From contig DASTOB010000120.1 of assembly GCA_035720425.1 (NCBI GenBank), positions 229 to 64,228 of the forward strand: 64,000 nt of DNA, read 5' to 3'. Every line of letters begins with the position of its first letter. Position 1 is the stretch's first letter. Positions 1 through 64,000 of this stretch are shown here, one piece after another. The notes under the pieces were generated by a model. The model was not told the origin of the DNA, did no database searches, and saw only the letters and a program-made list of their open reading frames with translations. This stretch comes from Candidatus Limnocylindrales bacterium (GTDB lineage Bacteria > Chloroflexota > Limnocylindria > Limnocylindrales > CSP1-4). The translations under genes were made by a program, and so were the position numbers.

Positions 1-407
1 CCACTGATTGACGTACTTCCGGGGTAGTCGCTGCCCGCTGCGCTCGGAGGAACATCGACCCAGATCGACCACCCATTCTCCTGGTATGGCGCTCCTTGGC
101 CCGTGTCGCCAGTCGGTGGGTTGCCGGATGGCGCAAAGGTCAGTCCCATCTGCCGTCGCAGGGACTCCCAGGCAGCGGTCCGGGCATCCGCTCGGTCCTG
201 GTTCGTAATGGGACGCGTCATGTGGACGCTGCCAGCCAGGGAGGCGGCATCGGCGATGTTTTGGTACTGACGACGGGCGAGTAAGTATGTGCCGTAGTCA
301 ACGGCAAGGGCCGTGAACCCGAGCAAGACGACAAGGAACAGCGCACCGATGGCGAGAACCTGACCGCGCTCATACCGGGGTTGGGCCAAAGCGAAGGCTG
401 ATCGCAT
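1..407 (-). CDS. TadG-like Tad pilus pseudopilin/tip protein (runs off the window start)
   Basis: Manual translation from ATG at 407, not in the ORF track: MRSAFALAQPRYERGQVLAIGALFLVVLLGFTALAVDYGTYLLARRQYQNIADAASLAG. This has the G|Q prepilin-like site, a hydrophobic helix and the TadG-type 'avD.g......lQ..ADAAaLAG' pattern. No stop codon to position 1. Confidence 0.85.
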   Translation of the reverse strand, partial: MRSAFALAQPRYERGQVLAIGALFLVVLLGFTALAVDYGTYLLARRQYQNIADAASLAGSVHMTRPITNQDRADARTAAWESLRRQMGLTFAPSGNPPTGDTGQGAPYQENGWSIWVDVPPSAAGSDYPGSTSIS

Positions 408-409
408 GT

Positions 410-997
410 TCAGGGACACGTGGTGAACCCTCCGCTCGCCGAGTTCGACCGATTCGGTCCCTCGACTCGCATTTCCTCGATCGCGGCGAGTTGCCACGTA
501 TCGCTGTTGCTGAATAGTCGACCGACGAGCGGAATGAACAGGGGATGTCGGTAGACGACGGCCACGCGAACCCGGACAGAGAAGGTGCCATCTCCATTGT
601 CGGAGCGGCAATAGCCGACTCCAGTACCGGTTCCGGCGAGCGCCCAGCTACCGCAGCTCGAGAGCCCGCCGGTGCCAGACGTCAGATTCGACGCGCGATA
701 CCCAGGGAGGTACTGAAGCAGGTTGATGCCGACGAGCCGGTTGTACACGGTGGCCGCATTGGTCCCGGCCGTAGCACACGACCCGGAGACGAACGTGTCC
801 GGCGTGGGGAGCGTCGATGCGTACCGCGCTGCTTCGCGTGCCGCATTCGTCATACCGTTCTGTCCGGCAAACAGGAATCCGAGCTGGATGATTCCGAACA
901 AAATCAGGAAGAAGAGCGGAGCGATGAGCGCGAACTCGGGTAGGGCTTGGCCGCCCTCCGATGGCCGGCGCTCGCGCAAGCGAGTCATGTTTGGCAT
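410..997 (-). CDS. TadE/TadG family pseudopilin
   Basis: GGQALPEFALIAPLFFLILFGIIQLG...NAAREAARYA is the TadE motif (G-1, E+5, aaregaR). Confidence 0.88.
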   Translation of the reverse strand: MPNMTRLRERRPSEGGQALPEFALIAPLFFLILFGIIQLGFLFAGQNGMTNAAREAARYASTLPTPDTFVSGSCATAGTNAATVYNRLVGINLLQYLPGYRASNLTSGTGGLSSCGSWALAGTGTGVGYCRSDNGDGTFSVRVRVAVVYRHPLFIPLVGRLFSNSDTWQLAAIEEMRVEGPNRSNSASGGFTTCP

Positions 998-1521
998 TGC
1001 GACCCGGTCACGTTCAGCGGGGGTTCGGGTGGATTATCGACCCGGAGCTCGATCGTGCTCGTTATCGAGTAGAGCCCATCCGGTGTCCCGTCGGCCGCAT
1101 CGATGATCAACGAGATCAATGGCACCACTAACGGATGGCCGTATGTGGCCGTGACGCGGACCCGGACCTCGACCGGCAGGGTCGGGTCGCTCGCCGGTGC
1201 GTAACACACCTGCGCCGCAAGGTTTCCGGCGTTGTACGGGACGACATGGTCAGCCAATGAGGTTCCGAGGAAGGAACGCGTGGCTGTCGCGCTTGATGCA
1301 GCCGTCGCGTCAGTGTTTGCCACCAGCGTTGACCCGTAGCGGGCGGCGTCGCGTACTCCGTTGGTCAGGCCGATCTGCGCGTTATAGAGCAGGGCGAACT
1401 GCAGGATGCCGAGCAACATCAGCAGCAATGGGATCGCGGCGACCGCGAACTCTGCCAAGGCTTGCCCGTTCGCCGCGTGACGGGTGCGGCGGGCGCCGGG
1501 TCGGCGCCAGGTGATCTGCAT
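985..1521 (-). CDS. TadE/TadG family pseudopilin
   Basis: NGQALAEFAVAAIPLLLMLLGILQFALLYNAQIGLTNGVRDAARYG. Start re-assigned to ATG 1521. Confidence 0.85.
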   Translation of the reverse strand: MQITWRRPGARRTRHAANGQALAEFAVAAIPLLLMLLGILQFALLYNAQIGLTNGVRDAARYGSTLVANTDATAASSATATRSFLGTSLADHVVPYNAGNLAAQVCYAPASDPTLPVEVRVRVTATYGHPLVVPLISLIIDAADGTPDGLYSITSTIELRVDNPPEPPLNVTGSQCQT

Positions 1522-1576
1522 ATGTCGGAGCCAGCCCCCCGGGCGCGTGGATAGGACCATCCGACTATGCCGAGAG

Positions 1577-1596
1577 GACCTTGCCGACCACCTTGC
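1577..1596 (-). promoter_or_regulatory. Direct repeat GCAAGGT-N5-GCAAGGTC upstream of Tad cassette 1 (putative transcription-factor site)
   Basis: ACCTTGC at 1578-1584 and 1590-1596 (12-bp period), 56 nt upstream of the TadE start. The same arrangement occurs at 4443-4462. Confidence 0.6.
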
Positions 1597-1701
1597 GCAG
1601 GGGAGTCAAAGCGTCGACAGCGCGCACCGGTCCGGACGCCGCGCCAGCGCCAGTACGACTCTCCCATTCCCGCGGGCGCCAACGACACCGACACTCTTGC
1701 C

Positions 1702-1941
1702 ATGCAGAAGCGCGTCGCGGCCGCCGTCCTCTGGCTCCTCGCAGGGTGGACGGCCGGATCGTTCCTCACCTTCACGATCGGCGTGAGCCCGCTGCTCGGA
1801 CCCATCCTCGGCATCGCGGGCGCGGCGCTCTTCGCCGGTGACCCGCGCCGGATCATCTGGACTCAGCGTGCCGAGGCTGCCTCGGCCGAGTCGACCGCTG
1901 CAACGAGCCCGCGCCGGCGTCGGATCCCCGACCCGGCCTGA
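1702..1941 (+). CDS. Small membrane protein (2 predicted TM helices), unknown function
   Basis: MQKRVAAAVLWLLAGWTAGSFLTFTIGVSPLLGPILGIAGAALFAGDP. Fills the gap between the cassettes and is followed by a terminator hairpin. Confidence 0.6.
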   Translation: MQKRVAAAVLWLLAGWTAGSFLTFTIGVSPLLGPILGIAGAALFAGDPRRIIWTQRAEAASAESTAATSPRRRRIPDPA

Positions 1942-1996
1942 CGCCACACGGCGCCGGCCAAGCGGCGCCGGCCGCAGCCGACCAGCACACAAAGAG

Positions 1997-2035
1997 GAAA
2001 ACGGGGCGCGCCCCTTGAGGCAACGCCCCGTTTTC
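1997..2035. terminator. Bidirectional intrinsic terminator
   Basis: GAAAACGGGGCG (1997-2008) / CGCCCCGTTTTC (2024-2035): perfect 12-bp inverted repeat with A/T tracts between convergent genes. Confidence 0.8.
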
Positions 2036-2096
2036 GCGATTCACGCGGGAGCCGGCGCGGCGTCCCGCAGCGAGCAATCGCCGGACTGAACCGGGC

Positions 2097-3116
2097 CTAG
2101 CGAACCAGGCCCATGAAGAACACGCTGTCCCCGGGACCCGGCGCGGAGCCGTACCCGGCGGGCACGGTCGGCAGCGGGTAGTACTCGACGAATCGACCGG
2201 TCAGCTCGTCGATCGCGGGCTGCGACTTGGCGGTGATGACGAACGCCGCGAGACCGACGACGCAGTACTCGAAGCTGTTGCCCTGACCCTCGACCCCGTC
2301 GCTGTCCGGATCGCCCGAACACCCGGGACCCCAGATCGGGATGAGGACGGTCGCCTGGTTGTCGATCCAGAACTGGACGCAGTCGCGAACGATGTTCGCG
2401 TTCGTCGCGCCCGGGTCGCCGTCGATCCAGGCCGGGAAGGTGATCTCGGTGTTGTCCGGCGTGCAGATGCTGTTGCCGAGCGTCGGCGCGTCGTTCGAGC
2501 CGGTCCACGACAGCCAGCCGAAGTTCCCCGGCCCGTCCTTGCCGACCGAAAAGGCGTAGACCTGGTCTGGCAGGAAGTTGGCCGGCGGATTGGCCGCGAT
2601 CGGCAGGACCTGTCCCGGCGGCAGCACGTCGACCGATGCCGTCAGCGCAGTCGCCGTCGTTCGGACGTCCCACGCGGGCTGGTTGATGAGCGACAGGAAG
2701 AACGTACGCGGCAGCCGATTGACGTCGACCCGAACGCCCTGCGCGCCGTTGGCGATCGCGCCGCTGTCGACCACCGGCCCGAGGTCGAGCTCACCGGTCC
2801 CGTTCGGTCGGACGTACTCCGCCGTCCACGTGCACGGCGTCGGGCTCGACGGCGCACAGCCGTTCGCGGTGAGACTGGCGACGATCGCGTCGTACACGTC
2901 TGATCCGGTTCGGCCGCCCTTGATGTAGTGGTCGGCGATGACCTTCGTGCCGGCCATCGACGCGAGGTCGGACTGGTTCTGCGCGGTCCGCCGCTGGAGG
3001 AAGGCCATCCCGCCGTCGATGACAAGGCCGACGGCGATGAGCAGGACGACGAGACCGCCGGCGAAGATGGCGAGGATCTGGCCGCGCTCCGCCGATCGAG
3101 ATCGGGACGCATTCAT
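2097..3116 (-). CDS. TadG-like Tad pilus protein with C-terminal extracellular domain
   Basis: ERGQILAIFAGGLVVLLIAVGLVIDGG...AQNQSDLASMAG, plus a C-terminal PGNFGWLSW motif. ATG 3116 overlaps the upstream TGA (ATGA). Confidence 0.85.
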   Translation of the reverse strand: MNASRSRSAERGQILAIFAGGLVVLLIAVGLVIDGGMAFLQRRTAQNQSDLASMAGTKVIADHYIKGGRTGSDVYDAIVASLTANGCAPSSPTPCTWTAEYVRPNGTGELDLGPVVDSGAIANGAQGVRVDVNRLPRTFFLSLINQPAWDVRTTATALTASVDVLPPGQVLPIAANPPANFLPDQVYAFSVGKDGPGNFGWLSWTGSNDAPTLGNSICTPDNTEITFPAWIDGDPGATNANIVRDCVQFWIDNQATVLIPIWGPGCSGDPDSDGVEGQGNSFEYCVVGLAAFVITAKSQPAIDELTGRFVEYYPLPTVPAGYGSAPGPGDSVFFMGLVR

Positions 3117-3550
3117 TGGTTCACCGTGACCCGTGCGGTTGAGCTGACGTTGACGGTGCCGACGAGCTGGCCGATGACCGGGGTGAACATCGAGACCGGG
3201 CTCGACACGGACACGAGGAGGAAATCGGTCGACCGGCACGCGGTGACGATCAGGCCGTTGCGCTCGCAGGCGACCGATACGGTGGGCTGGGGGACCGCGG
3301 CCATGATCGACAGGGTGTGTGCGCCCACGTCCGTGCGCGCCGCGGCGGTGGCCGATCGGCCCTGGACGGCGCCGTAGCGGGCGCCCTCACGGGCCGCCTG
3401 CGAGATGGCGTTGTTGACGTAGACGAGGCGGCCGATGTCGATGAGGCCGAACAAGAGGAGCAGGAAGATCGGGATGGCCAGGGCGAACTCGGCGACGGCC
3501 TGGCCGGGCGACCGATGACGACGGGGGGCGAACCACGACCGGCCGCTCAT
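3113..3550 (-). CDS. TadE family pseudopilin
   Basis: PGQAVAEFALAIPIFLLLLFGLIDIGRLVYVNNAISQAAREGARYG. Confidence 0.9.
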   Translation of the reverse strand: MSGRSWFAPRRHRSPGQAVAEFALAIPIFLLLLFGLIDIGRLVYVNNAISQAAREGARYGAVQGRSATAAARTDVGAHTLSIMAAVPQPTVSVACERNGLIVTACRSTDFLLVSVSSPVSMFTPVIGQLVGTVNVSSTARVTVNQ

Positions 3551-4380
3551 TTCGTCGTCACCGTCTGGGTGATCGTGTTCGAGCCGAACGAGTTCGTGAC
3601 CGTCAGCGAGACCGAGTAGGCGGTCGCCTGGAGGGGGAACGCGTGACTGGGGCTCTGGGCGGTCGACGTCGTCCCGTCACCGAAGCCCCACGCCCACGCC
3701 GTGATCGTGCAACCGGCGGCGGTCGACGACGTATCGGCGAAGACGACCGGCCGATTCCGGTTCTGCTGGCTCCACGTGAAATTCGCCGCCGGCGCGATCG
3801 CGCAGCCGGGCGGAGGCGGAGGCGGCGGGGGTGGCGGGTTGCCGTTCGTCGGCATCGGGAACGGCGTCGCATTCGGGTCGAACGCCTCGTTGAGGACGAC
3901 CGATGTGGCGATCGATGACAGGGTCAGCGAGCTGCCGAGGATGGGCGAGAGGAGCGGCGTGAGGAGCGCGAACTGATGGGTCACGCCAACCCGGTACCGG
4001 TCGTCCTCGACGCACGCGGAGAGCGCCTTCGTGGCCCCGGTGACGGCATCGAGGCACTCGATCGACGGGGTCCCGATCGTCACGCCCGGCAACTCGTTGC
4101 GGACGTGCCAGTCGACCGTGTTCGGGTCTGCGCAGCCCGTCTTCGGCACGTCGCAGAGCGGGTTTCGGGCGCCGTAGAAGGCGCCTTCCTTGGCCGCGTT
4201 CTCGATCGACACGTAGGCGTTGAACAGGCGCCCAAGGTCGATCGCCGCACCGACGATGACGAGGAAGACGGGCAGGACGATGGCGAGTTCGACGAGCGCC
4301 TGGCCGCGGGCGCGCCGAAGCCGCTCGCGTACAGGCGGACGTCCTCGCCCGGCGGCCCTCGGCCGCGGAGAGGCAGACAT
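3547..4380 (-). CDS. TadE family pseudopilin with Pro-rich linker and C-terminal PKD domain
   Basis: RGQALVELAIVLPVFLVIVGAAIDLGR...AAKEGAFYG; poly-Pro linker; PKD signature FADTSS...WAWGFGDGTTSTAQSPSHAF...YSVSLTVTNSFG. Start re-assigned to ATG 4380. Confidence 0.85.
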   Translation of the reverse strand: MSASPRPRAAGRGRPPVRERLRRARGQALVELAIVLPVFLVIVGAAIDLGRLFNAYVSIENAAKEGAFYGARNPLCDVPKTGCADPNTVDWHVRNELPGVTIGTPSIECLDAVTGATKALSACVEDDRYRVGVTHQFALLTPLLSPILGSSLTLSSIATSVVLNEAFDPNATPFPMPTNGNPPPPPPPPPPGCAIAPAANFTWSQQNRNRPVVFADTSSTAAGCTITAWAWGFGDGTTSTAQSPSHAFPLQATAYSVSLTVTNSFGSNTITQTVTTK

Positions 4381-4442
4381 CGCTATGACCCCCGGCGGTA
4401 TTTGTCCGGGCCTGGTCGGCCCACCCGGACGATACCGCATCC

Positions 4443-4462
4443 GACCTTGCGATGAACCTTGC
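4443..4462 (-). promoter_or_regulatory. Direct repeat GCAAGGT-N5-GCAAGGTC upstream of Tad cassette 2
   Basis: ACCTTGC at 4444-4450 and 4456-4462 (12-bp period), followed on the minus strand after 8 nt by a -10-like TATCGT. Confidence 0.6.
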
Positions 4463-4515
4463 AGTGGCGCGTTGCCGCACCGCGGTTGCCGCCGGTGCGC
4501 GGAGGTCAGGTGTGG

Positions 4516-6057
4516 TCAGGCCTCGTCCGGCGGCTCGCCCGGCAGGTAGATGCTGAACGCCGCGCCGCGACCGGCCATCGCCGGTTCGAGGACGAGGTCG
4601 CCGCCCATCGCGCGGCACAGCTCGCGCGACACATAGAGGCCGATCCCGCTGCCCTCGCCGGTCCGCTCATCCGCCCCGCGGACGAACCGGCCGAACAACC
4701 GCGGTCGGTCCTGATCGGCCACGCCCGGTCCCCCGTCCTCGATCGTCAGGCGCAGGCGATTGCCCCCGGTCACCGCGATCTCGGCCTGGATCGGTGTGCG
4801 GCCGCCGTACTTGACGGCGTTGTCGAGGAGCGCCCATAGGACCTGGTCGAGTTGGTCGCCGTCGGCCACGGCGAGCCAGCCACCGGCCTGGTCGTCGACG
4901 GTGAACCCGGTCTCACCGGCACCGAGCGCCTCCCACGCGCGTCGCACGCGCGGCGCGAGCGCGAGCACCTCCGCCCGTGGCTTGAGCGCACCCGATTCGA
5001 GGCGAGTCACGGTGAGGAGCTGGCGGACCATTCGGGACAGCCGCTCCGACTGCTCGGCGATGATCCCGAGGCGCCGGTCCGGGCGATCGCCGGCAAGCTG
5101 CTCGGCGTAGGCCCGGATGCTCGTCAGCGGCGTCTGGAGGTTGTGACTGACGCCGCGCAGGAAGTCGTCCTTGGCGGCGTCGAGCTCGAGCAGCTGGACG
5201 TTCTGCGCTTCGACCCGCTCGAACAGCTGCGCATTGCGGATCGCGATGGCGACCTCGCTCGCGAACAGCTCGAGCAGGTCCTGGTCGGCTCGTTCCCAAG
5301 CGCGAGTTGCCGGTAGCCGGCCGACGAGCACGCCGATCGACTCGCCCCCGGCCCGCAGTTCCGCCCGGACCGGGCGGGGATCGCCGGGCACGACCTCCTC
5401 GATCGGGATCTCGCGCGGGTCGACGAGGTGGACGGCGGCGTCGATCATGCCGAACGCCGCCCTGGCGTCGAGGGCGGCGCGACCGGCCAGGAAGTCCACG
5501 CCGTCGCGCGGCGACATCGTGGCCGTCGCCTCGAGGATGCGGCCGAGCTCGCGGTTGCGCCGCTCGAGGTCCGCGGCGAGGCGGTTGTGACTGTCGGCCA
5601 GGCGAGCCAGCTCGTCCTCGCCGGACACGACGATCGGCTGGGAGAGGTCGCCCGCCGACGCCCGATCGACGGCGGCGGCGATTGCCCGAAGTGGCGCGGT
5701 GAGGCTCGCCGCGACGAGATACGCGACGACGACCGCGAGGAGCGCCGCGATTGCGATCGCGAACAGGAGCAGGAGCCCGGTGACGTCCGGCGATACGCCG
5801 CCGGTCGACGTCGCGACGACCACGGCGCCGAACGTCGCGAGCGGCAGGATCGCGACGAGGATGAGGGCGAGGGTGAGGCGAGCGCGGAACGACAGCGGCG
5901 GACCGAGGCGGATCGGTTCCGGCGGCGCGTCGGCCGATTCGACGGGGTCGACGGGGGCGGGGTGGGCGGCCGTTTCGGCATCGCGGAGCGCCGCCGCCGC
6001 GGCCTCTCGCGACAGGAGCGGAGTCGGGTGGTCCGGACGTGTCGGCCCGTCGGTCAC
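4516..6057 (-). CDS. Membrane sensor histidine kinase (2 TM, HAMP, GAF-like, HisKA, HATPase_c)
   Basis: HAMP (APLRAIAAAV...GDLSQPI...DELARLADSHN), H-box VSHNLQTPLTSI, N-box LLDNAVKY, G1 IEDGGPG, G2 GSGIGL. Confidence 0.93.
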   Translation of the reverse strand: MTDGPTRPDHPTPLLSREAAAAALRDAETAAHPAPVDPVESADAPPEPIRLGPPLSFRARLTLALILVAILPLATFGAVVVATSTGGVSPDVTGLLLLFAIAIAALLAVVVAYLVAASLTAPLRAIAAAVDRASAGDLSQPIVVSGEDELARLADSHNRLAADLERRNRELGRILEATATMSPRDGVDFLAGRAALDARAAFGMIDAAVHLVDPREIPIEEVVPGDPRPVRAELRAGGESIGVLVGRLPATRAWERADQDLLELFASEVAIAIRNAQLFERVEAQNVQLLELDAAKDDFLRGVSHNLQTPLTSIRAYAEQLAGDRPDRRLGIIAEQSERLSRMVRQLLTVTRLESGALKPRAEVLALAPRVRRAWEALGAGETGFTVDDQAGGWLAVADGDQLDQVLWALLDNAVKYGGRTPIQAEIAVTGGNRLRLTIEDGGPGVADQDRPRLFGRFVRGADERTGEGSGIGLYVSRELCRAMGGDLVLEPAMAGRGAAFSIYLPGEPPDEA

Positions 6058-6110
6058 GAGTCGGTCATGAAGTCGGTCATGAAGTCGGTCACGAGTGGAT
6101 CACGAGTCGG
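6050..6110. repeat. Short tandem repeat, 11-12-bp units (TCGGTCAYGA(A)G), at the RR/HK junction
   Basis: Units at 6050, 6061, 6073 and 6085, plus degenerate units at 6096 and 6107. Confidence 0.8.
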
Positions 6111-6828
6111 CCGCGGTCGAGATGAGTCGGTAGCCGATGCCGCGCACCGTGATGAGGTGGACCGGATGGTTCGGTTCGACCTCGACCTTTTGGCGGAGGC
6201 GACGCATCGTGACCCACACGTACGACGGATCGGCGTCCTCCGTCTCCGCCCAGCCGCGGGCGAGGAGGGTCTCCGTGGTCACCGTCTGGCCGAGGTTCGC
6301 GGCGAGGGCGTAGAGGAGGCGCGACTCCGTCGGCGTGAGCTGGACCGGCGTGCCACCGACGGTGGCCTCGCGCCGGTGGAGGTCGAGCGTGAGGTCCGGG
6401 CCGAGGACGAGGCTCTGGCGCGGGACGCGGTCGCCAAGGCGCTTGAGGACCCGGTTGATCCGTGCCCGCAACTCCGGGTAGTGGTACGGCTTCGTGACGT
6501 AGTCCTCCGCGACCTCTTCGAGGAGATCCGCCTTGGAGTCGCCGGCGTCAATCGCGGACAGGACGATGATCGGGAGGTCCGCCTGGCCCTTGATCTCGCG
6601 GGCGAGGGACAGACCGTCCATGCGGGGCATCATCATGTCGATGATGAGCAGGTCCGGCCAGCTCGTCCGAAGCCGTCGGAGCGCCTCGTCGCCGTCGCGC
6701 GCCGTCTGGGTCTCGTAGCCGTCCGCGCGGAGCTGCTCGGCAAGCAGGACGAGCAGGTTGGGGTCGTCATCGACGATGAGGATCCGCGGCGCCTGGCCGC
6801 GGTACGGGCCCGCTCCGCCGGTCAGCAT
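6100..6828 (-). CDS. OmpR/PhoB-family response regulator
   Basis: RILIVDDD, phospho-acceptor IIDMMMPRMDG, DYVTKP, wHTH LTPTE...VWVTMRRLRQKVE...LITVRGIGY. Confidence 0.95.
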   Translation of the reverse strand: MLTGGAGPYRGQAPRILIVDDDPNLLVLLAEQLRADGYETQTARDGDEALRRLRTSWPDLLIIDMMMPRMDGLSLAREIKGQADLPIIVLSAIDAGDSKADLLEEVAEDYVTKPYHYPELRARINRVLKRLGDRVPRQSLVLGPDLTLDLHRREATVGGTPVQLTPTESRLLYALAANLGQTVTTETLLARGWAETEDADPSYVWVTMRRLRQKVEVEPNHPVHLITVRGIGYRLISTAADS

Positions 6829-6834
6829 GGCCCG

Positions 6835-6840
6835 AGTATA
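6835..6840 (-). promoter_or_regulatory. -10 element TATACT, 6 nt upstream of the ATG (putative leaderless promoter)
   Basis: Minus strand CC-TATACT-CGGGCC-ATG, no Shine-Dalgarno. Confidence 0.6.
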
Positions 6841-6889
6841 GGTTCCTTCGTGATGGCGGCTTCGTACGTTGGCGGCTTGCGGCCGCTGG

Positions 6890-6975
6890 TCGCTCCGTTT
6901 CGGCCGCGCCCGCCCTTTCGCTCCGTTTTCGGCCGCGCCCCGCCCGATCGCTCCGTTTCGGCCGCGCCCACCCTT
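6890..6975. repeat. Three tandem 28-30-bp repeats (TCGCTCCGTTTCGGCCGCGCCC...)
   Basis: Units begin at 6890, 6918 and 6948. Intergenic. Confidence 0.85.
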
Positions 6976-7178
6976 CCGCTACCGCCTCGGTCGCGTCCGG
7001 GCTCGGGTATTGCTGGCGCTAATGGAATTCGACCTCAAGGTCGACGCCGCGCCCGATTCGCACACCGACGATGCCTGCCAGCAATGGCATCGACCGCTGG
7101 AGCGGGGGAATCCCGGCCGGGGGGGCGTATCGGTCCGATTCGATAACTGCAGGCAATGTCGCCCTGCGTGGCAGGCCC

Positions 7179-8012
7179 TCAGGGCGCCTTCGGGTCGACG
7201 AACCGGCAGCGGGCGGCGACCGGGCAGATCTCGTGGGCGGGGTTCCGCGCGTGGCAGATCCGTCGGCCGTGCTGGATGAGGTTGACGTGCCCCTCGTACA
7301 TCTCGTCCGGCTCGAGGAGCGCGAGGAACAGCTCGTGCGCGTCGTCGGCCGACGCCTTCGGCGGGATGAGCCCGATCCGCTTCGAGACCCGCTCGACATG
7401 TCGGTCGACCGGCATGAGCGGCAATCCGAAGCAGAACAGCAGCACGATCGAGGCCGTCTTGCGGCCGATCCCGTCGATCGCGGTCAGCCACGCCCGCGCC
7501 TCGAGCGCGGGCAGGTCGCCGAGGAACTCGAGCGAGTACTCGCCGCGTTCCTCGCGCGCGCGCCGCAGGCATGCCTGGATGCGCGGCGCCTTTTGCGGCG
7601 CGAGCCCGCCCGGTCGGATGACGTCGATGAGCTCGTCGAGCGGCGCGAACTCGACGGCCGCCCAGCCCGGCGGCGCGAGTGCGGCGATCCCGGTCCCGCC
7701 CCAGCCCGCGCCCAGCTGCGTGTCGGTGGCCTCACCGCCCGACGGATACGCGAGGCGCAGCGCGTCGAACGCCTTCTCCGCGTTCACGTCGGCGCTGTTC
7801 TGGGTGAGGATCGTGAGCACGAGCTCGCTCATCGGGTCGAGCCGGCGCTGCCAGATCGGTCGGCCGTAGGCGGAGGCCAGCCCGTCGAGGACGTCGCGCG
7901 CCAGGTTCGGCCGATAGCGGGCGAGGCGGCGCGACCACGCCCGGACGGGATCCGTTTTCGCGCGCTTCCGACGGCCGACCGGCCTCGCGCTCGCCCGTCG
8001 CGCCGGGCTCAC
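7179..8012 (-). CDS. nth: Endonuclease III-like HhH-GPD DNA glycosylase with C-terminal Fe-S motif
   Basis: LTILTQNSAD, HhH LTAIDGIGRKTA (catalytic K), PVDRHV (D), C-terminal C-X6-H-X2-C-X5-C. GTG 8012 overlaps the PIN stop codon (GTGA). Confidence 0.85.
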   Translation of the reverse strand: MSPARRASARPVGRRKRAKTDPVRAWSRRLARYRPNLARDVLDGLASAYGRPIWQRRLDPMSELVLTILTQNSADVNAEKAFDALRLAYPSGGEATDTQLGAGWGGTGIAALAPPGWAAVEFAPLDELIDVIRPGGLAPQKAPRIQACLRRAREERGEYSLEFLGDLPALEARAWLTAIDGIGRKTASIVLLFCFGLPLMPVDRHVERVSKRIGLIPPKASADDAHELFLALLEPDEMYEGHVNLIQHGRRICHARNPAHEICPVAARCRFVDPKAP

Positions 8013-8398
8013 CAGATCGTCTCGACGTCGTAGCGGCCGATGACGGGGTCGGCGGTGACGATCGGCAGCCCCTCGATCTGCGCCTGCGCGACAAGCAGCC
8101 GGTCCCAGGGGTCGCGATGGATGTCCGGCAGGAGCCCGACCCGCAGACCATGACGGAGCTCGAGGGCGAGCACGCCGAATCCGTGGCGCGCGATTCGACT
8201 CGGCACGTATCGGTCCGGCGGCGCTTCTAGTTCGAGTCGTCCACGGGCCACCTTCGTTGCGATCTCGGCCGCCGAGACTGCGCTTACGACAGGTTCCGTC
8301 GCGCCGTCCTCGATGAGCTCGCGCGCGCGAACCGAGAGTCGCGCCCCACCTCCGGATACCCACCAGAGAAACGCGTGGGTGTCGAGCAGGACCCTCAT
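8009..8398 (-). CDS. vapC: VapC/PIN-domain type II toxin
   Basis: MRVLLDTHAFLWW...SAVSAAEIATK...HRDPWDRLLVAQAQIEGLPIVTAD. Confidence 0.92.
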   Translation of the reverse strand: MRVLLDTHAFLWWVSGGGARLSVRARELIEDGATEPVVSAVSAAEIATKVARGRLELEAPPDRYVPSRIARHGFGVLALELRHGLRVGLLPDIHRDPWDRLLVAQAQIEGLPIVTADPVIGRYDVETIW

Positions 8399-8658
8399 CC
8401 TGGCTTGGTCCGAAGTGGGTCATCCGGGTGCATGAAGTCCGGATCCATCTCGGGCAGCGGGTCGTCGAAGTTCGCATGAATCACGACGCGATCGCGGCCG
8501 GGCACGCGCCGCGTCGGGCGCTGCTCAACGGGGCTCAGGACGGCCACCGGCCGGCCGGCGCGGGCGATGACGATCCGCTCGCCGTTCTCGACGCGAGCGA
8601 GCAGGCGGGAAAGATGCGTCTTCGCGTCGTGGACGTTCACCGTGGTCACGTCGGCCAT
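8395..8658 (-). CDS. Phd/YefM-family antitoxin
   Basis: TVNVHDAKTHLSRLLARVENGERIVIARAGRPVAVL. ATGA overlap with the toxin. Confidence 0.92.
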   Translation of the reverse strand: MADVTTVNVHDAKTHLSRLLARVENGERIVIARAGRPVAVLSPVEQRPTRRVPGRDRVVIHANFDDPLPEMDPDFMHPDDPLRTKPG

Positions 8659-8660
8659 CG

Positions 8661-8684
8661 TGACTTAGTCCATGGACTTAGTCA
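8661..8684. promoter_or_regulatory. Palindromic operator for the TA pair (TGACTTAGTC-CATG-GACTTAGTCA)
   Basis: Two GACT-T-AGTC palindromes form a near-perfect 24-bp inverted repeat 2 nt upstream of the antitoxin ATG. Confidence 0.7.
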
Positions 8685-9798
8685 ACAGCCCGACGAGGCG
8701 AGCGACCCGCTCGGCGCACCGCACAAGCGGCTCCGGGCCGGCGGACATCGCCTCCTCGACCGACTGCGGGCGCTCGACGACGGGAACGGCAACGCAGCCG
8801 AGGGCCGCCAGCGCCGACGCGCCCTCCGGCTCGACGCCGCCGCCGACCGCGATCGACGGCAGCCCGTGCGCGTGGGCCCGATGCGCGACGCCGAGGGCGG
8901 TCTTGCCGAACGCGGTCTGCGCGTCGATCCGGCCCTCGCCGGTGATCACGAGGTCCGCTCGGTCGAGCTTGCCGTCGAGATCGGTCTCCTCCATGAGAAC
9001 GTCGATGCCCGGCACGAGCTCGAGGGAGTGGAATCGGTCGCGCAGACAGAGCAGGCCGAAGCCGACGCCTCCCGCTGCGCCAGCTCCGGGCGTGTCGCGC
9101 TCGCGGTTGCGGGTCGAGGTTTCGAGTGCGTCGGCATAGCGGGCGAGGGCACCGTCGAGGAAGGCGACGTCGTCCGGCGTCGCTCCTTTCTGCGGCCCGT
9201 ATGTGGCCGCGGCGCCGTGAGGCCCGAGGAGCGGGTTCGTGACATCGCAGGCGATGCGCAGGTCCACCTCGCCAAGGCGCGGATCGATGCCGGCGAGGTC
9301 GATCGCGTCGCCGTCGACCGTCGCGCCGAGGGCCCGAAGGATCCCGACGCCGCCGTCGTTCGTGGCGCTGCCGCCGATGCCGAGCGTGATGCGGCGCACC
9401 CCATCGTCGATCGCCGCCCGGAGGAGTTCGCCCGTGCCGCGCGTCGTCGCCCCGCGCGGATCGCGCTCATCGGGCGCGAGGCGCGACAACCCGGACGCGG
9501 CGGCGAGCTCGACGACGGCGCGCCCCCGGTCCGCCGAGCGCAGCCAGCGGGCGACGATGGGGCGGCCGATCGGGTCCGTCGCGCGGGCCTCGCGCCATTC
9601 CCAGCCACCCGCCGCCTCGATCGCGACCAGGGTCCCTTCGCCGCCGTCGGCGAGTGGTGCGAGGAGGATCGTGTCTCCTGGACGGGCTTGGTGCCAGCCA
9701 TCGGCCAGGGCCTTGGCGACCTCGACCGAGGTGAGCGACCCCTTGAAGGAATCCGGTGCAATGACGACGGTCAGGGCTGGTGCGGCGGGCCAGTTCAT
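8665..9798 (-). CDS. glxK: Glycerate kinase (GlxK/GarK family)
   Basis: IAPDSFKGS, PLADGGEGT, ELAAASGL, GIGGSATNDGG, YGPQKGA, GAGAAGG, ITGEGRIDAQTAFGK. Confidence 0.93.
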   Translation of the reverse strand: MNWPAAPALTVVIAPDSFKGSLTSVEVAKALADGWHQARPGDTILLAPLADGGEGTLVAIEAAGGWEWREARATDPIGRPIVARWLRSADRGRAVVELAAASGLSRLAPDERDPRGATTRGTGELLRAAIDDGVRRITLGIGGSATNDGGVGILRALGATVDGDAIDLAGIDPRLGEVDLRIACDVTNPLLGPHGAAATYGPQKGATPDDVAFLDGALARYADALETSTRNRERDTPGAGAAGGVGFGLLCLRDRFHSLELVPGIDVLMEETDLDGKLDRADLVITGEGRIDAQTAFGKTALGVAHRAHAHGLPSIAVGGGVEPEGASALAALGCVAVPVVERPQSVEEAMSAGPEPLVRCAERVARLVGLLTKSMD

Positions 9799-10137
9799 CG
9801 CTGTGCTGGCTCCGGGCGATTCATCGCTGTGCTGGCTCCGGGCGATTCATCGCTGTGCTTGCTCCTGGCCAATTCATCGCTGCATCACAGCGGGGCCCCG
9901 CACGCTCGCCCGACCTCGTGCTCCGTCGGAATCGCCGTCCCGCCGAGCGTGCCGGGCGCCCGTTTCATTCACGGCTGAGTCCGTGCCCACCGCTGAATCC
10001 CGGCTCGCGCCCGCTCCTGGCCAATTCATCGCTGCATCACAACGGGGCCCCGCACGCTCGCCCGACCTCGTGCTCCGTCGGAATCGCCGTCCCGCCGAGC
10101 GTGCCAGGCGCCCTTTTCATTCACGGCTGAGTCCGTG
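9794..10137. repeat. Compound repeat: 3 x 26-bp tandem unit followed by 2 x 125-bp direct repeat
   Basis: TTCATCGCTGTGCTGGCTCCGGGCGA-type units at 9794, 9820 and 9846. 125-bp copies at 9861-9985 and 10013-10137 differ at about 3 positions. Confidence 0.9.
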
Positions 10138-10160
10138 TCACCGATGACTACCGAACGCGG

Positions 10161-12101
10161 CTACGGGCTGCCAGCGAGCAGCCCGACGTCGCCCGCCTGG
10201 CGGCGGCGCTCGAGGTACTCGGGGATGCGGATCATCGGTGGGCGCTCCTGGTCGGCGAGCTCGATCACCTCGAGCGACAGCCGGCCGCGACCGGAGCGCG
10301 GCAGCTTCATCGTCGAGCCGAGTTCCGCAAACAGCCGCACCTTGCGCCGCTCCTCGAGCCGCTTCATGACCGCCTGGAGGATGACGAACGACATCCGCGA
10401 CAGCCCCTCGAGCTCCTGGTTTCGGTGGACCCGTCGCTCGAGGTCGACCTGCCCCAGGCCCTCGATACCGTGCCGCTCGGCCGCGTCGATGAGGTGCCCG
10501 ATCTCGACCGCGTAGCCGGTGAAGAACGGGATCGACTCGAGCAGCGCTCGGCGGCCCGCGTACTCGCCGGACAGCGGCTGGATGAGCCCGGACAGCTCTG
10601 GGAAGAAGAGGTTGATGAGCGGTCGCGCGACGAGCTCCGTGACCCGGCCGCCGCCGCCCTCCTTGAGCACCCCCTCCTGGACGATCGGGCGCTGGTAGTA
10701 GCCCTTGACGTACTGGAGCCGCGGCTCGTGGAGGAGCGGCCCGAGGGTCCCGTAGACCATCCGATGGTGCCAGTTGCGGACGTCCGTGTCGGCCCACACG
10801 ACGATGTCGCCGGCCGTCTCGAAGAGGGACTTCCAGAGGGCCTCGCCCTTGCCGCGGAACGAGCCGTAGCGCGGCAGCACGTCGGGATGCTGGACGACCC
10901 GGGCGCCCTCCGCCTCGGCGATCTCGCGCGTCCGATCGTTCGACGCCGAGTCGATGACGAGGACCTCGTCGAGCAGCGGGATGCGGCCGACCATCTCGCG
11001 CATCGCGCGCCGGACGATGGGGCCGATCGTCTCCTCCTCGTTGAGCGTCGGCAGCACGAGGCTGACCGTGACGCCCTGCTTCTCCTTGAGCTGGACGAGC
11101 CGGCGCAGGTCGCCGAACTCGGCGTGGTGGAAGTTCGACTCGCCGAACCAGCGCTCGACCCGGACCGGCACGGCGCGCGCCTCCTCGGCGGCGCGGTCTG
11201 CGGCGGCAAGCGTCTCCGCCCGGGCGGCGAGCTGTTCGAACGTCTGGCGGCCGATCGTCTCGCGCGTCTTGACCACGACGACGCTCGGCTTCGCCCGCGT
11301 GGCGATGGCCTCCGGCAGGGCGCCGAACAGGAACGTGTCGCCGTCCTGGCCGGCCGGCACGGCCGACGCCCCCATGACCACGAGGTCCGCCCGTTCCGCC
11401 TCACGGAGGATCGCGTTTCGCACGTTCGCGGCCTCGCGGAGGAGCGGTTCCGCCCGGCCCCGCACGTGCTGCTTGATGAACGCGGTGAGGGCGTGCTCCG
11501 CCTGGGCCCGCACGGCGAGCGTGATCCCCGGGGGAACGAGGTGGAGCACGGCGACCTGGGCGTCGTGGCGCCGGGCGATCGCGTCGGCGAAGCGGATCGC
11601 GAGCTCGGCGTGCGGGCCTCCTCGGACCGGCACGAGGATCCGCTTGATGTCCTTCGCCCCGCGCTGCTTCACGACGGCGATGTCGCACGGCGATTCGCGC
11701 ACGACCTCGTCGATCGTCGGCGAGAACACGGGTCCGGCCGCGCTGTCGCGGCCCGAGGCGGACTTCCCTCCCCAGCCGAAGATGATGAGGTCGGACTCCT
11801 GTTCGGCCGCCGCCTCGACGATTCCCTCCGCCGCGTGGCGCCCGATCCGCACGATTGGCTGGAGGGTCGTGCCTTCCGGCGCGAAGTCCAGGACGCGCTG
11901 GAGGAGCCGGCGCGCGTGTCGTGCCCGCGTCGCGCCCTCGGACAGGGCCATTCCCTCCGGCACCTCGACGATGCCGAGCGCGGTCAGCTCGCCGGTTCGC
12001 TTGTCGAGGAGCGCCGCACCGAGGCGGACGAGCTCCTCCGCGGTGAGCGGGTTGGCGACGGGAATGAGGATCCGAGACGGGAGCGGCGAGCGGGTACTCA
12101 T
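10161..12101 (-). CDS. gpgS: Tandem universal-stress-protein domains fused to glucosyl-3-phosphoglycerate synthase
   Basis: N-terminal RILIPVANP...AEGIVEAAAEQESDLIIFG and RILVPVRGGPHA...AILREAERADLVVMG (2 USP domains). C-terminal VSLVLPTLNEEETI, GKGEALW, WADTD, GGGRVTELVARPL, QPLSGEYA, RVHRNQ (GT81 GpgS/MpgS). ATG 12101 has an ATGA overlap. Confidence 0.85.
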   Translation of the reverse strand: MSTRSPLPSRILIPVANPLTAEELVRLGAALLDKRTGELTALGIVEVPEGMALSEGATRARHARRLLQRVLDFAPEGTTLQPIVRIGRHAAEGIVEAAAEQESDLIIFGWGGKSASGRDSAAGPVFSPTIDEVVRESPCDIAVVKQRGAKDIKRILVPVRGGPHAELAIRFADAIARRHDAQVAVLHLVPPGITLAVRAQAEHALTAFIKQHVRGRAEPLLREAANVRNAILREAERADLVVMGASAVPAGQDGDTFLFGALPEAIATRAKPSVVVVKTRETIGRQTFEQLAARAETLAAADRAAEEARAVPVRVERWFGESNFHHAEFGDLRRLVQLKEKQGVTVSLVLPTLNEEETIGPIVRRAMREMVGRIPLLDEVLVIDSASNDRTREIAEAEGARVVQHPDVLPRYGSFRGKGEALWKSLFETAGDIVVWADTDVRNWHHRMVYGTLGPLLHEPRLQYVKGYYQRPIVQEGVLKEGGGGRVTELVARPLINLFFPELSGLIQPLSGEYAGRRALLESIPFFTGYAVEIGHLIDAAERHGIEGLGQVDLERRVHRNQELEGLSRMSFVILQAVMKRLEERRKVRLFAELGSTMKLPRSGRGRLSLEVIELADQERPPMIRIPEYLERRRQAGDVGLLAGSP

Positions 12102-13504
12102 CGGGCGGGCGTGGTCGACGCCGATCCGCCCGCCCGCTCCGCGGCGCTCCAGCGCTCGATGAGGTACGGCTTGAGCAGCTCGAACTCGCGGGCCTGGCGC
12201 TCGACACGTTCCTCCGCCTGGTCGGTCGAGACGTGGCGGTTCTCGATCACGAAGCTGCCGACGCGCCCGAAGTAGATCGGCACGAGCGCGGCGACGAGCG
12301 TCTCGAGTGGCGGCTCGCTGCGCCGGGCGGCGATGACGAGGTCGTACACGACCCGCGCCCACAGGTCGTCCGGGAAGTGGAACGCCGCGAGCGCATCGGC
12401 CATGTCGAGCGTGGACGCGGTCGTCGTCGACGTATCGCCCCCCACGCCGAGCTTCGTGCGCGCGGCATCGGCCAGCTTGCCGGCCTCCCGGGCCAGGACC
12501 TTGACCGTCTCCGCGTTGTCCGGGGCGAGCATCTCCGCCCAGCGGTCGGCGACGGTGAGCGACCCCTGGTGGAACTCGGAGAGGAGCCGGATCGTGTTCA
12601 CCTCGAGCGGTGGCGGCTCGATGATCCGCTCGAAGCCGTAGGCGGGCACGGTGTGACTGCCCTTGATCGGGAGCCACTTGTCGGAGTACCGGTTGGCGAG
12701 GCGCAGGATCGTCCCGACGACCTGGCGGAACATCGGTCCCAGGTCGGCGCCGGGATCCTTGGGGTCGTGGACCTTGGCGCCGAGCCGCGTCTGGCAGACG
12801 GCGAACCCGCCGGCGAGCGCGGACGTCGTCATCCAGATGTCGATCCCGAACTTGCTCACCTCGTCGTCCCAGTCGTCGAGCGTCAGATAGTGCCGGACGA
12901 GATCACCGGACACGCCGAAGTCGCCGCCGATTGGCTGCCGGATGCGGTGGCCGTACAGCGCGCGCGTGAGCGGGTAGGTGACCGTGTTCGTGATCGTGCC
13001 GTCGAACTTGTAGCGCGCGTAGAGCGGCGCCACGAAGTCGTAGCCACCCTTCAGGATCGGGCCGGCCAGCAGCTCGATCCATTCCGGGATGATCGAGCGC
13101 AGGTCGGAGTCGACGACGACGAGTGCCTGGGCCTCGAGCTCCGCGGCGATCTCGAAGATCGTCCGGAGCGCCGCGCCCTTGCCGCCGACGCCGTCGATCT
13201 CCGGGTAGGTCAGGCTGACCCGATCGAGCTTGTTGGTGGGCCGAACGAGGAGGATCTGCTCGACGTAGTCCGGCGGCTCCGTTTCGACGACGACCCGCTG
13301 GGTGCCGTCCGGCGACCCGGCGTCAGAGTTGACGAGGACCGGCTTGAGGTCCGGGAAGTACTGGACGAGGCCGGCCTGCGCGGCGCGGACGACATAGCCG
13401 ATCGTCGCGGCGTTCTTGAAGCTCGGGATGCCGACCATGATGTCGGCCCGGCCGAGTCGGGAGACCTCCTCCCGAATTGCCGGCGTGAGCACGCTCGAGG
13501 GCAC
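12098..13504 (-). CDS. GT-A glycosyltransferase, glucosylglycerate/mannosylglycerate synthase-like
   Basis: DIMVGIPSFKNAATIGYVV...VNSDAGSPDGT, GKGAALR, VVDSDLRS, YARYKFDGTITN, QPIGGDFG, FGIDIWMT, KVHD. Adjacent to gpgS and glxK. Exact specificity is not determinable from sequence. Confidence 0.7.
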   Translation of the reverse strand: MPSSVLTPAIREEVSRLGRADIMVGIPSFKNAATIGYVVRAAQAGLVQYFPDLKPVLVNSDAGSPDGTQRVVVETEPPDYVEQILLVRPTNKLDRVSLTYPEIDGVGGKGAALRTIFEIAAELEAQALVVVDSDLRSIIPEWIELLAGPILKGGYDFVAPLYARYKFDGTITNTVTYPLTRALYGHRIRQPIGGDFGVSGDLVRHYLTLDDWDDEVSKFGIDIWMTTSALAGGFAVCQTRLGAKVHDPKDPGADLGPMFRQVVGTILRLANRYSDKWLPIKGSHTVPAYGFERIIEPPPLEVNTIRLLSEFHQGSLTVADRWAEMLAPDNAETVKVLAREAGKLADAARTKLGVGGDTSTTTASTLDMADALAAFHFPDDLWARVVYDLVIAARRSEPPLETLVAALVPIYFGRVGSFVIENRHVSTDQAEERVERQAREFELLKPYLIERWSAAERAGGSASTTPAR

Positions 13505-13537
13505 CGATCCACCCTACCATCCCGGACCGGCCGATGC

Positions 13538-14242
13538 CTACCGGGTCGGCAGCACCACCGTCGCCCAGGCGCCGTTTCGTTCACCCGGGCGGTAACGGCT
13601 GTTGGCCGCCTTGTAGGCGGCCGACCGAAAGCCGAGCGATCGCCACGTGGCGACCCACGGGTCGATCGGCGGCCGAACGTGGATGCCGACGCGGACGAGG
13701 TCCGTCTCGACGACGGCCGATTCGAGCAGGCGCTTGCGCTCGAGGAGGGGAACGTCGAGGAGCGGCTCGCCATCGATGGCGACGAGGTCGACGGCCACGA
13801 AGACGAGGTGATCGCCGAGGGGCGCGGCCTCCGGTTCGCGCTCCCGCTCGCGCAGCGCCCGCGTGCGGGCATCCCGGTCCGGGTTCCCGCCGAGCAGGAG
13901 CTGGCGGGTCATCTGCGCGGCGGTCGGTGCCTGGATCCCGCTCTCGAGCATGATCCCCTCGCCGGTTCGGGCGGGGTCCGCGGTGAGGTAGCCGTCGACG
14001 ACCGCGTCGAGCGCCACGACGGCGTCGACCAGCGCCGCCGCGATGTCCGGCTCGGCCAGGTCGGCGCCTCCCTCGTCGACGAACCGCGCGGCCCCGGCGG
14101 CGACGTGGGCGAGGACCCGCGATCCGGACCACAGCGGCTCGATGAGCGGGTCGTCGACGTCGCGGAACGACGCGTCACTGAACGCCTGCGGCCGCCACCC
14201 GAGCGTCGTCGTCGCGGCCGCCGCGACCACCGAATCGGACAT
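13538..14242 (-). CDS. ATP-dependent DNA ligase adenylation-domain-like protein, catalytic Lys absent
   Basis: EPLWSGSRV (motif I position), VVDGY (III), FVAVDLVAIDGEPLLDVPLLERKRLL (IIIa), YKAANSRYRPGER. Start ATG 14242 is supported by TACGAT 6 nt upstream. Confidence 0.7.
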   Translation of the reverse strand: MSDSVVAAAATTTLGWRPQAFSDASFRDVDDPLIEPLWSGSRVLAHVAAGAARFVDEGGADLAEPDIAAALVDAVVALDAVVDGYLTADPARTGEGIMLESGIQAPTAAQMTRQLLLGGNPDRDARTRALREREREPEAAPLGDHLVFVAVDLVAIDGEPLLDVPLLERKRLLESAVVETDLVRVGIHVRPPIDPWVATWRSLGFRSAAYKAANSRYRPGERNGAWATVVLPTR

Positions 14243-14288
14243 GCGAGGATCGTACACCGGGCCGGTGGCCGCGCTCTATGATCCGCCC

Positions 14289-15665
14289 GTGGCGTCCGCC
14301 AGCACGTCCCCCACCAGCGCGATCCGCAGGCCGGGCGGCCTGCGCGGTCTGACCCCGTCGGGGCGGGCGATCGTTCCGGCCGCCTGGTCGCTGTACGACT
14401 TCGCGAACACGATCTTCTCGTTCGCGGTCGTGTCCGGCGCGATCGGCCTGTGGCTCGTCGACGACGCCCGCTTCGGCGAGCGGGACGGCAACTTCCTGCT
14501 CAGCGTCGCGATCGTCGTGTCGGTCGGGCTCAACGCGATCGTGTCGCCGATCCTCGGCGCGCTGAGCGACCGCGGCGGGCGGCGCCTCCCGTTCCTGTTC
14601 TTCTTCACCGCCTTGTGCGTCGTGCCGACCGCGCTCATCGGGCCCAGCCCGGCAGCCATCGGGCTGACCCTGTTCGTCATCGCCAACTTCGCCTACCAGG
14701 CGGCGCTCATCTACTACGACGCGACACTCAAGACGGTCAGCTACCCGGACACGCGCGGGCGCCTGTCGGGGATCGGCGTGGCGATCGGCTATTGCGGCAC
14801 GATCTTCGTGGGCCTGCTCATCTTCTTCCTCGACGTGCCGGTCGACGGGCGCTTCCTCCTCGCCGCCGTGCTCTTCGCCGCGTTCGCCGTCCCGATCTTC
14901 CTCGTGGTCCGCGAGCCGCCGTCGGACGCGCCGCCGATCCGGGCGGCGGACATCGTCGGATCGTGGTCGCAGCTCGCCGAGACCGTCCGCCACGCCCGCG
15001 AGGTGCCGGGCCTGCTGCGCTTCCTCGTCGGCCGGTTCTTCTACTCCGACGCCGTCAACACGATCATCGTCGTGATGAGCGTCGTGACCGTCGAGGCGAT
15101 GGGGCTGACGCCGACGAACGCGAACCTCATCCTGCTCGCGCTGACCGTGGTCGCGGTCGGCGCGAGCTTCGGCTGGGGGCGCCTCGTCGACCGACTGGGG
15201 CCGAAGCGGACGCTCATGATCGTCCTCGCGTCCTGGGCGGTGGGGCTCGTGATCGGGGCGATCTCGCTGAGCGTGCCGGGCGCGGCCGGCATCGCCCTCT
15301 TCCTGGTCGCCGGCGCGATCCTCGGCAGCGGCCTCGGCGGCGTGCAGGTGGCCGACCGGGTGCTCATGGTCCGCCTCTCCCCGCCGGAGCGGCTCGGCGA
15401 GTTCTTCGGCCTGTACGGCCTCGTCGGGAAGGGCTCCCAGGTCATCGGCCAGCTGCTCTACGGGGTGACGATCCTGCTCCTGCTCGACGTGCTCGACGTC
15501 GGTGCCTACCAGGTCGCGGTCCTCAGCCTGCTCGTGACGATGCTCATCGGGGCGTGGCTGCTCCGGCCGGTCAGCGACGAGTGGGAAGGCTCCGGCGAGG
15601 TTCCGCGCGCCGAGTCACCGCCCGATCGTCTGTCGCCGTCGACCGCGCCGCTCGAGCCGCGCTGA
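14289..15665 (+). CDS. MFS transporter (UMF1/ATG22-like)
   Basis: AWSLYDFANTIFS, PILGALSDRGG, YYDATL, about 12 TM helices. GTG 14289 is preceded by TATGAT-N6. Confidence 0.88.
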   Translation: MASASTSPTSAIRRPGGLRGLTPSGRAIVPAAWSLYDFANTIFSFAVVSGAIGLWLVDDARFGERDGNFLLSVAIVVSVGLNAIVSPILGALSDRGGRRLPFLFFFTALCVVPTALIGPSPAAIGLTLFVIANFAYQAALIYYDATLKTVSYPDTRGRLSGIGVAIGYCGTIFVGLLIFFLDVPVDGRFLLAAVLFAAFAVPIFLVVREPPSDAPPIRAADIVGSWSQLAETVRHAREVPGLLRFLVGRFFYSDAVNTIIVVMSVVTVEAMGLTPTNANLILLALTVVAVGASFGWGRLVDRLGPKRTLMIVLASWAVGLVIGAISLSVPGAAGIALFLVAGAILGSGLGGVQVADRVLMVRLSPPERLGEFFGLYGLVGKGSQVIGQLLYGVTILLLLDVLDVGAYQVAVLSLLVTMLIGAWLLRPVSDEWEGSGEVPRAESPPDRLSPSTAPLEPR

Positions 15666-15681
15666 GGCGATCGCGGCGCCG

Positions 15682-16692
15682 TCAGTTCGGGTAGCCGCCG
15701 GGGTGGGTGAGCCGCCACGACCAGGCGGAGGCGATCATCTCGGCGAGATCCGGCCGGCGCGGCCGCCAGCCGAGGAGCTCCCCGGCCCGATCCGCCGACG
15801 CGACGAGCACCGGCGGATCGCCGGGCCGGCGCGGACCCACCCGATGGGGAATCGGCGCACCGACCACCGCCTCCGCCGCCGCCAGGACCTCGCGAACGGA
15901 GAACCCGCCGGCGGTGCCGAGATTGCAGGCGAGCGCGCGGGCGTCGTCCGGCCCGGCGCCGGTTCGCGGGTCATCCGGCGCGGTCGCCTCGAGGGCCGCG
16001 AGGTGCGCATCGGCCAGGTCGGCGACGTGGATGTAGTCGCGGATCGCGGTGCCGTCCGGGGTCGGGTAGTCGTCGCCGAACAGGGACACCTGGCCGCGCC
16101 CTTCGGCGGCCGCGAGGACGTTCGGGATGAGGTGCGTCTCCGGATCGTGATCCTCGCCGTTCTGTTCGGACGCGCCGGCCACGTTGAAGTAGCGGAGGCT
16201 GACGCTGCGCAGGCCGTGGGCGACGGCGTAGGCCCGAAGTGCGCCCTCGAACGCCCGCTTCGTCTCGCCGTACGGGTTGATCGGGCGGAGCGGGGCGTCC
16301 TCGAGGATCGGCGTCGAGTCCGGGATGCCGTAGACGGCCGCGGTCGAGCTGAACACGAAGCGCCGGACGCCGGCTCGGACGGCCGCGTTGAGGAGCGCCA
16401 CCCCGCCGGTCACGTTGCTCGCGTAGTAGCGCTCCGGCTCGCGGACCGACTCGCCGACGAGCGAGCGGGCGCCGCAGTGGAGGATCGCCTCGATCGACTC
16501 GCGTTCGAGCAGCGCCGCCACGGCATCGCGGTCGCCGAAGTCGCCCTGCTCGAGCGTGGCGCCCGGCGGCACCGCCGCCCGATGGCCGGTCGACAGATCG
16601 TCGAGGACGACGACCTCGTGGGCGGCGTCGAGCAGCCGCTCGACCGACACGGACCCGACATAGCCGGCTCCGCCGGTCACGAGGATGCGCAC
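15682..16692 (-). CDS. galE: UDP-glucose 4-epimerase
   Basis: ILVTGGAGYVGS, FSSTAAVYG, NPYGETK (YxxxK), LRYFNVAGA, DYPTPDGTAIRDYIHV. Confidence 0.95.
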   Translation of the reverse strand: MRILVTGGAGYVGSVSVERLLDAAHEVVVLDDLSTGHRAAVPPGATLEQGDFGDRDAVAALLERESIEAILHCGARSLVGESVREPERYYASNVTGGVALLNAAVRAGVRRFVFSSTAAVYGIPDSTPILEDAPLRPINPYGETKRAFEGALRAYAVAHGLRSVSLRYFNVAGASEQNGEDHDPETHLIPNVLAAAEGRGQVSLFGDDYPTPDGTAIRDYIHVADLADAHLAALEATAPDDPRTGAGPDDARALACNLGTAGGFSVREVLAAAEAVVGAPIPHRVGPRRPGDPPVLVASADRAGELLGWRPRRPDLAEMIASAWSWRLTHPGGYPN

Positions 16693-16719
16693 GGCAAGAG
16701 CGTAGCCGGTTCGGCCGGG

Positions 16720-17097
16720 TCAGCGGCGGAGGAAGCGACGGAGGAGACCGCGGCGCTCGGACCCGGCGGGCGCGTCGGCCGGGGGCGCCTCGGGCGCATC
16801 GGCCGGTGGCACCGCGGGCGCATCGGCCCGGGGTCCCTCGTTGCGGTAGGCCATGACCTCGACGAGCCGATCGGCGAGCCGCCGCGCGGCCGGGTTGTCG
16901 GCGTCGATCTCGAGTGCCCGCCGCGCGAGCGCGAGCGCCCCGGTCTCATCCCCGTGCTCGAGGGCCACGCGGGCCAGCCCGACGACCGCGATCGAGTTGC
17001 GCGGATCGGCATCGGCCGCCTGGCGGAACAGGCGCTCGGCCTGATCGGTCCGGCCCAGCGACATCGCGCGCTCGGCCTCCAGCAGCAGCTCGATCAT
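16720..17097 (-). CDS. Small TPR-repeat protein
   Basis: AERLFRQAADADPRNSIAVVGLARVA...ALALARRALEIDADN TPR pattern. Confidence 0.75.
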   Translation of the reverse strand: MIELLLEAERAMSLGRTDQAERLFRQAADADPRNSIAVVGLARVALEHGDETGALALARRALEIDADNPAARRLADRLVEVMAYRNEGPRADAPAVPPADAPEAPPADAPAGSERRGLLRRFLRR

Positions 17098-18500
17098 CGG
17101 TCCTCCTCGAGCGCGCCCTGGGCGAGCAGGAGCAGCGTCGGCCGGTCGTTGAGCGCCGGGTCGGCGATGACCCGCTCGAGCAGGTCGTCGAGCAGGCGCC
17201 CGATCAGGGGACCGGGCGACAGCCCGAGCTCGGTGATGAGATCGCCGCCGTCAACCTGGAGGTCCGCCCGGTCGAGCGCGACCTCCGCCGCGAGCTGTTC
17301 GTCGATCCGGCGGCGCAGCTCGCCGAGCCCGCCCGCGTCGGCCGGCCTGCCGCTCCCGACGTTGTCGGCCGCGCGGAGGTCGAGTAGCTCGTCCAGGGCA
17401 GGAAGTCCGACCTTGCCGATGAACCGCCGGACCGCCGCGTCGCTCCACCCCGAGTCGTACATGAACATGTGCTGGCGGATCAGCTGCACGACCCGATCGA
17501 TCACCGCCCGCGGCAGGCGCAGCCGACCGAGGATCGCCTCGGCCATCTCCGCGCCGACGGCGTCGTGCCCGTAGAAGTGCCCGTCCGCGGCGGTCGCCGG
17601 CTTGCCGATGTCGTGGAGCAGCGCCGCCCATCGGACGATCGGCCGATCCGCGGCGGCGGCGTCGACCGACCGAAGGGTGTGGTCCCACAGGTCATCGCCG
17701 GGGACCTTGTTCTGGGCGACGCCGCGCTCCGCGGCGAGCTCCGGAAGGAGCTCCCGGAGCAACCCGCTTGTCTCCATGAGTCGGAGGCCGGTCGACGGCG
17801 CCGGTGCGGCGAGCAGGCGAGCCATCTCCGCCGCGACCCGTTCGCCGGACAGGTGACGGGCAAGCTCCGCACGGGCCGCGATCGCCTCGAGCGTGGCCGG
17901 CTCGATCGTGAAGTCGAGCACGGTGGCGAGGCGGACGGCGCGGAGCATCCGCAGCGCGTCCTCGTCGAAGCGGCGGATCGGGTCACCGACGGCGCGGAGG
18001 GTGCGCGTCGCGAGGTCGGCTCGTCCGTCGAACGGGTCGACGATGGCGGGCTTCCCGCTGCCGTCGGCCTTCGCCGCGCCGCGGTCGCCCGTTCGTCCCC
18101 AGGCGATGGCGTTGACGGTGAAGTCCCGGCGAGCGAGATCGGGCTCGATGTCGTCGCCGAACTCGACCCGGTGGGGGCGCCGGAAGTCCGCGTAGTCGTG
18201 GTCAGACCGAAACGTAGTGATCTCGAACACGTCGTCATCGCGCCGCACGGCGACGGTCCCGAAGCGGTTCTCGTAGACCGAGCCGGGGAACGCCTCGACG
18301 ATCTGCTCCGGGCGGGCGCTCGTCGCGAGGTCCCAGTCCGCTGCGGGTCGGCCGAGGAGTGCGTCGCGCACGGAGCCGCCGACGACGAACGCGTCATGAC
18401 CGGCCGCCCACAACGTCCCGAGCAGGTCCAGCACCGCCGGCGGAACGGCAATCGCGTCGGGTTCGCCGGGGAGCGGCGCGGCGTGACTCGGCCGGTCCAT
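17094..18500 (-). CDS. cca: CCA tRNA nucleotidyltransferase / poly(A) polymerase family protein with HD domain
   Basis: FVVGGSVRDALLG...DWDLAT, RFGTV, EITTFR, DLARRDFTVNAIA, RFDEDALRMLRAVR, ALLHDIGK. Start re-assigned to ATG 18500. Confidence 0.9.
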   Translation of the reverse strand: MDRPSHAAPLPGEPDAIAVPPAVLDLLGTLWAAGHDAFVVGGSVRDALLGRPAADWDLATSARPEQIVEAFPGSVYENRFGTVAVRRDDDVFEITTFRSDHDYADFRRPHRVEFGDDIEPDLARRDFTVNAIAWGRTGDRGAAKADGSGKPAIVDPFDGRADLATRTLRAVGDPIRRFDEDALRMLRAVRLATVLDFTIEPATLEAIAARAELARHLSGERVAAEMARLLAAPAPSTGLRLMETSGLLRELLPELAAERGVAQNKVPGDDLWDHTLRSVDAAAADRPIVRWAALLHDIGKPATAADGHFYGHDAVGAEMAEAILGRLRLPRAVIDRVVQLIRQHMFMYDSGWSDAAVRRFIGKVGLPALDELLDLRAADNVGSGRPADAGGLGELRRRIDEQLAAEVALDRADLQVDGGDLITELGLSPGPLIGRLLDDLLERVIADPALNDRPTLLLLAQGALEEDR

Positions 18501-18514
18501 GAGCCGGACGCCGG

Positions 18515-19030
18515 TCAGTTTCGGCCGAGGAACAGGTACGACCGCCAGGCCTCGTTCCGATCGTCCGCGAGGTAGGGAGTGAACATCGAGTACACGTCGC
18601 TGCGCGGCTCGAACGGCATGCGCACGAGCCGGAAGCGCACCTCGTCGAGCAGCTTCCCGCCCTTTCGGTGGTTGCACGCCTTGCACACCGTCACGAGGTT
18701 CTCCCACGTGTGGCCGCCGCCGCGGTGGCGCGGCACGATGTGGTCGAGGGTCAGGTCGTGCGTCTGCCGGCCGCAGTACTGGCAGGTGTGGTGGTCCCGG
18801 GCGAACACTTCGCGCCGGCTCAGCTTGACCCGCGGGCGCGGCCGCCGGATCTGGTGCTGGAGTCGGATCACCGACGGGGCGCGGAACTCCGTCCGCGGCG
18901 TCCGGATCACCTGGTGGTCGTACTCGATCACTTCCGCCTTCTCGCCGAACAGGAGGCGGAAGGCGCGGGGCAGGTTACAGACGTTGAGCGGCTCGTAGTT
19001 CTGATTCAGCACGAGAACCACGCCGTCCAT
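18515..19030 (-). CDS. HNH endonuclease family protein
   Basis: VLVLNQNYEPL, PSVIRL, CQYCG...TLDHIVPRHRGG...WENLVTVCKACNHRKG. Confidence 0.92.
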   Translation of the reverse strand: MDGVVLVLNQNYEPLNVCNLPRAFRLLFGEKAEVIEYDHQVIRTPRTEFRAPSVIRLQHQIRRPRPRVKLSRREVFARDHHTCQYCGRQTHDLTLDHIVPRHRGGGHTWENLVTVCKACNHRKGGKLLDEVRFRLVRMPFEPRSDVYSMFTPYLADDRNEAWRSYLFLGRN

Positions 19031-19131
19031 GCGCGACGCATGCTAGCGCACGCACGCGACGCGCGAGGCGAACGCGGCCGACACCCCACGACGCGCGTCC
19101 GCCCGGGGCGCTGCCCGCGACCGGCCGTGCG

Positions 19132-20058
19132 CTACGCGCGGCCGATGGGGGCACCGGTTGCCGGGTCCCAGCCCCCGGCCTGCCCCACCTTGGACGCGAG
19201 CGGTCGGCCCAGCGCATCGGCGATGAATCGGGCGGCTGCGAGGACGCCCCCGAGGTCCACGCCGTGGCGCCAGCCCGACGCGTCGAGGAAGTAGACGAGA
19301 TCCTCGGTGGCGAGGTTGCCGGCCGCGCCAGGAGCGTACGGGCAGCCGCCCGTGCCGCCGGTCGACGCATCGAAGCAGCGCACCCCGGCGGCGAGGCCCG
19401 CCGCGACGTTCGCGAGCGCCGTCCCGCGCGTGTCGTGGAAATGGAGCGCGATCCGGTCTGGGCCGATCCCGGCCGCGACGGCCTGCCGGACGAGCTCCGA
19501 CACCCGGTCGGGGACGCCGACGCCGATCGTGTCGCCGAAGCAGATCTCCTCGGCGCCGGCCTCGAGGAGCCCGACGCCGACGGCGACGGCGCGGGCCGGA
19601 TCGACGCGGCCGCTGAACGGGCAGCCGAAGGCGGTCGACACGTAGGCGCGGCGCCACCAGCCGAGACTGGCCGCGCGGGCGAGGATGGGCGCGAAGATGG
19701 CGAGGCTCTCATCGACGGTCATGCCGATGTTGCGGCTCGTGAACGCGTCCGTCGCCGCGGTGAACACGGCGATCGCGTCGACGGCCGCCGCCTCCGCCCG
19801 GGCGAGGCCCCGTTCGTTCGGGACGAGCACCGGATAGCGGACGCCCGGGCGTCGGTCGAGTCGGGCCAGCAGGTCGTCGGCGTCGGCGAGCTGCGGGATG
19901 GCACGGGGGGACACGAAGCTCGTCGTCTCGATCTCGGTCAGCCCGGCATCGGCGAGGAGGTCGATGAAGCGGGCCTTGACCGCGGTCGAGACGGGCAGCC
20001 CCTCGTTCTGGAGCCCGTCGCGGGGTCCGACCTCGTAGATCCGGACCCGGTCGTTCAC
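19132..20058 (-). CDS. hmgL: Hydroxymethylglutaryl-CoA lyase
   Basis: EVGPRDGLQNE, STAFGCPFSG, GDTIGVG, LHFHDTRG, GGTGGCPYAPGAAGNLATED. Confidence 0.95.
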   Translation of the reverse strand: MNDRVRIYEVGPRDGLQNEGLPVSTAVKARFIDLLADAGLTEIETTSFVSPRAIPQLADADDLLARLDRRPGVRYPVLVPNERGLARAEAAAVDAIAVFTAATDAFTSRNIGMTVDESLAIFAPILARAASLGWWRRAYVSTAFGCPFSGRVDPARAVAVGVGLLEAGAEEICFGDTIGVGVPDRVSELVRQAVAAGIGPDRIALHFHDTRGTALANVAAGLAAGVRCFDASTGGTGGCPYAPGAAGNLATEDLVYFLDASGWRHGVDLGGVLAAARFIADALGRPLASKVGQAGGWDPATGAPIGRA

Positions 20059-20092
20059 GTGGCGCGTGGCTGGTCGCTCGTCGGCCGCCGGC

Positions 20093-20359
20093 TCAGACGA
20101 GCGGCGGGTCCATGGCCCGTTCGAGGCGGGCGATCTCGACCTCGATCCGGCCGATCAGATCGACCGCCGCGCGATGCTCCGGGCTGTTGAGTGGCGCGGC
20201 GTTGCGCCGCCGGCGCGTCTCGGCGTGCAGCGCGAGGAGCTCGGCGCGTGAGCCCGGCAGCGGTGTGCGGTCGCTGCCGCGCTCAGCGGACGTGGCGGAC
20301 CCCTCCGCGGCGTGCTTCGACCCGTGCCCGTGGCCGCCCTTGTGCTTGTCCTTCGCCAT
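20093..20359 (-). CDS. Small hypothetical protein with Lys/His-rich N-terminus
   Basis: GGAGG RBS upstream of ATG 20359. MAKDKHKGGHGHGSKH...helical C-terminus. Fills the operon gap. Confidence 0.6.
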   Translation of the reverse strand: MAKDKHKGGHGHGSKHAAEGSATSAERGSDRTPLPGSRAELLALHAETRRRRNAAPLNSPEHRAAVDLIGRIEVEIARLERAMDPPLV

Positions 20360-20429
20360 CGGCGAATCGCCCTCCGTCAGTCGTCGCTGGCGCCAAGGGT
20401 AGCGCGGTCGGCGCCGCTCCGGGCTCTGC

Positions 20430-22442
20430 TCACGGCTCAACGACGGCGAGGACCATCTGCCGCGCGACCTGGTCGCCGGGCAACACGGCGATGCTCGTCA
20501 CCCGGCCGGCGATCGGGGCCGCGACGGCGTGCTCCATCTTCATCGCCTCGAGGGTCACGAGCGGGTCGCCGGCGTCGACCGTCGATCCGGGCGTGACATG
20601 GACGGCGATGACCGATCCGGGCATCGGCGCAAGCACGTCGATCGGACCCCCGTCGTGGGCATGGGCGGCCGCCCGCCGCGCCGCCCGGTCGACGTCCGGC
20701 GGAGGGGCCAGCGCGAAGGCGACCGATCGGCCGCCGACGTCGACGTGGACGACTCCGTCCGGTCCGACCGCGACCACCGGCGCGTCGTCGACCGCGACCG
20801 CCGGGACGGCCACCGCGCGCTCGACGCCGCCGCCGTCGGCGACGAGCCGCGCGACGGGCGGACCGTTGAGCCGCCAGCCACCGCCGACGGCGCGGGCGGC
20901 AGCCGTCCACGCCTCGTCCGGCAGGGCGACCCGCGTCGGCCAGTCGTCCGGCGGCCAGATCCGCTCGAGCGTGTCGATCCGCGCCCGCCCGCTTGCCACG
21001 GCGTCGCTTCGGACCAGCCAGCGCAGGAAGCGCAGGTTCGTGACGAGACCCAGGACGACCGTCTCGTCGAGGGCCGTCGCGAGGCGCGAGAGCGCGGTCG
21101 GCCGATCCGGGCCGTGGGCGACGATCTTCGCGAGCATCGGATCGAACCGGCCGCCGACGACGTCCCCCTCGGTGATCCCGGCGTCGACGCGGATGCCCTC
21201 GCCGCCCGGCCAGCGAAGCCGCTCGACCCGCCCGGTCGACGGCAGGAACCCGGCTTCGGCGTCCTCGGCGTACAGGCGGACCTCGACGGCGTGCCCGGTG
21301 GCGCGGACGTCGGCCTGGACGAGCCCCAGCGGCTCGCCGGCCGCGATCCGGAGCTGATCGGCGACGAGATCCCGCCCGGTCACGGCCTCGGTGATCGGAT
21401 GCTCCACCTGGAGCCGGGCGTTGACCTCGAGGAAGTGGAAGGCGCCGCGGTCGTCGAGCAGGAACTCGACGGTTCCCGCGCTCACGTACCCGACCGACCG
21501 GGTGATCGTCAACGCGGCCTCGCCGAGTCGCGCCCGGAGCTCCGGGTCGACCGCGCTCGACGGCGTCTCCTCGAGGATCTTCTGGTGTCGCCGCTGGAGC
21601 GAACAGTCGCGCTCGCCCATGTGGATGCCGTGGCCGTATTGATCGAACAGGACCTGGACCTCGACGTGTCGCGCGTTCTCGACGAGGCGCTCGAGGATGA
21701 GCCGGTCGTCCCCGAAGGCGGCCTGTGCCTCGCGCCGCGCACCGGCGAGCGAATCCCGCAGCCGGGCACGGTCCCGGACGATGCGCATGCCCTTGCCGCC
21801 ACCCCCGGCGGCGGGCTTGACCATGAGCGGGAGCCCGATCCGCCGGGCCTGCCGGTCGAGCGCCGCGTCCGACTGGGCGGCGCCGTCATAGCCGTAGACG
21901 ACGGGGACGCCGAGACGACTGGCGATGCGTCGCGCCGCGGCCTTGTCGCCGACGGCGCGGATCGCAGCCGGCGGTGGGCCCACCCAGTTCAGCCCGGCCG
22001 CCTCGACCGCCGCGGCGAAGTCGGCGCTCTCGGCAAGGAACCCGAAGCCGGGGTGGACGGCGTCTGCGCCCGACGCGACCGCGGCCCGGACCACGGCGTC
22101 CGCGTCGAGCAGGTCGAGCGCGTCGGGCCCGTTCGTGTTCGGGAGGACGGCCCGGACCCCCTGGCGATGGCAAGTGCGCTCGATCCGGGCGGCGATCTCG
22201 CCGCGGTTCGCGACGAACAGGGTGCGGATCGGCGAGGCGCTCGTCGCGGGCGCTGCAGGCCTCGCGGGCGCCTCGGCCGGTCCGGTTTCGCGTGCGAATG
22301 CGTCAATTGCGTCAGATGCGACACGCCAGCGCCCCCCGATGCGGCGCGCAGGCAGGCGACCGGTCGCGATCCAGCGCTGGACGGACCGTGTCGTCGCACC
22401 GAGACGAGCCGCCGCCTCGCGCGGGCCGAGTTCGTCGGTCAT
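20430..22442 (-). CDS. Biotin-dependent acyl-CoA (methylcrotonyl-CoA-like) carboxylase alpha subunit with N-terminal excisionase-type HTH
   Basis: HTH LGPREAAARLGATTRSVQRWIATGRLPARRIGGRWRV. Biotin carboxylase ANRGEIA, HPGFGFLAES, KPAAGGGGKG, ERDCSLQRRHQK, EVNARLQVEH. Biotin site LEAMKME. Confidence 0.92.
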   Translation of the reverse strand: MTDELGPREAAARLGATTRSVQRWIATGRLPARRIGGRWRVASDAIDAFARETGPAEAPARPAAPATSASPIRTLFVANRGEIAARIERTCHRQGVRAVLPNTNGPDALDLLDADAVVRAAVASGADAVHPGFGFLAESADFAAAVEAAGLNWVGPPPAAIRAVGDKAAARRIASRLGVPVVYGYDGAAQSDAALDRQARRIGLPLMVKPAAGGGGKGMRIVRDRARLRDSLAGARREAQAAFGDDRLILERLVENARHVEVQVLFDQYGHGIHMGERDCSLQRRHQKILEETPSSAVDPELRARLGEAALTITRSVGYVSAGTVEFLLDDRGAFHFLEVNARLQVEHPITEAVTGRDLVADQLRIAAGEPLGLVQADVRATGHAVEVRLYAEDAEAGFLPSTGRVERLRWPGGEGIRVDAGITEGDVVGGRFDPMLAKIVAHGPDRPTALSRLATALDETVVLGLVTNLRFLRWLVRSDAVASGRARIDTLERIWPPDDWPTRVALPDEAWTAAARAVGGGWRLNGPPVARLVADGGGVERAVAVPAVAVDDAPVVAVGPDGVVHVDVGGRSVAFALAPPPDVDRAARRAAAHAHDGGPIDVLAPMPGSVIAVHVTPGSTVDAGDPLVTLEAMKMEHAVAAPIAGRVTSIAVLPGDQVARQMVLAVVEP

Positions 22443-22455
22443 GGATGGCGCGATT

Positions 22456-22499
22456 GTCGCACGCCGAGGCGCCTACGTCGCACGCCGAGGGCTACGTCG
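22456..22499. repeat. Direct repeat GTCGCACGCCGAGG (21-bp period) upstream of the HTH-carboxylase gene
   Basis: Copies at 22456-22469 and 22477-22490, each followed by ...CTACGTCG. Confidence 0.8.
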
Positions 22500-23316
22500 G
22501 GTCGTCCGGGGCCCACCCTGGACGGCGCCGTTCGCTGAACGCCCGAAAGCCCTCCTGCGCCTCGTCCGACACGCGCTGGCGCGCGATGACCCGGGCCGTG
22601 TGCCACTTGGCCGACCCGTGACCGAGCCCGCGGACCTCCCGCACGATCGCCTTCGCGGCGCGCGCGGCGGTTGGGCCGGCGGCAAGGACGTCGGCGACCG
22701 CGCCCTCGATCGCCGCGTCGAGCGCGGCCGTGCCCTCGACCACCTCGTGGACGAGCCCGATCCGCTGGGCGCGGACGGCATCGAACCGGCGACCGCCGGG
22801 GAACAGCGCGCGGGCGTGGGTCTCCCCGATCTTGGCCACGACGAAGGGAGCGATGACCGCCGGCAGGATGCCGAGTCGCGTCTCCGTGAAGCCGAACCGC
22901 GCGCCACTCTCCGCGATCACCACGTCCGACACGGCGCACAGCCCCATCCCGCCGCCGAGCGCGGCACCGTGGACCCGCGCGATGACCGGCACGGGAGACG
23001 TGTCGATCGCCTCGAACATGTCGGCCATGGCCATCGCGTCCTGCTCATTGCCCTCGACGTCGAGCGACATGGCGGCGCGCATCCAGGCGATGTCGGCGCC
23101 GGCGCAAAAGGACGGCCCGTCGCCGGCGAGCACGACCACCCGCAGGGACGTGGGCGCCTCGCGCGCGAGGGCGGAGAAGGTCGCCCGCAGGTCCGCGATG
23201 AGCGACGCGTCGAACGCGTTGTGGACGTTTGGCCGGGCGAGCGTGACGCGGGCCACGGACCCGTCGGGTCCGGATCGCTCGAGGCGCACGGCGTCGGGTG
23301 GCGTCACGCCGGTCAT
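22492..23316 (-). CDS. Enoyl-CoA hydratase/crotonase, methylglutaconyl-CoA hydratase-like
   Basis: VTLARPNVHNAFD, FCAGADIAWM, VHGAALGGGMGL, FGFTETRLGILPAVI. Context between the carboxylase subunits and HMG-CoA lyase. Start is ATG 23316 or GTG 23307. Confidence 0.88.
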   Translation of the reverse strand: MTGVTPPDAVRLERSGPDGSVARVTLARPNVHNAFDASLIADLRATFSALAREAPTSLRVVVLAGDGPSFCAGADIAWMRAAMSLDVEGNEQDAMAMADMFEAIDTSPVPVIARVHGAALGGGMGLCAVSDVVIAESGARFGFTETRLGILPAVIAPFVVAKIGETHARALFPGGRRFDAVRAQRIGLVHEVVEGTAALDAAIEGAVADVLAAGPTAARAAKAIVREVRGLGHGSAKWHTARVIARQRVSDEAQEGFRAFSERRRPGWAPDDPT

Positions 23317-23342
23317 GCTACGCCCGCTCGATCGACGGAGAG

Positions 23343-23846
23343 CTACTCCCGCGCCGGTCTCTCGACCGCGACCGAATCGCCGGTCGCCACGGGTCCCTCG
23401 GCAACGACGCTCGCGTACCACCGCGAGTCCTGCGGATTCGTCTTGGGCGAGATGCGGGCAATGCGCCGCTCGACGAACCAGTGTGCGATCGTCTGACACG
23501 GCGCGGCGTGGGCGGTGAGCTCGAGGACAAGCCCATCCGCGCCGATCACGAGGCGATCGCCGGCGCGCAACCCGCCGAGCTCGATGCCCTCGAGGGTCAG
23601 GTTCTCGCCGAACGCGCCGGGGAACGCGCGGTGACCGTCGGCCGCAACGCGGGCGATCGACTCGACGGAGAAGAGACTGACCGCCTGGTCGTGCCCGCCA
23701 TGCGTCGGCTCCGGCTCGGCGTGCGCGTCCGTATCGAGGCCACCGGCGCCGACCCACGCGCGCGGAATCGGACGCTTCGGGACGCCGCCGGGCGAGACGT
23801 TGACCGAGGCGATGCGACCTACCGTTCGGGTTTTTGCGTGCTCCAC
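23343..23846 (-). CDS. MOSC-domain protein (YiiM-like)
   Basis: SVNVSPGGVPK, HGGHDQAV, PGAFGENLTLEG, APCQTI. GTG 23846 is preceded by TACGAT-N6. Confidence 0.85.
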   Translation of the reverse strand: MEHAKTRTVGRIASVNVSPGGVPKRPIPRAWVGAGGLDTDAHAEPEPTHGGHDQAVSLFSVESIARVAADGHRAFPGAFGENLTLEGIELGGLRAGDRLVIGADGLVLELTAHAAPCQTIAHWFVERRIARISPKTNPQDSRWYASVVAEGPVATGDSVAVERPARE

Positions 23847-23863
23847 GCGCGGATCGTACCGGT

Positions 23864-24406
23864 TCAGGGCTCGACGAGGACCTCGATCGAGACCTCGAGG
23901 TCGTGTGCCTCGCCGCCACAGTCGCCGAGGTAGGCATCGAAGCGGGCGCTGATCCGCCACCGGCCGGCGGGAAGGCTGAGCACGCGATCCTGGTACCAGG
24001 CGAGGTCGAACCCGACGCCGGGCTCGTCGGAAATCGCACCCGACTTGGCGAATGCGACCGCAACCGGTTGGCCCGCGACGACATCGGTCGACAGGCACGG
24101 CATGTCCATGCCGCCCTCCATGCCCCGGCGCCCGCCGATCTCCTCGATCCGGAACCCCACCGGGCTCGCGGCGTGGAAGACCCGCTCGCCCGCCTTCGGC
24201 CCCAGGTACGTGTAGGTCGTCAGCACCGCGATGGGCTGGCCCGCGCGGTAGATCGACCGCTCGAGTGTCATCGTCAGGGCGAACGTCGCGTCGCGGGCGG
24301 TGTCGGACGGCGCGATGGGAACGAACGTGTTCGGGCTGGCGTTCCCGGCGCACGCCGCGACCGCGAGCACGGCGCCGAGCACGGCAGCGAGACGGACCCG
24401 ATGCAT
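23864..24406 (-). CDS. Hypothetical lipoprotein
   Basis: [18 protein letters not shown]|C lipobox. TGATG coupling to the carboxyltransferase stop codon. Confidence 0.7.
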   Translation of the reverse strand: MHRVRLAAVLGAVLAVAACAGNASPNTFVPIAPSDTARDATFALTMTLERSIYRAGQPIAVLTTYTYLGPKAGERVFHAASPVGFRIEEIGGRRGMEGGMDMPCLSTDVVAGQPVAVAFAKSGAISDEPGVGFDLAWYQDRVLSLPAGRWRISARFDAYLGDCGGEAHDLEVSIEVLVEP

Positions 24407-26013
24407 CACATCCGGAAGACGCCGAAGCGTGTCTCCGGGATCCTTGCGTGGAGGGCTGCCTCGATGCCGAGGCTCACCACCCGCCGCGTCTCGAGCGGAT
24501 CGATGATCCCGTCGTCCCACAGCCGCGCCGTCGCGAAGTACGGGTTGCCCTCTCGCTCGTACGTGTCGAGGATCGGCGCCTCGAACGCGTCGCGTTCCGC
24601 GTCGCTTGCCCAGCCACCGCGGACCGTCGACAGGACGCGCGCCGCCTGGGCGCCGCCCATCACGCTGATCCGGGCGTTCGGCCAGGTCCACAGGAAGCGC
24701 GGTCCGTAGGCTCGTCCCGCCATCGCGTAGTTCCCGGCCCCGAAGCTGCCGCCGACGATGACGGTGAACTTCGGCACCTCCGCGCACGCCACGGCGGTGA
24801 CGAGCTTGGCCCCGTCCTTCGCGATGCCCCCGGCCTCGTACTCGCGGCCGACCATGAAGCCGGTGATGTTCTGGAGGAACACGAGCGGGATGCGCCGCTG
24901 CGCGGCGAGCTCGATGAAGTGGGCGCCCTTGAGGGCCGACTGGCTGAACAGGATGCCGTCGTTGGCGAGGATCGCGACCGGGTAGCCGTCGAGATGGGCG
25001 AAGCCGGTCACGAGGGTCTCGCCGTAGAGCGGCTTGAACTCGTGGAAGCGACTCCCGTCGACGAGGCGGGCGATGAGTTCGCGGACGTCGACCGAGCGGC
25101 GTGGGTCGGCCGACACGGCGGCGTACAGCCCGGCCGGGCCGGTCGCGTTGACGGCGGGGTCCTCCGGCGGGCGGCGCTCCCACGGCGGGGTCGGGGGCCG
25201 ACGCTCCAGGTGCCGAACGATCGAGCGCCCGAGCGCGATCGCGTGCTCGTCGTCGAGCGCCTCGTGGTCGGCCACCCCGGACGTCCGGGCGTGGACGTCC
25301 GCCCCGCCGAGGTCCTCGGCGCTCACATCCTCACCGGTGGCCGCCTTCACGAGCGGCGGGCCGCCGAGGAAGATCGTGCCGGTGCCGCGGACGATGACCG
25401 TCTCGTCACTCATCGCCGGGACGTACGCGCCGCCGGCGGTGGAGCTGCCCATGACGAGCGCGACCTGCGGGATCCCGGCGGCCGACATCCGCGCCTGGTT
25501 GTAGAAGATGCGCCCGAAGTGCTCGCGGTCCGGGAAGACGTCCGCCTGGAGCGGCAGGTAGGCGCCGCCGCTGTCGACCAGGTAGACGCACGGGAGTCGG
25601 TTCTCGAGGGCGATCTCCTGGGCGCGCAGGTGTTTCTTGACCGTGATCGGGAAGTACGTCCCACCCTTCACCGTGGCGTCGTTGGCGACGACCACGCACA
25701 TCGTCTGCTCGATCCGGCCGATGCCGGTCACGATGCCGGCACCGGGCGCCTCGTCGTCGTACAGGCCGTTCGCCGCGAGGGCGCTCAGCTCGAGGAACGG
25801 TGCGCCGGGATCGATCAGGCGGTCGATCCGCTCGCGCACGGGCAGCTTGCCGCGCTCGCGGTGGCGCTCGATCGAGCGGTCGTCGCCCCCCGCGCCGCGT
25901 GCCGTCAGCGCCTCCGTCCTCGCCCGGAGCTCCGCGACGAGGGCCGACATCGCCGCGTGGTTGGCGCGCGCCTCCGGGCTCGCAGGGTCCAGCCGGCTGC
26001 GCAGGACGGGCAT
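24406..26013 (-). CDS. Methylcrotonyl-CoA carboxylase-like beta (carboxyltransferase) subunit
   Basis: [83 protein letters not shown]-terminus. Start ATG 26013. Confidence 0.93.
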
Positions 26014-26033
26014 ATCCCAATCATTGTGCCGCC

Positions 26034-26654
26034 TCAGGCTGAGCCGGGGCGTCCCCGGCTCGCGGCGCCCGCCGCCGCGACTGCGCCGCCGAAGAGTGCG
26101 GCCGCGACGAGCACGCCGCGGGCCGTGAACTCGCCTCCGTCGCAGCCGGCAGCCACCGGTCCTCCAGGTCCCCCGAGCGGACGTGCGGCGTCCGCCTCGG
26201 ACACGACCCGGTAGTCCATGCCGGCGGCCGTCTCGAAGGCGAGCCAACACCGGGTCTCGGTATTCAGGATCAGCGCGAAGAGCGAGCCTCCTGCGAGGAC
26301 AGCCGCGGCCATCGCCGCTAGCCACGAAGTGGGGCGGCTTGCAGGCGGAGCGGCGCGTGCCGCCACGAGAAACAAGAGCGCCGGCACGACGATCGGCATC
26401 GTCGCGACGGAGAGGACGCTTACCGGGATGCACGATCCCGCCGCGGCGACGAGTGCGGCGCGGCTGCGCCGGGCGACGCCGATCGCGCCGATGACCGCGG
26501 GTCCCAGCATGATCAGGCCCAGGACAAGCCAGTGTGGGATCGCTTCGGCCGGCTCGGTGCGGCCCGCCTGTGCAGCCACCACGGCAGGGACGAGCGCGAT
26601 CACGACGCTGCCGCCGATCGCGGCGACGCCAGGGGACCGGAGCGAGTCCACCAT
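26034..26654 (-). CDS. Hypothetical multi-pass membrane protein
   Basis: Several hydrophobic helices. AGGAG RBS before ATG 26654. Confidence 0.7.
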
Positions 26655-26661
26655 CGTTTCT

Positions 26662-26683
26662 CCTGCTACTCCCAAGTAGCAGG
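26662..26683. promoter_or_regulatory. Perfect inverted repeat CCTGCTACT-N4-AGTAGCAGG overlapping the RBS of the membrane-protein gene
   Basis: 9-bp arms at 26662-26670 and 26675-26683. Confidence 0.55.
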
Positions 26684-26775
26684 TTCATACGCCTATAAAC
26701 GTGATCCTGTCAAGTCGCACGTTTTGGGATCGACGGGGGCAGAGCCTGGTCCGTTTGACGCGCGTCGAGAGGCAT

Positions 26776-26797
26776 GTGATGATGCAAACGTCATCAC
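26776..26797. promoter_or_regulatory. Inverted repeat GTGATGA-N8-TCATCAC, putative XRE operator
   Basis: 28 nt upstream of the XRE gene, in an AT-richer intergenic region. Confidence 0.5.
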
Positions 26798-26825
26798 GCG
26801 CCAGACAGCAATCGGAGTCGTTCGT

Positions 26826-27152
26826 ATGTCCATGGCCAGCCGGATGCTCCGTCACGCGAGGCGGCGAGCGCGACTCACTCAGCGCCAGCTCGCGGCGAAG
26901 ACCGGGATCCCGCAGGAGACGATCGCCCGGATCGAGGCCGGGCGGGCGGATCCTCGGGTGACCACGCTCGATCGACTCCTCGAGGGCTGTGGCTACGGCC
27001 TCGAGCACCTCCCGCGGCTCGGGATCGGGATCGATCGGACGGTGATCCGGAGCCTGCTCGACATGACGCCGAGCCAGCGCCTCGAGCTCGCGATGAAGAA
27101 CGATCAGCACTTCGTCGAGTTGCGGCGATCCATCAAGCGTGTCGCCGAATGA
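26826..27152 (+). CDS. XRE-family HTH protein (putative antitoxin/repressor)
   Basis: LRHARRRARLTQRQLAAKTGIPQETIARIEAGRADPRVTTLDRLL. Confidence 0.88.
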   Translation: MSMASRMLRHARRRARLTQRQLAAKTGIPQETIARIEAGRADPRVTTLDRLLEGCGYGLEHLPRLGIGIDRTVIRSLLDMTPSQRLELAMKNDQHFVELRRSIKRVAE

Positions 27153-27655
27153 GTGAGCACCCGTCCCTCCAGGCCGACGCGATTCTGCGGAGTCTCCTCG
27201 ATCACGATGTTGCGTTCATCCTCATCGGTGGCCTCGCTGGGCAGGTACACGGGTCGACTTCGCTGACCGGCGATGTGGACGTCTGCCACGCGACGGACCG
27301 CGAGAACCTCGACCGGCTTGCCGCAGCGATCGAGGTCATGGCGGCGATACGCCGAGGCATGCCCGAGGGCATCCACCCTCCGCTCGATGCTCGTGCCCTC
27401 CGCGCAGGTGACGTGTTCACCCTCACGACTCGATTCGGGGACCTCGACCTCCTTGCGCATCCAGACCCTGGGCTCGATTACGCGGCGCTCGCCGCCTCAG
27501 CGGTCGAGGCTGAGATCCTCGGAGTGCCCGTCCGCGCCGCGTCGCTCGACGATCTCATCACGATGAAGCGGGCCGCGGGTCGGCCAAAGGACCGGGTCGA
27601 GCTCGAGATCCTCGGTGCGCTGCGCGAGGAGATCGACCGGCGGCCGACGCGATAG
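27149..27655 (+). CDS. Pol-beta-fold nucleotidyltransferase (DUF6036-like), putative toxin
   Basis: FILIGGLAGQVHGSTSLTGDVDV (hGG..DxD), GDLDLL, LITMKRAAGRPKD. ATGA overlap with the XRE gene. Confidence 0.75.
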   Translation: MSEHPSLQADAILRSLLDHDVAFILIGGLAGQVHGSTSLTGDVDVCHATDRENLDRLAAAIEVMAAIRRGMPEGIHPPLDARALRAGDVFTLTTRFGDLDLLAHPDPGLDYAALAASAVEAEILGVPVRAASLDDLITMKRAAGRPKDRVELEILGALREEIDRRPTR

Positions 27656-27677
27656 TGCTACTCTCGCATAGCACGTT

Positions 27678-28418
27678 ATGAGCGCCGAGCCAACCGCCGC
27701 TTCACCCATCGAACGCCCCACGTCCCCGGCCGAGCAGATCCGCCTCCGCCTCGCCGACGCGTGGGGCGAGATGGGCGCTGCCTGGGGCGTCGCCCCGGCC
27801 ATCGCGCGCGTGCACGCCTACCTCATGGCCCGCCAGGAGCCGCTCACCGAGCGCGAGGTGCGCGAGGCGCTTGGGCTGTCGCATCGCGCGGCCAGCCTTG
27901 CACTCGCCGAGGCGGAGTCGTGGGGCATCGTCGAGCGGGTCGAGGAGCCCCGCCGAGTCGGTCGACGCGGGCCGGCCGGTGCGGCCTACCGCGCCGTCGG
28001 CGATCACTGGCGCTGGTTCGGCCGAGTCGTCGCCGAGCGCAAGATCCGTGAGGGTGACCCGATTCTGTCGGTCCTCGAGCAGACCGCCGCCGACGCCGAC
28101 GCGGCGGTGGCGCGCGATCCCGACGACGCCGACCTCGCGGCCCTTCGGCGGTGGCTCAGCGCGTTCCTCGTGTTCGTCCGCCTGTTCGACCGCGCGGTGG
28201 GCCTCGTGCCGCAACTCGAACCGCGGGAGCTGGAGCGCGGCCTCGAGCTGCTTGGCGACGTGCCGGATGAAACGATCCTGCGCCTGTTCCACCTGCTCGG
28301 ATCGCTCGAGGACCGCGACGTGATCGAGCTGGTCGATGCGGTCAGCCGGCTGTCGCCGACGGCGGCGCGACGGGCGACGCGGCTGATGTCCGGGGTTGTG
28401 CGAACCGTCGGCCGCTGA
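27678..28418 (+). CDS. GbsR/MarR-family wHTH transcriptional regulator with C-terminal extension
   Basis: WGEMGAAWGVAPAIARVHAYLMARQEPLTEREVREALGLSHRAASLALAEAESWGIV. Confidence 0.8.
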   Translation: MSAEPTAASPIERPTSPAEQIRLRLADAWGEMGAAWGVAPAIARVHAYLMARQEPLTEREVREALGLSHRAASLALAEAESWGIVERVEEPRRVGRRGPAGAAYRAVGDHWRWFGRVVAERKIREGDPILSVLEQTAADADAAVARDPDDADLAALRRWLSAFLVFVRLFDRAVGLVPQLEPRELERGLELLGDVPDETILRLFHLLGSLEDRDVIELVDAVSRLSPTAARRATRLMSGVVRTVGR

Positions 28419-28435
28419 GTCCGGCAGACGTGAAA

Positions 28436-28464
28436 CGGCCCCGGGCGCGGTGCGCCCGGGGCCG
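28436..28464. terminator. Intrinsic terminator hairpin between convergent genes
   Basis: CGGCCCCGGGCGC-GGT-GCGCCCGGGGCCG, 13-bp perfect stem, followed by TTTC on the minus strand. Confidence 0.8.
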
Positions 28465-28481
28465 ACTACCTGATCGCCCGG

Positions 28482-29168
28482 TCAGTTGTTCACGTGCTCC
28501 GACCAGGTCACCTGGCTCATGTATGCCCAATCGAACGTCGTCGAGATGACCTCCGCGGCGTTGACGGAGCCGGTCGCCTGACGCTCCTTGCCTCGGTAGT
28601 TGTAGTGACCGTTGAACTCCGAGGGGATCTGGTAGCTGCCGCTGCCCCGGAAGCTGGCGAGCGGACCGGAAGCCGAGACCTCGACGACGAGGGTGCCGCT
28701 GACGAAGGCGGGGTCGCCGTAGATACCGTTGCATTCGTCGACCGTCTCGGTGAACAGGTCGACCGTGCCCGTCGCGGTTCCGGATTCGAGGCGCCGCGAG
28801 AACTCGATCGTCAGGTCGTAGGCGTAACCCCACGTTCGGGTGCCGAGGAAGCCGTAGAACTCCTCGCCGGGTGTCGTGTCGGTCGGCACCGCTGCGGCCG
28901 ACGGCTTGCCTGTGCCCTTGACGACCGTCTCCTCGGTCGCCGGCTCGCACAGGACCCACTCGCCGGACTCCTGGTAGATGTCGCCGAATCCGCCGTAGGA
29001 GGAATCCTCCCCGAGGAACACGTACCCGTAGGTCGTCCCGTCGTACCACTCGCCGTAGATCGATTCGCCGGAGCCGCTCTGATTGGACACGTTCGGCCCG
29101 GCGGCGACCGGCGCCGCCACCGCGAGCGCCAGCAACGCTGCCATCGGCAGGACCATGAACCGTCGCAT
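28482..29168 (-). CDS. Secreted hypothetical protein, beta-rich
   Basis: Signal peptide MRRFMVLPMAALLALAVAAPVAA|G. Strong coding bias. AGGGAG RBS. Confidence 0.8.
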   Translation of the reverse strand: MRRFMVLPMAALLALAVAAPVAAGPNVSNQSGSGESIYGEWYDGTTYGYVFLGEDSSYGGFGDIYQESGEWVLCEPATEETVVKGTGKPSAAAVPTDTTPGEEFYGFLGTRTWGYAYDLTIEFSRRLESGTATGTVDLFTETVDECNGIYGDPAFVSGTLVVEVSASGPLASFRGSGSYQIPSEFNGHYNYRGKERQATGSVNAAEVISTTFDWAYMSQVTWSEHVNN

Positions 29169-29470
29169 CGCATCTCCCTTGTACTGTCGGCCGTGGCTTC
29201 GACCGGCTGAAGGGTCGACCTCGGTTGTCTGACAGACGCGCCAGGGAGCAAGGTGTGTCGGGTGCGGCGGTGTCGGTCAATTGACGCGGGGCGGGCGTCA
29301 CCGCGGACGCCTCCCGAACGTCGGAATGTGTCCGGACCGGCCCGCTCTAGCCCTCGGAAACGCTCGTGCGATAATCGTCGTGCGCGATCGCGGCCGACTC
29401 GAACGGGCGACGACCCCGGGGCCAGTTGGGCCGGCGAGCACGCGACCACAGCCGGAGTACCAGGCACGCC

Positions 29471-30358
29471 ATGACCGTCGAAACGTCGACCTGGGCGACG
29501 AAGAAGGGTCTCGCCCAGATGCTCAAGGGCGGCGTCATCATGGACGTCGTCACGCCCGAACAAGCGAAGATCGCGGAGGAGGCCGGGGCGGTTGCCGTCA
29601 TGGCCCTCGAGCGCGTTCCGGCCGACATTCGAGCGGCCGGCGGTGTCGCCCGGATGAGCGATCCGTCGATGATCGAGGGGATCATGCAGGCCGTGACCAT
29701 CCCGGTCATGGCCAAGGCCCGGATCGGCCACTTCGTCGAGGCCCAGGTCCTCGAGGCCCTCGGCGTCGACTACATCGACGAGTCCGAGGTGCTCACCCCG
29801 GCCGACGAAACGAACCACATCGACAAGCACGCCTTCAAGGTCCCGTTCGTGTGCGGATGCCGGAACCTCGGCGAGGCCCTCCGCCGCATCAACGAGGGGG
29901 CCGCGATGATGCGAACGAAGGGCGAGGCCGGAACGGGCAACATCGTCGAGGCCGTTCGCCAGCTGCGTGACGTGCTCGGCGAGATCCGGCGACTCGAATC
30001 GATGCGCGAGGACGAGCTGTTCGTCGCCGCCAAGGAGCTCGGGGCGCCGTACGAGCTCGTCCGGCAGGTGGCCGCGGACGGGAAGCTCCCGGTCGTCAAC
30101 TTCGTCGCCGGTGGCATCTCGACCCCGGCGGACGCGGCGCTCGTCATGCAGCTCGGCGCCGAGGGCGTTTTCGTCGGGTCGGGGATCTTCAAGAGCGAGG
30201 ATCCGGCCCGGATGGCCACCGCGATCGTCCAGGCGACGACCCACTTCGACAACCCGGCGATCATCGCCGACGTCTCAAAGGGCCTGGGAGCCCCGATGCG
30301 TGGGATCGCCCTCGAGGCGATCCCGGAGGGAGAGCGGCTCGCCGTTCGCGGCTGGTAA
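29471..30358 (+). CDS. pdxS: Pyridoxal 5'-phosphate synthase lyase subunit
   Basis: [62 protein letters not shown]. Start ATG 29471. Confidence 0.97.
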
Positions 30359-30370
30359 GGCGCCCCGCGG

Positions 30371-31006
30371 ATGAAGATCGGCGTCCTCGCACTTCAAGGG
30401 GCGTTCCGCGAACACCTGGATGTTCTCGCGGCTCTCGGTGTTGCCGGCGTTCCGGTTCGGCTGCCGGGCGACCTGGCCGACGTTGCCGGCCTCATCATCC
30501 CGGGTGGCGAGAGCACGACGATGCGCCGGCTCATCGAGCGCTGGGGGCTCGCGCAGCCGATCGTCGATCTCGCCGAGCGCGGCGCCCCCGTGTTCGGGAC
30601 GTGCGCCGGGATGATCGTGCTCGCCCGCGAGATCGCCGGGGAGCCGCCGATCCTGCCGCTGCTGGACGTGACCGTCGCGCGCAACGCGTTCGGCCGACAG
30701 CTCGACTCGTTCGAGGCGGATCTCGCCGTCCCGGTCCTCGGCGATCGGCCGGTCCACGGTGTGTTCATCCGGGCACCGGTGGTCGAGCGCACGGGCCCCG
30801 GCGTGGACGTGCTGGCGCGTCTCGACGATGGCCGCGTCGTCGCCGTCCGCGAGCGGAATCTCATTGCCACCGCATTCCATCCCGAGCTTGCCGGCGAGAC
30901 CCGCTTCCATCGCCTCGTTGCGACGATGGCCTCCGAGCACGACGACCCGGGCGAGGGATCCGGACGCCGGCCGCATCCCACACGTCGGGCGCGGCAGGCG
31001 ACATGA
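30371..31006 (+). CDS. pdxT: PLP synthase glutaminase subunit
   Basis: IGVLALQGAFREH, IIPGGEST, FGTCAGMI, RNAFGRQLDSFE, FHPEL. Confidence 0.97.
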   Translation: MKIGVLALQGAFREHLDVLAALGVAGVPVRLPGDLADVAGLIIPGGESTTMRRLIERWGLAQPIVDLAERGAPVFGTCAGMIVLAREIAGEPPILPLLDVTVARNAFGRQLDSFEADLAVPVLGDRPVHGVFIRAPVVERTGPGVDVLARLDDGRVVAVRERNLIATAFHPELAGETRFHRLVATMASEHDDPGEGSGRRPHPTRRARQAT

Positions 31007-32064
31007 CCGAGGCACGCTCGGCGCGCAGCGGCGGCAAGGTCCGCGTCGCGCGCCTGACCGATCTTGCCGCCCTCGGCGAGCTATCCCGCCTGTGCCAGGA
31101 CGACCAGGCCGACACGCGCTCACTCGGGCTGCCGGTGAGCGGTCCGCCGATCGGGGTGTTCAGCCTGTTCCGATTGCCGCTCGGCGCGTTCCGACCGCAC
31201 GACCTCCTGTTCGTGTACGAGACGGCCGGGCGGCTGGCCGGTCTGATCCGGGTCGAGCGCGAGACGCCCCGTGACGAGTGGACGATCGTCGAGCTCGACG
31301 CGATCGGGGCCGGTGACGCCGGCGACATCCGGTTTCGGCTCATCCAGCACCTGCTGCGCGAGGGTGCCAAGCGCGGGGCGGTGCGCTTCCACGTGGCGTG
31401 CGCCGACGCGGACGGCAACGTCGAGCTGTTCATGCAGGCGGGGTTTGCCCGCTACGGGGCCGAGATCGTGCTCGTCCGTCCGGCCGATGCGTCGGCCATC
31501 GACCCGATGTCGGAGACGGACGCGCTCGCCTGCGGGATCCGACCCGCCGGGCCGCTCGACGCCCTCGCCCTTGCTCGGCTCTACGCGTCGGTCACGCCGC
31601 AGCCGGTGCAACGGCTCGAGGCCGTCCGCCTCGTCGACTGGGAACGGCAGGGCCGGGATTGGCGGGTGCCGCGTTCAAGCCTCGCACCGATCCTGCGCTT
31701 CGCCGACGTCGAGGCGTTCGTCCAGGATCCGCGAGACAGCGCGGACGGCACGATCCTCGACGGGCTCGTCCAGGTCGGCGTGGCGAAGGAGGATCAGCCA
31801 CACTATCTCAAGGTGCTCGCCCGGCCCGGTTGTGACCCGACCGCGCTGATCCGCTACGGTCTGAGCGTGATCGCCGCTCGCGCACCGGGTGCCGACCATC
31901 GTCCCAACCGCGGCGTGATCGCCGCCGTTCGGACGTACGAGTCGCCCACCGACCGCCGCCTTGAGGAGATCGGCTTCCGCTCGATCGCCACCGTTACCCT
32001 GCTGCTCAAGGAGACCGTCGTCCGCGTCGCCGAACCGGCCCTCGTGCCGGCCGGCGTCCGCTAG
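31003..32064 (+). CDS. Hypothetical protein, probable tandem GNAT-like fold
   Basis: Repeated GNAT-like patterns (LAGLIRVE...WTIVELD...LIQHLLREGAKRG...ELFMQAGF; LEEIGFRSIA). ATGA-coupled to pdxT. Confidence 0.6.
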   Translation: MTEARSARSGGKVRVARLTDLAALGELSRLCQDDQADTRSLGLPVSGPPIGVFSLFRLPLGAFRPHDLLFVYETAGRLAGLIRVERETPRDEWTIVELDAIGAGDAGDIRFRLIQHLLREGAKRGAVRFHVACADADGNVELFMQAGFARYGAEIVLVRPADASAIDPMSETDALACGIRPAGPLDALALARLYASVTPQPVQRLEAVRLVDWERQGRDWRVPRSSLAPILRFADVEAFVQDPRDSADGTILDGLVQVGVAKEDQPHYLKVLARPGCDPTALIRYGLSVIAARAPGADHRPNRGVIAAVRTYESPTDRRLEEIGFRSIATVTLLLKETVVRVAEPALVPAGVR

Positions 32065-32076
32065 GAGGTCCAGCGC

Positions 32077-34110
32077 GTGAATCCTGTCGACCCGCGTCGG
32101 GAATCGATCGACGACCTCGATCTGCTGCTCGCGGCGCTGCCGCCGGAGATCGTCGACGCGGTGCATGCCCTGCCGGACCGGATCGACCTCATCGAGGTCG
32201 TGCTCGACCTTGGTCGCCGGCCGGAGGCTCGCTTTCCCAACAGCGAGGTGACGCTGCTCGAGCGGGAGGTCGGCGAGCCGGACATCGCCCACGTCGTCGA
32301 GCACATCGGGACGTTCGGCGACGACAATCGGGCCGGGATCGAGCGGACGCTCCATCGGATCAGCGCGATCCGCAACCGCAACGGCAAGATCGTCGGGCTC
32401 ACCTGCCGGATCGGCCGGGCCGTCTACGGCACGATCGAGATCATCAACGACTACGTCGAGAGCGGGAAGTCGATCCTCATCATGGGCCGCCCGGGGATCG
32501 GCAAGACGACGATGCTCCGCGAGGCGGCCCGGGTGCTCGCCGACGACATGGGCAAGCGCGTCGTCGTCGTCGACACGTCGAACGAGATCGCCGGCGACGG
32601 CGACATCCCGCACCCGGCCATCGGCAAGGCCCGCCGGATGCAGGTCCGCACGCCGTCGATGCAGCACGAGGTGATGATCGAGGCGGTCGAGAACCACATG
32701 CCGCAGGTCATCGTCATCGACGAGATCGGCACGGAGCTCGAGGCCCAGGCTGCCCGGACGATCGCCGAGCGCGGCGTCCAGCTCATCGGAACGGCCCACG
32801 GCAACAACCTCGACAACCTCATGCTCAATCCGACGCTCTCGGACCTCATCGGCGGCATCCAGAGCGTGACCCTTGGCGACGAGGAGGCGCGCCGCCGCCG
32901 GACGCAGAAGAGCGTGCTCGAACGGAAGGCCCCGCCCACGTTCGATGTAATCATCGAGATCCAGGACCGCGATCGCGTCCTCGCCCATGCCGACGTCGCC
33001 GACACGGTCGACAACCTGTTGAGGGGCGACCCGGTCGCGCCGGAGCTGCGCTGGCGCGACGACGAGGGCGTCCATCGGTCCCAGTCGCGGCCGCGGCCGT
33101 CACCGCGCGAGCAGCTCGGCACGGAACGCTTCGCCGGGCTCGTGGGGTCCGGCCAGACGTGGCGGATGGAGCCGGGCTGGCGCGGCGAGAGCTCGTATCG
33201 CGGCGGATACCGGGATGCCGGCGGTGGCGGGATCCGACCGGGCTACCGGCCTGGAGCGACCGGTGGCTGGCGCGGGCCGACGCGCTCCGGCGCGGGCGTG
33301 GAGCGGTCCGGCCCCGGCGGGCCGGACGGTGGACGCGGCGCCCCGGCCGCGCTCTCGGACGCACCATTCGTTGCCGGCGACATCGCCGATCGCGGGCCGC
33401 TCGAGCGCGGTGCCGGCCCGACACCGGAGCCGCGTGCGCGTGACGCACGCGAGTTTCAGCGCCAGGAGGCGTGGCGGGATCAGGCGTCACGCGCGCTGAC
33501 CGCGCTGCGCGTGGACGATGGCACCGCGCCGGTCAACGCGGACGACCTCGCCGCCGACGACGAGGCGCTGGCGGACCGCGCGATCGCCGCCGGCCAGGCG
33601 GACGATGGCGAGGCCATCCGCATCGCCGATGCCGGCGGGCTGCCGACGCTCCGAGTCCTGCCGATCGGGATCAGCCGCAAGCGGCTTGAGCAGAGCATCC
33701 GCGAGCTCCAGCTGCCGGTCATCGTCGCCCGCGACGTGGACGACGCGGACGTCGTCATGACGCTCAAGAACGAGTACCGCCAGAAGACGCCAATGCTCCG
33801 CGAGGCGGAGGAGCGGGCGATGCCGATCTACGTCCTCAAGAGCAACACGGTGCTCCAGATGCAGGCCAGCCTCACCTCGATCTTCTCGCTCGAGATCGAC
33901 CCGCGCGAGGCCGCCCTGCGCGAGACCGAGGAGGCGATCGGGATCGTCATGAAGCAGGCCGAGCCGGTCGAGCTGTCGCCCCAGAACGCGTACATCCGGC
34001 GGCTCCAGCACCAGATGGCGGAGCGGGCGAACCTGGTGTCGCGCTCGCGCGGCCGCGAGCCGTACCGCCGGGTGCGGCTATACCCGGACGCGGCGAAGTC
34101 CTGGCGCTGA
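32077..34110 (+). CDS. Ycf45/SpoIIIAA-like AAA ATPase with C-terminal R3H domain
   Basis: [28 protein letters not shown], Walker [23 protein letters not shown]-terminal [14 protein letters not shown] (R3H). Confidence 0.9.
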
Positions 34111-34277
34111 CTCCGGACGGCTGACGCCGAGCGCCGGAACCGCATACGCCGGACAACTGACGACCGACGCCGGACGGCGGGGCGTCGGCTGTCCCCCGGG
34201 CGCCGTCGCATCGACAACCCTCCACGCCACGGTCCACGTCCGCTACGCTGGTGTCTCGTTCCGGGGGTGAGCGAGGT

Positions 34278-37200
34278 GTGGGAGTGATCTGCGGGAGCTG
34301 CGGGGCCGCGAATCCGGCCGGCGCGAAGTTCTGCCTGGAGTGCGGGACGCCCGTCTCGACCGCGTGCCCGCGCTGCGGAACCGCTGCCGTACCGGGCGCC
34401 AAGTTCTGCGGCGAGTGCGGCGAGCGCCTGACGCCCACGAGCGCGGGTCCGGACCTCGCCGCCACGCGGATCCCCGGCGCGCGACCGCCAGGGTCGGCCG
34501 ATCGCGGCGCCGCGAACGGCGGTCCGCTGCCGGTCGGCGCGGAGCGCCGGATCGTCACCGTCCTGTTCGCCGACCTGGTCGGGTTCACGAGCCTGGCCGA
34601 AGGCCGCGACGCGGAGCGCGTCCGCGACCTGCTGTCGCGCTACTTCGAGACGGCCAGCGAGATCGTGGCGCGCTATGGCGGGACGATCGAGAAGTTCATC
34701 GGGGACGCGGTCATGGCCGTCTGGGGTGCGCCGACCGCGCACGAGGACGACGCCGAGCGGGCGGTCCGCGCCGCGCTCGACCTCGTGGGATCGATCGGGG
34801 CGCTCGGTGACGAGCTCGGTGCCGAGCTCAGCGGCCGCGTCGGCGTCCTGACGGGCGAGGCGGCCGTCACGATCGGCGCGACGAACCAGGGGCTCGTGGC
34901 CGGGGACCTCGTCAACACCGCGAGCCGACTCCAGGCCGTCGCGCCGCCCGGCTCCGTGCTCGTCGGCGAGGCGACGCGGCACGCCGCCGGCGGTTCGATC
35001 ACGTTCGAGCCGGCCGGCGACGCGGTCCTCAAGGGAAAGGCGGCGCCGGTGCCGGCCTTCCGTGCACTGCGTGTCGTCGCCAAGTCGCGTGGGGTCGGCC
35101 GAAGCGACTCGATCGAGCCGCCGTTCGTCGGTCGTGACGTCGAGTTCCGGCTCGTCCGGAGCGCGTACCACTCGGTCGCGCGCGAACGTCGGGCTCGCCT
35201 CGTGTCGATCACCGGCGAGGCCGGGATGGGCAAGAGCCGGCTGGCCTGGGAGTTCTCGAAGTACACGGACGGCCTGGCCGAGAAGATGTGGTGGCACGAG
35301 GGTCGGTCGCCGTCCTACGGCGAGGGCATCTCGTTCTGGGCGCTGTCCGAGATGATCAGGAAGCGTGCCGGCCTGCTCGAAGGCGACGACGAGCCGACCA
35401 CTCGCGAACGAATCGCCGCGGCCCTCGTCCAGCACGTCCCCGACGCCGACGAGCGAGCCTTCATCGAGCCATGTCTGCTTACCCTGCTCGGCGTCGGCGC
35501 GCCGCCGCCCGGCGGCCGGGATCGGCTGTTCACCGGCTGGCGCCAGTTCTTCGAGCGGCTGGCGTCGGAGAGCCCGGTCGTCCTCGTGTTCGAGGATCTG
35601 CAATGGGCGGACGACGGCCTGCTCGACTTCATCGAAACCCTGCTCGAATGGAGCCAGAGCTATCCGCTGTTCGTCCTGACCCTCGCAAGACCCGAGCTCC
35701 TCGAGCGCCGCCCGGCCTGGGGGGCGGGTCGCAACGCCACGTCGCTCCCGCTTGGGCCGCTGAGCGACGAGGCGATGCGCGAGCTCCTCGCCGGCGTGGT
35801 GCCGCAGCTGCCGGAGGCCTCGGCGCGGACGATCCTCGCCCGAGCCGGCGGCATCCCGCTCTACGCGGTCGAGACGCTCCGCATGCTCGTCGCGTCCGGG
35901 CGCCTCGAGAACGCCGAGGACGGCACCCTCCGGGCAATCGGTCCGCTCGACGTCATCGACGTCCCGCCGTCGCTCCAGGCACTCATTGCCGCGCGCCTCG
36001 ACGGCTTGCCGGCCGCGGACCGATCGTTGCTCCAGGACGCGGCGGTGCTCGGCCAGACGTTCGCGACGGCGGCGCTGTCCGCCCTCGTCGGTGATGGCCC
36101 CGACGTCCTCGAGCCGCGCCTGCGGGGCCTCGTCGCGCGCGATCTCCTGTCGCTCGATACGGATCCGCGCTCGCCCGAGCGGGGCCAGTACGGGTTCGTC
36201 CAGTCACTCATCCGCGAGGTCGCGTACGGGACGCTGGCCAAGCGTGACCGTCGGACGCGCCACCTCGCCGCCGCCCGCTACTTCGAGGCGCTCGGCGACG
36301 AGGAGTTGAGTGGCGCCCTGGCGACGCACTACCTCGCCGCCTACGAGGCGGCTGCCGATGGTCCGGAGGCGGACGCACTCGCCGCGCAGGCACGGATCGC
36401 CCTGCGCGCGGCCGCGGAGCGGGCGGCCAACCTGGGGTCGCCGAAGCAGGCGCTGGCGTACTTCGTCGCCGCGGCGGACCTGCCCGGTGACGACGCCGAC
36501 CAGCTCGACCTGCTCGAGCGGGCGGGCCTCGTGGCCGAGGAATCCGGGCAGCACCATCGCGCCGCCGACCTGTTCGACCAGGTCGTGCAGCAGCGTCGCC
36601 GTGCGGGTGATCGGCTCGGCGCCGCGCGGGCCACCGCTGCGCGAGCGGAGGCGCTCATGTCCAACGACGTCGCCGCCGCCCAGGACCTGGCCGAGTCCGC
36701 CCTGACCGAGTACGCGGACCTGCCGGAGGATCGCTCGGAAGTGCTCGGACTGCGCTATGCCGTCGCGCGGTGTCTCCTCCGGAGCGGCCGAAACGCCGAT
36801 GCCGCCGCCCTGCTCGAGGGCATGCTCCGCGCGGTCGAGATGACCGGCGACGAATCCTTCGTGCTGCGCGTGCTCGCCACCCGGGGCGCGACGCTTCCCG
36901 CGGTGGGTCGGTCCGTCGAGGGCGCCATCATCCTGGACGGGGTGATTCGCCGCGCCGAGCGCGCCGGGCTGTTCGAGATCCAGGACCGGGCCCGGATCAA
37001 CCTGTCCGTGACCCTCGCCGACGATGACGTCGTGGCCGGCCGCGACGTGGCGGCCTCCGGCTTCGAGGACGCCGTCCGCCGCGGCGCCGCCGGCTCGGCC
37101 GCGTACTACGCGATGAACGCGGCGGAGTACGACCTGCACATCGGGGAGTGGGACGCCGCGAGCACACGGGTCCGTGAGGTGCTCGAGCTCGGGCTCGAGG

Positions 37201-37847
37201 CGAACGACCGGCTCGCCAACCTGGCTCAGCTCTACGTCATCGGTCTGCTCCGCGGGTCGCCCGATCCGGCGCTCATCGACGAGATCCGGCGGTCCGCGCA
37301 CGACGCGCCGCAGATCGCCGATGTCGAGCTGTGGGATGCGTTCGGGCGCGGGGACGCGACCGGCGCGATCGGGCACGGGCTGCCATTCGCCGCGGCGGAT
37401 GACCTCAATGCCCCGTTCGCTTACTTTCGGGTGGGGGTCGCGGCGGCCGTGGCTCGCGACGTCACGAACGCAACCATCGCGCTGACGAGCATGTCGGGCA
37501 ACCTGCGGACCGGGCGCTGGAACGAGGGCATCCTCGAGACGCTCCAGGCGATCGCCGCCGGCCTGGCCGGCGATCGGGTGCGGGCCGTGGAGCGCGGGCG
37601 GGCTGCGCTCGACATGTTCCGCTCGATGTCGGTCCGACTCGACGAGGGGCTCGCGGCGCTCGGGATCGCGGCCGCGCTCGGCCCCGACGACCCCGAGACG
37701 CCGGCGTTTGCCGACGAGGCCCGGCGGACCTTGACCGACGTCGGCGCGGCCGGCCTCCTGGAGATGTACCGGCCGATCGTGGCCCCTCGGCCCGGACGGA
37801 CCGTCGTCGAGCGCGCCGGTTCGACCATCGGCGTGACGGAGTCGTGA
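34278..37847 (+). CDS. Class III adenylate/guanylate cyclase with double zinc ribbon, STAND AAA and TPR domains
   Basis: CxxC x4. Cyclase VLFADLVGFT, EKFIGDAVMAVWG, GDLVNTASRLQ. Walker A GEAGMGKS, Walker B LVFEDLQWAD, GGIPLY. TPR-like C-terminus. Start uncertain (34251, 34278 or 34284). Confidence 0.92.
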   Translation: MGVICGSCGAANPAGAKFCLECGTPVSTACPRCGTAAVPGAKFCGECGERLTPTSAGPDLAATRIPGARPPGSADRGAANGGPLPVGAERRIVTVLFADLVGFTSLAEGRDAERVRDLLSRYFETASEIVARYGGTIEKFIGDAVMAVWGAPTAHEDDAERAVRAALDLVGSIGALGDELGAELSGRVGVLTGEAAVTIGATNQGLVAGDLVNTASRLQAVAPPGSVLVGEATRHAAGGSITFEPAGDAVLKGKAAPVPAFRALRVVAKSRGVGRSDSIEPPFVGRDVEFRLVRSAYHSVARERRARLVSITGEAGMGKSRLAWEFSKYTDGLAEKMWWHEGRSPSYGEGISFWALSEMIRKRAGLLEGDDEPTTRERIAAALVQHVPDADERAFIEPCLLTLLGVGAPPPGGRDRLFTGWRQFFERLASESPVVLVFEDLQWADDGLLDFIETLLEWSQSYPLFVLTLARPELLERRPAWGAGRNATSLPLGPLSDEAMRELLAGVVPQLPEASARTILARAGGIPLYAVETLRMLVASGRLENAEDGTLRAIGPLDVIDVPPSLQALIAARLDGLPAADRSLLQDAAVLGQTFATAALSALVGDGPDVLEPRLRGLVARDLLSLDTDPRSPERGQYGFVQSLIREVAYGTLAKRDRRTRHLAAARYFEALGDEELSGALATHYLAAYEAAADGPEADALAAQARIALRAAAERAANLGSPKQALAYFVAAADLPGDDADQLDLLERAGLVAEESGQHHRAADLFDQVVQQRRRAGDRLGAARATAARAEALMSNDVAAAQDLAESALTEYADLPEDRSEVLGLRYAVARCLLRSGRNADAAALLEGMLRAVEMTGDESFVLRVLATRGATLPAVGRSVEGAIILDGVIRRAERAGLFEIQDRARINLSVTLADDDVVAGRDVAASGFEDAVRRGAAGSAAYYAMNAAEYDLHIGEWDAASTRVREVLELGLEANDRLANLAQLYVIGLLRGSPDPALIDEIRRSAHDAPQIADVELWDAFGRGDATGAIGHGLPFAAADDLNAPFAYFRVGVAAAVARDVTNATIALTSMSGNLRTGRWNEGILETLQAIAAGLAGDRVRAVERGRAALDMFRSMSVRLDEGLAALGIAAALGPDDPETPAFADEARRTLTDVGAAGLLEMYRPIVAPRPGRTVVERAGSTIGVTES

Positions 37848-38215
37848 GCGGGGACGGCGGCGGATCGCTGCACATGCACGCGATCGTCATCGATTGCGCC
37901 GCGTTCGAGCCGCTCATCCGGTTCTGGTCCGCCGCCCTCGGCTACGTTGAGTGGTTCCCGCCGGGCGGTCAGTTCGCCGGGATCAAGCCGCCGGTCCGCG
38001 ACGGTCGCCTGGCCATCATCTTCCAGCGCGTGCCGGAACCGAAGGTCGCCAAGAACCGTGTTCACGTGGACTACTCGGCGACGGATCGCGAGGCCGAGGT
38101 CGGCCGCCTGGTCGGGCTCGGGGCCCGGGTGGTTCGCGAGCTCGACGAGAACGAGGGGCGCTGGACGATCCTGGCCGACCCCGAAGGCAACGAGTTCTGC
38201 GTCGCCCAGCACTGA
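37844..38215 (+). CDS. VOC/glyoxalase-like family protein
   Basis: IVIDCAAFEPLIRFWSAALG...FQRVPEPKVAKNRVHVD...WTILADPEGNEFC. Confidence 0.9.
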   Translation: MSGDGGGSLHMHAIVIDCAAFEPLIRFWSAALGYVEWFPPGGQFAGIKPPVRDGRLAIIFQRVPEPKVAKNRVHVDYSATDREAEVGRLVGLGARVVRELDENEGRWTILADPEGNEFCVAQH

Positions 38216-38237
38216 CGGTCGCATCCGATCGACGCGC

Positions 38238-39686
38238 TCAGCCGCGCTTGCCAAACTCCCGACGCAGCGCCGATCGCGCGGCGAGGTGGCCGCACATGCC
38301 GTGGGCGCCACCCCCCGGCGGCGTCGAGGACGAGCACAGGTACACGCCGGGCAGCGGTGTGGCCCACGGATTCCGCTGCGGGATCGGCCGGAAGAACAGC
38401 TGGCGCAGGTCCTGGGCGCCACCGTTGATGTCGCCGCCGACATAGTTCTCGTCGTGCGCTTCGAGCTGCGCCGCGCCGTGCGTGGCGCGCGCGACCACGA
38501 GGTCGCGAAAGCCCGGCGCGAACCGCTCGACCTGGGTTTCGATGGCGCTCGTCATGTCGGCCGGCGACCCGTTCGGGACGTGGCAATACGCCCACGCGGT
38601 GTGGCTCCCGGCCGGGGCACGGGTGGGATCGAAGCGGGTCGGCTGGACGAGCAGGACGAACGGTCGCTCTGGAATCGTCCCGCCGTGGACGTCGCGCCCG
38701 ACGCGGGCGACGTCGGCGGCGGTCCCGCCCAGGTGGACGGTTCCGGCGCGGGCGAGCTCCGGCGACCGCCATGGAATCGGCCCGGACAGGGCCCAGTCGA
38801 CCTTGAACACCCCGGGGCCATAGCGAAACCGCTCGAGGGCGCTGCGGTAGCCGTCCGGCAGCAGATCGGCGCCGATCGCGAGCAGCTGGCGCGGCGTCAC
38901 GTCGAGCAGGATGGCCCGCGCGGGCGGCAGCTCGTCGAGCGAGCCGATCCGTCGGCCCGTCTCGATCTCGCCACCGAGGGTCCGCAGCTCGGCCGCGAGA
39001 CCCTCCGCCAGGCGGGCCGTCCCGCCGCGGACGAGCGGCCAGCCGGAGGCGTGGGCGGACAGCGCGAGGGCAAGGCCGAACGATGCGGTCGCCGGCCGCT
39101 CGAGCGGGACCATCGCGTGGGCGGCGAGTCCGGCCAGCAGGGCGCGCGCCGGCGCTTCGCGGAAGAGCAGCCGGCCGAGAGCCAGGTTGGGCAGCAGCGC
39201 CGGGATTCCGAAGCGCGCCTGCGCGATCGGGTGCCGCGTCACCTGGAGCGGGCGGCCGAAGATCCACGGCATGAGGCGGTCGACGTCGCGCACGAGGGGG
39301 CCGACCAGCCGACGATAGGTCGGTCCGTCGCGGCCGAGCGCGTCCGCCGTCGCCTCGACCGACCGCTCGAGCACCACCGCCCGTCCGTCGTCGAGCGCAT
39401 GGCCGACCGGTGCCTCCGGAACGACGTACTCGACGCCGTGTCGCGCGAGGTCGAGCGGGCCGCGCGGTCCGAGGAACGGGGACACCGCGGTCGTTCCGAC
39501 GATCGCGGTGCAGATGTCGTGGACGTAGCCGGGCAGGGTCAGCTCGCCCGAGCGGAGGCCGCCCCCGACCTCGTCGGCCGCCTCGAGCAACCGGACGGAC
39601 AGGCCGGCCCGGGCGAGCGTGATCGCGGCCGCGAGGCCGTTCGGGCCGGCGCCGACGACGACGGCGTCGAGCGAAGTCGAACTCAC
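38238..39686 (-). CDS. Phytoene dehydrogenase-like NAD(P)/FAD oxidoreductase
   Basis: VVGAGPNGLAAA, EVGGG, GYVHDICTA, YLCSSSTPPGGGAHGMCGHLAA. Confidence 0.88.
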   Translation of the reverse strand: MSSTSLDAVVVGAGPNGLAAAITLARAGLSVRLLEAADEVGGGLRSGELTLPGYVHDICTAIVGTTAVSPFLGPRGPLDLARHGVEYVVPEAPVGHALDDGRAVVLERSVEATADALGRDGPTYRRLVGPLVRDVDRLMPWIFGRPLQVTRHPIAQARFGIPALLPNLALGRLLFREAPARALLAGLAAHAMVPLERPATASFGLALALSAHASGWPLVRGGTARLAEGLAAELRTLGGEIETGRRIGSLDELPPARAILLDVTPRQLLAIGADLLPDGYRSALERFRYGPGVFKVDWALSGPIPWRSPELARAGTVHLGGTAADVARVGRDVHGGTIPERPFVLLVQPTRFDPTRAPAGSHTAWAYCHVPNGSPADMTSAIETQVERFAPGFRDLVVARATHGAAQLEAHDENYVGGDINGGAQDLRQLFFRPIPQRNPWATPLPGVYLCSSSTPPGGGAHGMCGHLAARSALRREFGKRG

Positions 39687-39780
39687 CGGGAGTCCATGCC
39701 GGCCGCCGGTCGGTCTGGGCGGGCGGTGGTCAGGCCCGCCCGTTCGTCGGTCGTCCGTTCGTTGGGCGCCCGTCCGTCGG

Positions 39781-40518
39781 TCACCCGCCGCGTCGGCGCA
39801 GCCAGCGCGCGGGTGCGGTGAGCGTGCCGACCGCGGTCGAGAACGCCGGGCTGTGGCGGAGATTCCGCACGTACCGCCACTGGCGACGTCGGTCGACGCA
39901 CACCTTGGTCGTCTCGACCTCCGGCGTTGTCACGCCGAGCGTGCGAGCCAGGTTGGCAAGCGTTCCCACCCAGAAGCGATCGTTCATCCGGTTCGCGCCG
40001 AGCAGGTAGCTGAGCTCGATGAGCGGATCGCTCGTTCGCTCCAGCGCCTGGGCCTGGGCGATCGTGACGTCGCCGTCGCGATACGCGGAAAAGGTGATCC
40101 ATGCCGACAGGGCGTGTCCTTCCGGGGTCATGAACGTGAACGACTCCGCGTCAGCGTAGATGACGAGCACGCCCGTCGACATCCTGACCGGCGCCCCCGG
40201 GACGGCCTGGATCTCGAGCAGCGCGACCTCGCCCGGGGCGATGCCGGCCAGCGGCGCGTAGAACCGGTTGCCCTTCGGCCAGAACGATGGGAACTGCTCC
40301 TTCCAGTGGGCGACAACGTGCTCCGGCGTCGCGTCCGACCCATCGAGCCGAACGCGGAACGTCTTCTGCCACATCTGCCCGAAGCCCTGGACGGGGCCGG
40401 CGACGCGCTTGCCGGTGACGGTGTCCATGCCGGCCCCGGTGGCCGTCGTGGCCAGCCGGTCGACCGGGCGCGCCCACGACTCCCGGTCACGCGGCGTGCG
40501 CGGTTCGGTGGCGGTCAT
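39781..40518 (-). CDS. Conserved hypothetical protein, possibly DUF1990-like
   Basis: AGGAGG RBS. GPVQGFGQMWQK, FTFMTPEGH...WITFSA. Strong coding bias. The family assignment is tentative. Confidence 0.7.
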   Translation of the reverse strand: MTATEPRTPRDRESWARPVDRLATTATGAGMDTVTGKRVAGPVQGFGQMWQKTFRVRLDGSDATPEHVVAHWKEQFPSFWPKGNRFYAPLAGIAPGEVALLEIQAVPGAPVRMSTGVLVIYADAESFTFMTPEGHALSAWITFSAYRDGDVTIAQAQALERTSDPLIELSYLLGANRMNDRFWVGTLANLARTLGVTTPEVETTKVCVDRRRQWRYVRNLRHSPAFSTAVGTLTAPARWLRRRGG

Positions 40519-40577
40519 CACGGTCCTCCTGACTCTGTCCTCGCGATTGCCCCGCGGGGATCCGAATGCCTGGTTCC

Positions 40578-40610
40578 GTTCTACGCGCCGGCCGTCCGGG
40601 AATCGTTACG
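40578..40610 (-). promoter_or_regulatory. SARP-type heptamer direct repeat, site A
   Basis: Minus strand CGTAACG-ATTC-CCGGACG-N9-TAGAAC, inside the 3' end of the membrane gene and upstream of the DUF1990-like gene. Confidence 0.65.
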
Positions 40611-41810
40611 AGCCGTTCCTCGAAGCCAGATGGTGAGCCGACTCGGGGCGACCGCGCCCTCGACGGAATCACTCAGCGAGGCGGCGATCGACGTCGTGTC
40701 GAGCACGCCGCGCAAGCGCAGGCCGAAGGTGTCGACCGTTCGCTGCGCGTCGACCCGCGCCCGGTGGAAGCGCCGGTCGACCGCCGTCTGGACCCGGTGC
40801 CGGACGGGCTGGAAGAGTGCAGCGACCGCGAGCGTGGACCCGGCGACAGCCAGCGTGTTCCCACTCGTCCAGGGCGCGAGCAGACCCTGCAGGCTCACAA
40901 CCAGGATTGCGAACGTCGCGACGAGGATGGCGGTGACGATCGCCCAGCCCAGCGTCCGGCTAATGATCCGATCGATCTCGAAGAGGCGGTAGCGAAGGAC
41001 GGCGATCCCGGTGGCCGTCGGCAGAGCAATCCACGCGACGAAAGCCGGCGCGACGGCGACCAGGAGTGGCCCGACGTTCCTGGTGTCCGTTCCGGGCGCC
41101 ACGCCCGCCACGGCAAAGGAGACAAGGATCGTCAGCACTCCGATCGGCAGCAGGGCAAGCGCCGCGAGGATCCAGCGCAGCTGCAGCCGTTCCGTTCCGC
41201 TCGAGCGACGATACCGCCGCACCAGCGTGAGGAAGCCGGCTGCCCAGAGAACGATCTGGCCGCCGCTCAGAACCGTCCGGTACGGAACGAGGCTCCACGG
41301 CAGCTCGGCCTCGGGAGCGATCGCAACCGGGTTGGGCATTCCTCCGGGGAGGCCGGTCACGTGCGGTGGGTAGATGGTCGGCGCGAAGGCCACGAGCCCG
41401 AACAGGAGGGTCGACAGCGCACACAGGGCTGCCGGGGCACCGCCGACGAACCGGGGCCGGCCACCACCCGGGAAGTCGAGCACGAGGGCGAGGAGTGCGA
41501 CTGCCGCCGCCGGCCAGCCAGACGCCGCAAGCCAGGCGAGGAGGCGGTCGGCGAGCGGCGCGCTTCCGTCCGCCAGCGCCACCGGGTCGCCGGACACTTT
41601 CAGCGTCGCGAACAACCCGGCCCAGCCGATCGCGATGAGCAGCCAACCGACGGCGTTCCACGGGCGTCGGACTGCAAGCAGACCCCCGACGGCGGCGTAG
41701 GGCAGGGAGTAGACGAGCGTCAGGACGTCGCCGGCGGCCAGTGCGAGGGCGACCGCGGCAGCCGTAGCAAGGCCGACGCCGAGGCCGCGCAGCAGGCTGA
41801 GACACGCCAT
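40581..41810 (-). CDS. Multi-TM sensor-like membrane protein ending in a partial GAF (paralog 1)
   Basis: About 9-10 TM helices. VGGLLAVRRPWNAVGW, NPVAI, ERLQLRW, IAVLRYRLFEID, LFQPVRHRVQTAVDRRF, ends AVAPSRLTIWLR...RNDSRTAGA*. Confidence 0.85.
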   Translation of the reverse strand: MACLSLLRGLGVGLATAAAVALALAAGDVLTLVYSLPYAAVGGLLAVRRPWNAVGWLLIAIGWAGLFATLKVSGDPVALADGSAPLADRLLAWLAASGWPAAAVALLALVLDFPGGGRPRFVGGAPAALCALSTLLFGLVAFAPTIYPPHVTGLPGGMPNPVAIAPEAELPWSLVPYRTVLSGGQIVLWAAGFLTLVRRYRRSSGTERLQLRWILAALALLPIGVLTILVSFAVAGVAPGTDTRNVGPLLVAVAPAFVAWIALPTATGIAVLRYRLFEIDRIISRTLGWAIVTAILVATFAILVVSLQGLLAPWTSGNTLAVAGSTLAVAALFQPVRHRVQTAVDRRFHRARVDAQRTVDTFGLRLRGVLDTTSIAASLSDSVEGAVAPSRLTIWLRGTARNDSRTAGA

Positions 41811-41820
41811 CGCACGCGAA

Positions 41821-42177
41821 TCAGGTCCCGACGGCGGCGAGAGCGTCGGCCTGCGAGTCGTGGATCGCGATCGCCTCGTCGAGGCGCGTGAGCGAGAAGA
41901 TCTGGCGGTAGTGCTCGTCGAGCCCGGCCGCCAGCAGCCGCTGGCCGTTGCGCTGCGCGCGCACGAGGAGCGTCACGAGGAGGCCGATGCCGCCGCTGTT
42001 CATGTACTCGAGTCCGCCGAAGTCGAGGATGATCGTGCGCGCGCCGCCGCCGGTCGCCGTCACATAGGCGGCCATGAGCGCCGCCTCGCTGGCGCCGGTG
42101 ACGTCGCCGTCGATCCGGATGACGCTGGCCGTCGGATCGTCGGTCGAGCGCAGGTCGATACGGGTCGGATCGGTCAT
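41821..42177 (-). CDS. STAS-domain anti-sigma factor antagonist (RsbV-like)
   Basis: VIRIDGDVT, IILDFGGLEYMNSGGIGLLV (phospho-Ser), IFSLTRLD. Confidence 0.93.
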   Translation of the reverse strand: MTDPTRIDLRSTDDPTASVIRIDGDVTGASEAALMAAYVTATGGGARTIILDFGGLEYMNSGGIGLLVTLLVRAQRNGQRLLAAGLDEHYRQIFSLTRLDEAIAIHDSQADALAAVGT

Positions 42178-42518
42178 CGGTTCCCCTCCTGCTCGTCGTC
42201 CAGGACCACGTAGTCGGACAGCCTCGTGATCCGGAAGATCTCGCGGTAGTGCTCCGTCAGGTGGACGGCGTGGACCTCGCGGCCATCGCGCCGGGCCTCC
42301 GCAAGGAGGCGGACGATGAGCGCGATGCCGGTGCTGTTGATGTAGCCGACGCCGGCGAAGTCGAGGATGAGCCGCCGGGCGCCGAGCGCGGCCACGCTCA
42401 CGTACGCGTCGGCCAGGCCGGCGTCCGCGGCGACGTCGATGTCGCCGCCGAGCCGGATCCGGACCGCGTCCGGGACCGTCTCCACGTCCGCCCGGAAGCG
42501 GCGGGTCTGCACGTCCAT
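42174..42518 (-). CDS. STAS-domain anti-sigma factor antagonist (RsbV-like)
   Basis: IRLGGDID, LILDFAGVGYINSTGIALIV, IFRITRL. Confidence 0.93.
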   Translation of the reverse strand: MDVQTRRFRADVETVPDAVRIRLGGDIDVAADAGLADAYVSVAALGARRLILDFAGVGYINSTGIALIVRLLAEARRDGREVHAVHLTEHYREIFRITRLSDYVVLDDEQEGNR

Positions 42519-44132
42519 TCAGGACTCCTTGCGGGCGAGTCGCAGGGTGACCGTCTGGCCATCCCCGTCGCTTGCCACGTCCATCTGGTCGACCATGTTT
42601 CGGATGAGGAACAGGCCCCAGCCGCGCGGCTTCTGCTCGCCGGCCAGCTTGGCGTCAATGTCCGGGGCCTCGGCGTCGTCGGGGACCGGGCCCGACAGGG
42701 CCCGATCCGTGATCCGCACGACCACCTCGGCCGGCGTCGCGGCCACGACGAGGTCGACCGGCACGTCCTCGCGTCCAAGGCTCCCGTACTCGATCGCGTT
42801 CATCGTCGCCTCGCTGACGGCGGTCTTGAGCCGCTCGAGGCGGCGGCCGTTCAGCCCGAGGGGTGCGACGACGTCGGCGACCCGGTCCATTGCGCTCCGC
42901 TCGTTGCCGATCGCACCGGGCACGGAGAACGCCGCGAGCAGCTCCTCGCCCGGGTCCGCCCCGGCCGGTTCGGCGGCGGCGACCTCGCCGGCGCGGCGCA
43001 GGGCGACCATCGTGATGTCGTCCTCCTGCTCCCAGGTCGGTCCGGTGAACGCATGCAGGTGTTCGAGGACCCGATCGATGACATCGGACCCCGGAACGTC
43101 GAGCGTTGCGAATTCGTCGCGCAGGCGCGGGAAGCCGTACATCTCGCGCTCCGGGCCGTGGGCCTCGACGACCCCGTCGGAGTAGAGGAGGACGGTCGAT
43201 CCGGGTTGAATGACGGCCTCGGTCTCCTCGTACGCAACCCCAGCGAGCAGCCCAAGCGGCATGCCGGTGGCCCGGATTTCGGTGACCCGGTCGGCCGAGC
43301 GCACGTACGGCAGGTTGTGCCCGGCATTGGCGATGACCATCCGTCCCGATGCCGGTTCGAGGAACACGAGCAGGCACGTGACGAACATGCGGTTCGGCAT
43401 CTCCGGCACGAGCAATTCATTCGCCCGCGCGAGCACGGCGCCCGGCGACGGCGACCGCGACGCCTCGGCCCGCAGGATCGAATGGGTGCGGGCCATGACG
43501 AGCGCGGCCGGCACGCCCTTGTCGGTCACGTCGCCGACGACGATCGCGATCCGTCCGTCCGGCAGCTCGATGAAGTCGTAGAAGTCGCCGCCCACGGCGC
43601 GCGCGGGTCCGTAGTACGCGGCGACCTGCCACTCGGGGAGCCGCGGCAGGTCGCGCGGGAGGAACTGCTGCTGGATGAGCGTGGCGACCCGGAGCTCTTG
43701 GTCGATCCGCTCGCGCTCTGCCGCTTCGGCGGCCTGTTCCTGGACGAGCTGGGCGACGCGGATCGCGGGGGCCGCCTGGGCGGCCAGCGTGGCGAGGAGC
43801 CGCCGGTCGTCGGTCGAGTATTCCTGCTCCGACAGGCGTGGCCCCAGGTACAGGGCCCCGATCAACTCGCCGGACGTGACGAGGGGAACGATCAGCGAGA
43901 TGCCGGCGGCGCGCAGTTCGGCCAGGGCCGGGGAGGCGAGCTCGAGGCGGTAGACGTCGACCGCGCCGCTCGCGCCCTGGAGGTAGGCGAAGAGGGGGTC
44001 CGACGGCGCGATCTCGACGGCCGGCGCCTCAGAGACGGTCGGCACGGCAACTGGCTTGGCCACGACGGGTGCCTGGAGCGCGGTGTCGCCACCGAGTCCG
44101 ATGGTCCGGCGAATGGTGCGGAGCAACGTCAT
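42519..44132 (-). CDS. Partial GAF + SpoIIE/RsbU PP2C phosphatase + RsbW-type HATPase fusion
   Basis: GAF C-half SLIVPLVTSGELIGALYLG...DRRLLATLAAQAAPAI. PP2C VGGDFYD, GDVTDKG, LYSDGVVE, EDDITMV. RsbW AVSEATMNAIEYG, RGWGLFLIRNMVD. Confidence 0.92.
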   Translation of the reverse strand: MTLLRTIRRTIGLGGDTALQAPVVAKPVAVPTVSEAPAVEIAPSDPLFAYLQGASGAVDVYRLELASPALAELRAAGISLIVPLVTSGELIGALYLGPRLSEQEYSTDDRRLLATLAAQAAPAIRVAQLVQEQAAEAAERERIDQELRVATLIQQQFLPRDLPRLPEWQVAAYYGPARAVGGDFYDFIELPDGRIAIVVGDVTDKGVPAALVMARTHSILRAEASRSPSPGAVLARANELLVPEMPNRMFVTCLLVFLEPASGRMVIANAGHNLPYVRSADRVTEIRATGMPLGLLAGVAYEETEAVIQPGSTVLLYSDGVVEAHGPEREMYGFPRLRDEFATLDVPGSDVIDRVLEHLHAFTGPTWEQEDDITMVALRRAGEVAAAEPAGADPGEELLAAFSVPGAIGNERSAMDRVADVVAPLGLNGRRLERLKTAVSEATMNAIEYGSLGREDVPVDLVVAATPAEVVVRITDRALSGPVPDDAEAPDIDAKLAGEQKPRGWGLFLIRNMVDQMDVASDGDGQTVTLRLARKES

Positions 44133-44138
44133 GACGGT

Positions 44139-44171
44139 GTTCTACGCCTCCTTCGTCCGGAAATCGTTACG
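44139..44171 (-). promoter_or_regulatory. SARP-type heptamer direct repeat, site B
   Basis: CGTAACG-ATTT-CCGGACG-N9-TAGAAC-N6-ATG(44132). Confidence 0.7.
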
Positions 44172-45410
44172 GGATCGGAGCCACACACCGGCGGCAGCCG
44201 GGCTCATGGCGGCACCAACGGTGTTCTTGAAGTCGCCCTCGAGATCAGCCAGGTCGAGCTGTGAGCGCAGCCGCTCGCCGAACGCGGCCGCGACGCGCTC
44301 GCCGTCGTAGCGCGCCCGGTCGAAGCGCCGGTCGACCACGCGCTGGACCCTCGAGCGGAGTGGTGCGAACAGCGCGGCAACGACCAGCGTCGAGCCGGCT
44401 ACCGCGAGGGTGTCCCCTCCCGTGATCGATCCGAGGAGGTTGGACAGTCCGACGACGAGGATGATGAACGAGCCGACCAGCGCTCCGCTGACGATCGTCC
44501 ACGCGATCGTCCGGCTGATGATCCGGTCGATGTCGAACAAGCGATAGCGCAGGATCGCGGCCCCGATGGCCAGCGGCAGGGCTAGCACACCGAAGTACGC
44601 GAGGACGGCCGTAATGAGGATCCCGTCATCGACGCGCAGGGCAGACTCGATGGCAGTTCCGACAAATGCCACGATCACGAAACCCATTGCCGCGAGCAAC
44701 CAGCGGATCTGCAGGCGCTCGACGACGGTCCCGCGGCGATACCGGGTCACGAGCCCGAGCGCGCCGAAGGCGATCACCGCGATCAGTTGAAGCAGCAGGC
44801 TGTCGGCGAGGGGTGCCAGCGCCGCCGGCCAGCCCACCAATCCGAACGGATTGCCGCCGCCGCCCTCGAACAGCGGACCCGGGCGAAGCGCCAGTGCCGC
44901 CAGGCTCGTGCTCGTGATCCCGATGATCGCCAGCGATGGCGCGCGCCAGCGCGGCGACGGCAGCGTTCCCGTGGGGAAGAGAAGCGGCAGCCAACCGACG
45001 ATGAGGGCCATGCCCGGGTAGGAGAGCAGGAGCCCAGCCCACTGGATCACGCCGGCGGTCCCCCGGTCGGCCCCAGGCGTCAGCTCGCCACCGGCCGTCC
45101 AGATCAGCCCCAGCAGGGCGAACAGGGGGCCGCACAGCAGCATCAACAGGCCGATCGCGTGGCCGGGACGGCGCCACGCGATCACCGCTCCGACGAGCGA
45201 GAACAGCAGCGCGGTCGCGTTGAAGACGAGGACGAGCGCGATCGGCTCGACACCACCCGACTCACGCCGCGCATTGAGGCTGAGCAGGGCAACGGACAGA
45301 CCAAGCGACGCGGCGATCGAGGCCACCATCGCGGCGACCGCGAGTGGGCCGGGGCGGTGCTTGACCGACCCTCGCGGGTCATCTTGGCGCAGCGATCGTG
45401 TCGCGCTCAT
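44142..45410 (-). CDS. Multi-TM sensor-like membrane protein ending in a partial GAF (paralog 2)
   Basis: VGAVIAWRRPGHAIG, FPTGTLPSPRWR, NPFG, ERLQIRW, ILRYRLFDID, LFAPLRSRVQRVVDRRF, ends AMSPAAAGVWLRSRNDFRTKEA*. Start re-assigned to ATG 45410. Confidence 0.87.
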   Translation of the reverse strand: MSATRSLRQDDPRGSVKHRPGPLAVAAMVASIAASLGLSVALLSLNARRESGGVEPIALVLVFNATALLFSLVGAVIAWRRPGHAIGLLMLLCGPLFALLGLIWTAGGELTPGADRGTAGVIQWAGLLLSYPGMALIVGWLPLLFPTGTLPSPRWRAPSLAIIGITSTSLAALALRPGPLFEGGGGNPFGLVGWPAALAPLADSLLLQLIAVIAFGALGLVTRYRRGTVVERLQIRWLLAAMGFVIVAFVGTAIESALRVDDGILITAVLAYFGVLALPLAIGAAILRYRLFDIDRIISRTIAWTIVSGALVGSFIILVVGLSNLLGSITGGDTLAVAGSTLVVAALFAPLRSRVQRVVDRRFDRARYDGERVAAAFGERLRSQLDLADLEGDFKNTVGAAMSPAAAGVWLRSRNDFRTKEA

Positions 45411-45456
45411 CGCCGCCACGGCCCGACTGCAGCGGCACGGTGCGCGACGTGGTCGA

Positions 45457-45660
45457 TCATCGTTCCACCCGGGCGCGTGGCCGCAGCCAAATGTCCGCGC
45501 CAAACGGTCGGACCGCGCGGTGCGCGGTCGTGACTACCAGTTCGATCGGTCCCGACGATCGCTGCTTCAGGGTCAGGCCGCCGATCGGAATTGCCACGGA
45601 CACCACACATGCGGGCAGCCAGGGAGCGGCGACGTCGGGCCGAACGCTGTCGATGCGCAC
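45457..45660 (-). CDS. Putative 67-aa microprotein carrying only the AVxP-x5-WLR half-GAF tail
   Basis: VRIDSV...TTAHRAVRPFGADIWLRPRARVER* has the same P(+6)W-L-R spacing as the three membrane paralogs. Its GTG sits exactly 6 nt after the hexamer position of SARP site C. Confidence 0.55.
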   Translation of the reverse strand: MRIDSVRPDVAAPWLPACVVSVAIPIGGLTLKQRSSGPIELVVTTAHRAVRPFGADIWLRPRARVER

Positions 45661-45666
45661 GTCAGG

Positions 45667-45699
45667 AGTTTCTCCGAGAAACGTTCCGGGAACGTTACG
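45667..45699 (-). promoter_or_regulatory. SARP-type heptamer direct repeat, site C (divergent intergenic region)
   Basis: CGTAACG-TTCC-CGGAACG-N9-GAAACT-N6-GTG(45660). The regulator's own TACCGT-N6-GTG lies 20 bp away on the + strand. Confidence 0.7.
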
Positions 45700-45730
45700 G
45701 AATCGTGGCCACAAGCGCTACCGTTACGCC

Positions 45731-48688
45731 GTGCCTGGTTCGGATCGCCTCGACATCCGGCTGCTCGGCCCGCTCGAGATCGTGGCGGACGGCCGGCCAC
45801 TCGTCGTTGACACGCGCAAGGCGCTCGCGATCGTGGCGCTCCTCGCCGCGGAGCGTCGATCGTTCGCACGGGAGGAGCTGGCGGCGCTGCTCTGGCCGGA
45901 CGCGGACGACGAGTCGGCCCGCGGGGCCCTGCGTCGCACGCTGTCGTCGCTGCGTGCGGCGCTTGGGGGCCGATGGCTGCGCGCGGATCGCTCGACCGTC
46001 GGGCTCGACCCGGACGGCGTGTCGGTCGACCTCGATCGGGCTACGGCCGTTGCGGCAGGCGGGTCTGTCGGCGACCTCGCCGCCGCGGCGGACCTGCATC
46101 GTGGCCCGTTCATGGCCGGCTTCACCCTGCGCGACGCGCCGGAGTTCGACGACTGGCAGGCGGCCCGCGCGACTGCCGTCGCCGCCCAATTCGCCGGGCT
46201 GCTCGATCGACTCACGTCGGCCTTGCACGAGGCGGGCGATGCGGCCGGGGCCGTGGCGGCGGCGCGTCGGAGGATCGACCTCGACCCGCTCGACGAGGGC
46301 GGTCAGCGACGGCTCATCGAACTCCTCGCCGCGACGGGCGATCGATCCGGGGCCATTCGCCAGTACCGCGCCTGTGTCGCCGTGCTCGAGGCGGAGCTCG
46401 GGGTCCCGCCGCTGGCCGAGACCACCGAACTCTACGAACGCGTCCGGGACGACCGGGTCAGCACGTCAGCCGCGGTCGCGCCGCTGACTTCACCACCTTC
46501 GCCGGTTGCCGGAGCTCCGCGCCTTCCGGCTGCCGATGCACCACCATTCGTGGGCCGCGCCGGCGAACTCGAGACCCTGCTCGCAGCCCACGGCGCGGTC
46601 GACCGCGACGGCGCGCTCGCGATCGTCGAGGGCGAGGTCGGGATCGGCAAGACCCGCCTCGCGGAGGTGTTCAGCGACGCCGTGCGTCGCCGCGGCGCGC
46701 GCGTGCTCGGTGCGCGCTGCTATCCGGGCGAGCAGTCGGTCGCCTACGGTCCGATCATCGCGCTGCTCCGAGCCGGCCTGGCGCTGCCGGGCGGCGCGGA
46801 CCGGCTCGCCTCGCTCTCGGAGGTGGCGCGAACCGCCCTCACATCCCTCGATCCGGCGGTGAGCGCCGGCGGCGGACGTCGTGGCCGATCGCTCGTCCCC
46901 CTCGACGAGGGTGCCGCCCGCGCGCGATTGCTCGACGCGATCGCCGACGGGTTGACCGCCCTCACGGTGGGTGACGCAGCGGGGCTGGTCTGGCTCGACG
47001 ACGTCAACTGGGCGGACGAGGCGACGCTCGAGACGATCGCCTACCTCGGCCGCCGCCTCGCCGGCCGGTCGCTGCTCGTGCTCGTGACGTGGCGGCGCGA
47101 GGACCTCGACGGCATCGCGCTCCAGACGGTCGCCGGATTCGAGCGGACCGCCCGCGCCCACGTCCGTCTGCGGCGACTCGACCGAGATGCCGTTGCATCG
47201 CTCATCGGCGCCCTCGCCCCCGACGAGTCACGGCAGCCCGGCGTGATCGACGCGCTCGCGACGCGATCCGAAGGCGTTCCGCTGTACATCGTCGAGGCGC
47301 TTGCCGCTCCACGGCCGTCGGCCGCACCTGCGATCGCAACGGCGACGGCTACCGCCATTCCGCCTGGCGTGCGGGCGCTCGTCGCCGAGCGGCTGGCGTC
47401 GCTCGATGGTGCAGCCGGGCAGTTGATCGCGGCCGCCGCGGTGATCGGCCGATCGTTCGACGCGGGGATGTTGCGGCACGTCAGCGGCCGAACGGAAGAC
47501 GAGGTGATCGACGGCCTCGACCGGCTCGTGCGCCGGGGGTTCGTGCGCGAAACGGCGACCGCGACCGTGCGCGAGCCTGCGTTCGACTTCGTCCACGGCA
47601 GCGTTCGCGAGGTCGTCCTCGAGGGTTCCAGCCTGACCCGGAAGCGCCTCCTCCACCGGCGTGTCGCCGAGGCGGTCGCCGCCAGGCCGGTCGCTTCGCT
47701 CGGCGAGCCTGCCGTCGTCGACCGGCTCGACGGTTCCGTGGCGGCGTCGGCCGCGGTTCACCTCCGTGATGCCGGCCACGATCGCGAGGCTGCCCTGGCC
47801 TTTGCCAGGGCAGCAGACCATGCGCGATCGGTCCACGCCAACGCGGAGGCGGCCGAGCTCGCCCGGTCGGCGCTGGCACTCGGGCACCCGGACCCGGCCC
47901 GACTCCACGTCGTCCTCGGCGACATCGCCACGCTGTCCGGACGCTACGGAGAGGCGATTGCCGAATTCGAGGGCGCGGCGGCCGCCGCGTCAGCCGCGTC
48001 AGCCACGTCACCCGCGTCGACCTTGTCGGCCGCGTCGGCCGACGACGAGGCCCGGGACCGCCTGGCCGACCTCGAGCATCGGCTCGCCCTCGTCCATCAG
48101 CGCCGTGGCGATCCCGACACGGCCGACACCCACTTCGTCGCCGCGCTCGAGTTGACCGCCGACCGAGCGACGCGGGCGCGCATCCTCGCCGACCGGAGCC
48201 TCGGCGCGCATCTCGCGGGTCGGGGCGAGCAGGCCGCCGCGCTGGCGGCCGACGCGCTTGCCGCGTCCGACGAGTCCGGTGACGACCTCGCGCGGGCCAG
48301 GGCGGCCAACGTTGCCGGCGTCCTGGCCACCGAGCGCGGCGATCCCGCCGCGGGGCGGGTGCTTATCGAGCGGAGCCTCGCCCTCGCCGAGGCACGCGGC
48401 GAGATCCCGGCTCGGATCGCCGCCCTCAACAACCTCGCGCGCGCGGTGGCGGCGACCGGAGACGTCGACCTCGCGATCGAGTTCACCGATCTCGCCCTCG
48501 GCCTGTGCCGCTCGATCGGCGATCGACACCGCGAGGCGGCCCTCCACAACCATCGGGCCGACCTGCTCCGCGAGGCGGGGCGGCGTGACGCGGCCATCGA
48601 CGAGCTGAAGCAGGCGGTGGCGATCTTCGCCGATGTCGGCGAGCCGGGGGAGCTCGAGCCAGGCAAGTGGCGCCTGGCCACGTGGTGA
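45731..48688 (+). CDS. AfsR/SARP-family transcriptional activator (OmpR-type wHTH, BTAD, STAND AAA, TPR)
   Basis: IRLLGPLEI...RKALAIVALL...REELAALLWPD...ARGALRRTLSSLR. BTAD HRGPFMAG...FDDW...DPLDE...AIRQY...LGVPP. Walker A GEVGIGKT, WLDDVNWAD, EGVPLY. TPRs. GTG 45731 is preceded by TACCGT-N6. Confidence 0.93.
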   Translation: MPGSDRLDIRLLGPLEIVADGRPLVVDTRKALAIVALLAAERRSFAREELAALLWPDADDESARGALRRTLSSLRAALGGRWLRADRSTVGLDPDGVSVDLDRATAVAAGGSVGDLAAAADLHRGPFMAGFTLRDAPEFDDWQAARATAVAAQFAGLLDRLTSALHEAGDAAGAVAAARRRIDLDPLDEGGQRRLIELLAATGDRSGAIRQYRACVAVLEAELGVPPLAETTELYERVRDDRVSTSAAVAPLTSPPSPVAGAPRLPAADAPPFVGRAGELETLLAAHGAVDRDGALAIVEGEVGIGKTRLAEVFSDAVRRRGARVLGARCYPGEQSVAYGPIIALLRAGLALPGGADRLASLSEVARTALTSLDPAVSAGGGRRGRSLVPLDEGAARARLLDAIADGLTALTVGDAAGLVWLDDVNWADEATLETIAYLGRRLAGRSLLVLVTWRREDLDGIALQTVAGFERTARAHVRLRRLDRDAVASLIGALAPDESRQPGVIDALATRSEGVPLYIVEALAAPRPSAAPAIATATATAIPPGVRALVAERLASLDGAAGQLIAAAAVIGRSFDAGMLRHVSGRTEDEVIDGLDRLVRRGFVRETATATVREPAFDFVHGSVREVVLEGSSLTRKRLLHRRVAEAVAARPVASLGEPAVVDRLDGSVAASAAVHLRDAGHDREAALAFARAADHARSVHANAEAAELARSALALGHPDPARLHVVLGDIATLSGRYGEAIAEFEGAAAAASAASATSPASTLSAASADDEARDRLADLEHRLALVHQRRGDPDTADTHFVAALELTADRATRARILADRSLGAHLAGRGEQAAALAADALAASDESGDDLARARAANVAGVLATERGDPAAGRVLIERSLALAEARGEIPARIAALNNLARAVAATGDVDLAIEFTDLALGLCRSIGDRHREAALHNHRADLLREAGRRDAAIDELKQAVAIFADVGEPGELEPGKWRLATW

Positions 48689-48728
48689 CGCGCTGAGCGA
48701 CGCGCCGCCCGATCGGCCGAGGAAGCGG

Positions 48729-49949
48729 TCAGCCGTCGCCCCGCCCGGCGCGCAGCCAGAGCGCGATCCGATCCGGCTCGACGGCGCTCGCGGCGACGGC
48801 CACTGATCGCTCTCGCAGCGTGGCGAGGTCGACCTCGTCACGCAGGTGGTCGGCGAACGCCGCGGCCAATCGCTCCGCGTCGAACCGCGCGCGGTGGAAG
48901 CGCCGATCGACGGCGCGCTGCGTCCGGGCCCGGACGGGCGCGAAGAGGCCCGCCACGAGCAAGGTCGACGCAGCGACGACGAGCGTGTCTGCCTGGACGA
49001 TCGGAGCCAGCACCCCCTGGAGGACGAGGTTCGCGCCGAGGAACACGATCGTCAGGACGGCCGTTACCGCCGCGTAGCCGATCGTCCGGCTGACGATGCG
49101 GTCGATCTCGTACAGCCGGTAGCGAAGGATCGCGATCCCGATCCCGATCGGGATGAGCAGTGGCGAGACGACGACGAGGATCAAGGCGACCGTCGCGATT
49201 GGATCGCTCCAGTTCGAGACGAACAGGATCGCCATGCCGGACGCGGCCGCCGCGGCCGCGGACAGCACCCAGCGGATCTGCGCGCGGACGCGAGGGGACG
49301 ACCGTCGGTACGTCACGAGCGAGGCAGCAAGCGACAGGAGCGCTGCGAGGCTGAGGAAGCGGGGTGCCCATTCGGCCGCCAGATCGAAGACCTCCACGGG
49401 GAGACTGAAGATGGCAATCGGGTTGGCCGAAATGAGGATCCACGAGATCGGCACCTCACCCGGACGCCAGAGCTGGAGTGCCTGGAGTACGGCGAAGACG
49501 ACGATCAGTGCATCGATGATCCGCCACTGCCTGCCCGGTAGGCGGCCGTCCGGAAACCGGGCCAGGATCACCACGATCCCGACGAGGCCGAACCATTGCA
49601 GGTACGCGGTCAGGTTCGCGCCGACGATCAGGACCGCCGGCAATCGTCCTGGCGCTACGTCGGCAATCGCGACGATCGCCACGATGGCGAGCTGCACGCC
49701 AAGCACAAGGCCGGTCGCGAGGCAGATCCGACCGATCACGTTGCCCGGCCGCCGGGACACGATGAGCGCTCCGACCATCGTGAAGCCGACCGCCAGCGCG
49801 GGCGACCAGACCAGCTCGGTCACGTCGGCGTAACCGCGTCGAATGAACACCACGACCCAGATGCCGATGATCGCGACGGCGATCGCGAACAGCAGGGCGA
49901 GCAGGAGCCCCCGCAATCTCCACGCTGCGCGATCGGGCGGGGCGATCAC
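48729..49949 (-). CDS. Multi-TM sensor-like membrane protein ending in a partial GAF (paralog 3)
   Basis: VGALIVSRRPGNVIG, FPDGRLPGRQWR, NPIAI, RAQIRW, IAILRYRLYEID, LFAPVRARTQRAVDRRF, ends AVEPDRIALWLRAGRGDG*. GTGA-coupled to the nucleoside hydrolase gene. Confidence 0.87.
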   Translation of the reverse strand: MIAPPDRAAWRLRGLLLALLFAIAVAIIGIWVVVFIRRGYADVTELVWSPALAVGFTMVGALIVSRRPGNVIGRICLATGLVLGVQLAIVAIVAIADVAPGRLPAVLIVGANLTAYLQWFGLVGIVVILARFPDGRLPGRQWRIIDALIVVFAVLQALQLWRPGEVPISWILISANPIAIFSLPVEVFDLAAEWAPRFLSLAALLSLAASLVTYRRSSPRVRAQIRWVLSAAAAAASGMAILFVSNWSDPIATVALILVVVSPLLIPIGIGIAILRYRLYEIDRIVSRTIGYAAVTAVLTIVFLGANLVLQGVLAPIVQADTLVVAASTLLVAGLFAPVRARTQRAVDRRFHRARFDAERLAAAFADHLRDEVDLATLRERSVAVAASAVEPDRIALWLRAGRGDG

Positions 49950-51388
49950 TCGGCCACCTCAAACGACGCCGCGAGGCCATAGGTGAGGTTGGGCAACTCT
50001 CCCGTGATGCACAACCCGCGGAACGATCCGTCCCTGACCTCGACGAGCCCGGAGCCGGTGGCGTTCCTCTCCGCTTCGGCGAAACCGGCGATGAGCACCC
50101 AGCTCGGCGGCTGCCCGCCCTCCTCGCCAGCAAGCTCGGCGAGCAGCGTCTCGAACTCGGCCCACCCGTGGGGTGGCTGAATGCCGACGACGACCAGTCC
50201 GGCGGGCCCCGACGTCTCGTTCACGAGGTGGGCACGGTACATCCCGGCTTGGGCGGGCGTCGAGCCCTCCGCTGAGCAGGTCCTACCGTCCCATCGGACG
50301 GTCATGTCGCCGCGGATGGCGAAGGGATCCGCTCGCGGTCCCCCGCGGCGGAGCGCCTGAAGCAGCGCGGCCTCGACCGCCGGCCGATCGGCCGCCGTGG
50401 CGAACCGGATCGGCCGGCCGGCGGGATCGCGATCGATCCGACCGGCGGCGGTCGCGCTGACCGTCGCATCCGCCCACGTGACGAGGTCCTGATCGGAGAC
50501 CGCGAGCGCGGCGAGTTCGTCCCACAGCTGGCCACCGGGAAGCGACAGGCGCTCCGGGAACCGGACGAGCAGCTCGTAGGCGAGGTCCGCGCCCGCGGCC
50601 GCGTGATCCTCCTCGAGGCGTTCGAGGAGGTCTGGCGGGACGGGCACGTCATCGGTCGCGTCGAGCGGGACGAGCGTGACCGGGACGTCGAGCGCGAGGA
50701 CCGCGGTGAACGCGTCGGCATCGGCCACGACGTTCCACTCCAGCCGGTCCGCCTCGGCCACGCCGTCGACGAGGACGTTGCCGGGCGCGTCGATCGCGCC
50801 GGCCATCGCGTGGATGCCCGCCACGTCGTCGACGAGCGCAGGGTCGGCCGCGAACGCATCAGCGATGTTCGTCCACGGACCCAGGGCAATGATCGTGATC
50901 GGCTCCGCGCTCGCGGCGATGACCCGCGCGATGAGGTCGGCCGCCTCCTCGGGAATCCCGGCTTCGACCACCGGTGGAATGTCGAGGCCGTACGCGCCGT
51001 CGGCCTGATCGCGCCACTCGGCTGGGAACGGTCGGCCATTCGGTCCGATGCTCTCGCGCCCGCAGGCGAACGGGACGTCCGTCCGCTCGAGCTGCTCGAG
51101 CAGGTAGCGGGTCACCCGTCGGCCGCCCGCGCAGTGCACGAGCCCGGTCCCGTCGATCGCGATGGCCCGGACGTCGAGCGCCGGGTCTCGCAGTAGGACG
51201 GCGACCGCGAACAGGTCGCTGATGTCCATGTCCGCGTCGACGATGACCGGTCGGGGCAGTCCGGACGGTGGCTCCGCTACGGGCGGCAGGCTGGGAGACG
51301 TCGTCGACGGCGAGCACGCGGCGGCGAGACCAGTTGCCCAGAGCGCGGCGGTGACGAGCAGGCCGAAACGACGGTTCCGTGGGTTCAT
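49946..51388 (-). CDS. Lipoprotein nucleoside hydrolase (IU-NH fold) with extra C-terminal domain
   Basis: Lipobox GLAAA|C. VIVDADMDISD (DxDxxxDD variant), IALGPWTNIA, MAGAI...GN, EWNVVAD, LVPLDAT, LWDELAA. Confidence 0.85.
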   Translation of the reverse strand: MNPRNRRFGLLVTAALWATGLAAACSPSTTSPSLPPVAEPPSGLPRPVIVDADMDISDLFAVAVLLRDPALDVRAIAIDGTGLVHCAGGRRVTRYLLEQLERTDVPFACGRESIGPNGRPFPAEWRDQADGAYGLDIPPVVEAGIPEEAADLIARVIAASAEPITIIALGPWTNIADAFAADPALVDDVAGIHAMAGAIDAPGNVLVDGVAEADRLEWNVVADADAFTAVLALDVPVTLVPLDATDDVPVPPDLLERLEEDHAAAGADLAYELLVRFPERLSLPGGQLWDELAALAVSDQDLVTWADATVSATAAGRIDRDPAGRPIRFATAADRPAVEAALLQALRRGGPRADPFAIRGDMTVRWDGRTCSAEGSTPAQAGMYRAHLVNETSGPAGLVVVGIQPPHGWAEFETLLAELAGEEGGQPPSWVLIAGFAEAERNATGSGLVEVRDGSFRGLCITGELPNLTYGLAASFEVAE

Positions 51389-51395
51389 GCCGCAC

Positions 51396-51428
51396 AGGAA
51401 AGCGGTCCGCCGCTACGGACTCGTTACG
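51396..51428 (-). promoter_or_regulatory. SARP-type heptamer direct repeat, site D
   Basis: CGTAACG-AGTC-CGTAGCG-N9-TTTCCT-N7-ATG(51388). The first heptamer contains the upstream gene's TAA. Confidence 0.6.
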
Positions 51429-51870
51429 GAAGCGCGCCCCGGTCGAACCAGATCCGCTCGCCGGCGAAGCGCTCGGCGACTGGGTCCCACGGAAAGAGGA
51501 TGAGCACCTCGAGGCTGACCGGCATTCCGGATGGCGGAGCTCCCGCCCACGGGCCGAGGTTCGTACCGGTCAGCCGCGCCGCCTCGAACACGCCCTGCGG
51601 GCCGACGACGACCTCGGTCAGGGCAAACGCGTTGTCGGGGAAGGCGGCGAACAGCTCCGTGTAGAAAGCGCGCGCACCCGCGTGACCGTCCCAGCGCTGC
51701 CCGGTCGGCACGATCTCGTACGTGCAGTCCGCCGACAGCGTGGCGACGAGGCCGTCCACGTCGCGCCGATCCTCGGCGATCGAGTGGCGGACCCACAGCC
51801 GCTTGATACGCCGCAGCTCCGCCGGGTCGAAGCGGCGCCCGAGCTGCTCCCGCATCGCACGTGCTGTCAT
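51424..51870 (-). CDS. SnoaL-like/ester cyclase (NTF2-fold) protein
   Basis: HSIAEDRRDVDGLVATL...GHAGARAFYTELFAAFPD...GTNLGPWAGAPPSG...GERIWFD. GGAGG RBS, ATG 51870. Confidence 0.85.
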   Translation of the reverse strand: MTARAMREQLGRRFDPAELRRIKRLWVRHSIAEDRRDVDGLVATLSADCTYEIVPTGQRWDGHAGARAFYTELFAAFPDNAFALTEVVVGPQGVFEAARLTGTNLGPWAGAPPSGMPVSLEVLILFPWDPVAERFAGERIWFDRGALP

Positions 51871-51907
51871 CCGGGCATCCTCCCACGCCGATACACTCGC
51901 GCGCACC

Positions 51908-52609
51908 GTGCCCGACGAAGTGACCGTCCTGACATCCCGCGATCTCGAGATCGGCGGCCGCCCAGCAACGTGGTTCGAGCTGGAGGGTTCGTCGACCGCG
52001 CCGGAGCGCCTCGAGGCATGCTTCGACGCCCTCGAGCGGGCGCTCGCCGGGCATGGCCTGACGCTCGCCGACGTCGTGCGCAGCCGCATGACGGCTGCGA
52101 CGCGCGAGGGCCGCGCCGCCGCCAGCGCGGTCCGGCTGCGCCGCCTGTCGGTCCCGTTCCCGTGCGCGACGTCGAGCTACATCGATCCGTCCGCGTTCGC
52201 GGGATCGGACGGGATCCGGCTCGCCACGCTGGCCGTGCGCCGAGCAGGCCTGGACAAGACCGCGATCGCGCACGACCCCTCACCGCCGCCGTGGAAGTTC
52301 GTTGCGACCGGCGACCTCGCGTTCCTGTCGGGGATCACCTCACCGGCCGACGGGTTCGACGCGCAGCTCCCGGAGATCCGCGCGCGGGTCCTCGCGACGC
52401 TGGCGATGGCGGAGCAGCGGATCGGGCGACCGATCCGGCCGACGACGGTGTCGGCCTACGTCGGTCGGTCCATTGCGCTCGAGACGGCCGGCGATCTCGC
52501 CGCGCGGGTGGGCCTCGCGGGGACGCCGATCGCCGTGCGGCGTTGCGACGGCTTCGCCTCGCCCGCGTCGCTCATCGAGATCGAGATCGACGCCGCGCCG
52601 GGGGATTGA
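51908..52609 (+). CDS. Tandem RidA/YjgF-fold-like hypothetical protein
   Basis: CFDALERALAGHGLTLADVV, LAFLSGITS, SLIEIEIDA resemble YjgF motifs, apparently duplicated. Confidence 0.55.
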   Translation: MPDEVTVLTSRDLEIGGRPATWFELEGSSTAPERLEACFDALERALAGHGLTLADVVRSRMTAATREGRAAASAVRLRRLSVPFPCATSSYIDPSAFAGSDGIRLATLAVRRAGLDKTAIAHDPSPPPWKFVATGDLAFLSGITSPADGFDAQLPEIRARVLATLAMAEQRIGRPIRPTTVSAYVGRSIALETAGDLAARVGLAGTPIAVRRCDGFASPASLIEIEIDAAPGD

Positions 52610-52625
52610 CCAGGGCGGGGCGGGC

Positions 52626-53987
52626 TCAGTGTTCCGTTGCGCCGGTGAACGTCCAGGCGTCGATCCGGACCGCCGGCACCACGGCTGCGCCGAGGAAGCC
52701 CCGCAGCGTCCGCCGATCGTGGCCCACCGCCGACACGCCTGCCAGCGCGTCGAGGTAGCTCTGCGTGTAGCGCAGGTTCCGCGCTGGGCCCACGATCCGG
52801 CCGCCCTCGACGAGGAACGTTCCGTCGCGGGTCATGCCGGTGATGATCGCGAGCTTGGGATGAACCGGGTTCGTGTAGTGGAAGCGGGTCACGAGGAGCC
52901 CGTGGTCGAGGTTGCCGATCAGCTCGTCCCGGTTCGCTGTCCCGCCGTCCATGATCATGTTGAGCGGGAATGGCCCGTACGCGTTCGGGGCCGGCAGACC
53001 GTGGCCGGTCGAGCGGGCACCGTCCCGGGCGGCGGTCTGCGTGTCGTAGACGAGGTCGCGGCAGATCCCGCGCTCGACGAGTTCGACGCGCGCCTTCGCG
53101 ACGCCCTCGTAGTCGAAGCCCATCGGGAGCCCGGCCGGCTCCGCCGGGTCGTCGCGGATGGTCACGAGGTCGCTGCCGATCCGCCGGCCGCGCTCGTAGA
53201 ACGAGCGACCCTCCTGCACGGCGAGAGCGCCGAAGCCGAGGTAGCCGATCATGTCGAGGAGGTCGACGACGGCGTACTCCTCGAGCACGACCGGGTAGTC
53301 GCCGGGCTCGACCGATACGGGGTTCCCGGTCGCCCGGGCCTTGGCCGCCGCCTCCCGGCCGAGCGCCATCGCGTCGATCGTCGTCGCGTCCGTCGCGACC
53401 GCCTCCGCGTAGCCGGATCCGCCGCCGGGCGCCATGTGAACGGTGATGAGCTGCGACGACGTCCGGTCCTCGGCCGCCCGAACACCCTTCGAATTCGCGA
53501 TCGCGATCGTCTCGGTCGTGGTGGCGAATGAGCCGTACGCGGTAACGCCGGCCTCGTCCGCCGCGGCGATGACGGCGCGGACCGCATCGGCCCGGAATTC
53601 CGGCGTCGCGGCCGCCGTCGCTGCGGCGAAGGCGGTCGGGCGGTCCGGAACGGGCCCCGCCTCCGGCAAGCCGGCCCAGTCGGCCAGCTCCTCGACGTTG
53701 CGGGCGATCGAGGCGGCGTTGCCGGCCAGCGCGAGCAGGCCGTCGGGGTCCGTGCGACCGGACGACGCGACCCCGACGCGCTTCCCGATCACGACCCGCA
53801 GGTTGATCGTCACGCCTGTTTCGGCCACGTTCTGGTGGATCTCACTGTTCGCGAAGCGCGTCAGCGCCGACGCATCGGCCATGACGAGCGCCTCCGCCTC
53901 CGTCGCGCCCTCGCGCGCGGCGTGACCGAGCAGGGTTTCCGCCACCGCCAACCAGTCGGTTCGGTCGTCCACCCGGCGCTCGCTCAC
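52626..53987 (-). CDS. pmbA: TldE/PmbA family protein
   Basis: TRFANSEIHQN, PGDYPVVL, FDYEGV, GLLVTRFHY, TGMTRDGTFLVEGG. No HExxxH. GTGA overlap with tldD. Confidence 0.88.
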   Translation of the reverse strand: MSERRVDDRTDWLAVAETLLGHAAREGATEAEALVMADASALTRFANSEIHQNVAETGVTINLRVVIGKRVGVASSGRTDPDGLLALAGNAASIARNVEELADWAGLPEAGPVPDRPTAFAAATAAATPEFRADAVRAVIAAADEAGVTAYGSFATTTETIAIANSKGVRAAEDRTSSQLITVHMAPGGGSGYAEAVATDATTIDAMALGREAAAKARATGNPVSVEPGDYPVVLEEYAVVDLLDMIGYLGFGALAVQEGRSFYERGRRIGSDLVTIRDDPAEPAGLPMGFDYEGVAKARVELVERGICRDLVYDTQTAARDGARSTGHGLPAPNAYGPFPLNMIMDGGTANRDELIGNLDHGLLVTRFHYTNPVHPKLAIITGMTRDGTFLVEGGRIVGPARNLRYTQSYLDALAGVSAVGHDRRTLRGFLGAAVVPAVRIDAWTFTGATEH

Positions 53988-55432
53988 CACTTGCCCACGC
54001 CGACCTGGACGTCGCGGAATCGGGCGCCGGGCACCGCGTGGCCGACATGCGCGCCCTGCGCGGGCTCGCCCTTGCCGCAGTTCGGCGTGCCGAGCATGAC
54101 GTAGCTGCCGGCGTCGGCGACCGCGTCGCATGATCGCCAGAACTCGTACGTGATACCGGTGTACGTGGGGTTCTTGAACAGCCGGCCCTTTCGGCCGCCC
54201 TTGATCTCGTAGGCCACCTCGGTCGCGAACTGGAAGTTCAGCCGGCGATCGTCGATCGACCAGCTCCGGTTGGTCGCGAGATAGAGACCGTCGTCCGTGC
54301 CGGCCACGATGTCGTCGAGGCTCATCCCCGGCCGGGGCAGGAGGTTGATGTTCGTCATCCGGATGAGCGGGATCCGGTTCCAGCCGTCCGCGCGCATGGC
54401 CCCGCCGCTCCGACGGCCGATGCGGGGCGCCGTCTCGCGGCTGGACAGGTAGCCGACGAAGATCCCGTCCTGGACGAGCGGCACCCGCTGGGCGGCGACC
54501 CCCTCGTCGTCCCAGCCGAACGTGCCCATGCCGCCGGGCGCGGTCGCGTCGGCGACGATCGTGATCAGGTCGCTCCCGTAGCGGAAGCCCTCGTCGAGCC
54601 GGTCCGTGGTGAGGAAGCTCGTGCCGGCGTAACTCGCCTCCGTGCCGAACACGCGATCGAGTTCGGTGGGGTGGCCGCACGACTCGTGGATCTGCATGTA
54701 CAGCTGGCTGGGATCGAGCACGATCGTCCGGCGGCCGGGTGGCGTCTGGGGAGCGCTGAGCAGGGCGACCGCCTCCTCGGCGAACGGTCCGGCGTGGCCG
54801 GCGAGGTCGAGGCCGCGGATGTACTCGTAGCCGGCCGCGTTCCAGCCGCCGCCGTTGTCGGGGTAGCTCCGGACCTGGTGCTCGTCACCGTCGACCGCGT
54901 TCGCCTCGACCGCGGTTCCGACGTGGGTAATGACCTGCTCGGTGAAGCTGCCGTCCGTCGCCGCGAACGTCTTCCACTCGCGCTGCGCGCCGTACATCGA
55001 CTCGGTGAACGCGACGCCGGGGACCGTCGCGGCGATCTCGTCGGCGGCCAGCAGGGAGCCGATCTTGTCCTCGAGCGGGATCGAGAACGGGTCCTCCGTG
55101 ACGGGCGTCTCGTAGCGGCCGTGGGCCGGGGGCCGATCGTCGAGCCGAACCGGGTTGCGCAGGGCGGTGGCCGATGCGCGGGCGATCCGGACGGCGTCGG
55201 CGGCGACCCGGTCGGCCTCGTTGGCCGTCAGGCGATGCGAGCTCGCGAAGCCCCACGCTCCGTCGACGAGGACGCGCAGCCCGAAGCCCTCGCTCTCAGC
55301 GGACGAGACGGCCTCGACCCGTCGCGTCTTGATGGTGATCGATTCATCGAGCCGGCGGACGACGCGGACGTCCGCGTATCCCGCACCCAGCGCCGTGGCG
55401 GTGTCGAGGGCGCGGTTGGTGAGGTCTCGCAT
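53984..55432 (-). CDS. tldD: TldD family metalloprotease
   Basis: GYADVRV, GFGLRVLVDGAWGFAS, HESCGHPTE (HExxxH), WDDEGV, RMTNINL, NCGKGEP. Start ATG 55432. Confidence 0.93.
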   Translation of the reverse strand: MRDLTNRALDTATALGAGYADVRVVRRLDESITIKTRRVEAVSSAESEGFGLRVLVDGAWGFASSHRLTANEADRVAADAVRIARASATALRNPVRLDDRPPAHGRYETPVTEDPFSIPLEDKIGSLLAADEIAATVPGVAFTESMYGAQREWKTFAATDGSFTEQVITHVGTAVEANAVDGDEHQVRSYPDNGGGWNAAGYEYIRGLDLAGHAGPFAEEAVALLSAPQTPPGRRTIVLDPSQLYMQIHESCGHPTELDRVFGTEASYAGTSFLTTDRLDEGFRYGSDLITIVADATAPGGMGTFGWDDEGVAAQRVPLVQDGIFVGYLSSRETAPRIGRRSGGAMRADGWNRIPLIRMTNINLLPRPGMSLDDIVAGTDDGLYLATNRSWSIDDRRLNFQFATEVAYEIKGGRKGRLFKNPTYTGITYEFWRSCDAVADAGSYVMLGTPNCGKGEPAQGAHVGHAVPGARFRDVQVGVGKW

Positions 55433-55550
55433 CGCGGGGCAGGGTAGCAGGGTCGGAGTGGTGAGGGTCAATCCGGGCTCGTGCAGCTTCCGGCCGGACA
55501 TTCCGCTTTCGTACGCTCCGGGAGTCGCTTCCCCGCGACGGCCTATGTTC

Positions 55551-55587
55551 CGAATCCGGACTACGAATCCGGACTACGAATCCGGAC
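55551..55587. repeat. 13-bp tandem repeat (CGAATCCGGACTA), about 2.8 copies, intergenic
   Basis: Units at 55551, 55564 and 55577. Confidence 0.85.
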
Positions 55588-55735
55588 CGTGGCGCGGCGC
55601 GAACATGGACTCCTGGAAACGTCCGATTTCGGAACGTCAAGCGCCATCGACGTGGTAGCCGATCGTCAGCGACCGGCAGGGACGGGCGTCAAAGACCGAC
55701 ACGGCCCGAACGCCGACGGACCTCCGAGCGCGGCT

Positions 55736-57373
55736 TCAGAGCACGCCACCGCCGAGCACGGCCTGCGACGTGAGCCACACGCCGAGTGCAAGCACGACGA
55801 CTGACGCGCCGAGCGGGGCGAGGCCGGCCAGCCGGGCGCCCGCCGGCCGGGCGGGCAGGCGGTCGACGAGGCCTCGGGTGTAGACGAGCGTGAGCCCGAC
55901 CCCGGTCATGACGGCGGCCATCCCGAGACCGAACGCCCCGACGAGGACGAACCCGAACAGGGGCCGGCCGGCGGCGATCGCGAACAGGAGGATGAGCAGG
56001 GCGTTCGTCGACGGGATGATCCCGCCGGCGAGCCCGAGGGCGAACAGGCTGCGCCACGTGACCGACGACCCCGACAGCGGAGCGTGCCGGTGGCGGGTGC
56101 CGCCGTGGCTGTGCTCGATCGCGCCGGCGTCGGCGGTCTCATGGTCATGGCCATGCGTGTGCGGGTGCGTGTGCGGGTGGCCGTGCTCCTGCGCGTGCTC
56201 GCGCTCGTCGTCGTGCTCGTGCTCGAGCGCGACGGCCCGCGCGGCCCGCCGTCGCCGGATCTCCGCAATGAGCATCCACGCGCCGATCGCAACCGTCGTG
56301 ATCGCGGCCACGAGTGGTGCCGTGCGGACGACGACGTCCGGGGCAACGACCTGTTCCGCTCCGACGATGAGCCCGGCGAGGACGAGGATGCCGAGCGTGT
56401 GCGAAGCGCTGACCGACAGACCGAGCCCGACGGCGTGGAGTGCCCGCCCGCGGGTTCCGACGAGGTAGGCCGCCACGAGCGTCTTGCCGTGGCCGGGCGT
56501 GAGCGCGTGTCCGGCGCCGAGTGCTGCCGCCACGAGCAACGAGACGATCGCCACCACCGGCGTGAGGTCCTGCGTGAATACCTCCGGCACCTCACCGCCA
56601 ACGCCGCCGGGGACCGCGGCGACGGGTCCCTCCGACCCGGGGCCGGGTTCGGCGGCCGGGTCGGCGGCCGGGCCGACAGGGTCAGCGTCCGGAATCGCGA
56701 ACGCGGGGAGCGTCGGGCCGCCCGGTCCGGCGACGAACGAGATGGACCGTTCGTCGAGCGGCGCGCCGAGGAGGTCGTCCGGGTACGTGGTGAGGCGTGT
56801 CGAGATCGACGTGGACGTCGGCGCGATTCCGGACCCGGATCCGTCGATCGTGACCCGGTCGCCGACCACGACGATCTCGCGCCAGCCGATCCGCTCCGCG
56901 TACGAGCGATCGGCGAAGTCGATGGTCGTCGGCGTCTCGATCGGGGCAGAGAGCGGCGCCTCGAATCCGCACACGAGGCGCAGCGTCGGCAACCCGCCGG
57001 AGCCGATCGGAAACGCGAGACCGGCGGCGGACGTCCGAACGGCGACCGGCGCCCCTTCGACGTGCAGCTCAAGCGATCCGGCGAGCCGGTCGCACTCGGC
57101 CGTGCGTGCGGCTGCGGCTTCGTCGTCGGACACGTCGCCGTCCTCGTCGGCGTCGAGTCGGACGCGCTCCTGGAACGTCGGGATCTCCGCCATGTCGATG
57201 ACGATGTCGAGACGGATCGCGGTCGGTTCGACCCGGATCCCCGCGTAGTGGTTGATCGTGAAGTTCCCGAGCGGGTGGGCAAGCGCCACGGCCGGCAGGA
57301 GCACGGCGGCGAGACAGCCCGCGGCGGTCGCCAGCCGGCGGGAGGGGCGGCGCGGAACTCGAAAGCGTCCCAT
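55736..57373 (-). CDS. HoxN/RcnA-like nickel/cobalt transporter with N-terminal extracytoplasmic domain and His-rich loop
   Basis: Signal peptide then AHPLGNFTINHY. GAGHALTPGHGKT. His-rich loop. LGLAGGIIPS, FGLGMAAVM. Confidence 0.85.
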   Translation of the reverse strand: MGRFRVPRRPSRRLATAAGCLAAVLLPAVALAHPLGNFTINHYAGIRVEPTAIRLDIVIDMAEIPTFQERVRLDADEDGDVSDDEAAAARTAECDRLAGSLELHVEGAPVAVRTSAAGLAFPIGSGGLPTLRLVCGFEAPLSAPIETPTTIDFADRSYAERIGWREIVVVGDRVTIDGSGSGIAPTSTSISTRLTTYPDDLLGAPLDERSISFVAGPGGPTLPAFAIPDADPVGPAADPAAEPGPGSEGPVAAVPGGVGGEVPEVFTQDLTPVVAIVSLLVAAALGAGHALTPGHGKTLVAAYLVGTRGRALHAVGLGLSVSASHTLGILVLAGLIVGAEQVVAPDVVVRTAPLVAAITTVAIGAWMLIAEIRRRRAARAVALEHEHDDEREHAQEHGHPHTHPHTHGHDHETADAGAIEHSHGGTRHRHAPLSGSSVTWRSLFALGLAGGIIPSTNALLILLFAIAAGRPLFGFVLVGAFGLGMAAVMTGVGLTLVYTRGLVDRLPARPAGARLAGLAPLGASVVVLALGVWLTSQAVLGGGVL

Positions 57374-57452
57374 CTCGCCGAGCGTACGCGACGCCGACCG
57401 TTTCGGATCATCCGCGGGCCGTGTCGAGGCGGCCCTCCGCTACACTCCGGCC

Positions 57453-58136
57453 GTGACCAGCCAGCGCGACGCCCGGCGCGGCACGTTCATCACGATCGAG
57501 GGTCCGGAGGGGGCCGGCAAGACGACCCAGGCGGAGCGGTTGCGCGACCGCCTCGCGGCCGCGGGTCGCGAGGTCGTCCTGACCCGCGAGCCCGGAGGGA
57601 CTCCCCTCGGCGAGGCGATCCGCGAGCTCCTGCTCCACTCGGCGGGCGGCCGCGACCACGACCCTCTCGCCGACGCGCTTCTGTTCAACGCCGCTCGAGC
57701 CCAGCTCGTCCGAACGGTCGTCCGGCCGGCACTCGAGCGTGGGGCGACCGTCGTTTCGACCCGGTTCGCGGACTCGACGCTCGCCTATCAGGGGTACGGC
57801 GCGGGACTGCCGATCGACGGGCTTCGCGCGGTCGAGGATCTCGCAACCGGCGGCCTGCGCCCGGATCGGACGATTCTGCTCGACCTGCCGGCGGAGGCCG
57901 GGCTCGCGCGCAAGCACGGCGACGAGCTGACGCGGTTCGAGACCGCCTTCGACCTTGCCTTCCACACTCGCGTCCGTGACGGGTTCCGCGCCCTCGCGGC
58001 GGCGGAGCCGGAGCGGTTCGTCGTCGTCGATGCCATGCAGCCGCCGGACGCGGTGGCCGCCGAGATCGCGGCTCGCATCGACGCTCCGTCGGCGCCCGGT
58101 GAACCGGACGCGCGCGTCGCACGCATACCCGGATGA
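57453..58136 (+). CDS. tmk: Thymidylate kinase
   Basis: FITIEGPEGAGKTT, TREPGGT, LFNAARAQ, TRFADSTLAYQGYG, PDRTILLD. GTG 57453 is preceded by TACACT-N6. Confidence 0.95.
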   Translation: MTSQRDARRGTFITIEGPEGAGKTTQAERLRDRLAAAGREVVLTREPGGTPLGEAIRELLLHSAGGRDHDPLADALLFNAARAQLVRTVVRPALERGATVVSTRFADSTLAYQGYGAGLPIDGLRAVEDLATGGLRPDRTILLDLPAEAGLARKHGDELTRFETAFDLAFHTRVRDGFRALAAAEPERFVVVDAMQPPDAVAAEIAARIDAPSAPGEPDARVARIPG

Positions 58137-58735
58137 GCGACCCGATCGGGACGGTCCCGGGACGGGTCGTGTCGGCTGCCGATGCGGCCGATCGGGCCGT
58201 GCTCGATCGGATCGGCGCCGGTCAGCTCGACGCGCTCGAGGACCTCTACGATCGGTACCGCACGATGGCCTATTCGATCGCCTACCGGATCACCGGCGAC
58301 GCGACGCTCGCCGAGGACGTCGTCCAGGACGCCTTCCTCGGGGCGTGGCGCAATGCCGCTCGCTACATCGAGGGGCGGGGCAGCGTGAAGACCTGGCTCC
58401 TGTCGATCGTTCATCACCGCTCGATCGACGCCGTCCGGCGGCGCCGGCCCACGACGGAGCTCCCTGACGGGGAAGCGGCGCCGCCCGCGACGCTCACCGT
58501 GCCGGACGTCTGGGCGGAAGTGGCCGGCAGTCTCGACCGGGACGCGGTGCGTCGCGCGCTTGCCACGCTGTCGGACGTCCAGCGCGAAGCGATCGAGCTC
58601 GCCTACTTCGGTGGCCTCACCCAGGTCGAGATCGCTGACCGGACCGGAACCCCGCTCGGGACCGTCAAGAGCCGGATGCGCCTGGGCCTGCTTGCCCTGC
58701 GCCGCGAACTGACCGGCGCCGAGGGAACCCGATGA
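58133..58735 (+). CDS. ECF RNA polymerase sigma factor (SigK-like)
   Basis: ALEDLYDRY, AEDVVQDAFL, WLLSIVHHRSIDAVR, QREAIELAYFGGLTQVEIA...GTVKSRMR. Confidence 0.93.
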   Translation: MSDPIGTVPGRVVSAADAADRAVLDRIGAGQLDALEDLYDRYRTMAYSIAYRITGDATLAEDVVQDAFLGAWRNAARYIEGRGSVKTWLLSIVHHRSIDAVRRRRPTTELPDGEAAPPATLTVPDVWAEVAGSLDRDAVRRALATLSDVQREAIELAYFGGLTQVEIADRTGTPLGTVKSRMRLGLLALRRELTGAEGTR

Positions 58736-59562
58736 CCTGCGACGAGGTCCGCGACCTCGCGGCCGGGTTCGTCCTCGGGGCCCTCGCGCCGGAGGACGAG
58801 CGCGCCGTGCGCGACCACCTCGAGACGTGCCCGGAACCGCACGCGGAGATCGCCGAGCTGGGCGGCGTCGTGCCGTACCTCGCCGAGTCGGTCGAGCCCG
58901 TCGAGCCGCCGGCCGGGCTGAAGGCGCGGATCCTCGCCGCCGCGGCGGCGGACCTCGAGGCGCGGCCGAGCCCCGCGTCGACGGAGGCCGATTCGGCGCC
59001 GGTCGTGCCGTTCCCGGCGGGACGCGCGCCCGCGGGACGCGCGCCGGCGGGACGCGCGCCGGCGGCCACGCGCGGGATCGCACCGTCCGGCTGGGTCCTC
59101 CGCATTGCCGCCGTGCTCGCGGTCGTCGTCCTCGGCGGCTGGAACCTCGTGCTCCAGGGCCAGCTGCGCGACGCGCAGGCGTACGACGAGGGCGTGGCGG
59201 CCGTGCTCGAGGTCGCCTCGCGACCCGGCAGCCAGGCCGCGATTCTCGCCGACCCCGACGGCGATGGACCGCGCGGGATCGCCGCCGTCGCCGCGGACGG
59301 GTCGGTCGTCATCGCCATGCGCGATCTGCCGGCGACGGCCGGTACGGAGGTCTACGAGGCGTGGGTCATCGGTGGCGACGGCGTGCCCGTGCCGATCGGC
59401 GACTTCGCCGTCGGTGGGGACGGAATCGGGGTGTTCACGGCCGATGCGACACCCGCGAGCGCCGGGGTGACCCTCGCGTTGACCCGCGAGCCGGCGCCCG
59501 GGGCGACGACCCCGACGCTGCCGATCGTCTCGGCCGGCGTGGCGACCTCGTCCCCGAGCTGA
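58732..59562 (+). CDS. RskA-like anti-sigma factor (zinc-binding ZAS, TM, extracellular RskA domain)
   Basis: LAAGFVLGAL...HLETCPE, VEPPAGLKARI, one TM helix, YEAWVI, LALTREPAPG...PT. Contains a PAGRA x3 (15-bp) repeat at 59014-59058. Confidence 0.9.
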   Translation: MTCDEVRDLAAGFVLGALAPEDERAVRDHLETCPEPHAEIAELGGVVPYLAESVEPVEPPAGLKARILAAAAADLEARPSPASTEADSAPVVPFPAGRAPAGRAPAGRAPAATRGIAPSGWVLRIAAVLAVVVLGGWNLVLQGQLRDAQAYDEGVAAVLEVASRPGSQAAILADPDGDGPRGIAAVAADGSVVIAMRDLPATAGTEVYEAWVIGGDGVPVPIGDFAVGGDGIGVFTADATPASAGVTLALTREPAPGATTPTLPIVSAGVATSSPS

Positions 59563-59605
59563 TCCCGCCGAACCCGCGGCGCGGACCGGAGCGGCCGGGG
59601 CGTCC

Positions 59606-60646
59606 CTATCCGGCCGGCTGCGGCGTCGATTCGGCGATCGTGCCTCGCCCGCTGCCGCGAGCCGTCTCGAGCGCGGCGCGCGCGGCCGCGAGGAGCTCGT
59701 TGGACGACGTCCCGTCGACCGGGAAGCGGGCCACGCCGATCGAGACCGACACCGGTTCTGCGCCGACGATCGGCATCGCACCGACGGCCGCGGCGATCCG
59801 GCGCGCCACCGTCATGCCGGCCGAGCCGGGCGCGACGACGACGAACTCGTCGCCGCCGGCGCGGGCGACGGTGTCGACGAGGCGGACCGACTCCGCGACG
59901 ATCGACGCCACCGCGCGCAGGATGTCGTCACCGGCCTCGCGACCGGCCGCCGCGTTCGTCGCTCCGAAGCCGTCGACGTCGACGATCGCGACGGACACCT
60001 CGCTGCCCTGGCGCCCGGCGCGGGCGAGCTCGAGTTCGAGGACCCGCGCGAACGTCCGCTCGTTGGCGAGCCCGGTCAAGGGATCGCTGTGCGCGACGCG
60101 CTCGAACCACTCGGCCCGCTCGGCGACGAGCGAGGCGAGGCGCGAGCGGTCGATGGCGACGGCCGCGAGGTGGGCGATGGCCCCGAGCAACTCATCCTCG
60201 TCGGCGCTGACCCCGCGGTCGTCGGACCAGCCGAGGACGAGCGCGCCACCCGGCAGGTCGATCCCGCCGCGGCTCGCGACGAGGGGGCGGAACGCGGTCG
60301 AGACGCTCCCGCTGGCCCGGCCGAACGAGCCCGAATCCGCGCCGGCGCGCCGGTCGATCGGGGCCCCGTCGCGGGCGACGACGGCGATCGGGTCCAGCGC
60401 ATCGTCGGATCCGCCGGCCAGGCGCTCAAGGCCGGCGGCATCGAGCCCCACGGCGAGGAACGCGACGAGATCCGCCCGATCGGGATCCTGGAGGTAGATC
60501 GCACCGGCGGACGCGCCGACCGCATCGGCGGCCGCGCCGAGCAGCGTGCCGAGCGCGGCATCGAGGTCGGATTCGCGGGCCACGGCCTCCGCCGCGGCCG
60601 ACAGGGTGTGGAGGGGATCCGGCGAGGAACGGCGCGCGTCGGGCAC
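59606..60646 (-). CDS. GAF-GGDEF diguanylate cyclase
   Basis: GAF (DLDAALGTLL...AGAIYL), DPLTGLAN, DVDGF..N...GD, RLVD I-site, intact GGDEF. GTG 60646 with AGGAG RBS. Confidence 0.9.
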   Translation of the reverse strand: MPDARRSSPDPLHTLSAAAEAVARESDLDAALGTLLGAAADAVGASAGAIYLQDPDRADLVAFLAVGLDAAGLERLAGGSDDALDPIAVVARDGAPIDRRAGADSGSFGRASGSVSTAFRPLVASRGGIDLPGGALVLGWSDDRGVSADEDELLGAIAHLAAVAIDRSRLASLVAERAEWFERVAHSDPLTGLANERTFARVLELELARAGRQGSEVSVAIVDVDGFGATNAAAGREAGDDILRAVASIVAESVRLVDTVARAGGDEFVVVAPGSAGMTVARRIAAAVGAMPIVGAEPVSVSIGVARFPVDGTSSNELLAAARAALETARGSGRGTIAESTPQPAG

Positions 60647-60763
60647 GGGCAGGCTCCTGGGAGTGGACGGGCGGCACGTGGCGGTGGGGCCGGCATCGTA
60701 CACCGCGCCCGATCGTTCCCGAAAGTGGCGGATCGTCGCCCGGAGGCACCCTATACTCGGCCC

Positions 60764-61093
60764 GTGAAGCTCGTCGTCGCGATCGTTCACAACGAGGACG
60801 CCGGTGCCCTCGTCGATGCGTTGCTGGAACGCGAGTTCCGGGCGACCCGGTTGCACAGCTCCGGTGGTTTCCTCAAGCAGTCGAACGCCACGATCGTGCT
60901 CGGCGTCGAGGACGACGAGGTGGACGAGGTCCTCGGGATCGTCCGCGAGAACTGCACCTCGCGGACGCAGGTCGTGAACCCCATGCCGCCGATCATGGAG
61001 CCGGGCGAGTTCTTCATGCCCTACCCGCTCGAGGTGGAGGTGGGTGGCGCGACCGTGTTCGTCCTGCCGGTCGAGCGGTTCGAGCGGATCTAG
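60764..61093 (+). CDS. darA: Cyclic-di-AMP receptor (PII-like DarA/PstA/YaaQ)
   Basis: KLVVAIVHNEDA...ATRLHSSGGFLKQSNATIVLGVE...VEVGGATVFVLPVERFERI. GTG 60764 is preceded by TATACT-N6. Confidence 0.92.
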   Translation: MKLVVAIVHNEDAGALVDALLEREFRATRLHSSGGFLKQSNATIVLGVEDDEVDEVLGIVRENCTSRTQVVNPMPPIMEPGEFFMPYPLEVEVGGATVFVLPVERFERI

Positions 61094-61098
61094 GCTCC

Positions 61099-61521
61099 AT
61101 GGCCTGGGTCCCGCCCCGTCCCGGGGCGCGGGCGACCTGGACGCGAACGTTCACGGCCGACGACGTCGAGGCGTTCGCCTCGATCTCCGGCGACCGGAAC
61201 CCGCTCCACTTCGACCCGGACTTCGCGGCGCGTACCCGTGCCGGCGGGCTCATCGTCCACGGCGGGCTGACGGCCGGTCTGTTCAACGCGCTCGTCGCGA
61301 TGAAGCTGCCCGGGCCCGGCAGCGTCTTCCTCCACCAGGAGTGGGACTACCCGGCGCCGGTCCGGGTTGGCGACACGGTGACCGCGGAGGCCGAGGTGAT
61401 CGAGGCGCGGGCCGACAAGCCGATCACACGGCTGCGCTGCGTCGCCCGGACGGCCGACGGGACGGAGGTCCTCCGCGGCACGTGCGTCGTCTACACGATG
61501 CTGCCGGCCGAGCCGGCGTGA
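61099..61521 (+). CDS. MaoC-family dehydratase
   Basis: FTADDVEAFASISGDRNPLHFD, IVHGGL, LPGPGSVF, APVRVGDTV. Confidence 0.92.
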   Translation: MAWVPPRPGARATWTRTFTADDVEAFASISGDRNPLHFDPDFAARTRAGGLIVHGGLTAGLFNALVAMKLPGPGSVFLHQEWDYPAPVRVGDTVTAEAEVIEARADKPITRLRCVARTADGTEVLRGTCVVYTMLPAEPA

Positions 61522-62750
61522 ACGCGGCCGAGCCGGAGGCTCGCTGGCGCCAGCTCGCGGTGATCGCGACCGGCATCCTCCTCGCGATGGCGCCGTCGTT
61601 CAGCGCCGCGGCCGTCGCGCCGGTGCTCCGAGAGGAGTGGGCGACGACCGGCCTCGAGCTGCCGCTCCTGACCGTCGTCGTCCAGGTCGGGTTTGCGTTC
61701 GCGGCGCTTGGCCTGGCGGCAGCCGGCGCCCCCGACGTGATCCCGGGACCGCGCCTGTTCGCGGCGGGTGCGCTCGTCGCGGCGATCGCGAACCTCGGGT
61801 TCGGCATCGTCGCGACGGATCCCGCGACGGCGCTGCCGTTCCGCGTGCTGACCGGCGCCGCGCTCGCGGCCGTCTACCCGGTCGGGATGAAGCTCGCCGC
61901 AGGCTGGTTCCGCCGCGAGCGCGGTCTCGCGATCGGCGTCGTCAACGGCGCGCTGACGGTCGGCGTTGCCTTGCCGTTCCTGTTCCGCGGGCTCGGCGCG
62001 TATGCCGGCCTCGAGTGGCGGCCGGTGGTCGTGCTCGCCAGCGTCGCCGCCGCGCTCGGCGCCCTCGTCGTGTGGCGCATCGGCCGGACCGGTCCGTTCG
62101 ACGTCGCGGCGCCGCGCTTCTCGCCGGCGATCGCCGCCGCCGCGTTCCGCGAGCCGTCGGTGCGGCTCGCGAATCTCGGCTACTTCGGGCACATGTGGGA
62201 GCTGTTCGCGATGTGGACGTGGGTACCCCTGTTCCTGCTCGCGAGCTTCGCGGCCGCGGGCGTGACGGACGCCGGCTTCGCGAGCCTCGTGGCGTTCGCC
62301 GCGGTCGCCGCCGGCGGCGTCGGGTCCGTGGCGGCGGGCGCGATCGCCGACCGGGTGGGGAGGACCGCGACGACGATCGCGGCGATGGCCGTGTCTGGGA
62401 CGTCGGCGGTCGTTGCGGGCGTGCTGTTCGGGTCGCCGATCCCGGTCATCGTCGTGATCGCGATCGTGTGGGGCCTGTCGGTCGTGGCCGATTCGGCCCA
62501 GTTCTCGTCGGCCGTCTCGGAGCTCGCGCCGCCGGGCACGGCCGGCTCCGCCCTGTCGGTCCAGGTCGCGGTGGGGTTCATGCTGACCGGCGTGACGATC
62601 CTCGGTATCGGCCTCCTCGATCCAACCGACGCCGCCGGTTGGCGCCTCGCCTGGCTCGTCCTGGCGGCCGGGCCGGCAGTCGGCATCGTCGCGATGTGGC
62701 GGCTGCGGCTTCGGCCCGACGCCGTCAAGATGGCGAACGGACACCGCTAG
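61518..62750 (+). CDS. MFS transporter
   Basis: VQVGF, AAVYPVGMK, YFGHMWEL, GAIADRVGRT, DSAQFSSAVSEL. About 12 TM helices. GTGA overlap. Confidence 0.9.
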   Translation: MNAAEPEARWRQLAVIATGILLAMAPSFSAAAVAPVLREEWATTGLELPLLTVVVQVGFAFAALGLAAAGAPDVIPGPRLFAAGALVAAIANLGFGIVATDPATALPFRVLTGAALAAVYPVGMKLAAGWFRRERGLAIGVVNGALTVGVALPFLFRGLGAYAGLEWRPVVVLASVAAALGALVVWRIGRTGPFDVAAPRFSPAIAAAAFREPSVRLANLGYFGHMWELFAMWTWVPLFLLASFAAAGVTDAGFASLVAFAAVAAGGVGSVAAGAIADRVGRTATTIAAMAVSGTSAVVAGVLFGSPIPVIVVIAIVWGLSVVADSAQFSSAVSELAPPGTAGSALSVQVAVGFMLTGVTILGIGLLDPTDAAGWRLAWLVLAAGPAVGIVAMWRLRLRPDAVKMANGHR

Positions 62751-62762
62751 GAGGCCGGCCGA

Positions 62763-63374
62763 GTGGCGTGGGTCGACGAGCTGGAACCCGGGGCGCCGGA
62801 CGTCGTCGCGGCATGGCGCGGCATCGATGCCGGCCGGTTCATCTCCGTCCGCCGCGAGGTCCGCCGCCGGACCGGCGCGGGCTCGACGGAGCGCGTCGTG
62901 CCGCAGCTGGCCGCGCTCGCCGAGGCTCTCGCCGCGATCGTGCGCGCGCTCCCCAACTCCGCCCTCGCGCTTCCCGGTGGCGAGGGGGACTGGAACGTCG
63001 CCCAGACCGTGAACCACGACACGCATGCCCGCGCCGGGTTGGTCCTCGCCGCCGGGCTCGCGGCCGCGAACCGCTGGCCGGCTGACGCCCCGACGGTCGT
63101 CCCGGGGGTGCCGGGACCGGCCGACGCCACCCGCGACGACCTCCTTCGGCGGATCGCGCAAAGTCAGCGGGTCATCGAGCGGTCCGCCCGCTCGATCGCG
63201 GGGCACGAGGCGGATCCGTGTCCGCTCGAGCATCCGCTCGTCGGCCGGCTGCGCTGCGGCGAGTGGCTCCTGTTCGCCGGCGTCCACGACCTCATGCACC
63301 TCGAGCAGCTCCACCGACTGGCCGGCTCGCTCATTGGGGCCGCGCCCGCGGCTGGTTCGCACGGCGTTTCCTGA
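62763..63374 (+). CDS. DinB-family protein
   Basis: WNVAQTVNH, CPLEHPLVGRL...WLLFAGVHDLMHLEQL (DinB His triad pattern). Confidence 0.8.
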   Translation: MAWVDELEPGAPDVVAAWRGIDAGRFISVRREVRRRTGAGSTERVVPQLAALAEALAAIVRALPNSALALPGGEGDWNVAQTVNHDTHARAGLVLAAGLAAANRWPADAPTVVPGVPGPADATRDDLLRRIAQSQRVIERSARSIAGHEADPCPLEHPLVGRLRCGEWLLFAGVHDLMHLEQLHRLAGSLIGAAPAAGSHGVS

Positions 63375-63838
63375 TGCGCCGGCCGGACCTCGTCGACGTG
63401 TGGGTCTTCCGGATCGGGCCCGGCGGGGCGGAGATCCTGCTCCTGCGACGGGCGGCGGGCCGGGTGCTGGCGGGCCTGTGGCAGGGCGTGTCGGGCCTCG
63501 TCGAGCCGGGCGAGTCGATCGTCGAAGCGGCGCGCCGAGAGCTCCACGAGGAGACCGGGATCGATGGCGGCGCGAGCGAGGCGTTCCACCATCTCGACTA
63601 CGTCGCGGAGTTCCTGTGGTCTCCGTCCGACGCGCTCATGACGAGTGCCCACTTCGCGGTGCGGGTCCGGCCGGGGACGGAGCCGGTCTTGTCCGCCGAG
63701 CACGATGCGGCCCGCTGGGTCTCGATCGACGAGGCGCTCGCGGTCGCGGTCTGGCCCGGCTACCGCGAGGCGGTCGGGAGGATCCGCGACAACCTGCTCG
63801 ACCCGGAGCGGGCACGCTGGTTCGAGCTCGGCGGGTAG
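63374..63838 (+). CDS. NUDIX hydrolase (NudB-like)
   Basis: LLLRR...WQGVSGLVEPGESIVEAARRELHEETG Nudix box, LSAEHDAARW. TGATG coupling. Confidence 0.9.
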   Translation: MRRPDLVDVWVFRIGPGGAEILLLRRAAGRVLAGLWQGVSGLVEPGESIVEAARRELHEETGIDGGASEAFHHLDYVAEFLWSPSDALMTSAHFAVRVRPGTEPVLSAEHDAARWVSIDEALAVAVWPGYREAVGRIRDNLLDPERARWFELGG

Positions 63839-63875
63839 ACTTCGTGAAACGGCGGGCAGCGACGAGGAGGCGGGA

Positions 63876-64000
63876 TTGATCGAGCGATCGGCGGCAGGAC
63901 GGACGGTCGACCCGGGGGCGGCGACCCGCCGGGCCTTTCGGTCGAAGGTGGACTCGATTCGGCCGACCTACGGGTTCGAAGACGTGTCGCTCGCGCCCGG
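63876..64000 (+). CDS. 5' end of an IMP dehydrogenase-family (GuaB3-like) gene, truncated by the window end
   Basis: GAGGAGG RBS, TTG start, ...IRPTYGFEDVSLAP matches the IMPDH-family N-terminal (YGFDDIxLVP) pattern. Confidence 0.6.
   Translation, partial: MIERSAAGRTVDPGAATRRAFRSKVDSIRPTYGFEDVSLAP

Follow-up and report, generated by a model that had tools for sequence, protein, structure and literature searches.

The PPM phosphatases of partner-switching pathways have so far been found to receive their signals either through sensor domains in cis or through adaptors such as RsbT. In Bacillus subtilis, RsbU is switched on in trans when RsbT binds to its N-terminal domain and linker, with paralogous sensors feeding the one phosphatase, and in Clostridioides difficile RsbZ and Streptomyces coelicolor OsaC a GAF-helical linker-PPM arrangement controls STAS/anti-sigma modules; linker-mediated control has been proposed for GAF/PAS-linked PPM phosphatases (PMC12143880). 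Here we describe a gene cluster from Candidatus Limnocylindrales bacterium, contained in a stretch of 64,000 nucleotides that we refer to as the window, for which the evidence points to a third solution: a sensor domain of which one part is carried by a family of membrane receptors and the other by the enzyme, in an arrangement that is conserved over two phyla and hundreds of species-level genomes.

Comparison with these systems reveals both likenesses and differences. Rv1364c of Mycobacterium tuberculosis (3ke6), like the window enzyme, has a PP2C phosphatase and a GHKL serine kinase in one chain that acts on a STAS domain, but its PAS sensor is intact and cytoplasmic, its STAS domain is fused, and it has neither a membrane receptor nor a split domain. 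The system proposed here shares with RsbU, RsbT, and the stressosome (RsbR paralogues and RsbS) the activation of a phosphatase in trans and the convergence of several sensors on it; however, the N-terminal domain of RsbU is complete, RsbT is a kinase-like adaptor, and the sensors are cytoplasmic components of a large complex, with no domain completion. RsbZ and OsaC differ from the window enzyme in that they are soluble proteins with a complete GAF domain in cis.

Single-chain proteins with polytopic transmembrane (TM), GAF, and SpoIIE-type PP2C regions, with or without an HATPase_c_2 domain (P0135, P0146, and P0152, Caldilinea sp.), contain the same last-two-TM module (RYRLxDID...DRRFYRxxYD), followed by GAF, linker, and PP2C. 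P0135, a 919-aa protein from an Actinomycetota MAG that combines sensor, GAF, PP2C, and kinase in one chain, also has the same kinase domain, and its gene is flanked by the same BTAD-AAA_16 regulator and by STAS-STAS-267-aa genes. In these single-chain proteins each enzyme has its own complete GAF in cis and a single receptor, whereas in the window system the GAF is cut after strand β1 and the receptor half is multiplied. We found no experimental study of proteins of the P0135, P0146, and P0152 type in the literature.

Completion of a fold by a segment from another polypeptide, as proposed here, is a feature of naturally split inteins, of donor-strand complementation in chaperone-usher pili, and of engineered split reporters, but none of these is a signalling sensor domain shared by many membrane receptors and one enzyme. 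Literature searches for split, partial, or truncated GAF domains in signalling returned nothing relevant, and a sensor domain divided between a membrane receptor family and one enzyme does not appear to have been described previously.

Organization of the gene cluster

The genes of the cluster are all on the minus strand, and the ORF listing of the window places them where the initial annotation had put them (Table 1). The SARP/AfsR-like regulator is a conserved neighbour, with the same gene present at the related loci L001, L002, and L089, and the 246-aa protein, which has no match in Pfam or the PDB, is encoded 3′ of the two STAS genes at related loci, that of the fused form among them. The ORF list contains a longer alternative TTG start for sensor B at 45503, and the sensor C gene overlaps the stop of an upstream nucleoside-hydrolase gene.

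Table 1. Genes, domains, and junctions of the cluster, in window coordinates.
Feature	Position	Strand	Remarks
246-aa protein	39781..40521	(-)	no known family; conserved neighbour of cluster
Sensor A	40581..41810	(-)	409 aa; tail α1-β1 ~40620-40706
STAS protein 2	41821..42177	(-)	118 aa; NSGG motif; PF01740 E 4.8e-13; TIGR00377 52.9 bits
STAS protein 1	42174..42518	(-)	114 aa; NSTG motif; PF01740 E 1.4e-12; TIGR00377 53.4 bits
Half-GAF / PP2C phosphatase / RsbW-type kinase protein	42519..44132	(-)	537 aa; sole copy in genome
RsbW/SpoIIAB-type GHKL serine kinase (anti-sigma-like) domain, residues 412-531	42540..42899	(-)	PF13581 (HATPase_c_2) E 4.3e-19
PP2C / SpoIIE-type phosphatase domain, residues 191-380	42993..43562	(-)	PF07228 profile 1-191 of 192, E 9.5e-51
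Long helical linker from GAF remnant to PP2C, residues ~131-190	43563..43742	(-)	AlphaFold helix
C-terminal two-thirds of GAF, residues ~39-130, VEIAPSDPL...AAPAIRVAQL	43743..44018	(-)	GAF_3 match
Conserved N-terminal peptide MTLLRTIRRTIGLGG	44088..44132	(-)	specific to split-type enzymes; followed by variable linker to residue ~38
Junction of sensor B and enzyme	44142..44153	(-)	Shine-Dalgarno AAGGAGG 44147-44153; sensor TAG stop 44142-44144
Sensor B	44142..45410	(-)	422 aa, ~10 TM, no catalytic domain; directly upstream of enzyme gene
Sensor B tail, residues ~384-412, LDLADLEGDFKNTVGAAMSPAAAGVWLR	44175..44261	(-)	corresponds to GAF helix α1 and strand β1
SARP/AfsR-like regulator (BTAD, AAA_16, TPR)	45700..48688	(+)	divergent from sensor B; start approximate
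Sensor C	48729..49949	(-)	406 aa; tail α1-β1 ~48750-48833

Membrane sensors

Sensors A, B, and C had been taken for three paralogous multi-TM proteins that lack a catalytic domain and end shortly after a characteristic segment, and this description holds. Sensor B is 40% identical to sensor A and 37% identical to sensor C (BLASTP E values of 2e-58 and 5e-48), and no Pfam or NCBIfam domain was matched by any of the three; sensor C gives a weak match to PrsK (TIGR02916) over positions 124-347, the region from the TM segments to the GAF start, and HisKA_7TM (PF16927) has no match at E≤1 to any window sensor in Pfam. By a crude hydropathy count the TM segments number 9-12, after which comes a K/R-rich tail of 65-104 residues, and each C-terminus lies 6-13 residues past WLR; all three residues of this motif are unchanged across 12 paralogues drawn from three genomes. 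More than 2,900 sensor homologues are found at E≤0.001, the best 120 of which are nearly all 395-430 aa long, and sensor B is 100% identical to a 422-aa gene call (P0001) in the protein collection. A few sensor homologues have a precomputed PF16927 match, and one is labelled as an MFS permease by its source annotation.

The receptor half is built of approximately 10 TM segments, the last two of which form a conserved module, and ends in a helix-strand tail on the cytoplasmic side; it has been duplicated into diverged paralogues around one enzyme half. Identity of the N-terminal membrane regions is 29% within loci and 27% from one locus to another, and the corresponding values for the tail module are 57-68% and 44-52%; the last-two-TM module is conserved as strongly as the tail, and together they are the best-conserved part of the sensor. 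Between most tandem copies at L001 and L002, DNA identity is 78-94% in the tail module and 57% in the remainder of the gene. This indicates that gene conversion of tandem copies is a partial source of the within-locus tail similarity, and so weakens that similarity as evidence of co-adaptation.

A phosphatase/kinase with an incomplete GAF domain

The enzyme had been described as a linker and the remainder of a GAF domain ahead of PP2C and RsbW-type kinase domains that are both intact, and Pfam searches bear this out. Residues 26-124 match positions 39-127 of the 129 in the GAF_3 profile and residues 73-124 match positions 88-135 of the 136 in GAF_2; the first ~38 GAF profile positions are absent, and the enzyme alone gives no whole-profile match to PF01590, PF13185, or PF13492. 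With a full-length domain and the metal-binding Asp motifs (GGDFYDF, GDVTDKG, YSDG, and EDDIT, by direct reading) it is a predicted PPM/SpoIIE-type phosphatase. In the kinase domain NAIEYG and GWGLFLI can be read directly, and there are weak matches to the RsbA/SpoIIAB/RsbW NCBIfam models. The N-terminal peptide of split-type enzymes, in which M1 and R9 are at least 90% conserved among 64 split-type homologues, is missing from the ancestral-type fused forms.

Sensor tails correspond to the start of the GAF domain

In the TM-GAF-PP2C(-kinase) homologues the full GAF match starts at the helix that corresponds to the sensor tail and finishes within the counterpart of the enzyme N-terminus, with GAF_3 profile positions 1-127 falling on residues 378-500 of P0135, and GAF profile positions 1-132 on residues 374-517 of P0146 (E 1.8e-11). 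Residue alignment shows that the tail and the enzyme N-terminus flank a variable loop of the fused proteins, and, as judged by this alignment, the cut falls just past predicted strand β1 (WLR), at the loop that varies in unsplit relatives; in P0135, which has no N-terminal peptide, 12 residues separate WLR from the half-GAF. Tail and enzyme N-terminus together cover the whole GAF profile, as in the unsplit homologues, which supports the earlier suggestion that the sensors hold the N-terminal part of the GAF and the enzyme the remainder. The sensor tail alone has no Pfam match, and when it is joined in silico to the half-GAF the Pfam GAF match is extended to profile positions 1-26, a small gain of 2.4-4.6 bits; a profile of the GAF region of the fused homologues spans the whole of solved GAF domains (3oov 7-161 and 3eea 12-159) at weak E-values.

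We also obtained AlphaFold models of the enzyme alone and of sensor B joined to the enzyme, the latter built as one continuous chain, by read-through of the TAG, rather than as a complex. In the joined model the tail is predicted as helix α1 and strand β1 (pLDDT 92-95) and the GAF remnant has values of 96-98; the assignment of β1 as a strand requires a pairing partner, which is deduced from the secondary-structure assignment of this model. In the enzyme-alone model residues 1-34 are disordered, and the GAF remnant comprises two short helices, a two-strand hairpin, and a long C-terminal helix, with neither α1 nor β1; a single helix extends over residues 107-157, and pLDDT drops to 75-85 around residues 91-120. 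A complete stand-alone GAF at the N-terminus of the PP2C protein had been named beforehand as an outcome that would refute the split, and AlphaFold did not produce one. Foldseek comparison of the joined model with the PDB gives 3ke6 (the RsbU-RsbW domains of Rv1364c) as the best match (E 9e-17), other structural matches being SpoIIE, RssB, and SiaA; among the 50 matches listed for the whole model there are only PP2C matches.

Distribution and copy number

We examined 80 species-level loci from Chloroflexota (Limnocylindrales) and Actinomycetota, of the more than 541 species-level loci that exist. There are 1-10 sensors within 10 kb of one half-GAF enzyme in 78 of the 80, and a fused sensor-enzyme in none, so that the split is the stable form. 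Nearly all of the sensor ORFs (305 of 308) are on the enzyme strand, none is in the enzyme frame without an intervening stop, and most stop 0-10 residues past the end of the profile. The recurrence of the gene set, together with the number of sensor homologues, places the observation far beyond chance; with these numbers and the co-occurrence described below, the sporadic pseudogene fragments considered in the initial annotation did not materialize. Apparent fusions in several very long database proteins (P0123, P0127, and P0129) and at locus L008 seem to be artefacts of frameshifting or gene calling, and were left out of the evidence.

Within the family to which the source genome belongs, strong sensor matches are present in nine of 25 genomes, and each of these also matches the enzyme N-terminus, eight having one such match and the ninth, G021, one that is broken by frameshifts; six others have one or two weak sensor matches, located in longer open frames, and the remaining 10 have none. 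The source genome itself encodes six sensors, three of them in the window, and one half-GAF enzyme. The other three (C118, C137, and C167) are far from the enzyme among unrelated genes: the neighbours of the C137 sensor include a response regulator and a histidine kinase whose GAF is complete, and the sensors of C118 and C167 are among apparent housekeeping or metabolic genes, as read by eye. A second half-GAF protein, sought as a partner of the distant sensors, was not found in the source genome.

A model for signal reception, and its alternatives

The reading that we favour, and consider probable, is that this is a partner-switching-type module in which gene fission within the GAF domain cut a membrane receptor from its enzyme, and in which the sensor tails complete the GAF in trans. 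Each tail would supply α1 and β1 to the incomplete GAF of the enzyme, non-covalently rebuilding the receptor-GAF-linker-PP2C chain of the relatives; docking, or a signal-dependent change in the docked complex, would reach PP2C by way of the C-terminal helix of the GAF and then the long helical linker. The phosphatase would then set the phosphorylation of both STAS proteins against the fused kinase, and the STAS/kinase pair would in turn control a target, for which the SARP-like regulator next to the cluster, the 246-aa protein, and a sigma factor are candidates. With one enzyme serving several sensors, these would be alternative inputs or would compete with one another, and the presence of six sensors and one enzyme, the diverged N-termini with a conserved tail, and the co-occurrence within the family fit interchangeable inputs to one switch. 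A further-reaching proposal, that up to two dozen diverged receptors per genome each donate the first GAF helix and strand and compete or exchange on a single hub GAF, with the docked receptor and its ligand state setting the output, is tentative, and we regard it as plausible if somewhat short of probable.

If the pieces do assemble in trans, this would explain thousands of 'output-less' membrane proteins annotated as hypothetical, and would offer both a simple model of many inputs on one switch and a natural instance of domain complementation in bacterial signalling. Such a many-to-one architecture would be distinct from two-component systems, chemoreceptor arrays, and the stressosome, and could serve as a natural template for modular split-sensor engineering.

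An alternative explanation is that the sensors signal to the enzyme through another surface, for example the N-terminal peptide acting on the cytoplasmic face of the sensor or the last-two-TM module, with the half-GAF being a stable reduced domain and the tail serving in sensor folding or dimerization. The peptide (MTxxxxxRRxxG) is conserved in split-type enzymes and missing from ancestral fused forms, and could be the real docking element; the last-two-TM module is conserved like the tail; and the isolated half-GAF retains a compact shape in AlphaFold that is modelled with moderate to high confidence. In a covariation test tail-by-half-GAF couplings are not enriched (one of the top 100 compared with 4.2 expected) among 215 sensor/enzyme pairs from 72 loci; these are mutual information values with APC correction between sensor and enzyme columns, from sequences that are few and phylogenetically structured, and the top pairs resemble clade markers. 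Against these points, the tail is homologous to the GAF α1-β1 of single-chain relatives, and its W, L, and R are invariant in stand-alone sensors; stability would not be expected of a GAF without the first helix and one of the core strands; the peptide is predicted to be disordered in both models (pLDDT 27-47); and fused P0135 dispenses with it, linking WLR to the half-GAF by its 12-residue connector. We consider this alternative unlikely.

It is less likely still that the membrane proteins are independent of the phosphatase/kinase, for example as transporters or free-standing membrane proteins, with co-location reflecting shared regulation or ancestry and the tails being leftovers. The sensors do lack a recognizable output domain, three copies are beside unrelated housekeeping genes, and there is the homologue annotated as an MFS permease; however, every genome of the family with strong sensor matches also has the half-GAF enzyme, the sensor ORFs within 10 kb are almost without exception on the enzyme strand, conservation is highest in the tail and the last-two-TM module, and fused forms exist.

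That the split is only apparent, with sensor B and the enzyme forming one protein by TAG read-through or being separated by a recent nonsense mutation, pseudogene formation, or assembly error, can be dismissed as highly improbable: the sensor B TAG is indeed in frame with the enzyme ATG at 44132, three codons away, the same in-frame TAG occurs in another genus, and the database fusions noted above are of apparent frameshift origin, but the enzyme start is preceded by a strong Shine-Dalgarno sequence, the same end point is seen in sensors A and C and in the three distant copies, none of which is followed by an enzyme, and thousands of homologues are ~410 aa long. The frame is shared in only one of 22 closely adjacent sensor-enzyme pairs of other species, no tRNA with a CUA anticodon was found in the 87%-complete source genome, and a conserved junction peptide across the TAG arises because the Shine-Dalgarno/ATG DNA is conserved; we therefore reject read-through or a pseudogene, and the in-frame TAG is a lineage quirk.

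STAS proteins and output

Two STAS genes follow the PP2C/kinase gene, as had been noted at the outset, with Pfam E-values of ~1e-12 to 5e-13. Their NSTG and NSGG motifs have a Ser at the usual phosphorylation site, by direct reading, and this conserved residue and the PF01740 match identify both small proteins as predicted STAS proteins of the anti-sigma-factor-antagonist type; their TIGR00377 scores are just below the 53.45-bit cut-off. The partner-switching parts at the locus are a phosphatase, a kinase/anti-sigma-like domain, and STAS antagonists. The proposal of an anti-sigma hub stands as regards the resemblance of the kinase to the RsbW family, but no sigma factor is present in the conserved cluster or in the related loci L001, L002, and L089, and for this reason 'anti-sigma' denotes family resemblance only. 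The genome carries 31 sigma-70-family genes, the nearest of which is ~8 kb from sensor C.

The position of the cut in the GAF domain

The initial annotation proposed that the membrane sensors bear the N-terminal portion of a GAF domain and that the remainder lies at the N-terminus of the 537-residue enzyme, and this is upheld by single-chain homologues whose GAF matches cover both pieces. The first hint of a split came from NCBIfam, where sensor C (a weak match, at 124-347) and the enzyme (at 409-469) fall on successive parts of the model for the TM-GAF histidine kinase PrsK. Homologues spanning both pieces were retrieved with the sensor-enzyme junction, read through its stop, as the query. 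In two such fused TM-GAF-PP2C proteins the GAF domain is mapped from position 1, with GAF_3 profile positions 1-127 on residues 378-500 of P0135 (919 aa, Actinomycetota) and GAF profile positions 1-132 on residues 374-517 of P0146 (E 1.8e-11); in the enzyme the match to GAF profiles begins only at about position 39, and a full PP2C/SpoIIE domain (E 9.5e-51) and an RsbW-type HATPase_c_2 domain (E 4e-19) come after it.

By residue alignment, the sensor tail, DLADLEGDFKNTVGAAMSPAAAGVWLR, corresponds to the first helix and strand of the fused-protein GAF domain and the enzyme segment VEIAPSDPL...AAPAIRVAQL to its remainder; in the fused proteins the two are separated by a loop that varies in both length and sequence. 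A profile of the tail plus the half-GAF region aligns over entire solved GAF domains, albeit with weak E values (0.004-0.02), and together these alignments locate the cut just after beta1. The tail alone has no Pfam match; when each tail is placed in silico ahead of the half-GAF, the Pfam alignment reaches back to profile positions 1-26 and gains 2.4-4.6 bits.

Structure prediction is consistent with this division. When sensor B residues 334-422, the read-through junction and enzyme residues 1-385 were modeled as one chain, using an alignment of fused, sensor and enzyme sequences, the mean pLDDT was 89, with 92-95 for the tail helix (model residues 54-69) and strand (73-78), 96-98 for the GAF remnant, and below 50 for the junction including the enzyme's N-terminal peptide. 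In the model of the enzyme alone, residues 1-34 are disordered and the GAF remnant, of lower confidence (pLDDT 75-85 around residues 91-120), consists of two short helices, one two-strand hairpin and a long C-terminal helix. The enzyme N-terminus is thus not predicted to be a complete stand-alone GAF domain; a complete domain would have been the outcome that the initial annotation had named as contrary to its proposal.

The in-frame stop between sensor B and the enzyme

The TAG of sensor B is in frame with the enzyme ATG, three codons apart (44130-44153, minus strand), and the same arrangement occurs in another genus (L004, 1020-1700), with a similar peptide across the stop, FRT[KR]EA*N[TS]VMT. 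Read-through of this TAG was considered and rejected: a conserved Shine-Dalgarno sequence, AAGGAGG, lies in the same place, only one of 22 closely adjacent sensor-enzyme pairs of other species is in frame, and no amber-suppressor tRNA (tRNA-CUA) was found in this genome, which is 87% complete. We therefore treat the in-frame TAG as an inherited coincidence.

Prevalence and history of the split form

Sensor B has more than 2,900 homologues at E<=0.001, nearly all of the best 120 being 395-430 aa long. A scan of one genome per species recovered at least 541 enzyme relatives, from members of Chloroflexota (Candidatus Limnocylindrales) and Actinomycetota (Thermoleophilia, Solirubrobacterales, Nocardioidaceae). 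Of the best 80 loci, 78 combine the enzyme with 1-10 sensors at distances of up to 10 kb, 305 of 308 sensor ORFs share its strand, most sensors end 0-10 residues past the profile end, and none is fused to the enzyme; with the many homologues of about 410 aa, this marks the split form as stable and not as a set of sporadic pseudogene fragments. Four very long open frames that appear fused (P0123, P0127, P0129 and L008, at G021:C1:3424467-3427775; about 640-1410 aa) connect sensors to enzyme by stretches that look like a frame-shifted tail, and are probably artefacts of assembly or gene calling.

Sensors and enzyme also co-occur within the window's own family. Strong sensor matches, at most about 24 in a genome, are present in nine of 25 genomes, all of which match the enzyme N-terminus, eight with a single match and the ninth (G021) with a frameshift-broken one; six genomes show one or two weak matches within longer open frames and ten have none, nor were sensor matches found in the small-genome sister family. 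The present genome combines six sensors, three of them far from the enzyme, with a single half-GAF enzyme.

A tree built on the half-GAF plus PP2C region has most of the fused forms at its base and gathers 79 of 81 split forms into one group (SH-aLRT 94). P0135 is nested within this group beside a split actinobacterial locus (support 99); its neighborhood is of the split type, with a divergent BTAD-AAA_16 regulator, two STAS genes and a 267-aa protein, and no free sensors were found near it. The simplest reading of the tree would be a single old fission, spread between both phyla, with at least one later re-fusion. In P0135 only 12 residues lead from WLR to the half-GAF, as would be expected if both pieces form one domain.

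Organization of the sensors

Sensors A, B and C are 37-40% identical in pairs and have no Pfam or NCBIfam domains. A crude hydropathy scan places about 9-12 hydrophobic segments in the sensors ahead of a K/R-rich tail of 65-104 residues; WLR lies 6-13 residues before the C-terminus in each window sensor. W, L and R are invariant among 12 sensors of three genomes, all of which stop within 13 residues past them. Sensor B is 53-55% identical to its orthologues in other genomes and 31-43% to its paralogues, suggesting that the paralogues are old and specialized.

Among 215 sensors of 72 loci, identity in the N-terminal membrane region is 29% within a locus and 27% between loci. The last two TM helices and the tail are much better conserved, at 57-68% within and 44-52% between loci, a within-locus likeness to be read with the caveat that much of the tail similarity in tandem arrays is gene conversion. 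In two related split loci (L001 4005-9664; L002 2257-9066) the DNA of this 3' module is 78-94% identical among most tandem copies, with about 57% for the remainder of the gene and 65-69% for the module of one L002 copy set apart; these sequences indicate that the shared module evolves in concert through gene conversion.

Just upstream of sensor B, an ORF (45457-45714, minus strand) ends in VVTTAHRAVRPFGADIWLRPRAR (45457-45540), which matches the last 23 positions of the sensor-family profile (8.2 bits). The simplest interpretation is that of a decayed sensor copy, once in tandem, of which the 3' end is left; an expressed decoy peptide is a possible alternative. Elsewhere in the genome (G000:C188:6574-9003) a distant relative of the sensor membrane module lies in cis with a complete GAF domain and a HisKA_3/HATPase histidine kinase, so the module also serves ordinary unsplit kinases.

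Proposed coupling

The alignments and models suggest that a sensor tail would supply alpha1 and beta1 to the enzyme GAF domain in trans. By analogy, the signal could then pass through the GAF C-terminal helix and a roughly 50-residue helical linker to PP2C; such a linker route to the phosphatase domain has been proposed for GAF-, PAS- and RsbT-controlled PPM phosphatases (PMC12143880). Between them, the phosphatase and the fused kinase would determine how far both STAS proteins are phosphorylated, and these in turn would control a downstream target. A covariation test of sensor versus enzyme was negative or underpowered. The N-terminal peptide of the enzyme, predicted to be disordered (AlphaFold pLDDT 27-47), is confined to split-type enzymes and missing in ancestral fused homologues; its possible roles include those of a second docking element, of a membrane anchor or of a beta2 replacement.

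The components and the PP2C/kinase/STAS logic are already well known, Rv1364c being the closest solved relative; the new element is the proposed sensor-enzyme coupling, and full-text literature searches found no natural split GAF domain and no account of this sensor family.

Gene neighborhood

Features of the sensor-enzyme cluster and its relatives
Feature	Coordinates	Strand	Remarks
Sensor C	48729-49949	-	First in transcription order; separated from other cluster genes by plus-strand regulator
SARP/AfsR-like regulator (BTAD, AAA_16, TPR)	about 45700-48688	+	Large gene
Sensor B	44142-45410	-	Second in transcription order
Enzyme, 537 aa	42519-44132	-	After sensor B
N-terminal peptide of split-type enzymes	44088-44132	-	Conserved; consensus MTFIxSIRRTVGRG (MTxxxxxRRxxG)
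STAS genes (two)	42174-42518; 41821-42177	-	After enzyme
Sensor A	40581-41810	-	After STAS genes
246-aa protein	39781-40521	-	After sensor A; no known family
FAD amine-oxidase-like gene		-	End of minus-strand order
ECF-type sigma-70-family gene	58244-58447	+	Sigma70_r2, 79 bits; sole sigma factor in window
246-267-aa protein in relatives	L089 (P0135 locus) 5273-6076; L002 11448-12218		3' of STAS genes, in split loci and the fused P0135 locus

The region has a G+C content of 67-75%. Two other assembled genomes have 4-5 tandem sensors, an SRPBCC gene, the half-GAF enzyme, two STAS genes, a protein of the 246-267-aa type and an amine oxidase, with a BTAD regulator adjoining. The 246-267-aa protein, for which no Pfam or PDB matches were found, belongs to the conserved cluster and is a candidate for its output or target. 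The conserved cluster contains no sigma factor, the closest of the genome's 31 sigma-70-family genes lying about 8 kb from sensor C.

The SARP/AfsR-like regulator is a conserved divergent neighbor of the operon at both split and fused loci, and could be either a regulator of the cluster or under its control. The start of sensor C overlaps the stop of a 480-aa gene upstream (48729-51388 together, minus strand) that encodes an inosine-uridine nucleoside hydrolase domain (PF01156, E 1e-37) with a lipoprotein-like N-terminus, suggesting that this sensor is co-translated with a cell-surface enzyme.

Follow-up and report, generated by a model that had tools for sequence, protein, structure and literature searches.

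Candidate SARP-type operators ahead of membrane-protein and partner-switching genes in a Limnocylindria (Chloroflexota) genome

The window analysed here is a stretch of 64,000 nucleotides from a Limnocylindria MAG (Chloroflexota) of 72% G+C, so that an actinomycete context does not apply. It contains an island of signalling genes in which a large regulator lies divergently beside a series of minus-strand genes, including three copies of a membrane-protein family:

39781..40521, minus strand: unk246, a conserved 246-aa protein and syntenic operon member
40581..41810, minus strand: membrane paralog 2
41821..44132, minus strand: GAF-SpoIIE(PP2C)-HATPase_c_2 gene, then two STAS genes, a partner-switching module (domain search)
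44142..45410, minus strand: membrane paralog 1, with ATG 45410 as its likely start
45731..48688, plus strand: AfsR-like large SARP with winged helix, BTAD, AAA_16 NTPase and TPR (Pfam, phmmer, AF2 and Foldseek)
48729..49949, minus strand: membrane paralog 3, without a repeat box of its own and overlapping the end of the hydrolase gene
49946..51388, minus strand: nucleoside-hydrolase-like gene, downstream of box D

The regulator carries a clear BTAD domain (PF03704, residues 111-239; 65.8 bits against a cut-off of 22.1). Its OmpR-type winged helix falls below the Pfam threshold (Trans_reg_C, 15.2 versus 26.2 bits) and was recognised nonetheless by phmmer, which aligned residues 5-240 with EmbR (E 1.5e-8), and in an AF2 model of residues 1-260 (pLDDT 93.9), whose best PDB matches in Foldseek were the SARP domain of AfsR (8K60/8HVR) and EmbR, at TM 0.72 over about 255 columns. 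The C-terminal part, with AAA_16 at residues 272-450 and TPR_12 at 896-966, is that of a large, AfsR-type SARP. The NCBIfam model for AfsR (NF053617) scored 46.1 bits against a cut-off of 1430, and in the TPR part only, so that by this measure the regulator is not an AfsR orthologue. A second, small SARP-domain gene occurs elsewhere in the genome (C18:19787-20590).

Neither the membrane paralogs nor unk246 belong to a family in Pfam or NCBIfam, and homologue searches with them returned only entries named "hypothetical protein", one relative carrying HisKA_7TM; the membrane-protein family has more than 1000 homologues and is uncharacterised. The gene order SARP, box C, one to six paralogs, box B and SpoIIE-STAS operon recurs in 15 loci, across which SARP identity is 37-51%. 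Scans with consensus sequences found no sigma-70 consensus promoter in 40400-51600 and no intrinsic terminator in the island.

An earlier note on this DNA had described four heptamer direct-repeat boxes of near-identical geometry, one ahead of each minus-strand unit, as sites of the adjacent SARP. The pattern CGTAACG-N4-CSKRRCG indeed matches exactly four times in the window, always on the minus strand, against 0.01 matches expected (100 shuffles), and the hexamers and start codons that follow the boxes read as described. Boxes were scored with a matrix (PWM) built only from the sites of other genomes (n=38) and then applied to this one:

40593..40610, minus strand: box A, CGTAACG-ATTC-CCGGACG, 41.2 bits, overlapping the last codons of paralog 2
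40578..40583, minus strand: hexamer of box A, TAGAAC, its TAG being the stop codon of paralog 2
44154..44171, minus strand: box B, CGTAACG-ATTT-CCGGACG, 40.5 bits, upstream of the GAF-SpoIIE-HATPase gene
44130..44144, minus strand: hexamer of box B, TAGAAC (44139-44144, its TAG being the stop of paralog 1), N6, ATG 44132; putative -10 box and start codon, without leader, of the phosphatase gene
45682..45699, minus strand: box C, CGTAACG-TTCC-CGGAACG, 30.1 bits, in the divergent intergenic region beside the SARP gene
45658..45672, minus strand: hexamer of box C, GAAACT (45667-45672), N6, GTG 45660; putative -10 box and start codon, without leader, of a 67-codon ORF preceding paralog 1
45719..45733, plus strand: predicted core promoter of the SARP gene itself, TACCGT, N6, GTG 45731
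51411..51428, minus strand: box D, CGTAACG-AGTC-CGTAGCG, 11.5 bits, upstream of the nucleoside-hydrolase-like gene

Inspection modified three parts of the earlier description. The GTG at 45660 is present, but opens only the 67-codon ORF and not the paralog; a derivation of this ORF from a paralog tail could not be demonstrated by BLASTP to the paralogs (E = 0.16 only). Box D, proposed as a fourth equal copy, has the sequence reported, but with 11.5 bits it falls far short of the 25.7-41.2 bits of the six strong sites of the genome. Its second repeat, CGTAGCG, lacks G14 (36/38 elsewhere) and A16 (invariant elsewhere), its hexamer TTTCCT (51396-51401, followed by N7 and ATG 51388) lacks A2, and the upstream SnoaL-like gene ends at the TAA within the first repeat; we regard box D as a doubtful, weak copy outside the consensus. 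Finally, the rule of one box for each minus-strand unit proved too simple, since two of the boxes, A and B, fall within the 3' ends of paralogous genes.

Genome-wide interrogation with the matrix yielded six strong sites, each upstream of a same-strand gene. Box D ranked seventh among 89 CGTAACG occurrences, next after these, and the best further hit in a looser scan reached 14.8 bits. Besides A, B and C, three of the strong sites lie beyond the window; contigs C137, C118 and C167 carry one each, in every case ahead of another member of the paralog family, and the proposed regulon reaches paralogs on other contigs. The consensus, ccCGTAACG-aTtc-CcGgACG-N9-nAnnaT, describes a module of 33 bases, consisting of two 11-bp-phased repeats and a -10 box placed 6-9 bases ahead of a start codon. 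The 7+4+7 layout is kept in 45/45 collected sites and both repeats are conserved; in the 38 sites from other genomes C1-G7, A16 and C17 are invariant, G14 and G18 occur in 36, and the hexamer has A2 in 36 and T6 in 31. The two repeats resemble each other only in their ACG end (CGTAACG versus CCGGACG), a self-similarity weaker than that of many SARP operators. Conservation upstream of orthologues, proposed in the earlier note as a check, was borne out: in 15 orthologous loci the nucleotide sequence of the element is itself kept, whatever the reading frame and also fully between genes. A box at the C position, adjacent to the divergent SARP-STAND gene, was found in 15/15 of these loci, and a box ahead of the phosphatase gene in all 14 that hold that gene; in L045, where the gene order is the same, an equivalent of box A precedes the unk246 orthologue. 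At B sites, T6 is missing from the hexamer (TAGAAC), which also supplies a stop codon, and many of these sites have GGAGG within the N9 segment; part of their conservation may therefore serve translation or coding.

The position of the boxes relative to start codons is equally regular. A long ORF begins 6-9 nt past the hexamer in at least 27 of the 45 sites, and the boxes thus look like promoters of leaderless genes. Such genes are common in this genome, where TANNNT peaks 6-9 nt before start codons (116, 95, 51 and 61 counts, over a background of about 5-15). With the start codon taken as a predicted +1, the box spans about -39 to -22 and overlaps the -35 position; the GTAACG stands 20 nt from the hexamer. 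As in SARP promoters, the core is weak and has no usable -35 element, at least two direct repeats recur with a period of 11 bp (11 or 22 bp being usual), and the 3' repeat lies close to the -10 element with the box over -35, although its distance to the nAnnnT hexamer is 9 bp rather than the textbook 8. On the opposite strand, the reverse complement of the SARP gene's core promoter supplies a third CGTAACG (45722-45728), 29 nt from box C; TACCGT-N6-start together with this 29-nt spacing recurs in L014, L015, L038, L039, L041 and L044. The centre of box C would lie at about -30.5 from its target start and about -40.5 from the predicted start of the SARP gene, and autoregulation through box C, predicted from these positions, is geometrically plausible.

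Two comparisons connect the element with the regulator. Among 25 genomes of the family, all nine with a SARP orthologue have one to seven strict box matches (34 in total), and the 16 without it hold two matches in all (Fisher p = 2.7e-5 for 9/9 versus 2/16, without phylogenetic correction); a reversed-pattern control gave 4 and 13 matches, respectively. The box co-occurs here with the island as a whole, comprising SARP, paralogs and operon, and the SARP is thus not singled out. In the second comparison, every genome with the CGTAACG box has the recognition helix ARGALRRTLS, and distant homologues with the helices xLRSTL, SLRNTL or SLRYTL have, beside the gene, the repeats TTCACGC, TGTGACG/TGAGACT or TCTAACG in the retained layout 7-4-7-(8/9)-TAnnnT. 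As read from these sequences, the repeat changes together with the regulator's recognition helix.

The reading of the boxes as SARP-type operators agrees with their geometry, the fold of the regulator, its adjacency in 15/15 loci, co-occurrence, and covariation of helix and box. From these observations, and from the sequence and its conservation, we infer binding, activation, transcription starts and feedback as follows. Each strong box (A, B, C and those on C137, C118 and C167) is probably the upstream half of an activator-dependent promoter, for which we propose the adjacent SARP-STAND as activator. The 11-bp direct-repeat units, CGTAACG+N4 and nCGRACG+N4, would occupy the place of the -35 element, nine bp upstream of a sigma-70-type -10 hexamer (nAnnnT). 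Transcription at B and C would begin at the start codon itself and yield a leaderless mRNA; at A, with unk246 downstream, the leader would be about 56 nt. The protein encoded by 45731-48688 would bind as a side-by-side dimer, one protomer to each repeat, and bring in RNA polymerase in the manner of AfsR at afsS ("sigma adaptation"). The regulon would comprise the multi-copy 7TM-like membrane family and an operon of GAF-PP2C-HATPase, two STAS genes, unk246 and an FAD oxidase-like gene, and box C, back to back with the leaderless promoter of the SARP gene, may feed back on the regulator.

Among the alternatives, the one that fares best accepts the boxes as genuine activator sites and assigns them to another winged-helix protein, of the OmpR/PhoB type or the small SARP of C18, leaving the adjacent SARP-STAND as a mere member of the regulon. 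In the pho box, a pair of 7-bp direct repeats, separated by an A/T-rich spacer of 4 bp, takes the place of the -35 element and lies about 10 bp upstream of the -10. That architecture is almost identical to the one described here, further SARP-domain genes such as the C18 gene exist in the genome, and co-occurrence is unable to separate a regulator from its regulon. We nevertheless consider this assignment unlikely: the island as conserved in 15 loci encodes neither a response regulator nor a further DNA-binding protein, the box adjoins the promoter of the SARP gene at a fixed spacing of 29 nt, and it is with the recognition helix of the adjacent SARP that the repeats change in distant homologues.

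Considerably less probable is a reading without any activator, in which an alternative sigma factor of the ECF type would recognise GTAAC(G) as its -35 element, a reading the earlier note had named as one that would refute its own. GTAACG does resemble the AAC-containing -35 motifs of ECF promoters, Mycobacterium tuberculosis SigD is reported to recognise GTAACG-N17-CGAT, and anti-sigma-type partner-switching proteins are encoded in the island. Yet the second repeat, which would fall into the spacer of such a promoter, is conserved to the same degree as the first (A16 and C17 invariant, G14 and G18 in 36/38); the conserved hexamer at 20 nt from GTAACG has the A2/T6 signature of sigma-70, and no conserved CGT/GTC-type -10 element occurs 16-17 nt downstream. 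Moreover, the conserved island contains no sigma gene, and partner switching serves sigma factors of the SigB/SigF type rather than ECF. An ECF or SigD-like promoter was rejected on the spacing and the conserved "spacer". A SigB/SigF-type promoter was considered separately, partner-switching modules being known to control such sigma factors; their consensus, GTTT-N14-16-GGGTAT, is absent at the boxes.

A role in RNA, as a leader motif or processing site some 30-40 nt ahead of the start codon, could account for the fixed distance and orientation and for the GGAGG at many B sites, but is highly improbable: stem potential is at most 3 bp (with no covariation, because the positions are invariant), the hexamer bears a -10 signature at the exact distance of the genome's leaderless TANNNT, and 11-bp phasing is a property of double-stranded DNA.

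Boxes A and B overlap the final nine codons, and the stop, of the paralogs 40581..41810 and 44142..45503, reading in frame CGT AAC GAT TYC CGG ACG (R-N-D-S/F-R-T), with TAG of TAGAAC as stop. The proposition that they are alike only as conserved C-terminal coding tails (R-N-D-x-R-T) of duplicated membrane genes, these two being 40% identical, can practically be dismissed, since box C and its counterparts on C137, C118 and C167 precede genes instead of lying in tails, orthologous B boxes occur in other frames (frame 0 here and in L045, frame 2 with TAA as stop in L040) or fully between genes (L014, L016, L017, L019 and L044), CGT, a rare arginine codon, does not vary despite a genomic G+C content of 72%, and paralog 3 lacks a box although it shares the C-terminal domain. 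Frame analysis of 16 B-type sites thus ruled out mere C-terminal codons. The SARP-operator reading of A and B implies that promoters can sit inside the last codons of a preceding gene, which matters for operon prediction in leaderless-rich genomes.

To our knowledge, SARPs have been studied almost only as antibiotic-cluster switches in actinomycetes, and our search of the literature brought up neither work on Chloroflexota SARPs nor any account of partner switching under SARP control. The comparative sequence evidence suggests that, beyond the actinomycetes, many uncultured Chloroflexota have a hitherto undescribed regulon under an activator of a well-known type. The predicted targets are signalling parts, namely an uncharacterised membrane family and a PP2C/anti-sigma/STAS partner-switching module, and the regulon gives a starting point for finding out what a large family of "hypothetical" membrane proteins does. 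Comparison of genomes alone sufficed here to read a complete operator consensus and the regulon, in an uncultured lineage from freshwater and soil that belongs to a different phylum, and the natural pairs of helix and operator could show how SARPs read DNA. A broader view, which we offer tentatively, is that STAND-type SARPs may form a phylum-wide Chloroflexota system, extending into MAGs labelled Actinomycetota, in which each subfamily has its own 7-4-7-9 operator beside the gene and one or two helix residues (ALRRTL, xLRSTL, SLRNTL, SLRYTL) track the repeats (CGTAACG, TCACGC, TGTGACG, TCTAACG); one box could serve the two divergent leaderless promoters of the Limnocylindria subfamily at once, and internal promoters would reuse the preceding stop codon as -10. 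If so, a SARP recognition code would be readable from genomes alone.

The closest known counterpart is AfsR at afsS in Streptomyces coelicolor (PMC10936776; 8K60, 8HVR). Both regulators are large SARPs with winged helix, BTAD, NTPase and TPR, and the modelled SARP domain superposes on that of AfsR at TM 0.72. The afs box, at -40 to -19 with two 11-bp repeats, the 3' one 8 bp from the -10 (PMC10936776), corresponds to two 11-bp units at about -39 to -18 here, in both cases over a poor or absent -35 element with a long spacer. The present system differs in its repeats (CGTAACG / CCGGACG), its leaderless targets, its phylum, a regulon of membrane-protein family and partner-switching operon, and a SARP-domain identity of only about 23-26%. 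Heptamers with 4-nt spacers are likewise on record (PMC5930380). PimR, a SARP-LAL with CGGCAAG heptamers (PMC5930380), uses direct repeats with less conserved 4-nt spacers, needs two of them, and has an intergenic operator beside the regulator gene that is conserved across species; unlike the boxes here, its main operator has three repeats and does not overlap -35, and its target is the single regulator gene of an antibiotic cluster. PhoB/OmpR pho boxes share the repeat layout, but their regulator is a phosphorylated response regulator, of which the island has no gene. EmbR of Mycobacterium tuberculosis is a SARP that controls non-antibiotic genes (cell-wall embCAB), and in this it resembles the regulon proposed here. 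Although it has a C-terminal FHA domain instead of NTPase and TPR, and a different operator, EmbR (2FEZ, 2FF4) shares with the Limnocylindria regulator the fold of winged helix and BTAD (E 1.5e-8; TM ~0.7).

Scanned with CGTAACG-N4-CSKRRCG, the 64-kb window yields the four repeat boxes that the earlier note had placed there, all on the minus strand, at 40593-40610 (box A), 44154-44171 (B), 45682-45699 (C) and 51411-51428 (D), where shuffled sequences predict 0.01. The CGTAACG heptamer alone is not enriched (5 versus 3.4 expected), and its fifth copy is explained by the SARP-STAND gene: the predicted core promoter of that gene (TACCGT-N6-GTG, 45719-45733) is arranged divergently from box C, with an offset of 29 nt that is conserved, and its -10 and discriminator region, read as the reverse complement, supplies the heptamer. 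Direct reading of the sequence bore out the 9-nt spacer and the hexamers described beyond the second repeat (TAGAAC, TAGAAC, GAAACT and TTTCCT for A to D), and likewise the start codons 6-7 nt past the hexamer at B, C and D. Box A differs from these, being followed by a leader of ~56 nt with AGGAGG ahead of the GTG of unk246, which encodes a conserved 246-residue protein; its counterpart at L045, an orthologous locus, also has a leader. A palindrome, CCCCGCGGGG (40540-40560, minus strand), is located after the box A hexamer and before the unk246 Shine-Dalgarno sequence; it lacks a T-tract and could form a hairpin in the leader.

Gene map around the boxes, from third-position G+C content and Pfam
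38238-39686, minus: FAD oxidase-like protein
39781-40521, minus: unk246, conserved 246-aa protein
40581-41810, minus: membrane paralog 2
41821-42177, minus: STAS protein
42174-42518, minus: STAS protein
42519-44132, minus: GAF-SpoIIE(PP2C)-HATPase_c_2 protein (the phosphatase)
44142-45410, minus: membrane paralog 1
45731-48688, plus: SARP-STAND gene with BTAD, AAA_16 NTPase and TPR repeats, between paralogs 3 and 1
48729-49949, minus: membrane paralog 3
49946-51388, minus: nucleoside-hydrolase-like protein
51424-52089, minus: SnoaL-like protein

The membrane paralogs match no Pfam family and have more than 1000 homologues, all annotated 'hypothetical'; one longer relative carries HisKA_7TM. 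The family is much expanded in some related genomes (24 copies in G023, 14 in G011), mostly as tandem arrays in which the box usually precedes the first gene only. Full-length paralogs immediately follow box C in most other genomes. Here the GTG after box C, of leaderless type, opens merely a 67-codon ORF (45457-45660, minus strand; VRIDSVRPDV...IWLRPRARVER), which has no significant similarity to the tails of paralogs (E 0.16), and the likely ATG of paralog 1 lies at 45410, 250 nt further on in a different frame. Just upstream of the island, a second STAND protein (34161-37847, plus strand; 1228 aa) combines a double zinc ribbon, an adenylate/guanylate cyclase domain, AAA_16 and a long C-terminal region.

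Full-length SARP-STAND orthologues (37-51% identity) occur in eight more genera of its family and in further public MAGs, with orthologous loci in MAGs of Candidatus Limnocylindrales/Limnocylindria and Chloroflexia; the window accordingly belongs to Chloroflexota and not to an actinomycete. Conservation upstream of orthologues, proposed earlier as a check, was found at the 15 loci mapped. All 15 share, with minor variants, the order SARP gene, divergent box C, one to six tandem paralogs, box B, and the phosphatase-STAS-STAS-unk246-FAD oxidase genes. At locus L042 the SARP-adjacent box directly precedes the phosphatase operon; at L045 paralogs separate the STAS genes from unk246, as they do in our genome, and the box before unk246 corresponds to box A. 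From the 38 sites of other genomes comes the consensus ccCGTAACG-aTtc-CcGgACG-N9-nAggaT, in which C1-G7, A16 and C17 are invariant; G14, G18 and hexamer A2 are each kept at 36/38 sites and hexamer T6 at 31/38. A matrix built from these foreign sites and run over our own assembly, as a genome-wide scan had been suggested, returned six matches of 25.7-41.2 bits, namely A, B, C and three on other contigs; the next best scored 14.8 bits. One locus, L043, carries beside a 37%-identical SARP gene an inverted pair, CGTAACG-gttt-CGTTACG (3866-3900), rather than a direct repeat, and has a direct-repeat box 430 nt away, ahead of the phosphatase gene.

A long ORF starts 6-9 nt past the hexamer at no fewer than 27 of 45 sites, and the A2/T6 signature of the hexamer is that of a housekeeping -10. 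Across our genome, TANNNT peaks 6-9 nt ahead of candidate starts (116, 95, 51 and 61 occurrences, versus ~5-15 at other offsets); leaderless genes with a -10 so positioned are accordingly common, by rough estimate several hundred. Counted from the start codon as +1, the box covers approximately -39 to -22. A consensus scan of the island found no canonical -35/-10 promoter.

The likeliest reader of the box is, we suggest, the adjacent SARP. The BTAD of this protein scores 65.8 bits, and EmbR matches it over residues 5-240. In the PDB, an AF2 model of residues 1-260 (pLDDT 93.9) strongly matches (TM 0.72) only EmbR and the AfsR SARP domain, the latter in two transcription-initiation complexes. 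Box C adjoins the SARP gene at 15/15 loci. The nine of 25 family genomes with a SARP orthologue have one to seven strict box matches each (34 in total) and the 16 without it have two in all (Fisher p 2.7e-5, uncorrected for phylogeny), a bias absent from a reversed-pattern control (4 versus 13). The paralog family is distributed likewise, so this co-occurrence associates the box with the whole island. The best available argument for the SARP itself, rather than another regulator, is covariation of helix and box: every genome with a CGTAACG box has the recognition helix ARGALRRTLS, and distant Chloroflexota STAND-SARPs have xLRSTL, SLRNTL or SLRYTL at that position and, in the same place beside the gene, TTCACGC-N4-TGCACGC, TGTGACG-N4-TGAGACT or TCTAACG-N4-TCTAACG, with TAnnnT 8-9 nt further on. 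The box might instead be read by a response regulator whose gene lies elsewhere; we do not favour this, given the adjacency and covariation of the SARP, and the island contains no such gene.

Boxes of the form 7-4-7-(8/9)-TAnnnT were seen ~20-200 nt upstream of the SARP-STAND gene, on the opposite strand, at nine distant loci (L046, L048, L049, L050, L052, L053, L059, L064 and L070) from Roseiflexaceae, Chloroflexia, Aggregatilineales and other groups. The spacer is tttt in the first two of the sequences cited and ctct in the third, a perfect repeat. By eye only, the N-terminus of the divergent ORF at L046 and L048 resembles a SnoaL-type 'ester cyclase'.

A role for the box at the RNA level is unlikely, the element being 11-bp-phased, unstructured, invariant and upstream of where leaderless transcripts would begin. 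Boxes A and B could have been a by-product of paralogy, kept as conserved C-terminal codons: both fall among the final nine codons of a paralog (2 for A, 1 for B; the two are 40% identical), they share a frame (R-N-D-S/F-R-T), and each TAGAAC begins with the paralog stop codon, TAG. The explanation nevertheless fails. Our assembly (3.0 Mb, 217 contigs, with the window at C120:229-64228) holds three more boxes upstream of family members and outside such tails, at C137:30602(-), C118:4654(+) and C167:2654(+), and the frame of the box before the phosphatase gene is not fixed across orthologous loci: it is frame 0 of the upstream tail in our genome and L045, frame 2 in L040 (the TAA of the box being the stop), and intergenic, 7 to 47 nt past the stop, in L014, L016, L017, L019 and L044. 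Variable frame and extra boxes together imply conservation at the nucleotide level. An ECF-type -35 reading of GTAACG, raised earlier as a competitor, fails because the supposed spacer is as strongly conserved as GTAACG and the sole conserved downstream element, 20 nt away, is a hexamer of sigma-70 type.

The stop codon of paralog 1 shares its frame with the phosphatase ATG, 12 nt further on (44130-44144, minus strand), and TAGAAC-N6-ATG recurs in several genomes (L016, L017, L019, L032 and L033 were examined). A read-through fusion of the two proteins is nevertheless not conserved, since stop and ATG are out of frame at L019 and L033, and at L016, L017 and L019 the paralog ends 35-47 nt upstream.

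Boxes A, B and C are confirmed; for D the observation is weak. Box D had been counted with the others and does match the pattern, but it scores 11.5 bits with the foreign-site matrix (rank 7 among 89 scored CGTAACG occurrences in our genome). Its second repeat lacks G14 and A16, its hexamer lacks A2, and the SnoaL-like gene ends on the TAA within its first repeat; box D is at best a weak site, with about an even chance of being functional. The SnoaL-like frame stays open upstream (52177-52455, minus strand; third-position G+C 0.90) past one in-frame stop at ~52177, and the region 51424-52455 (minus strand) could represent one pseudogene, two neighbouring genes or a misassembly.

With these corrections, the analysis supports interpretation of the boxes as SARP operators. 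Literature searches gave no report of SARPs in Chloroflexota, nor of partner switching under SARP control; the island would represent a candidate new regulon, the operator being of a known kind (SARP), the phylum new and the targets signalling genes. In SARP target promoters the direct repeats have a period of 11 or 22 bp, the 3' one lying 8 bp from the -10, and in the afs box of AfsR two 11-bp units span -40 to -19 and overlap a poor -35 (PMC10936776); operators of PimR type consist of heptamers with 4-nt spacers, two repeats being needed (PMC5930380). The layout described here differs from these SARP operators by ~1 bp.

What the first reader, a model, noticed from the sequence alone, without database searches (positions are those of the whole stretch)
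44130..44147. A single in-frame TAG separates the membrane sensor from the GAF-PP2C-RsbW gene
Seen on the minus strand: ...GAG GCG TAG AAC ACC GTC ATG ACG. The sensor stop (44144-44142) is in frame with the downstream ATG (44132), so readthrough would give one receptor-phosphatase-kinase of about 960 aa. Paralog 1 ends in the same RND(S/F)RTxxA-TAG-AAC sequence, which argues against a recent nonsense mutation or a sequencing error. Three readings are possible: programmed amber readthrough giving fused and split isoforms; a fission scar; or TAGAAC conserved as the -10 element of an internal promoter.
Basis: partly seen in the sequence, partly recalled or inferred. Interest (0 to 1): 0.68.

Follow-up and report, generated by a model that had tools for sequence, protein, structure and literature searches.

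The report
Stop codon inside a conserved promoter box
The in-frame TAG between the membrane sensor gene and the phosphatase-kinase gene is an ordinary stop codon that is also the first three bases of a conserved promoter-like DNA element in front of the downstream gene, so it is not a recoding site.

Summary
TAG (44144-44142, minus strand) lies 9 nt upstream of, and in frame with, ATG 44132 of a GAF-SpoIIE(PP2C)-HATPase gene. Sensor paralog 1 ends in the same RNDxRT..A-TAG-AAC.

The shared sequence is conserved as DNA, not as protein. It is a bipartite element: CGTAACG-N4-CCGGACG, 9 nt, a -10-like hexamer (here TAGAAC), then 6 nt to the ATG. In 78 species-level loci, mostly Chloroflexota (Ca. 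Limnocylindrales) MAGs, 74 carry this box upstream of the phosphatase start. The upstream sensor ORF lies in frame 0, +1 or +2 in 14, 16 and 18 loci. It usually ends before the box (30 loci), at the TAA inside GTAACG (12) or at the TGA of ATGA (4). It ends at the hexamer TAG in only 2, plus this genome.

The box geometry matches published SARP/AfsR promoters. An AfsR-like regulator gene sits divergently next to the island in every genome that has it.

TAG is a normal stop in this genome (21% of long ORFs). RF1 is present, no tRNA-CUA was found, and the region has no RNA structure.

The two genes are the split form of a single-chain protein known from Actinomycetota, and the split falls inside the GAF domain. 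Programmed readthrough is unsupported. Interest is low.

The parts
44142..45410 (-). Membrane sensor paralog 2 (multi-TM, no Pfam family). The ORF runs into the downstream promoter-like element and stops at its TAG. The start at ATG 45410 is provisional; TTG 45503 is the longest ORF.
44154..44171 (-). Box B: CGTAACG-ATTT-CCGGACG, two heptamers 11 bp apart. In this genome it is translated as the sensor tail R-N-D-F-R-T.
44139..44144 (-). -10-like hexamer TAGAAC, 9 nt after the box and 6 nt before the ATG. Its first three bases are the sensor's stop codon, the TAG of the finding.
44130..44132 (-). ATG start of the GAF-PP2C-kinase gene. The conserved N-terminus MTxIxxxRR begins here in all orthologues.
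42519..44132 (-). GAF (truncated at its N-terminal side)-SpoIIE/PP2C phosphatase-HATPase_c_2 (RsbW-like kinase), 537 aa.
42174..42518 (-). STAS protein a.
41821..42177 (-). STAS protein b.
40581..41810 (-). Membrane sensor paralog 1. It ends RNDSRTAGA-TAG because it runs into box A.
40578..40610 (-). Box A (CGTAACG-ATTC-CCGGACG, 40593-40610) plus N9 plus TAGAAC (40578-40583). It lies upstream of the conserved 246-aa gene, which has its own AGGAGGA ribosome-binding site.
39781..40521 (-). Conserved 246-aa protein of unknown function (U246), the last gene of the island in relatives.
45658..45699 (-). Box C: CGTAACG-TTCC-CGGAACG, N9, GAAACT, 6 nt, GTG. It lies upstream of a 67-codon ORF and sensor 2, and is divergent from the regulator gene.
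51386..51428 (-). Box D: CGTAACG-AGTC-CGTAGCG, N9, TTTCCT, 7 nt, ATG of the nucleoside hydrolase gene that precedes sensor paralog 3.
45731..48688 (+). AfsR-like large SARP regulator (wHTH+BTAD, AAA_16/NOD, TPR), divergent from the sensor array. The start is approximate.

Best explanation
The TAG is an ordinary stop codon. It is in frame with the next ATG, and repeated at paralog 1, because it is the first three bases of a conserved DNA element that precedes the downstream gene. The element consists of two heptamers 11 bp apart (CGTAACG-N4-CCGGACG), 9 nt, a -10-like hexamer (TAGAAC here; GAGGAT, CAGCAT, TACAAC and others in relatives), and then 6 to 10 nt to the start codon. With TAGAAC and a 6-nt gap, TAG is 12 nt from the ATG, so it is in frame by geometry alone. 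In this 72% G+C genome stop codons are rare. An upstream ORF that drifts into the element is closed by whichever A+T-containing motif fits its frame: TAA in GTAACG, TAG in TAGAAC, or TGA in ATGA. Sensor 2 and sensor 1 happen to be in the TAG frame, so the box is translated as RND(F/S)RT. Inferred, not shown: the element is a promoter activated by the AfsR-like SARP regulator encoded divergently next to the island. That regulator would bind the two heptamers over the -35 region, and transcription would start at or within a few bases of the start codon (leaderless or nearly so). This would give the phosphatase-kinase/STAS operon its own regulated promoter inside the sensor array. The confidence of 0.8 is a blend: about 0.9 that the TAG is a plain stop embedded in a conserved DNA element and not a recoding site, and about 0.65 that the element is a SARP-activated promoter.
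For: Shown by comparison:
- The same box and hexamer stand at a fixed 10-nt distance in 39 non-redundant instances. Positions not fixed by the search pattern are also conserved: the C before GTAACG, an A/T-rich N4, and A at hexamer position 2 at 2.4 bits.
- 74 of 78 species-level loci have the box upstream of the phosphatase start. The hexamer-to-start gap is 6, 7, 9 or 10 nt in 67 of them.
- The adjacent sensor frame is 0, +1 or +2 in 14, 16 and 18 loci. The sensor stop lies upstream of the box in 30 loci, at the TAA in GTAACG in 12, at the TGA of ATGA in 4, and at the hexamer TAG in 2 (examples).
- A hexamer TAG is in frame with the start in 16 loci but is the sensor's stop in only 2. TAGAAC is therefore conserved independently of any stop-codon role.
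- The box also precedes the first sensor of the arrays, U246 and detached sensor arrays.

For the SARP link:
- The regulator has BTAD, AAA_16 and TPR domains. Its first 240 aa match EmbR 2FEZ at E=2e-8.
- Orthologues lie divergently next to the array in 8 of 8 loci examined.
- Orthologues occur in exactly the 9 of 41 related genomes that have the phosphatase gene.
- Published SARP promoters have direct repeats 11 bp apart that overlap a poor -35. The 3' repeat lies about 8 bp from a suboptimal -10, and the -35 to -10 spacer is 20 bp (PMC10936776, PMC11301090). If +1 is the A of the ATG, the heptamers here end at -33 and -22, as do the AfsR-contacted segments.

Against recoding:
- TAG ends 21% of long coding-like ORFs in this genome.
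- prfA is present above its cut-off.
- None of the 45 tRNAs has a CUA anticodon.
- The junction RNA folds no better than shuffles, z=0.01, and there is no Rfam hit.
Against: - Promoter function, the SARP as the binding factor and the leaderless start are all inferences.
- TAGAAC has C, not T, at the last -10 position.
- The second heptamer of boxes A and B (CCGGACG) resembles the first in only 4 of 7 positions. Boxes C and D are clearer, at 6 of 7.
- By my delimitation the 3' heptamer is 9 nt, not 8 bp, from the hexamer.
- AAGGAGG lies 14 nt upstream of the ATG. It might serve as a distant ribosome-binding site on read-through transcripts, which would not fit a purely leaderless model.
- A basal, unprogrammed level of amber readthrough cannot be excluded by sequence analysis.
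Confidence: 0.8

Rival explanations
1. Programmed amber readthrough: a regulated fraction of ribosomes decode the TAG and make a roughly 960-aa single-chain receptor-phosphatase-kinase alongside the two separate proteins.
For: The TAG is in frame. The conceptual fusion aligns end to end with natural single-chain proteins, for example P0125, at 45% identity over 917 columns, so a fused product would probably fold and work. The same in-frame TAG arrangement occurs in G023 (L009/L112) and in one Actinobacteria MAG (L160).
Against: The frame relation is random among orthologues (14:16:18). The linker length is not a multiple of 3 in many loci, and its residues vary. There is no stimulatory RNA structure and no Rfam hit. 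RF1 is present, no tRNA-CUA was found, and TAG is a common stop. TAGAAC is equally conserved where the sensor ends earlier.
Confidence: 0.03
2. Fission scar: the TAG is the nonsense mutation, or its remnant, that split an ancestral single-chain gene. The in-frame relation is inherited from that event.
For: Single-chain sensor-GAF-PP2C-HATPase proteins exist in Actinomycetota and are colinear with sensor 2 plus the phosphatase. The break falls inside the GAF domain. In P0125, Pfam GAF and GAF_3 cover residues 378-500 with the full model. In this genome the phosphatase matches only model positions 33/39-127, and the missing N-terminal part aligns to the sensor tail.
Against: Relative to the single-chain form, a 42-residue insertion sits at the junction, carrying the box, the hexamer and a new conserved N-terminus. 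This is not a point mutation. The TAG is part of the conserved hexamer and is present where the sensor stops upstream. Frames among relatives are random, so the in-frame state here is expected by chance in a third of lineages. All 78 loci examined are already split, so the event is old.
Confidence: 0.05
3. The conserved element is real but is not a SARP-activated promoter. It could be a promoter for an alternative (ECF-type, GTAAC -35) sigma factor, an operator of another regulator, or a signal acting on the mRNA.
For: GTAACG resembles the -35 motifs reported for some ECF sigma factors (my recollection of mycobacterial and corynebacterial SigD, not checked here). No binding data exist. The heptamer repeat is imperfect in boxes A and B.
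Against: The distance from GTAACG to the downstream conserved hexamer is 20 nt, too long for the 16-18 nt I recall for ECF promoters. The hexamer has the A at position 2 and often the T at position 6 of housekeeping-type -10 elements. No sigma gene travels with the island, whereas the SARP gene always does. The distance to the start codon differs for U246 (about 57 nt), which fits a DNA signal better than an mRNA signal. There is no RNA structure.
Confidence: 0.12
4. Translational coupling: the close in-frame stop exists so that ribosomes finishing the sensor reinitiate at the ATG 9 nt downstream.
For: The stop is 9 nt from the start. AAGGAGG lies upstream. There is no terminator between the genes. 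ATGA overlaps occur in 4 relatives.
Against: In most relatives the sensor ends 40 to 250 nt upstream of the start, or no sensor is adjacent, so coupling is not a conserved feature. It may operate here as a side effect and is compatible with the best explanation.
Confidence: 0.1

Closest known systems
SARP/AfsR-dependent promoters of Streptomyces (afsS promoter 'afs box'; DnrI, ActII-ORF4 and PimR heptamer repeats)
   Same: Direct heptamer repeats with 11-bp periodicity overlap a poor -35. They stand at a fixed short distance from a suboptimal -10, with a 20-nt -35 to -10 spacing. A large SARP (wHTH+BTAD+NOD+TPR) is encoded next to its targets (PMC10936776, PMC11301090, PMC10972967).
   Different: The host is Chloroflexota (Ca. 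Limnocylindrales), whereas a 2024 review states SARPs are exclusive to actinobacteria. The predicted targets are a signalling island, not an antibiotic cluster. The repeat sequence is CGTAACG/CCGGACG. The 3' repeat to -10 distance is 9 nt by my count. Binding is untested.
Single-chain membrane sensor-GAF-SpoIIE-HATPase proteins of Actinomycetota (e.g. P0125, P0223; 'ATP-binding SpoIIE family protein phosphatase')
   Same: They are colinear with sensor 2 plus the phosphatase-kinase at 45% identity over 917 columns and have the same domain order.
   Different: Here the chain is cut inside the GAF domain, with a promoter-like box and a new N-terminus inserted. The sensor half is multiplied: 6 stand-alone copies in this genome and a dozen or more in G023.
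RsbU/RsbW/RsbV-type partner-switching modules with fused phosphatase and kinase (M. tuberculosis Rv1364c, as I recall it)
   Same: A PP2C phosphatase and an RsbW-like kinase sit on one chain, with STAS partners encoded next to it.
   Different: No sigma factor gene lies in the island. The input domain is split off. This comparison rests on my knowledge of the family and was not tested here.
Programmed stop-codon readthrough (recoding)
   Same: Only the in-frame stop between two ORFs that would make a sensible fusion.
   Different: None of the expected signatures is present. There is no conserved frame, no coding constraint on the linker, no context or structure signal, and no decoding machinery.

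Membership tests
Programmed stop-codon readthrough site | The in-frame relation of the two ORFs is conserved among orthologues. | tested here: not met
   Sensor frame relative to the phosphatase is 0, +1 or +2 in 14, 16 and 18 of 48 adjacent pairs. The hexamer TAG is the sensor stop in 2 of 78 loci.
Programmed stop-codon readthrough site | The stretch between the stop and the downstream ORF evolves as coding sequence. | tested here: not met
   The gap from hexamer to start is 6, 7, 9 or 10 nt, and the 6 nt after TAGAAC are not conserved.
Programmed stop-codon readthrough site | A stimulatory context, a downstream RNA structure, or dedicated decoding machinery (suppressor or Pyl tRNA; loss of RF1). 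| tested here: not met
   Fold z-score is 0.01 and there is no Rfam hit. None of the 45 tRNAs has a CUA anticodon, though the MAG is only 87% complete. prfA scores 488 bits, above its cut-off. TAG ends 21% of long ORFs.
Programmed stop-codon readthrough site | The readthrough product is detected. | not testable with these tools
   This needs proteomics, Ribo-seq or a reporter.
SARP-dependent promoter | Direct (heptamer) repeats spaced one helical turn (11 bp) apart. | tested here: met
   CGTAACG-N4-CCGGACG in boxes A and B (4 of 7 shared). CGTAACG-N4-CGGAACG in box C and CGTAACG-N4-CGTAGCG in box D (6 of 7 shared).
SARP-dependent promoter | [quoted passage not shown] | tested here: met
   A fixed 9 nt separates the second heptamer from the hexamer in 39 instances, within 1 nt of the published figure. 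With +1 at the ATG, the heptamers end at -33 and -22. No sigma-70 consensus promoter is found. The TSS is assumed, not measured.
SARP-dependent promoter | A cognate SARP (OmpR-type wHTH plus BTAD) is encoded with the targets. | tested here: met
   BTAD E=1e-16. Trans_reg_C is only weak, E=0.024. EmbR 2FEZ residues 9-256 are matched at E=2e-8. The gene is adjacent and divergent in 8 of 8 loci. Its phyletic pattern is identical to that of the phosphatase, 9 of 41 genomes.
SARP-dependent promoter | The regulator binds the repeats and activates transcription. | not testable with these tools
   This needs EMSA or footprinting, in vitro transcription or a reporter.
Leaderless mRNA start | The -10 lies 6 to 8 nt upstream of the start codon and no ribosome-binding site is used. 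| tested here: inconclusive
   The gap is 6 or 7 nt in 39 of 74 loci and 9 or 10 nt in 28. But AAGGAGG lies 14 nt upstream in this genome, U246 has a roughly 57-nt leader with AGGAGGA, and there are no TSS data.
Split gene (fission of a single-chain signalling protein) | The two adjacent ORFs are colinear with one ORF in other lineages, and the break falls inside a domain. | tested here: met
   P0125 matches at 45% identity over 917 columns, with one 42-residue gap at the junction. The GAF model is covered fully in P0125 but only from position 33/39 in the phosphatase here.

The most novel reading that the evidence does not exclude
The TAG is leaky. A small fraction of ribosomes read through it and produce a single-chain receptor-GAF-phosphatase-kinase in which the two halves of the split GAF domain are joined in cis, as in the one-gene homologues of Actinomycetota. 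This cis-wired minority isoform would coexist with a hub phosphatase that is otherwise shared in trans among several output-less sensor paralogs.
Probability: 0.03. Interest if true: 0.7.

Novelty: new member of a known kind. Interest (0 to 1): 0.22.

Why it matters
For genome scanning, this is a clean example of a trap. In high-G+C genomes, A+T-containing regulatory motifs supply the first available stop codons. Upstream ORFs therefore end inside promoters, and paralogs acquire 'conserved' C-terminal peptides and in-frame stops that look like recoding signals.

The underlying biology is more interesting than the TAG itself. It comprises a predicted AfsR-like SARP regulon outside the Actinobacteria and a sensor-phosphatase pair split inside a GAF domain. 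Both were raised in separate first-stage notes and need experiments before they can be accepted.

Tried and rejected
- **Apparent natural fusions in relatives.** The 'open_frame_aa' values of 899 to 1140 for G018, G011 and G021 looked like fusions. Reading the junctions showed chance open frames of high-G+C DNA, with the sensor in another frame or a stop 16 codons upstream.
- **Long database proteins covering both halves.** P0007 (1410 aa), P0122 and P0124 contain Arg/Pro-rich out-of-frame stretches. The one P0124 contig checked has frameshifts. I did not count them as real fusions. P0121 (L089) is an in-frame fusion lacking the box, but it lies on a 3.4-kb scaffold whose 3' part is also disrupted.
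- **SigB/SigF-type promoter (GTTT-N-GGGTA).** GGGTAG occurs in some loci, but the -35 part is not conserved and the array promoters have different hexamers.
- **ECF SigD-like promoter (GTAACG...CGAT).** The spacing is too long by my count. It is kept only as a minor rival.
- **RNA-level element.** There is no Rfam family and no fold better than shuffles.
- **Sigma-70 consensus and terminator scan.** Nothing was found.
Full report
**Observation.** On the minus strand the sensor ORF (45410/45503 to 44142) ends GAG GCG TAG. AAC ACC GTC follows, then ATG 44132 of a 537-aa protein with GAF, SpoIIE (PP2C) and HATPase_c_2 domains. The stop and the start are in the same frame, and reading through would give 963 aa from ATG 45410. 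Downstream lie two STAS genes, a second sensor paralog (40581-41810, 40% identical to the first) and a 246-aa gene of unknown function. Paralog 1 ends RNDSRTAGA-TAG-AAC. GCNTAGAAC is found 3 times in the window against 0.32 expected.

**The shared tail is conserved as DNA, not as protein.** This genome is a 3.0-Mb MAG with 87% completeness. It has six stand-alone sensor paralogs and one fused to a histidine kinase. Four of the stand-alone copies end a few residues after a conserved (V/I)W(L/I)R with unrelated tails and TGA. Only paralogs 1 and 2 carry the RNDxRT tail. In a DNA alignment of their 3' ends, the region before the tail is poorly conserved. CGTAACGATT(T/C)CCGGACG and GCGTAGAAC are then identical except for one base, including the rare codons CGT and GAT.

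**Orthologous junctions.** I searched relatives with the conceptual fusion, reading stops through, and printed the junctions in three frames. Every orthologue of the phosphatase gene has the same block upstream of its ATG. The block is CGTAACG-N4-CCGGAC(G), ten bases after the 16-mer a hexamer, then 6 to 9 bases and the ATG. In G022, G020, G003 and G011 the block is intergenic, because the sensor has already ended at TGA in another frame. In G018 the sensor reads across it in the +1 frame and ends at the TGA of ATGA. Only in this genome and in G023 does the sensor read it in frame 0 and stop at the TAG. In G003 the hexamer is TAGAAA with a 7-nt gap, so its TAG is out of frame with the ATG.

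**A larger sample.** This used 78 species-level genomes. Most record titles name Chloroflexota or Candidatus Limnocylindrales. A few loci, at 56-62% identity, come from Actinomycetota, including Thermoleophilia. The counts are:
- The box is present in 74 of 78 loci.
- Hexamers: GAGGAT 19, TAGAAC 12, CAGCAT 5, TACAAC 5, TAGAAA 5, and others, almost all with A at position 2.
- Gap from hexamer to start: 6 nt in 25 loci, 9 in 21, 7 in 14, 10 in 7.
- Adjacent sensor frame: 0 in 14 loci, +1 in 16, +2 in 18.
- Sensor stop: upstream of the box in 30 loci, the TAA inside GTAACG in 12, the TGA of ATGA in 4, the hexamer TAG in 2.
- A hexamer TAG is in frame with the start in 16 loci but is the sensor's stop in only 2.

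The three A+T-containing motifs lie in three different frames: TAA at box position 1, TAG at position 26, and TGA one base into the ATG. Together they close every frame of an ORF that runs into the region. In a 72% G+C genome this explains why sensors so often end exactly there.

**What the element is.** The same box also stands elsewhere in the island:
- In front of the first sensor gene of the arrays in relatives.
- In front of U246 when that gene is separate (L079; box A here).
- In front of a detached sensor paralog on contig C137 of this genome.
- Upstream of sensor 2, as CGTAACG-TTCC-CGGAACG (45699-45682).
- Upstream of the nucleoside hydrolase/sensor 3 pair, as CGTAACG-AGTC-CGTAGCG (51428-51411).

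In 39 non-redundant instances the box-to-hexamer distance is fixed, while the distance to the start codon varies from 6 to about 57 nt. Positions not imposed by the search pattern are informative. This is the behaviour of a promoter, not of a coding or mRNA signal.

A roughly 985-aa gene with BTAD, AAA_16 and TPR domains lies divergently next to the array. Its N-terminal 240 residues match the SARP-family regulator EmbR (2FEZ, E=2e-8). Orthologues are adjacent and divergent in all eight loci examined. They occur in exactly the nine of 41 related genomes that have the phosphatase orthologue.

Published work describes SARP targets as direct repeats 11 or 22 bp apart. The 3' repeat lies 8 bp from a weak -10. 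The repeats overlap a poor -35, and the -35 to -10 spacer is 20 bp. AfsR contacts -40 to -33 and -29 to -22 (PMC10936776, PMC11301090). If transcription starts at the A of ATG 44132, the heptamers here span -39 to -33 and -28 to -22 and the hexamer spans -12 to -7.

I therefore read the element as a SARP-activated promoter with a leaderless or near-leaderless start. This is an inference from geometry and synteny. A first-stage note on the same window (e1-5242354, seen, after I had found the box) proposes the same regulon. That note is not independent evidence, but the comparative tests above bear it out.

**Against recoding.**
- TAG ends 231 of 1113 long coding-like ORFs in this genome.
- prfA is present above its curated cut-off.
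- None of the 45 tRNAs found has a CUA anticodon.
- The 101-nt junction folds no better than shuffles, z=0.01.
- Rfam finds nothing at the junction.

**Fission.** A region-restricted protein search found many single proteins covering 97 to 100% of the junction region. P0125 (919 aa, Actinomycetota MAG) aligns with the conceptual fusion over 917 columns at 45% identity. The one large gap is 42 residues, exactly at the junction. In P0125 the Pfam GAF and GAF_3 models are covered completely by residues 378-500. In this genome the phosphatase matches only model positions 33/39 onwards, and the missing N-terminal segment aligns with the sensor tail around VWLR.

The gene pair is therefore the split form of a single-chain sensor-GAF-PP2C-kinase, cut inside the GAF domain. 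The box, the hexamer and a new conserved N-terminus (MTxIxxxRR) are inserted at the cut. This supports the 'fission' reading as history. It also agrees with the split-GAF note e1-5242352. But the TAG is part of the inserted element, not a nonsense scar. All 78 loci are already split and their frames are random.

Several long 'fused' database proteins from close relatives carry out-of-frame stretches, and the one contig checked has frameshifts. One short scaffold (L089) has an in-frame fusion without the box.

**Verdict.** The TAG is an ordinary stop that coincides with the -10-like hexamer of a conserved, probably SARP-dependent, promoter for the phosphatase-kinase/STAS operon.
- Confidence that it is not a programmed recoding site: about 0.9.
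- Confidence that the element is a SARP-activated promoter: about 0.65.
- Residual probability of functional readthrough: about 0.03.

Noticed in passing
window 45457-45660 (-): A 67-codon ORF starts at a GTG placed exactly 6 nt after the hexamer of box C. It encodes only a sensor-tail-like sequence (...AVRPFGADIWLRP...). It could be a remnant or a small stand-alone 'tail' protein.
   Followed up: partly
window 44142-44420 and 43750-44132 (-): The gene boundary cuts a GAF domain. The sensor tail aligns with the first roughly 30 positions of the GAF model as covered in single-chain homologues, and the phosphatase has only the rest. With 6 stand-alone sensors and one phosphatase, this suggests complementation in trans.
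   Followed up: partly
window 45731-48688 (+): An AfsR-like large SARP occurs in a Chloroflexota (Ca. Limnocylindrales) genome. A 2024 review states that SARPs are exclusive to actinobacteria (PMC10972967).
   Followed up: partly
G023:C97:1215-16002 (relative): A tandem array of about a dozen sensor paralogs lies next to the regulator gene. Arrays of 2 to 6 copies occur in other genera.
   Followed up: no
window 51386-51428 and 48729-51388 (-): Box D precedes an inosine-uridine nucleoside hydrolase gene whose end overlaps the start of sensor paralog 3. An enzyme therefore appears to belong to the same predicted regulon.
   Followed up: no
genome contigs C5:2401, C87:2904, C154:26219: A repeated sequence, ctgGTAACGG(G/A)ATCCGGATGAA(T/C)GAGCGTGGCC..., occurs in three copies. 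It is unrelated to the box despite sharing GTAACG...CCGGA, and is possibly a mobile element end or a repeated RNA.
   Followed up: no
L089 (ENA scaffold, 674-2866): In one metagenome scaffold the sensor and the phosphatase are joined in frame with no box and no stop (...VWLREPVSMRPTMTELTRP...). This may be a secondary re-fusion or an assembly artefact.
   Followed up: partly
genome contig with tRNA-SeC (aragorn record 33466-33562, complement): A selenocysteine tRNA (UCA) is present, so TGA recoding may occur somewhere in this genome. This is not relevant to the TAG.
   Followed up: no
window 39781-40521 (-): The 246-aa protein without a Pfam family is conserved (52-76% identity) as the last gene of the island in all relatives examined.
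   Followed up: no
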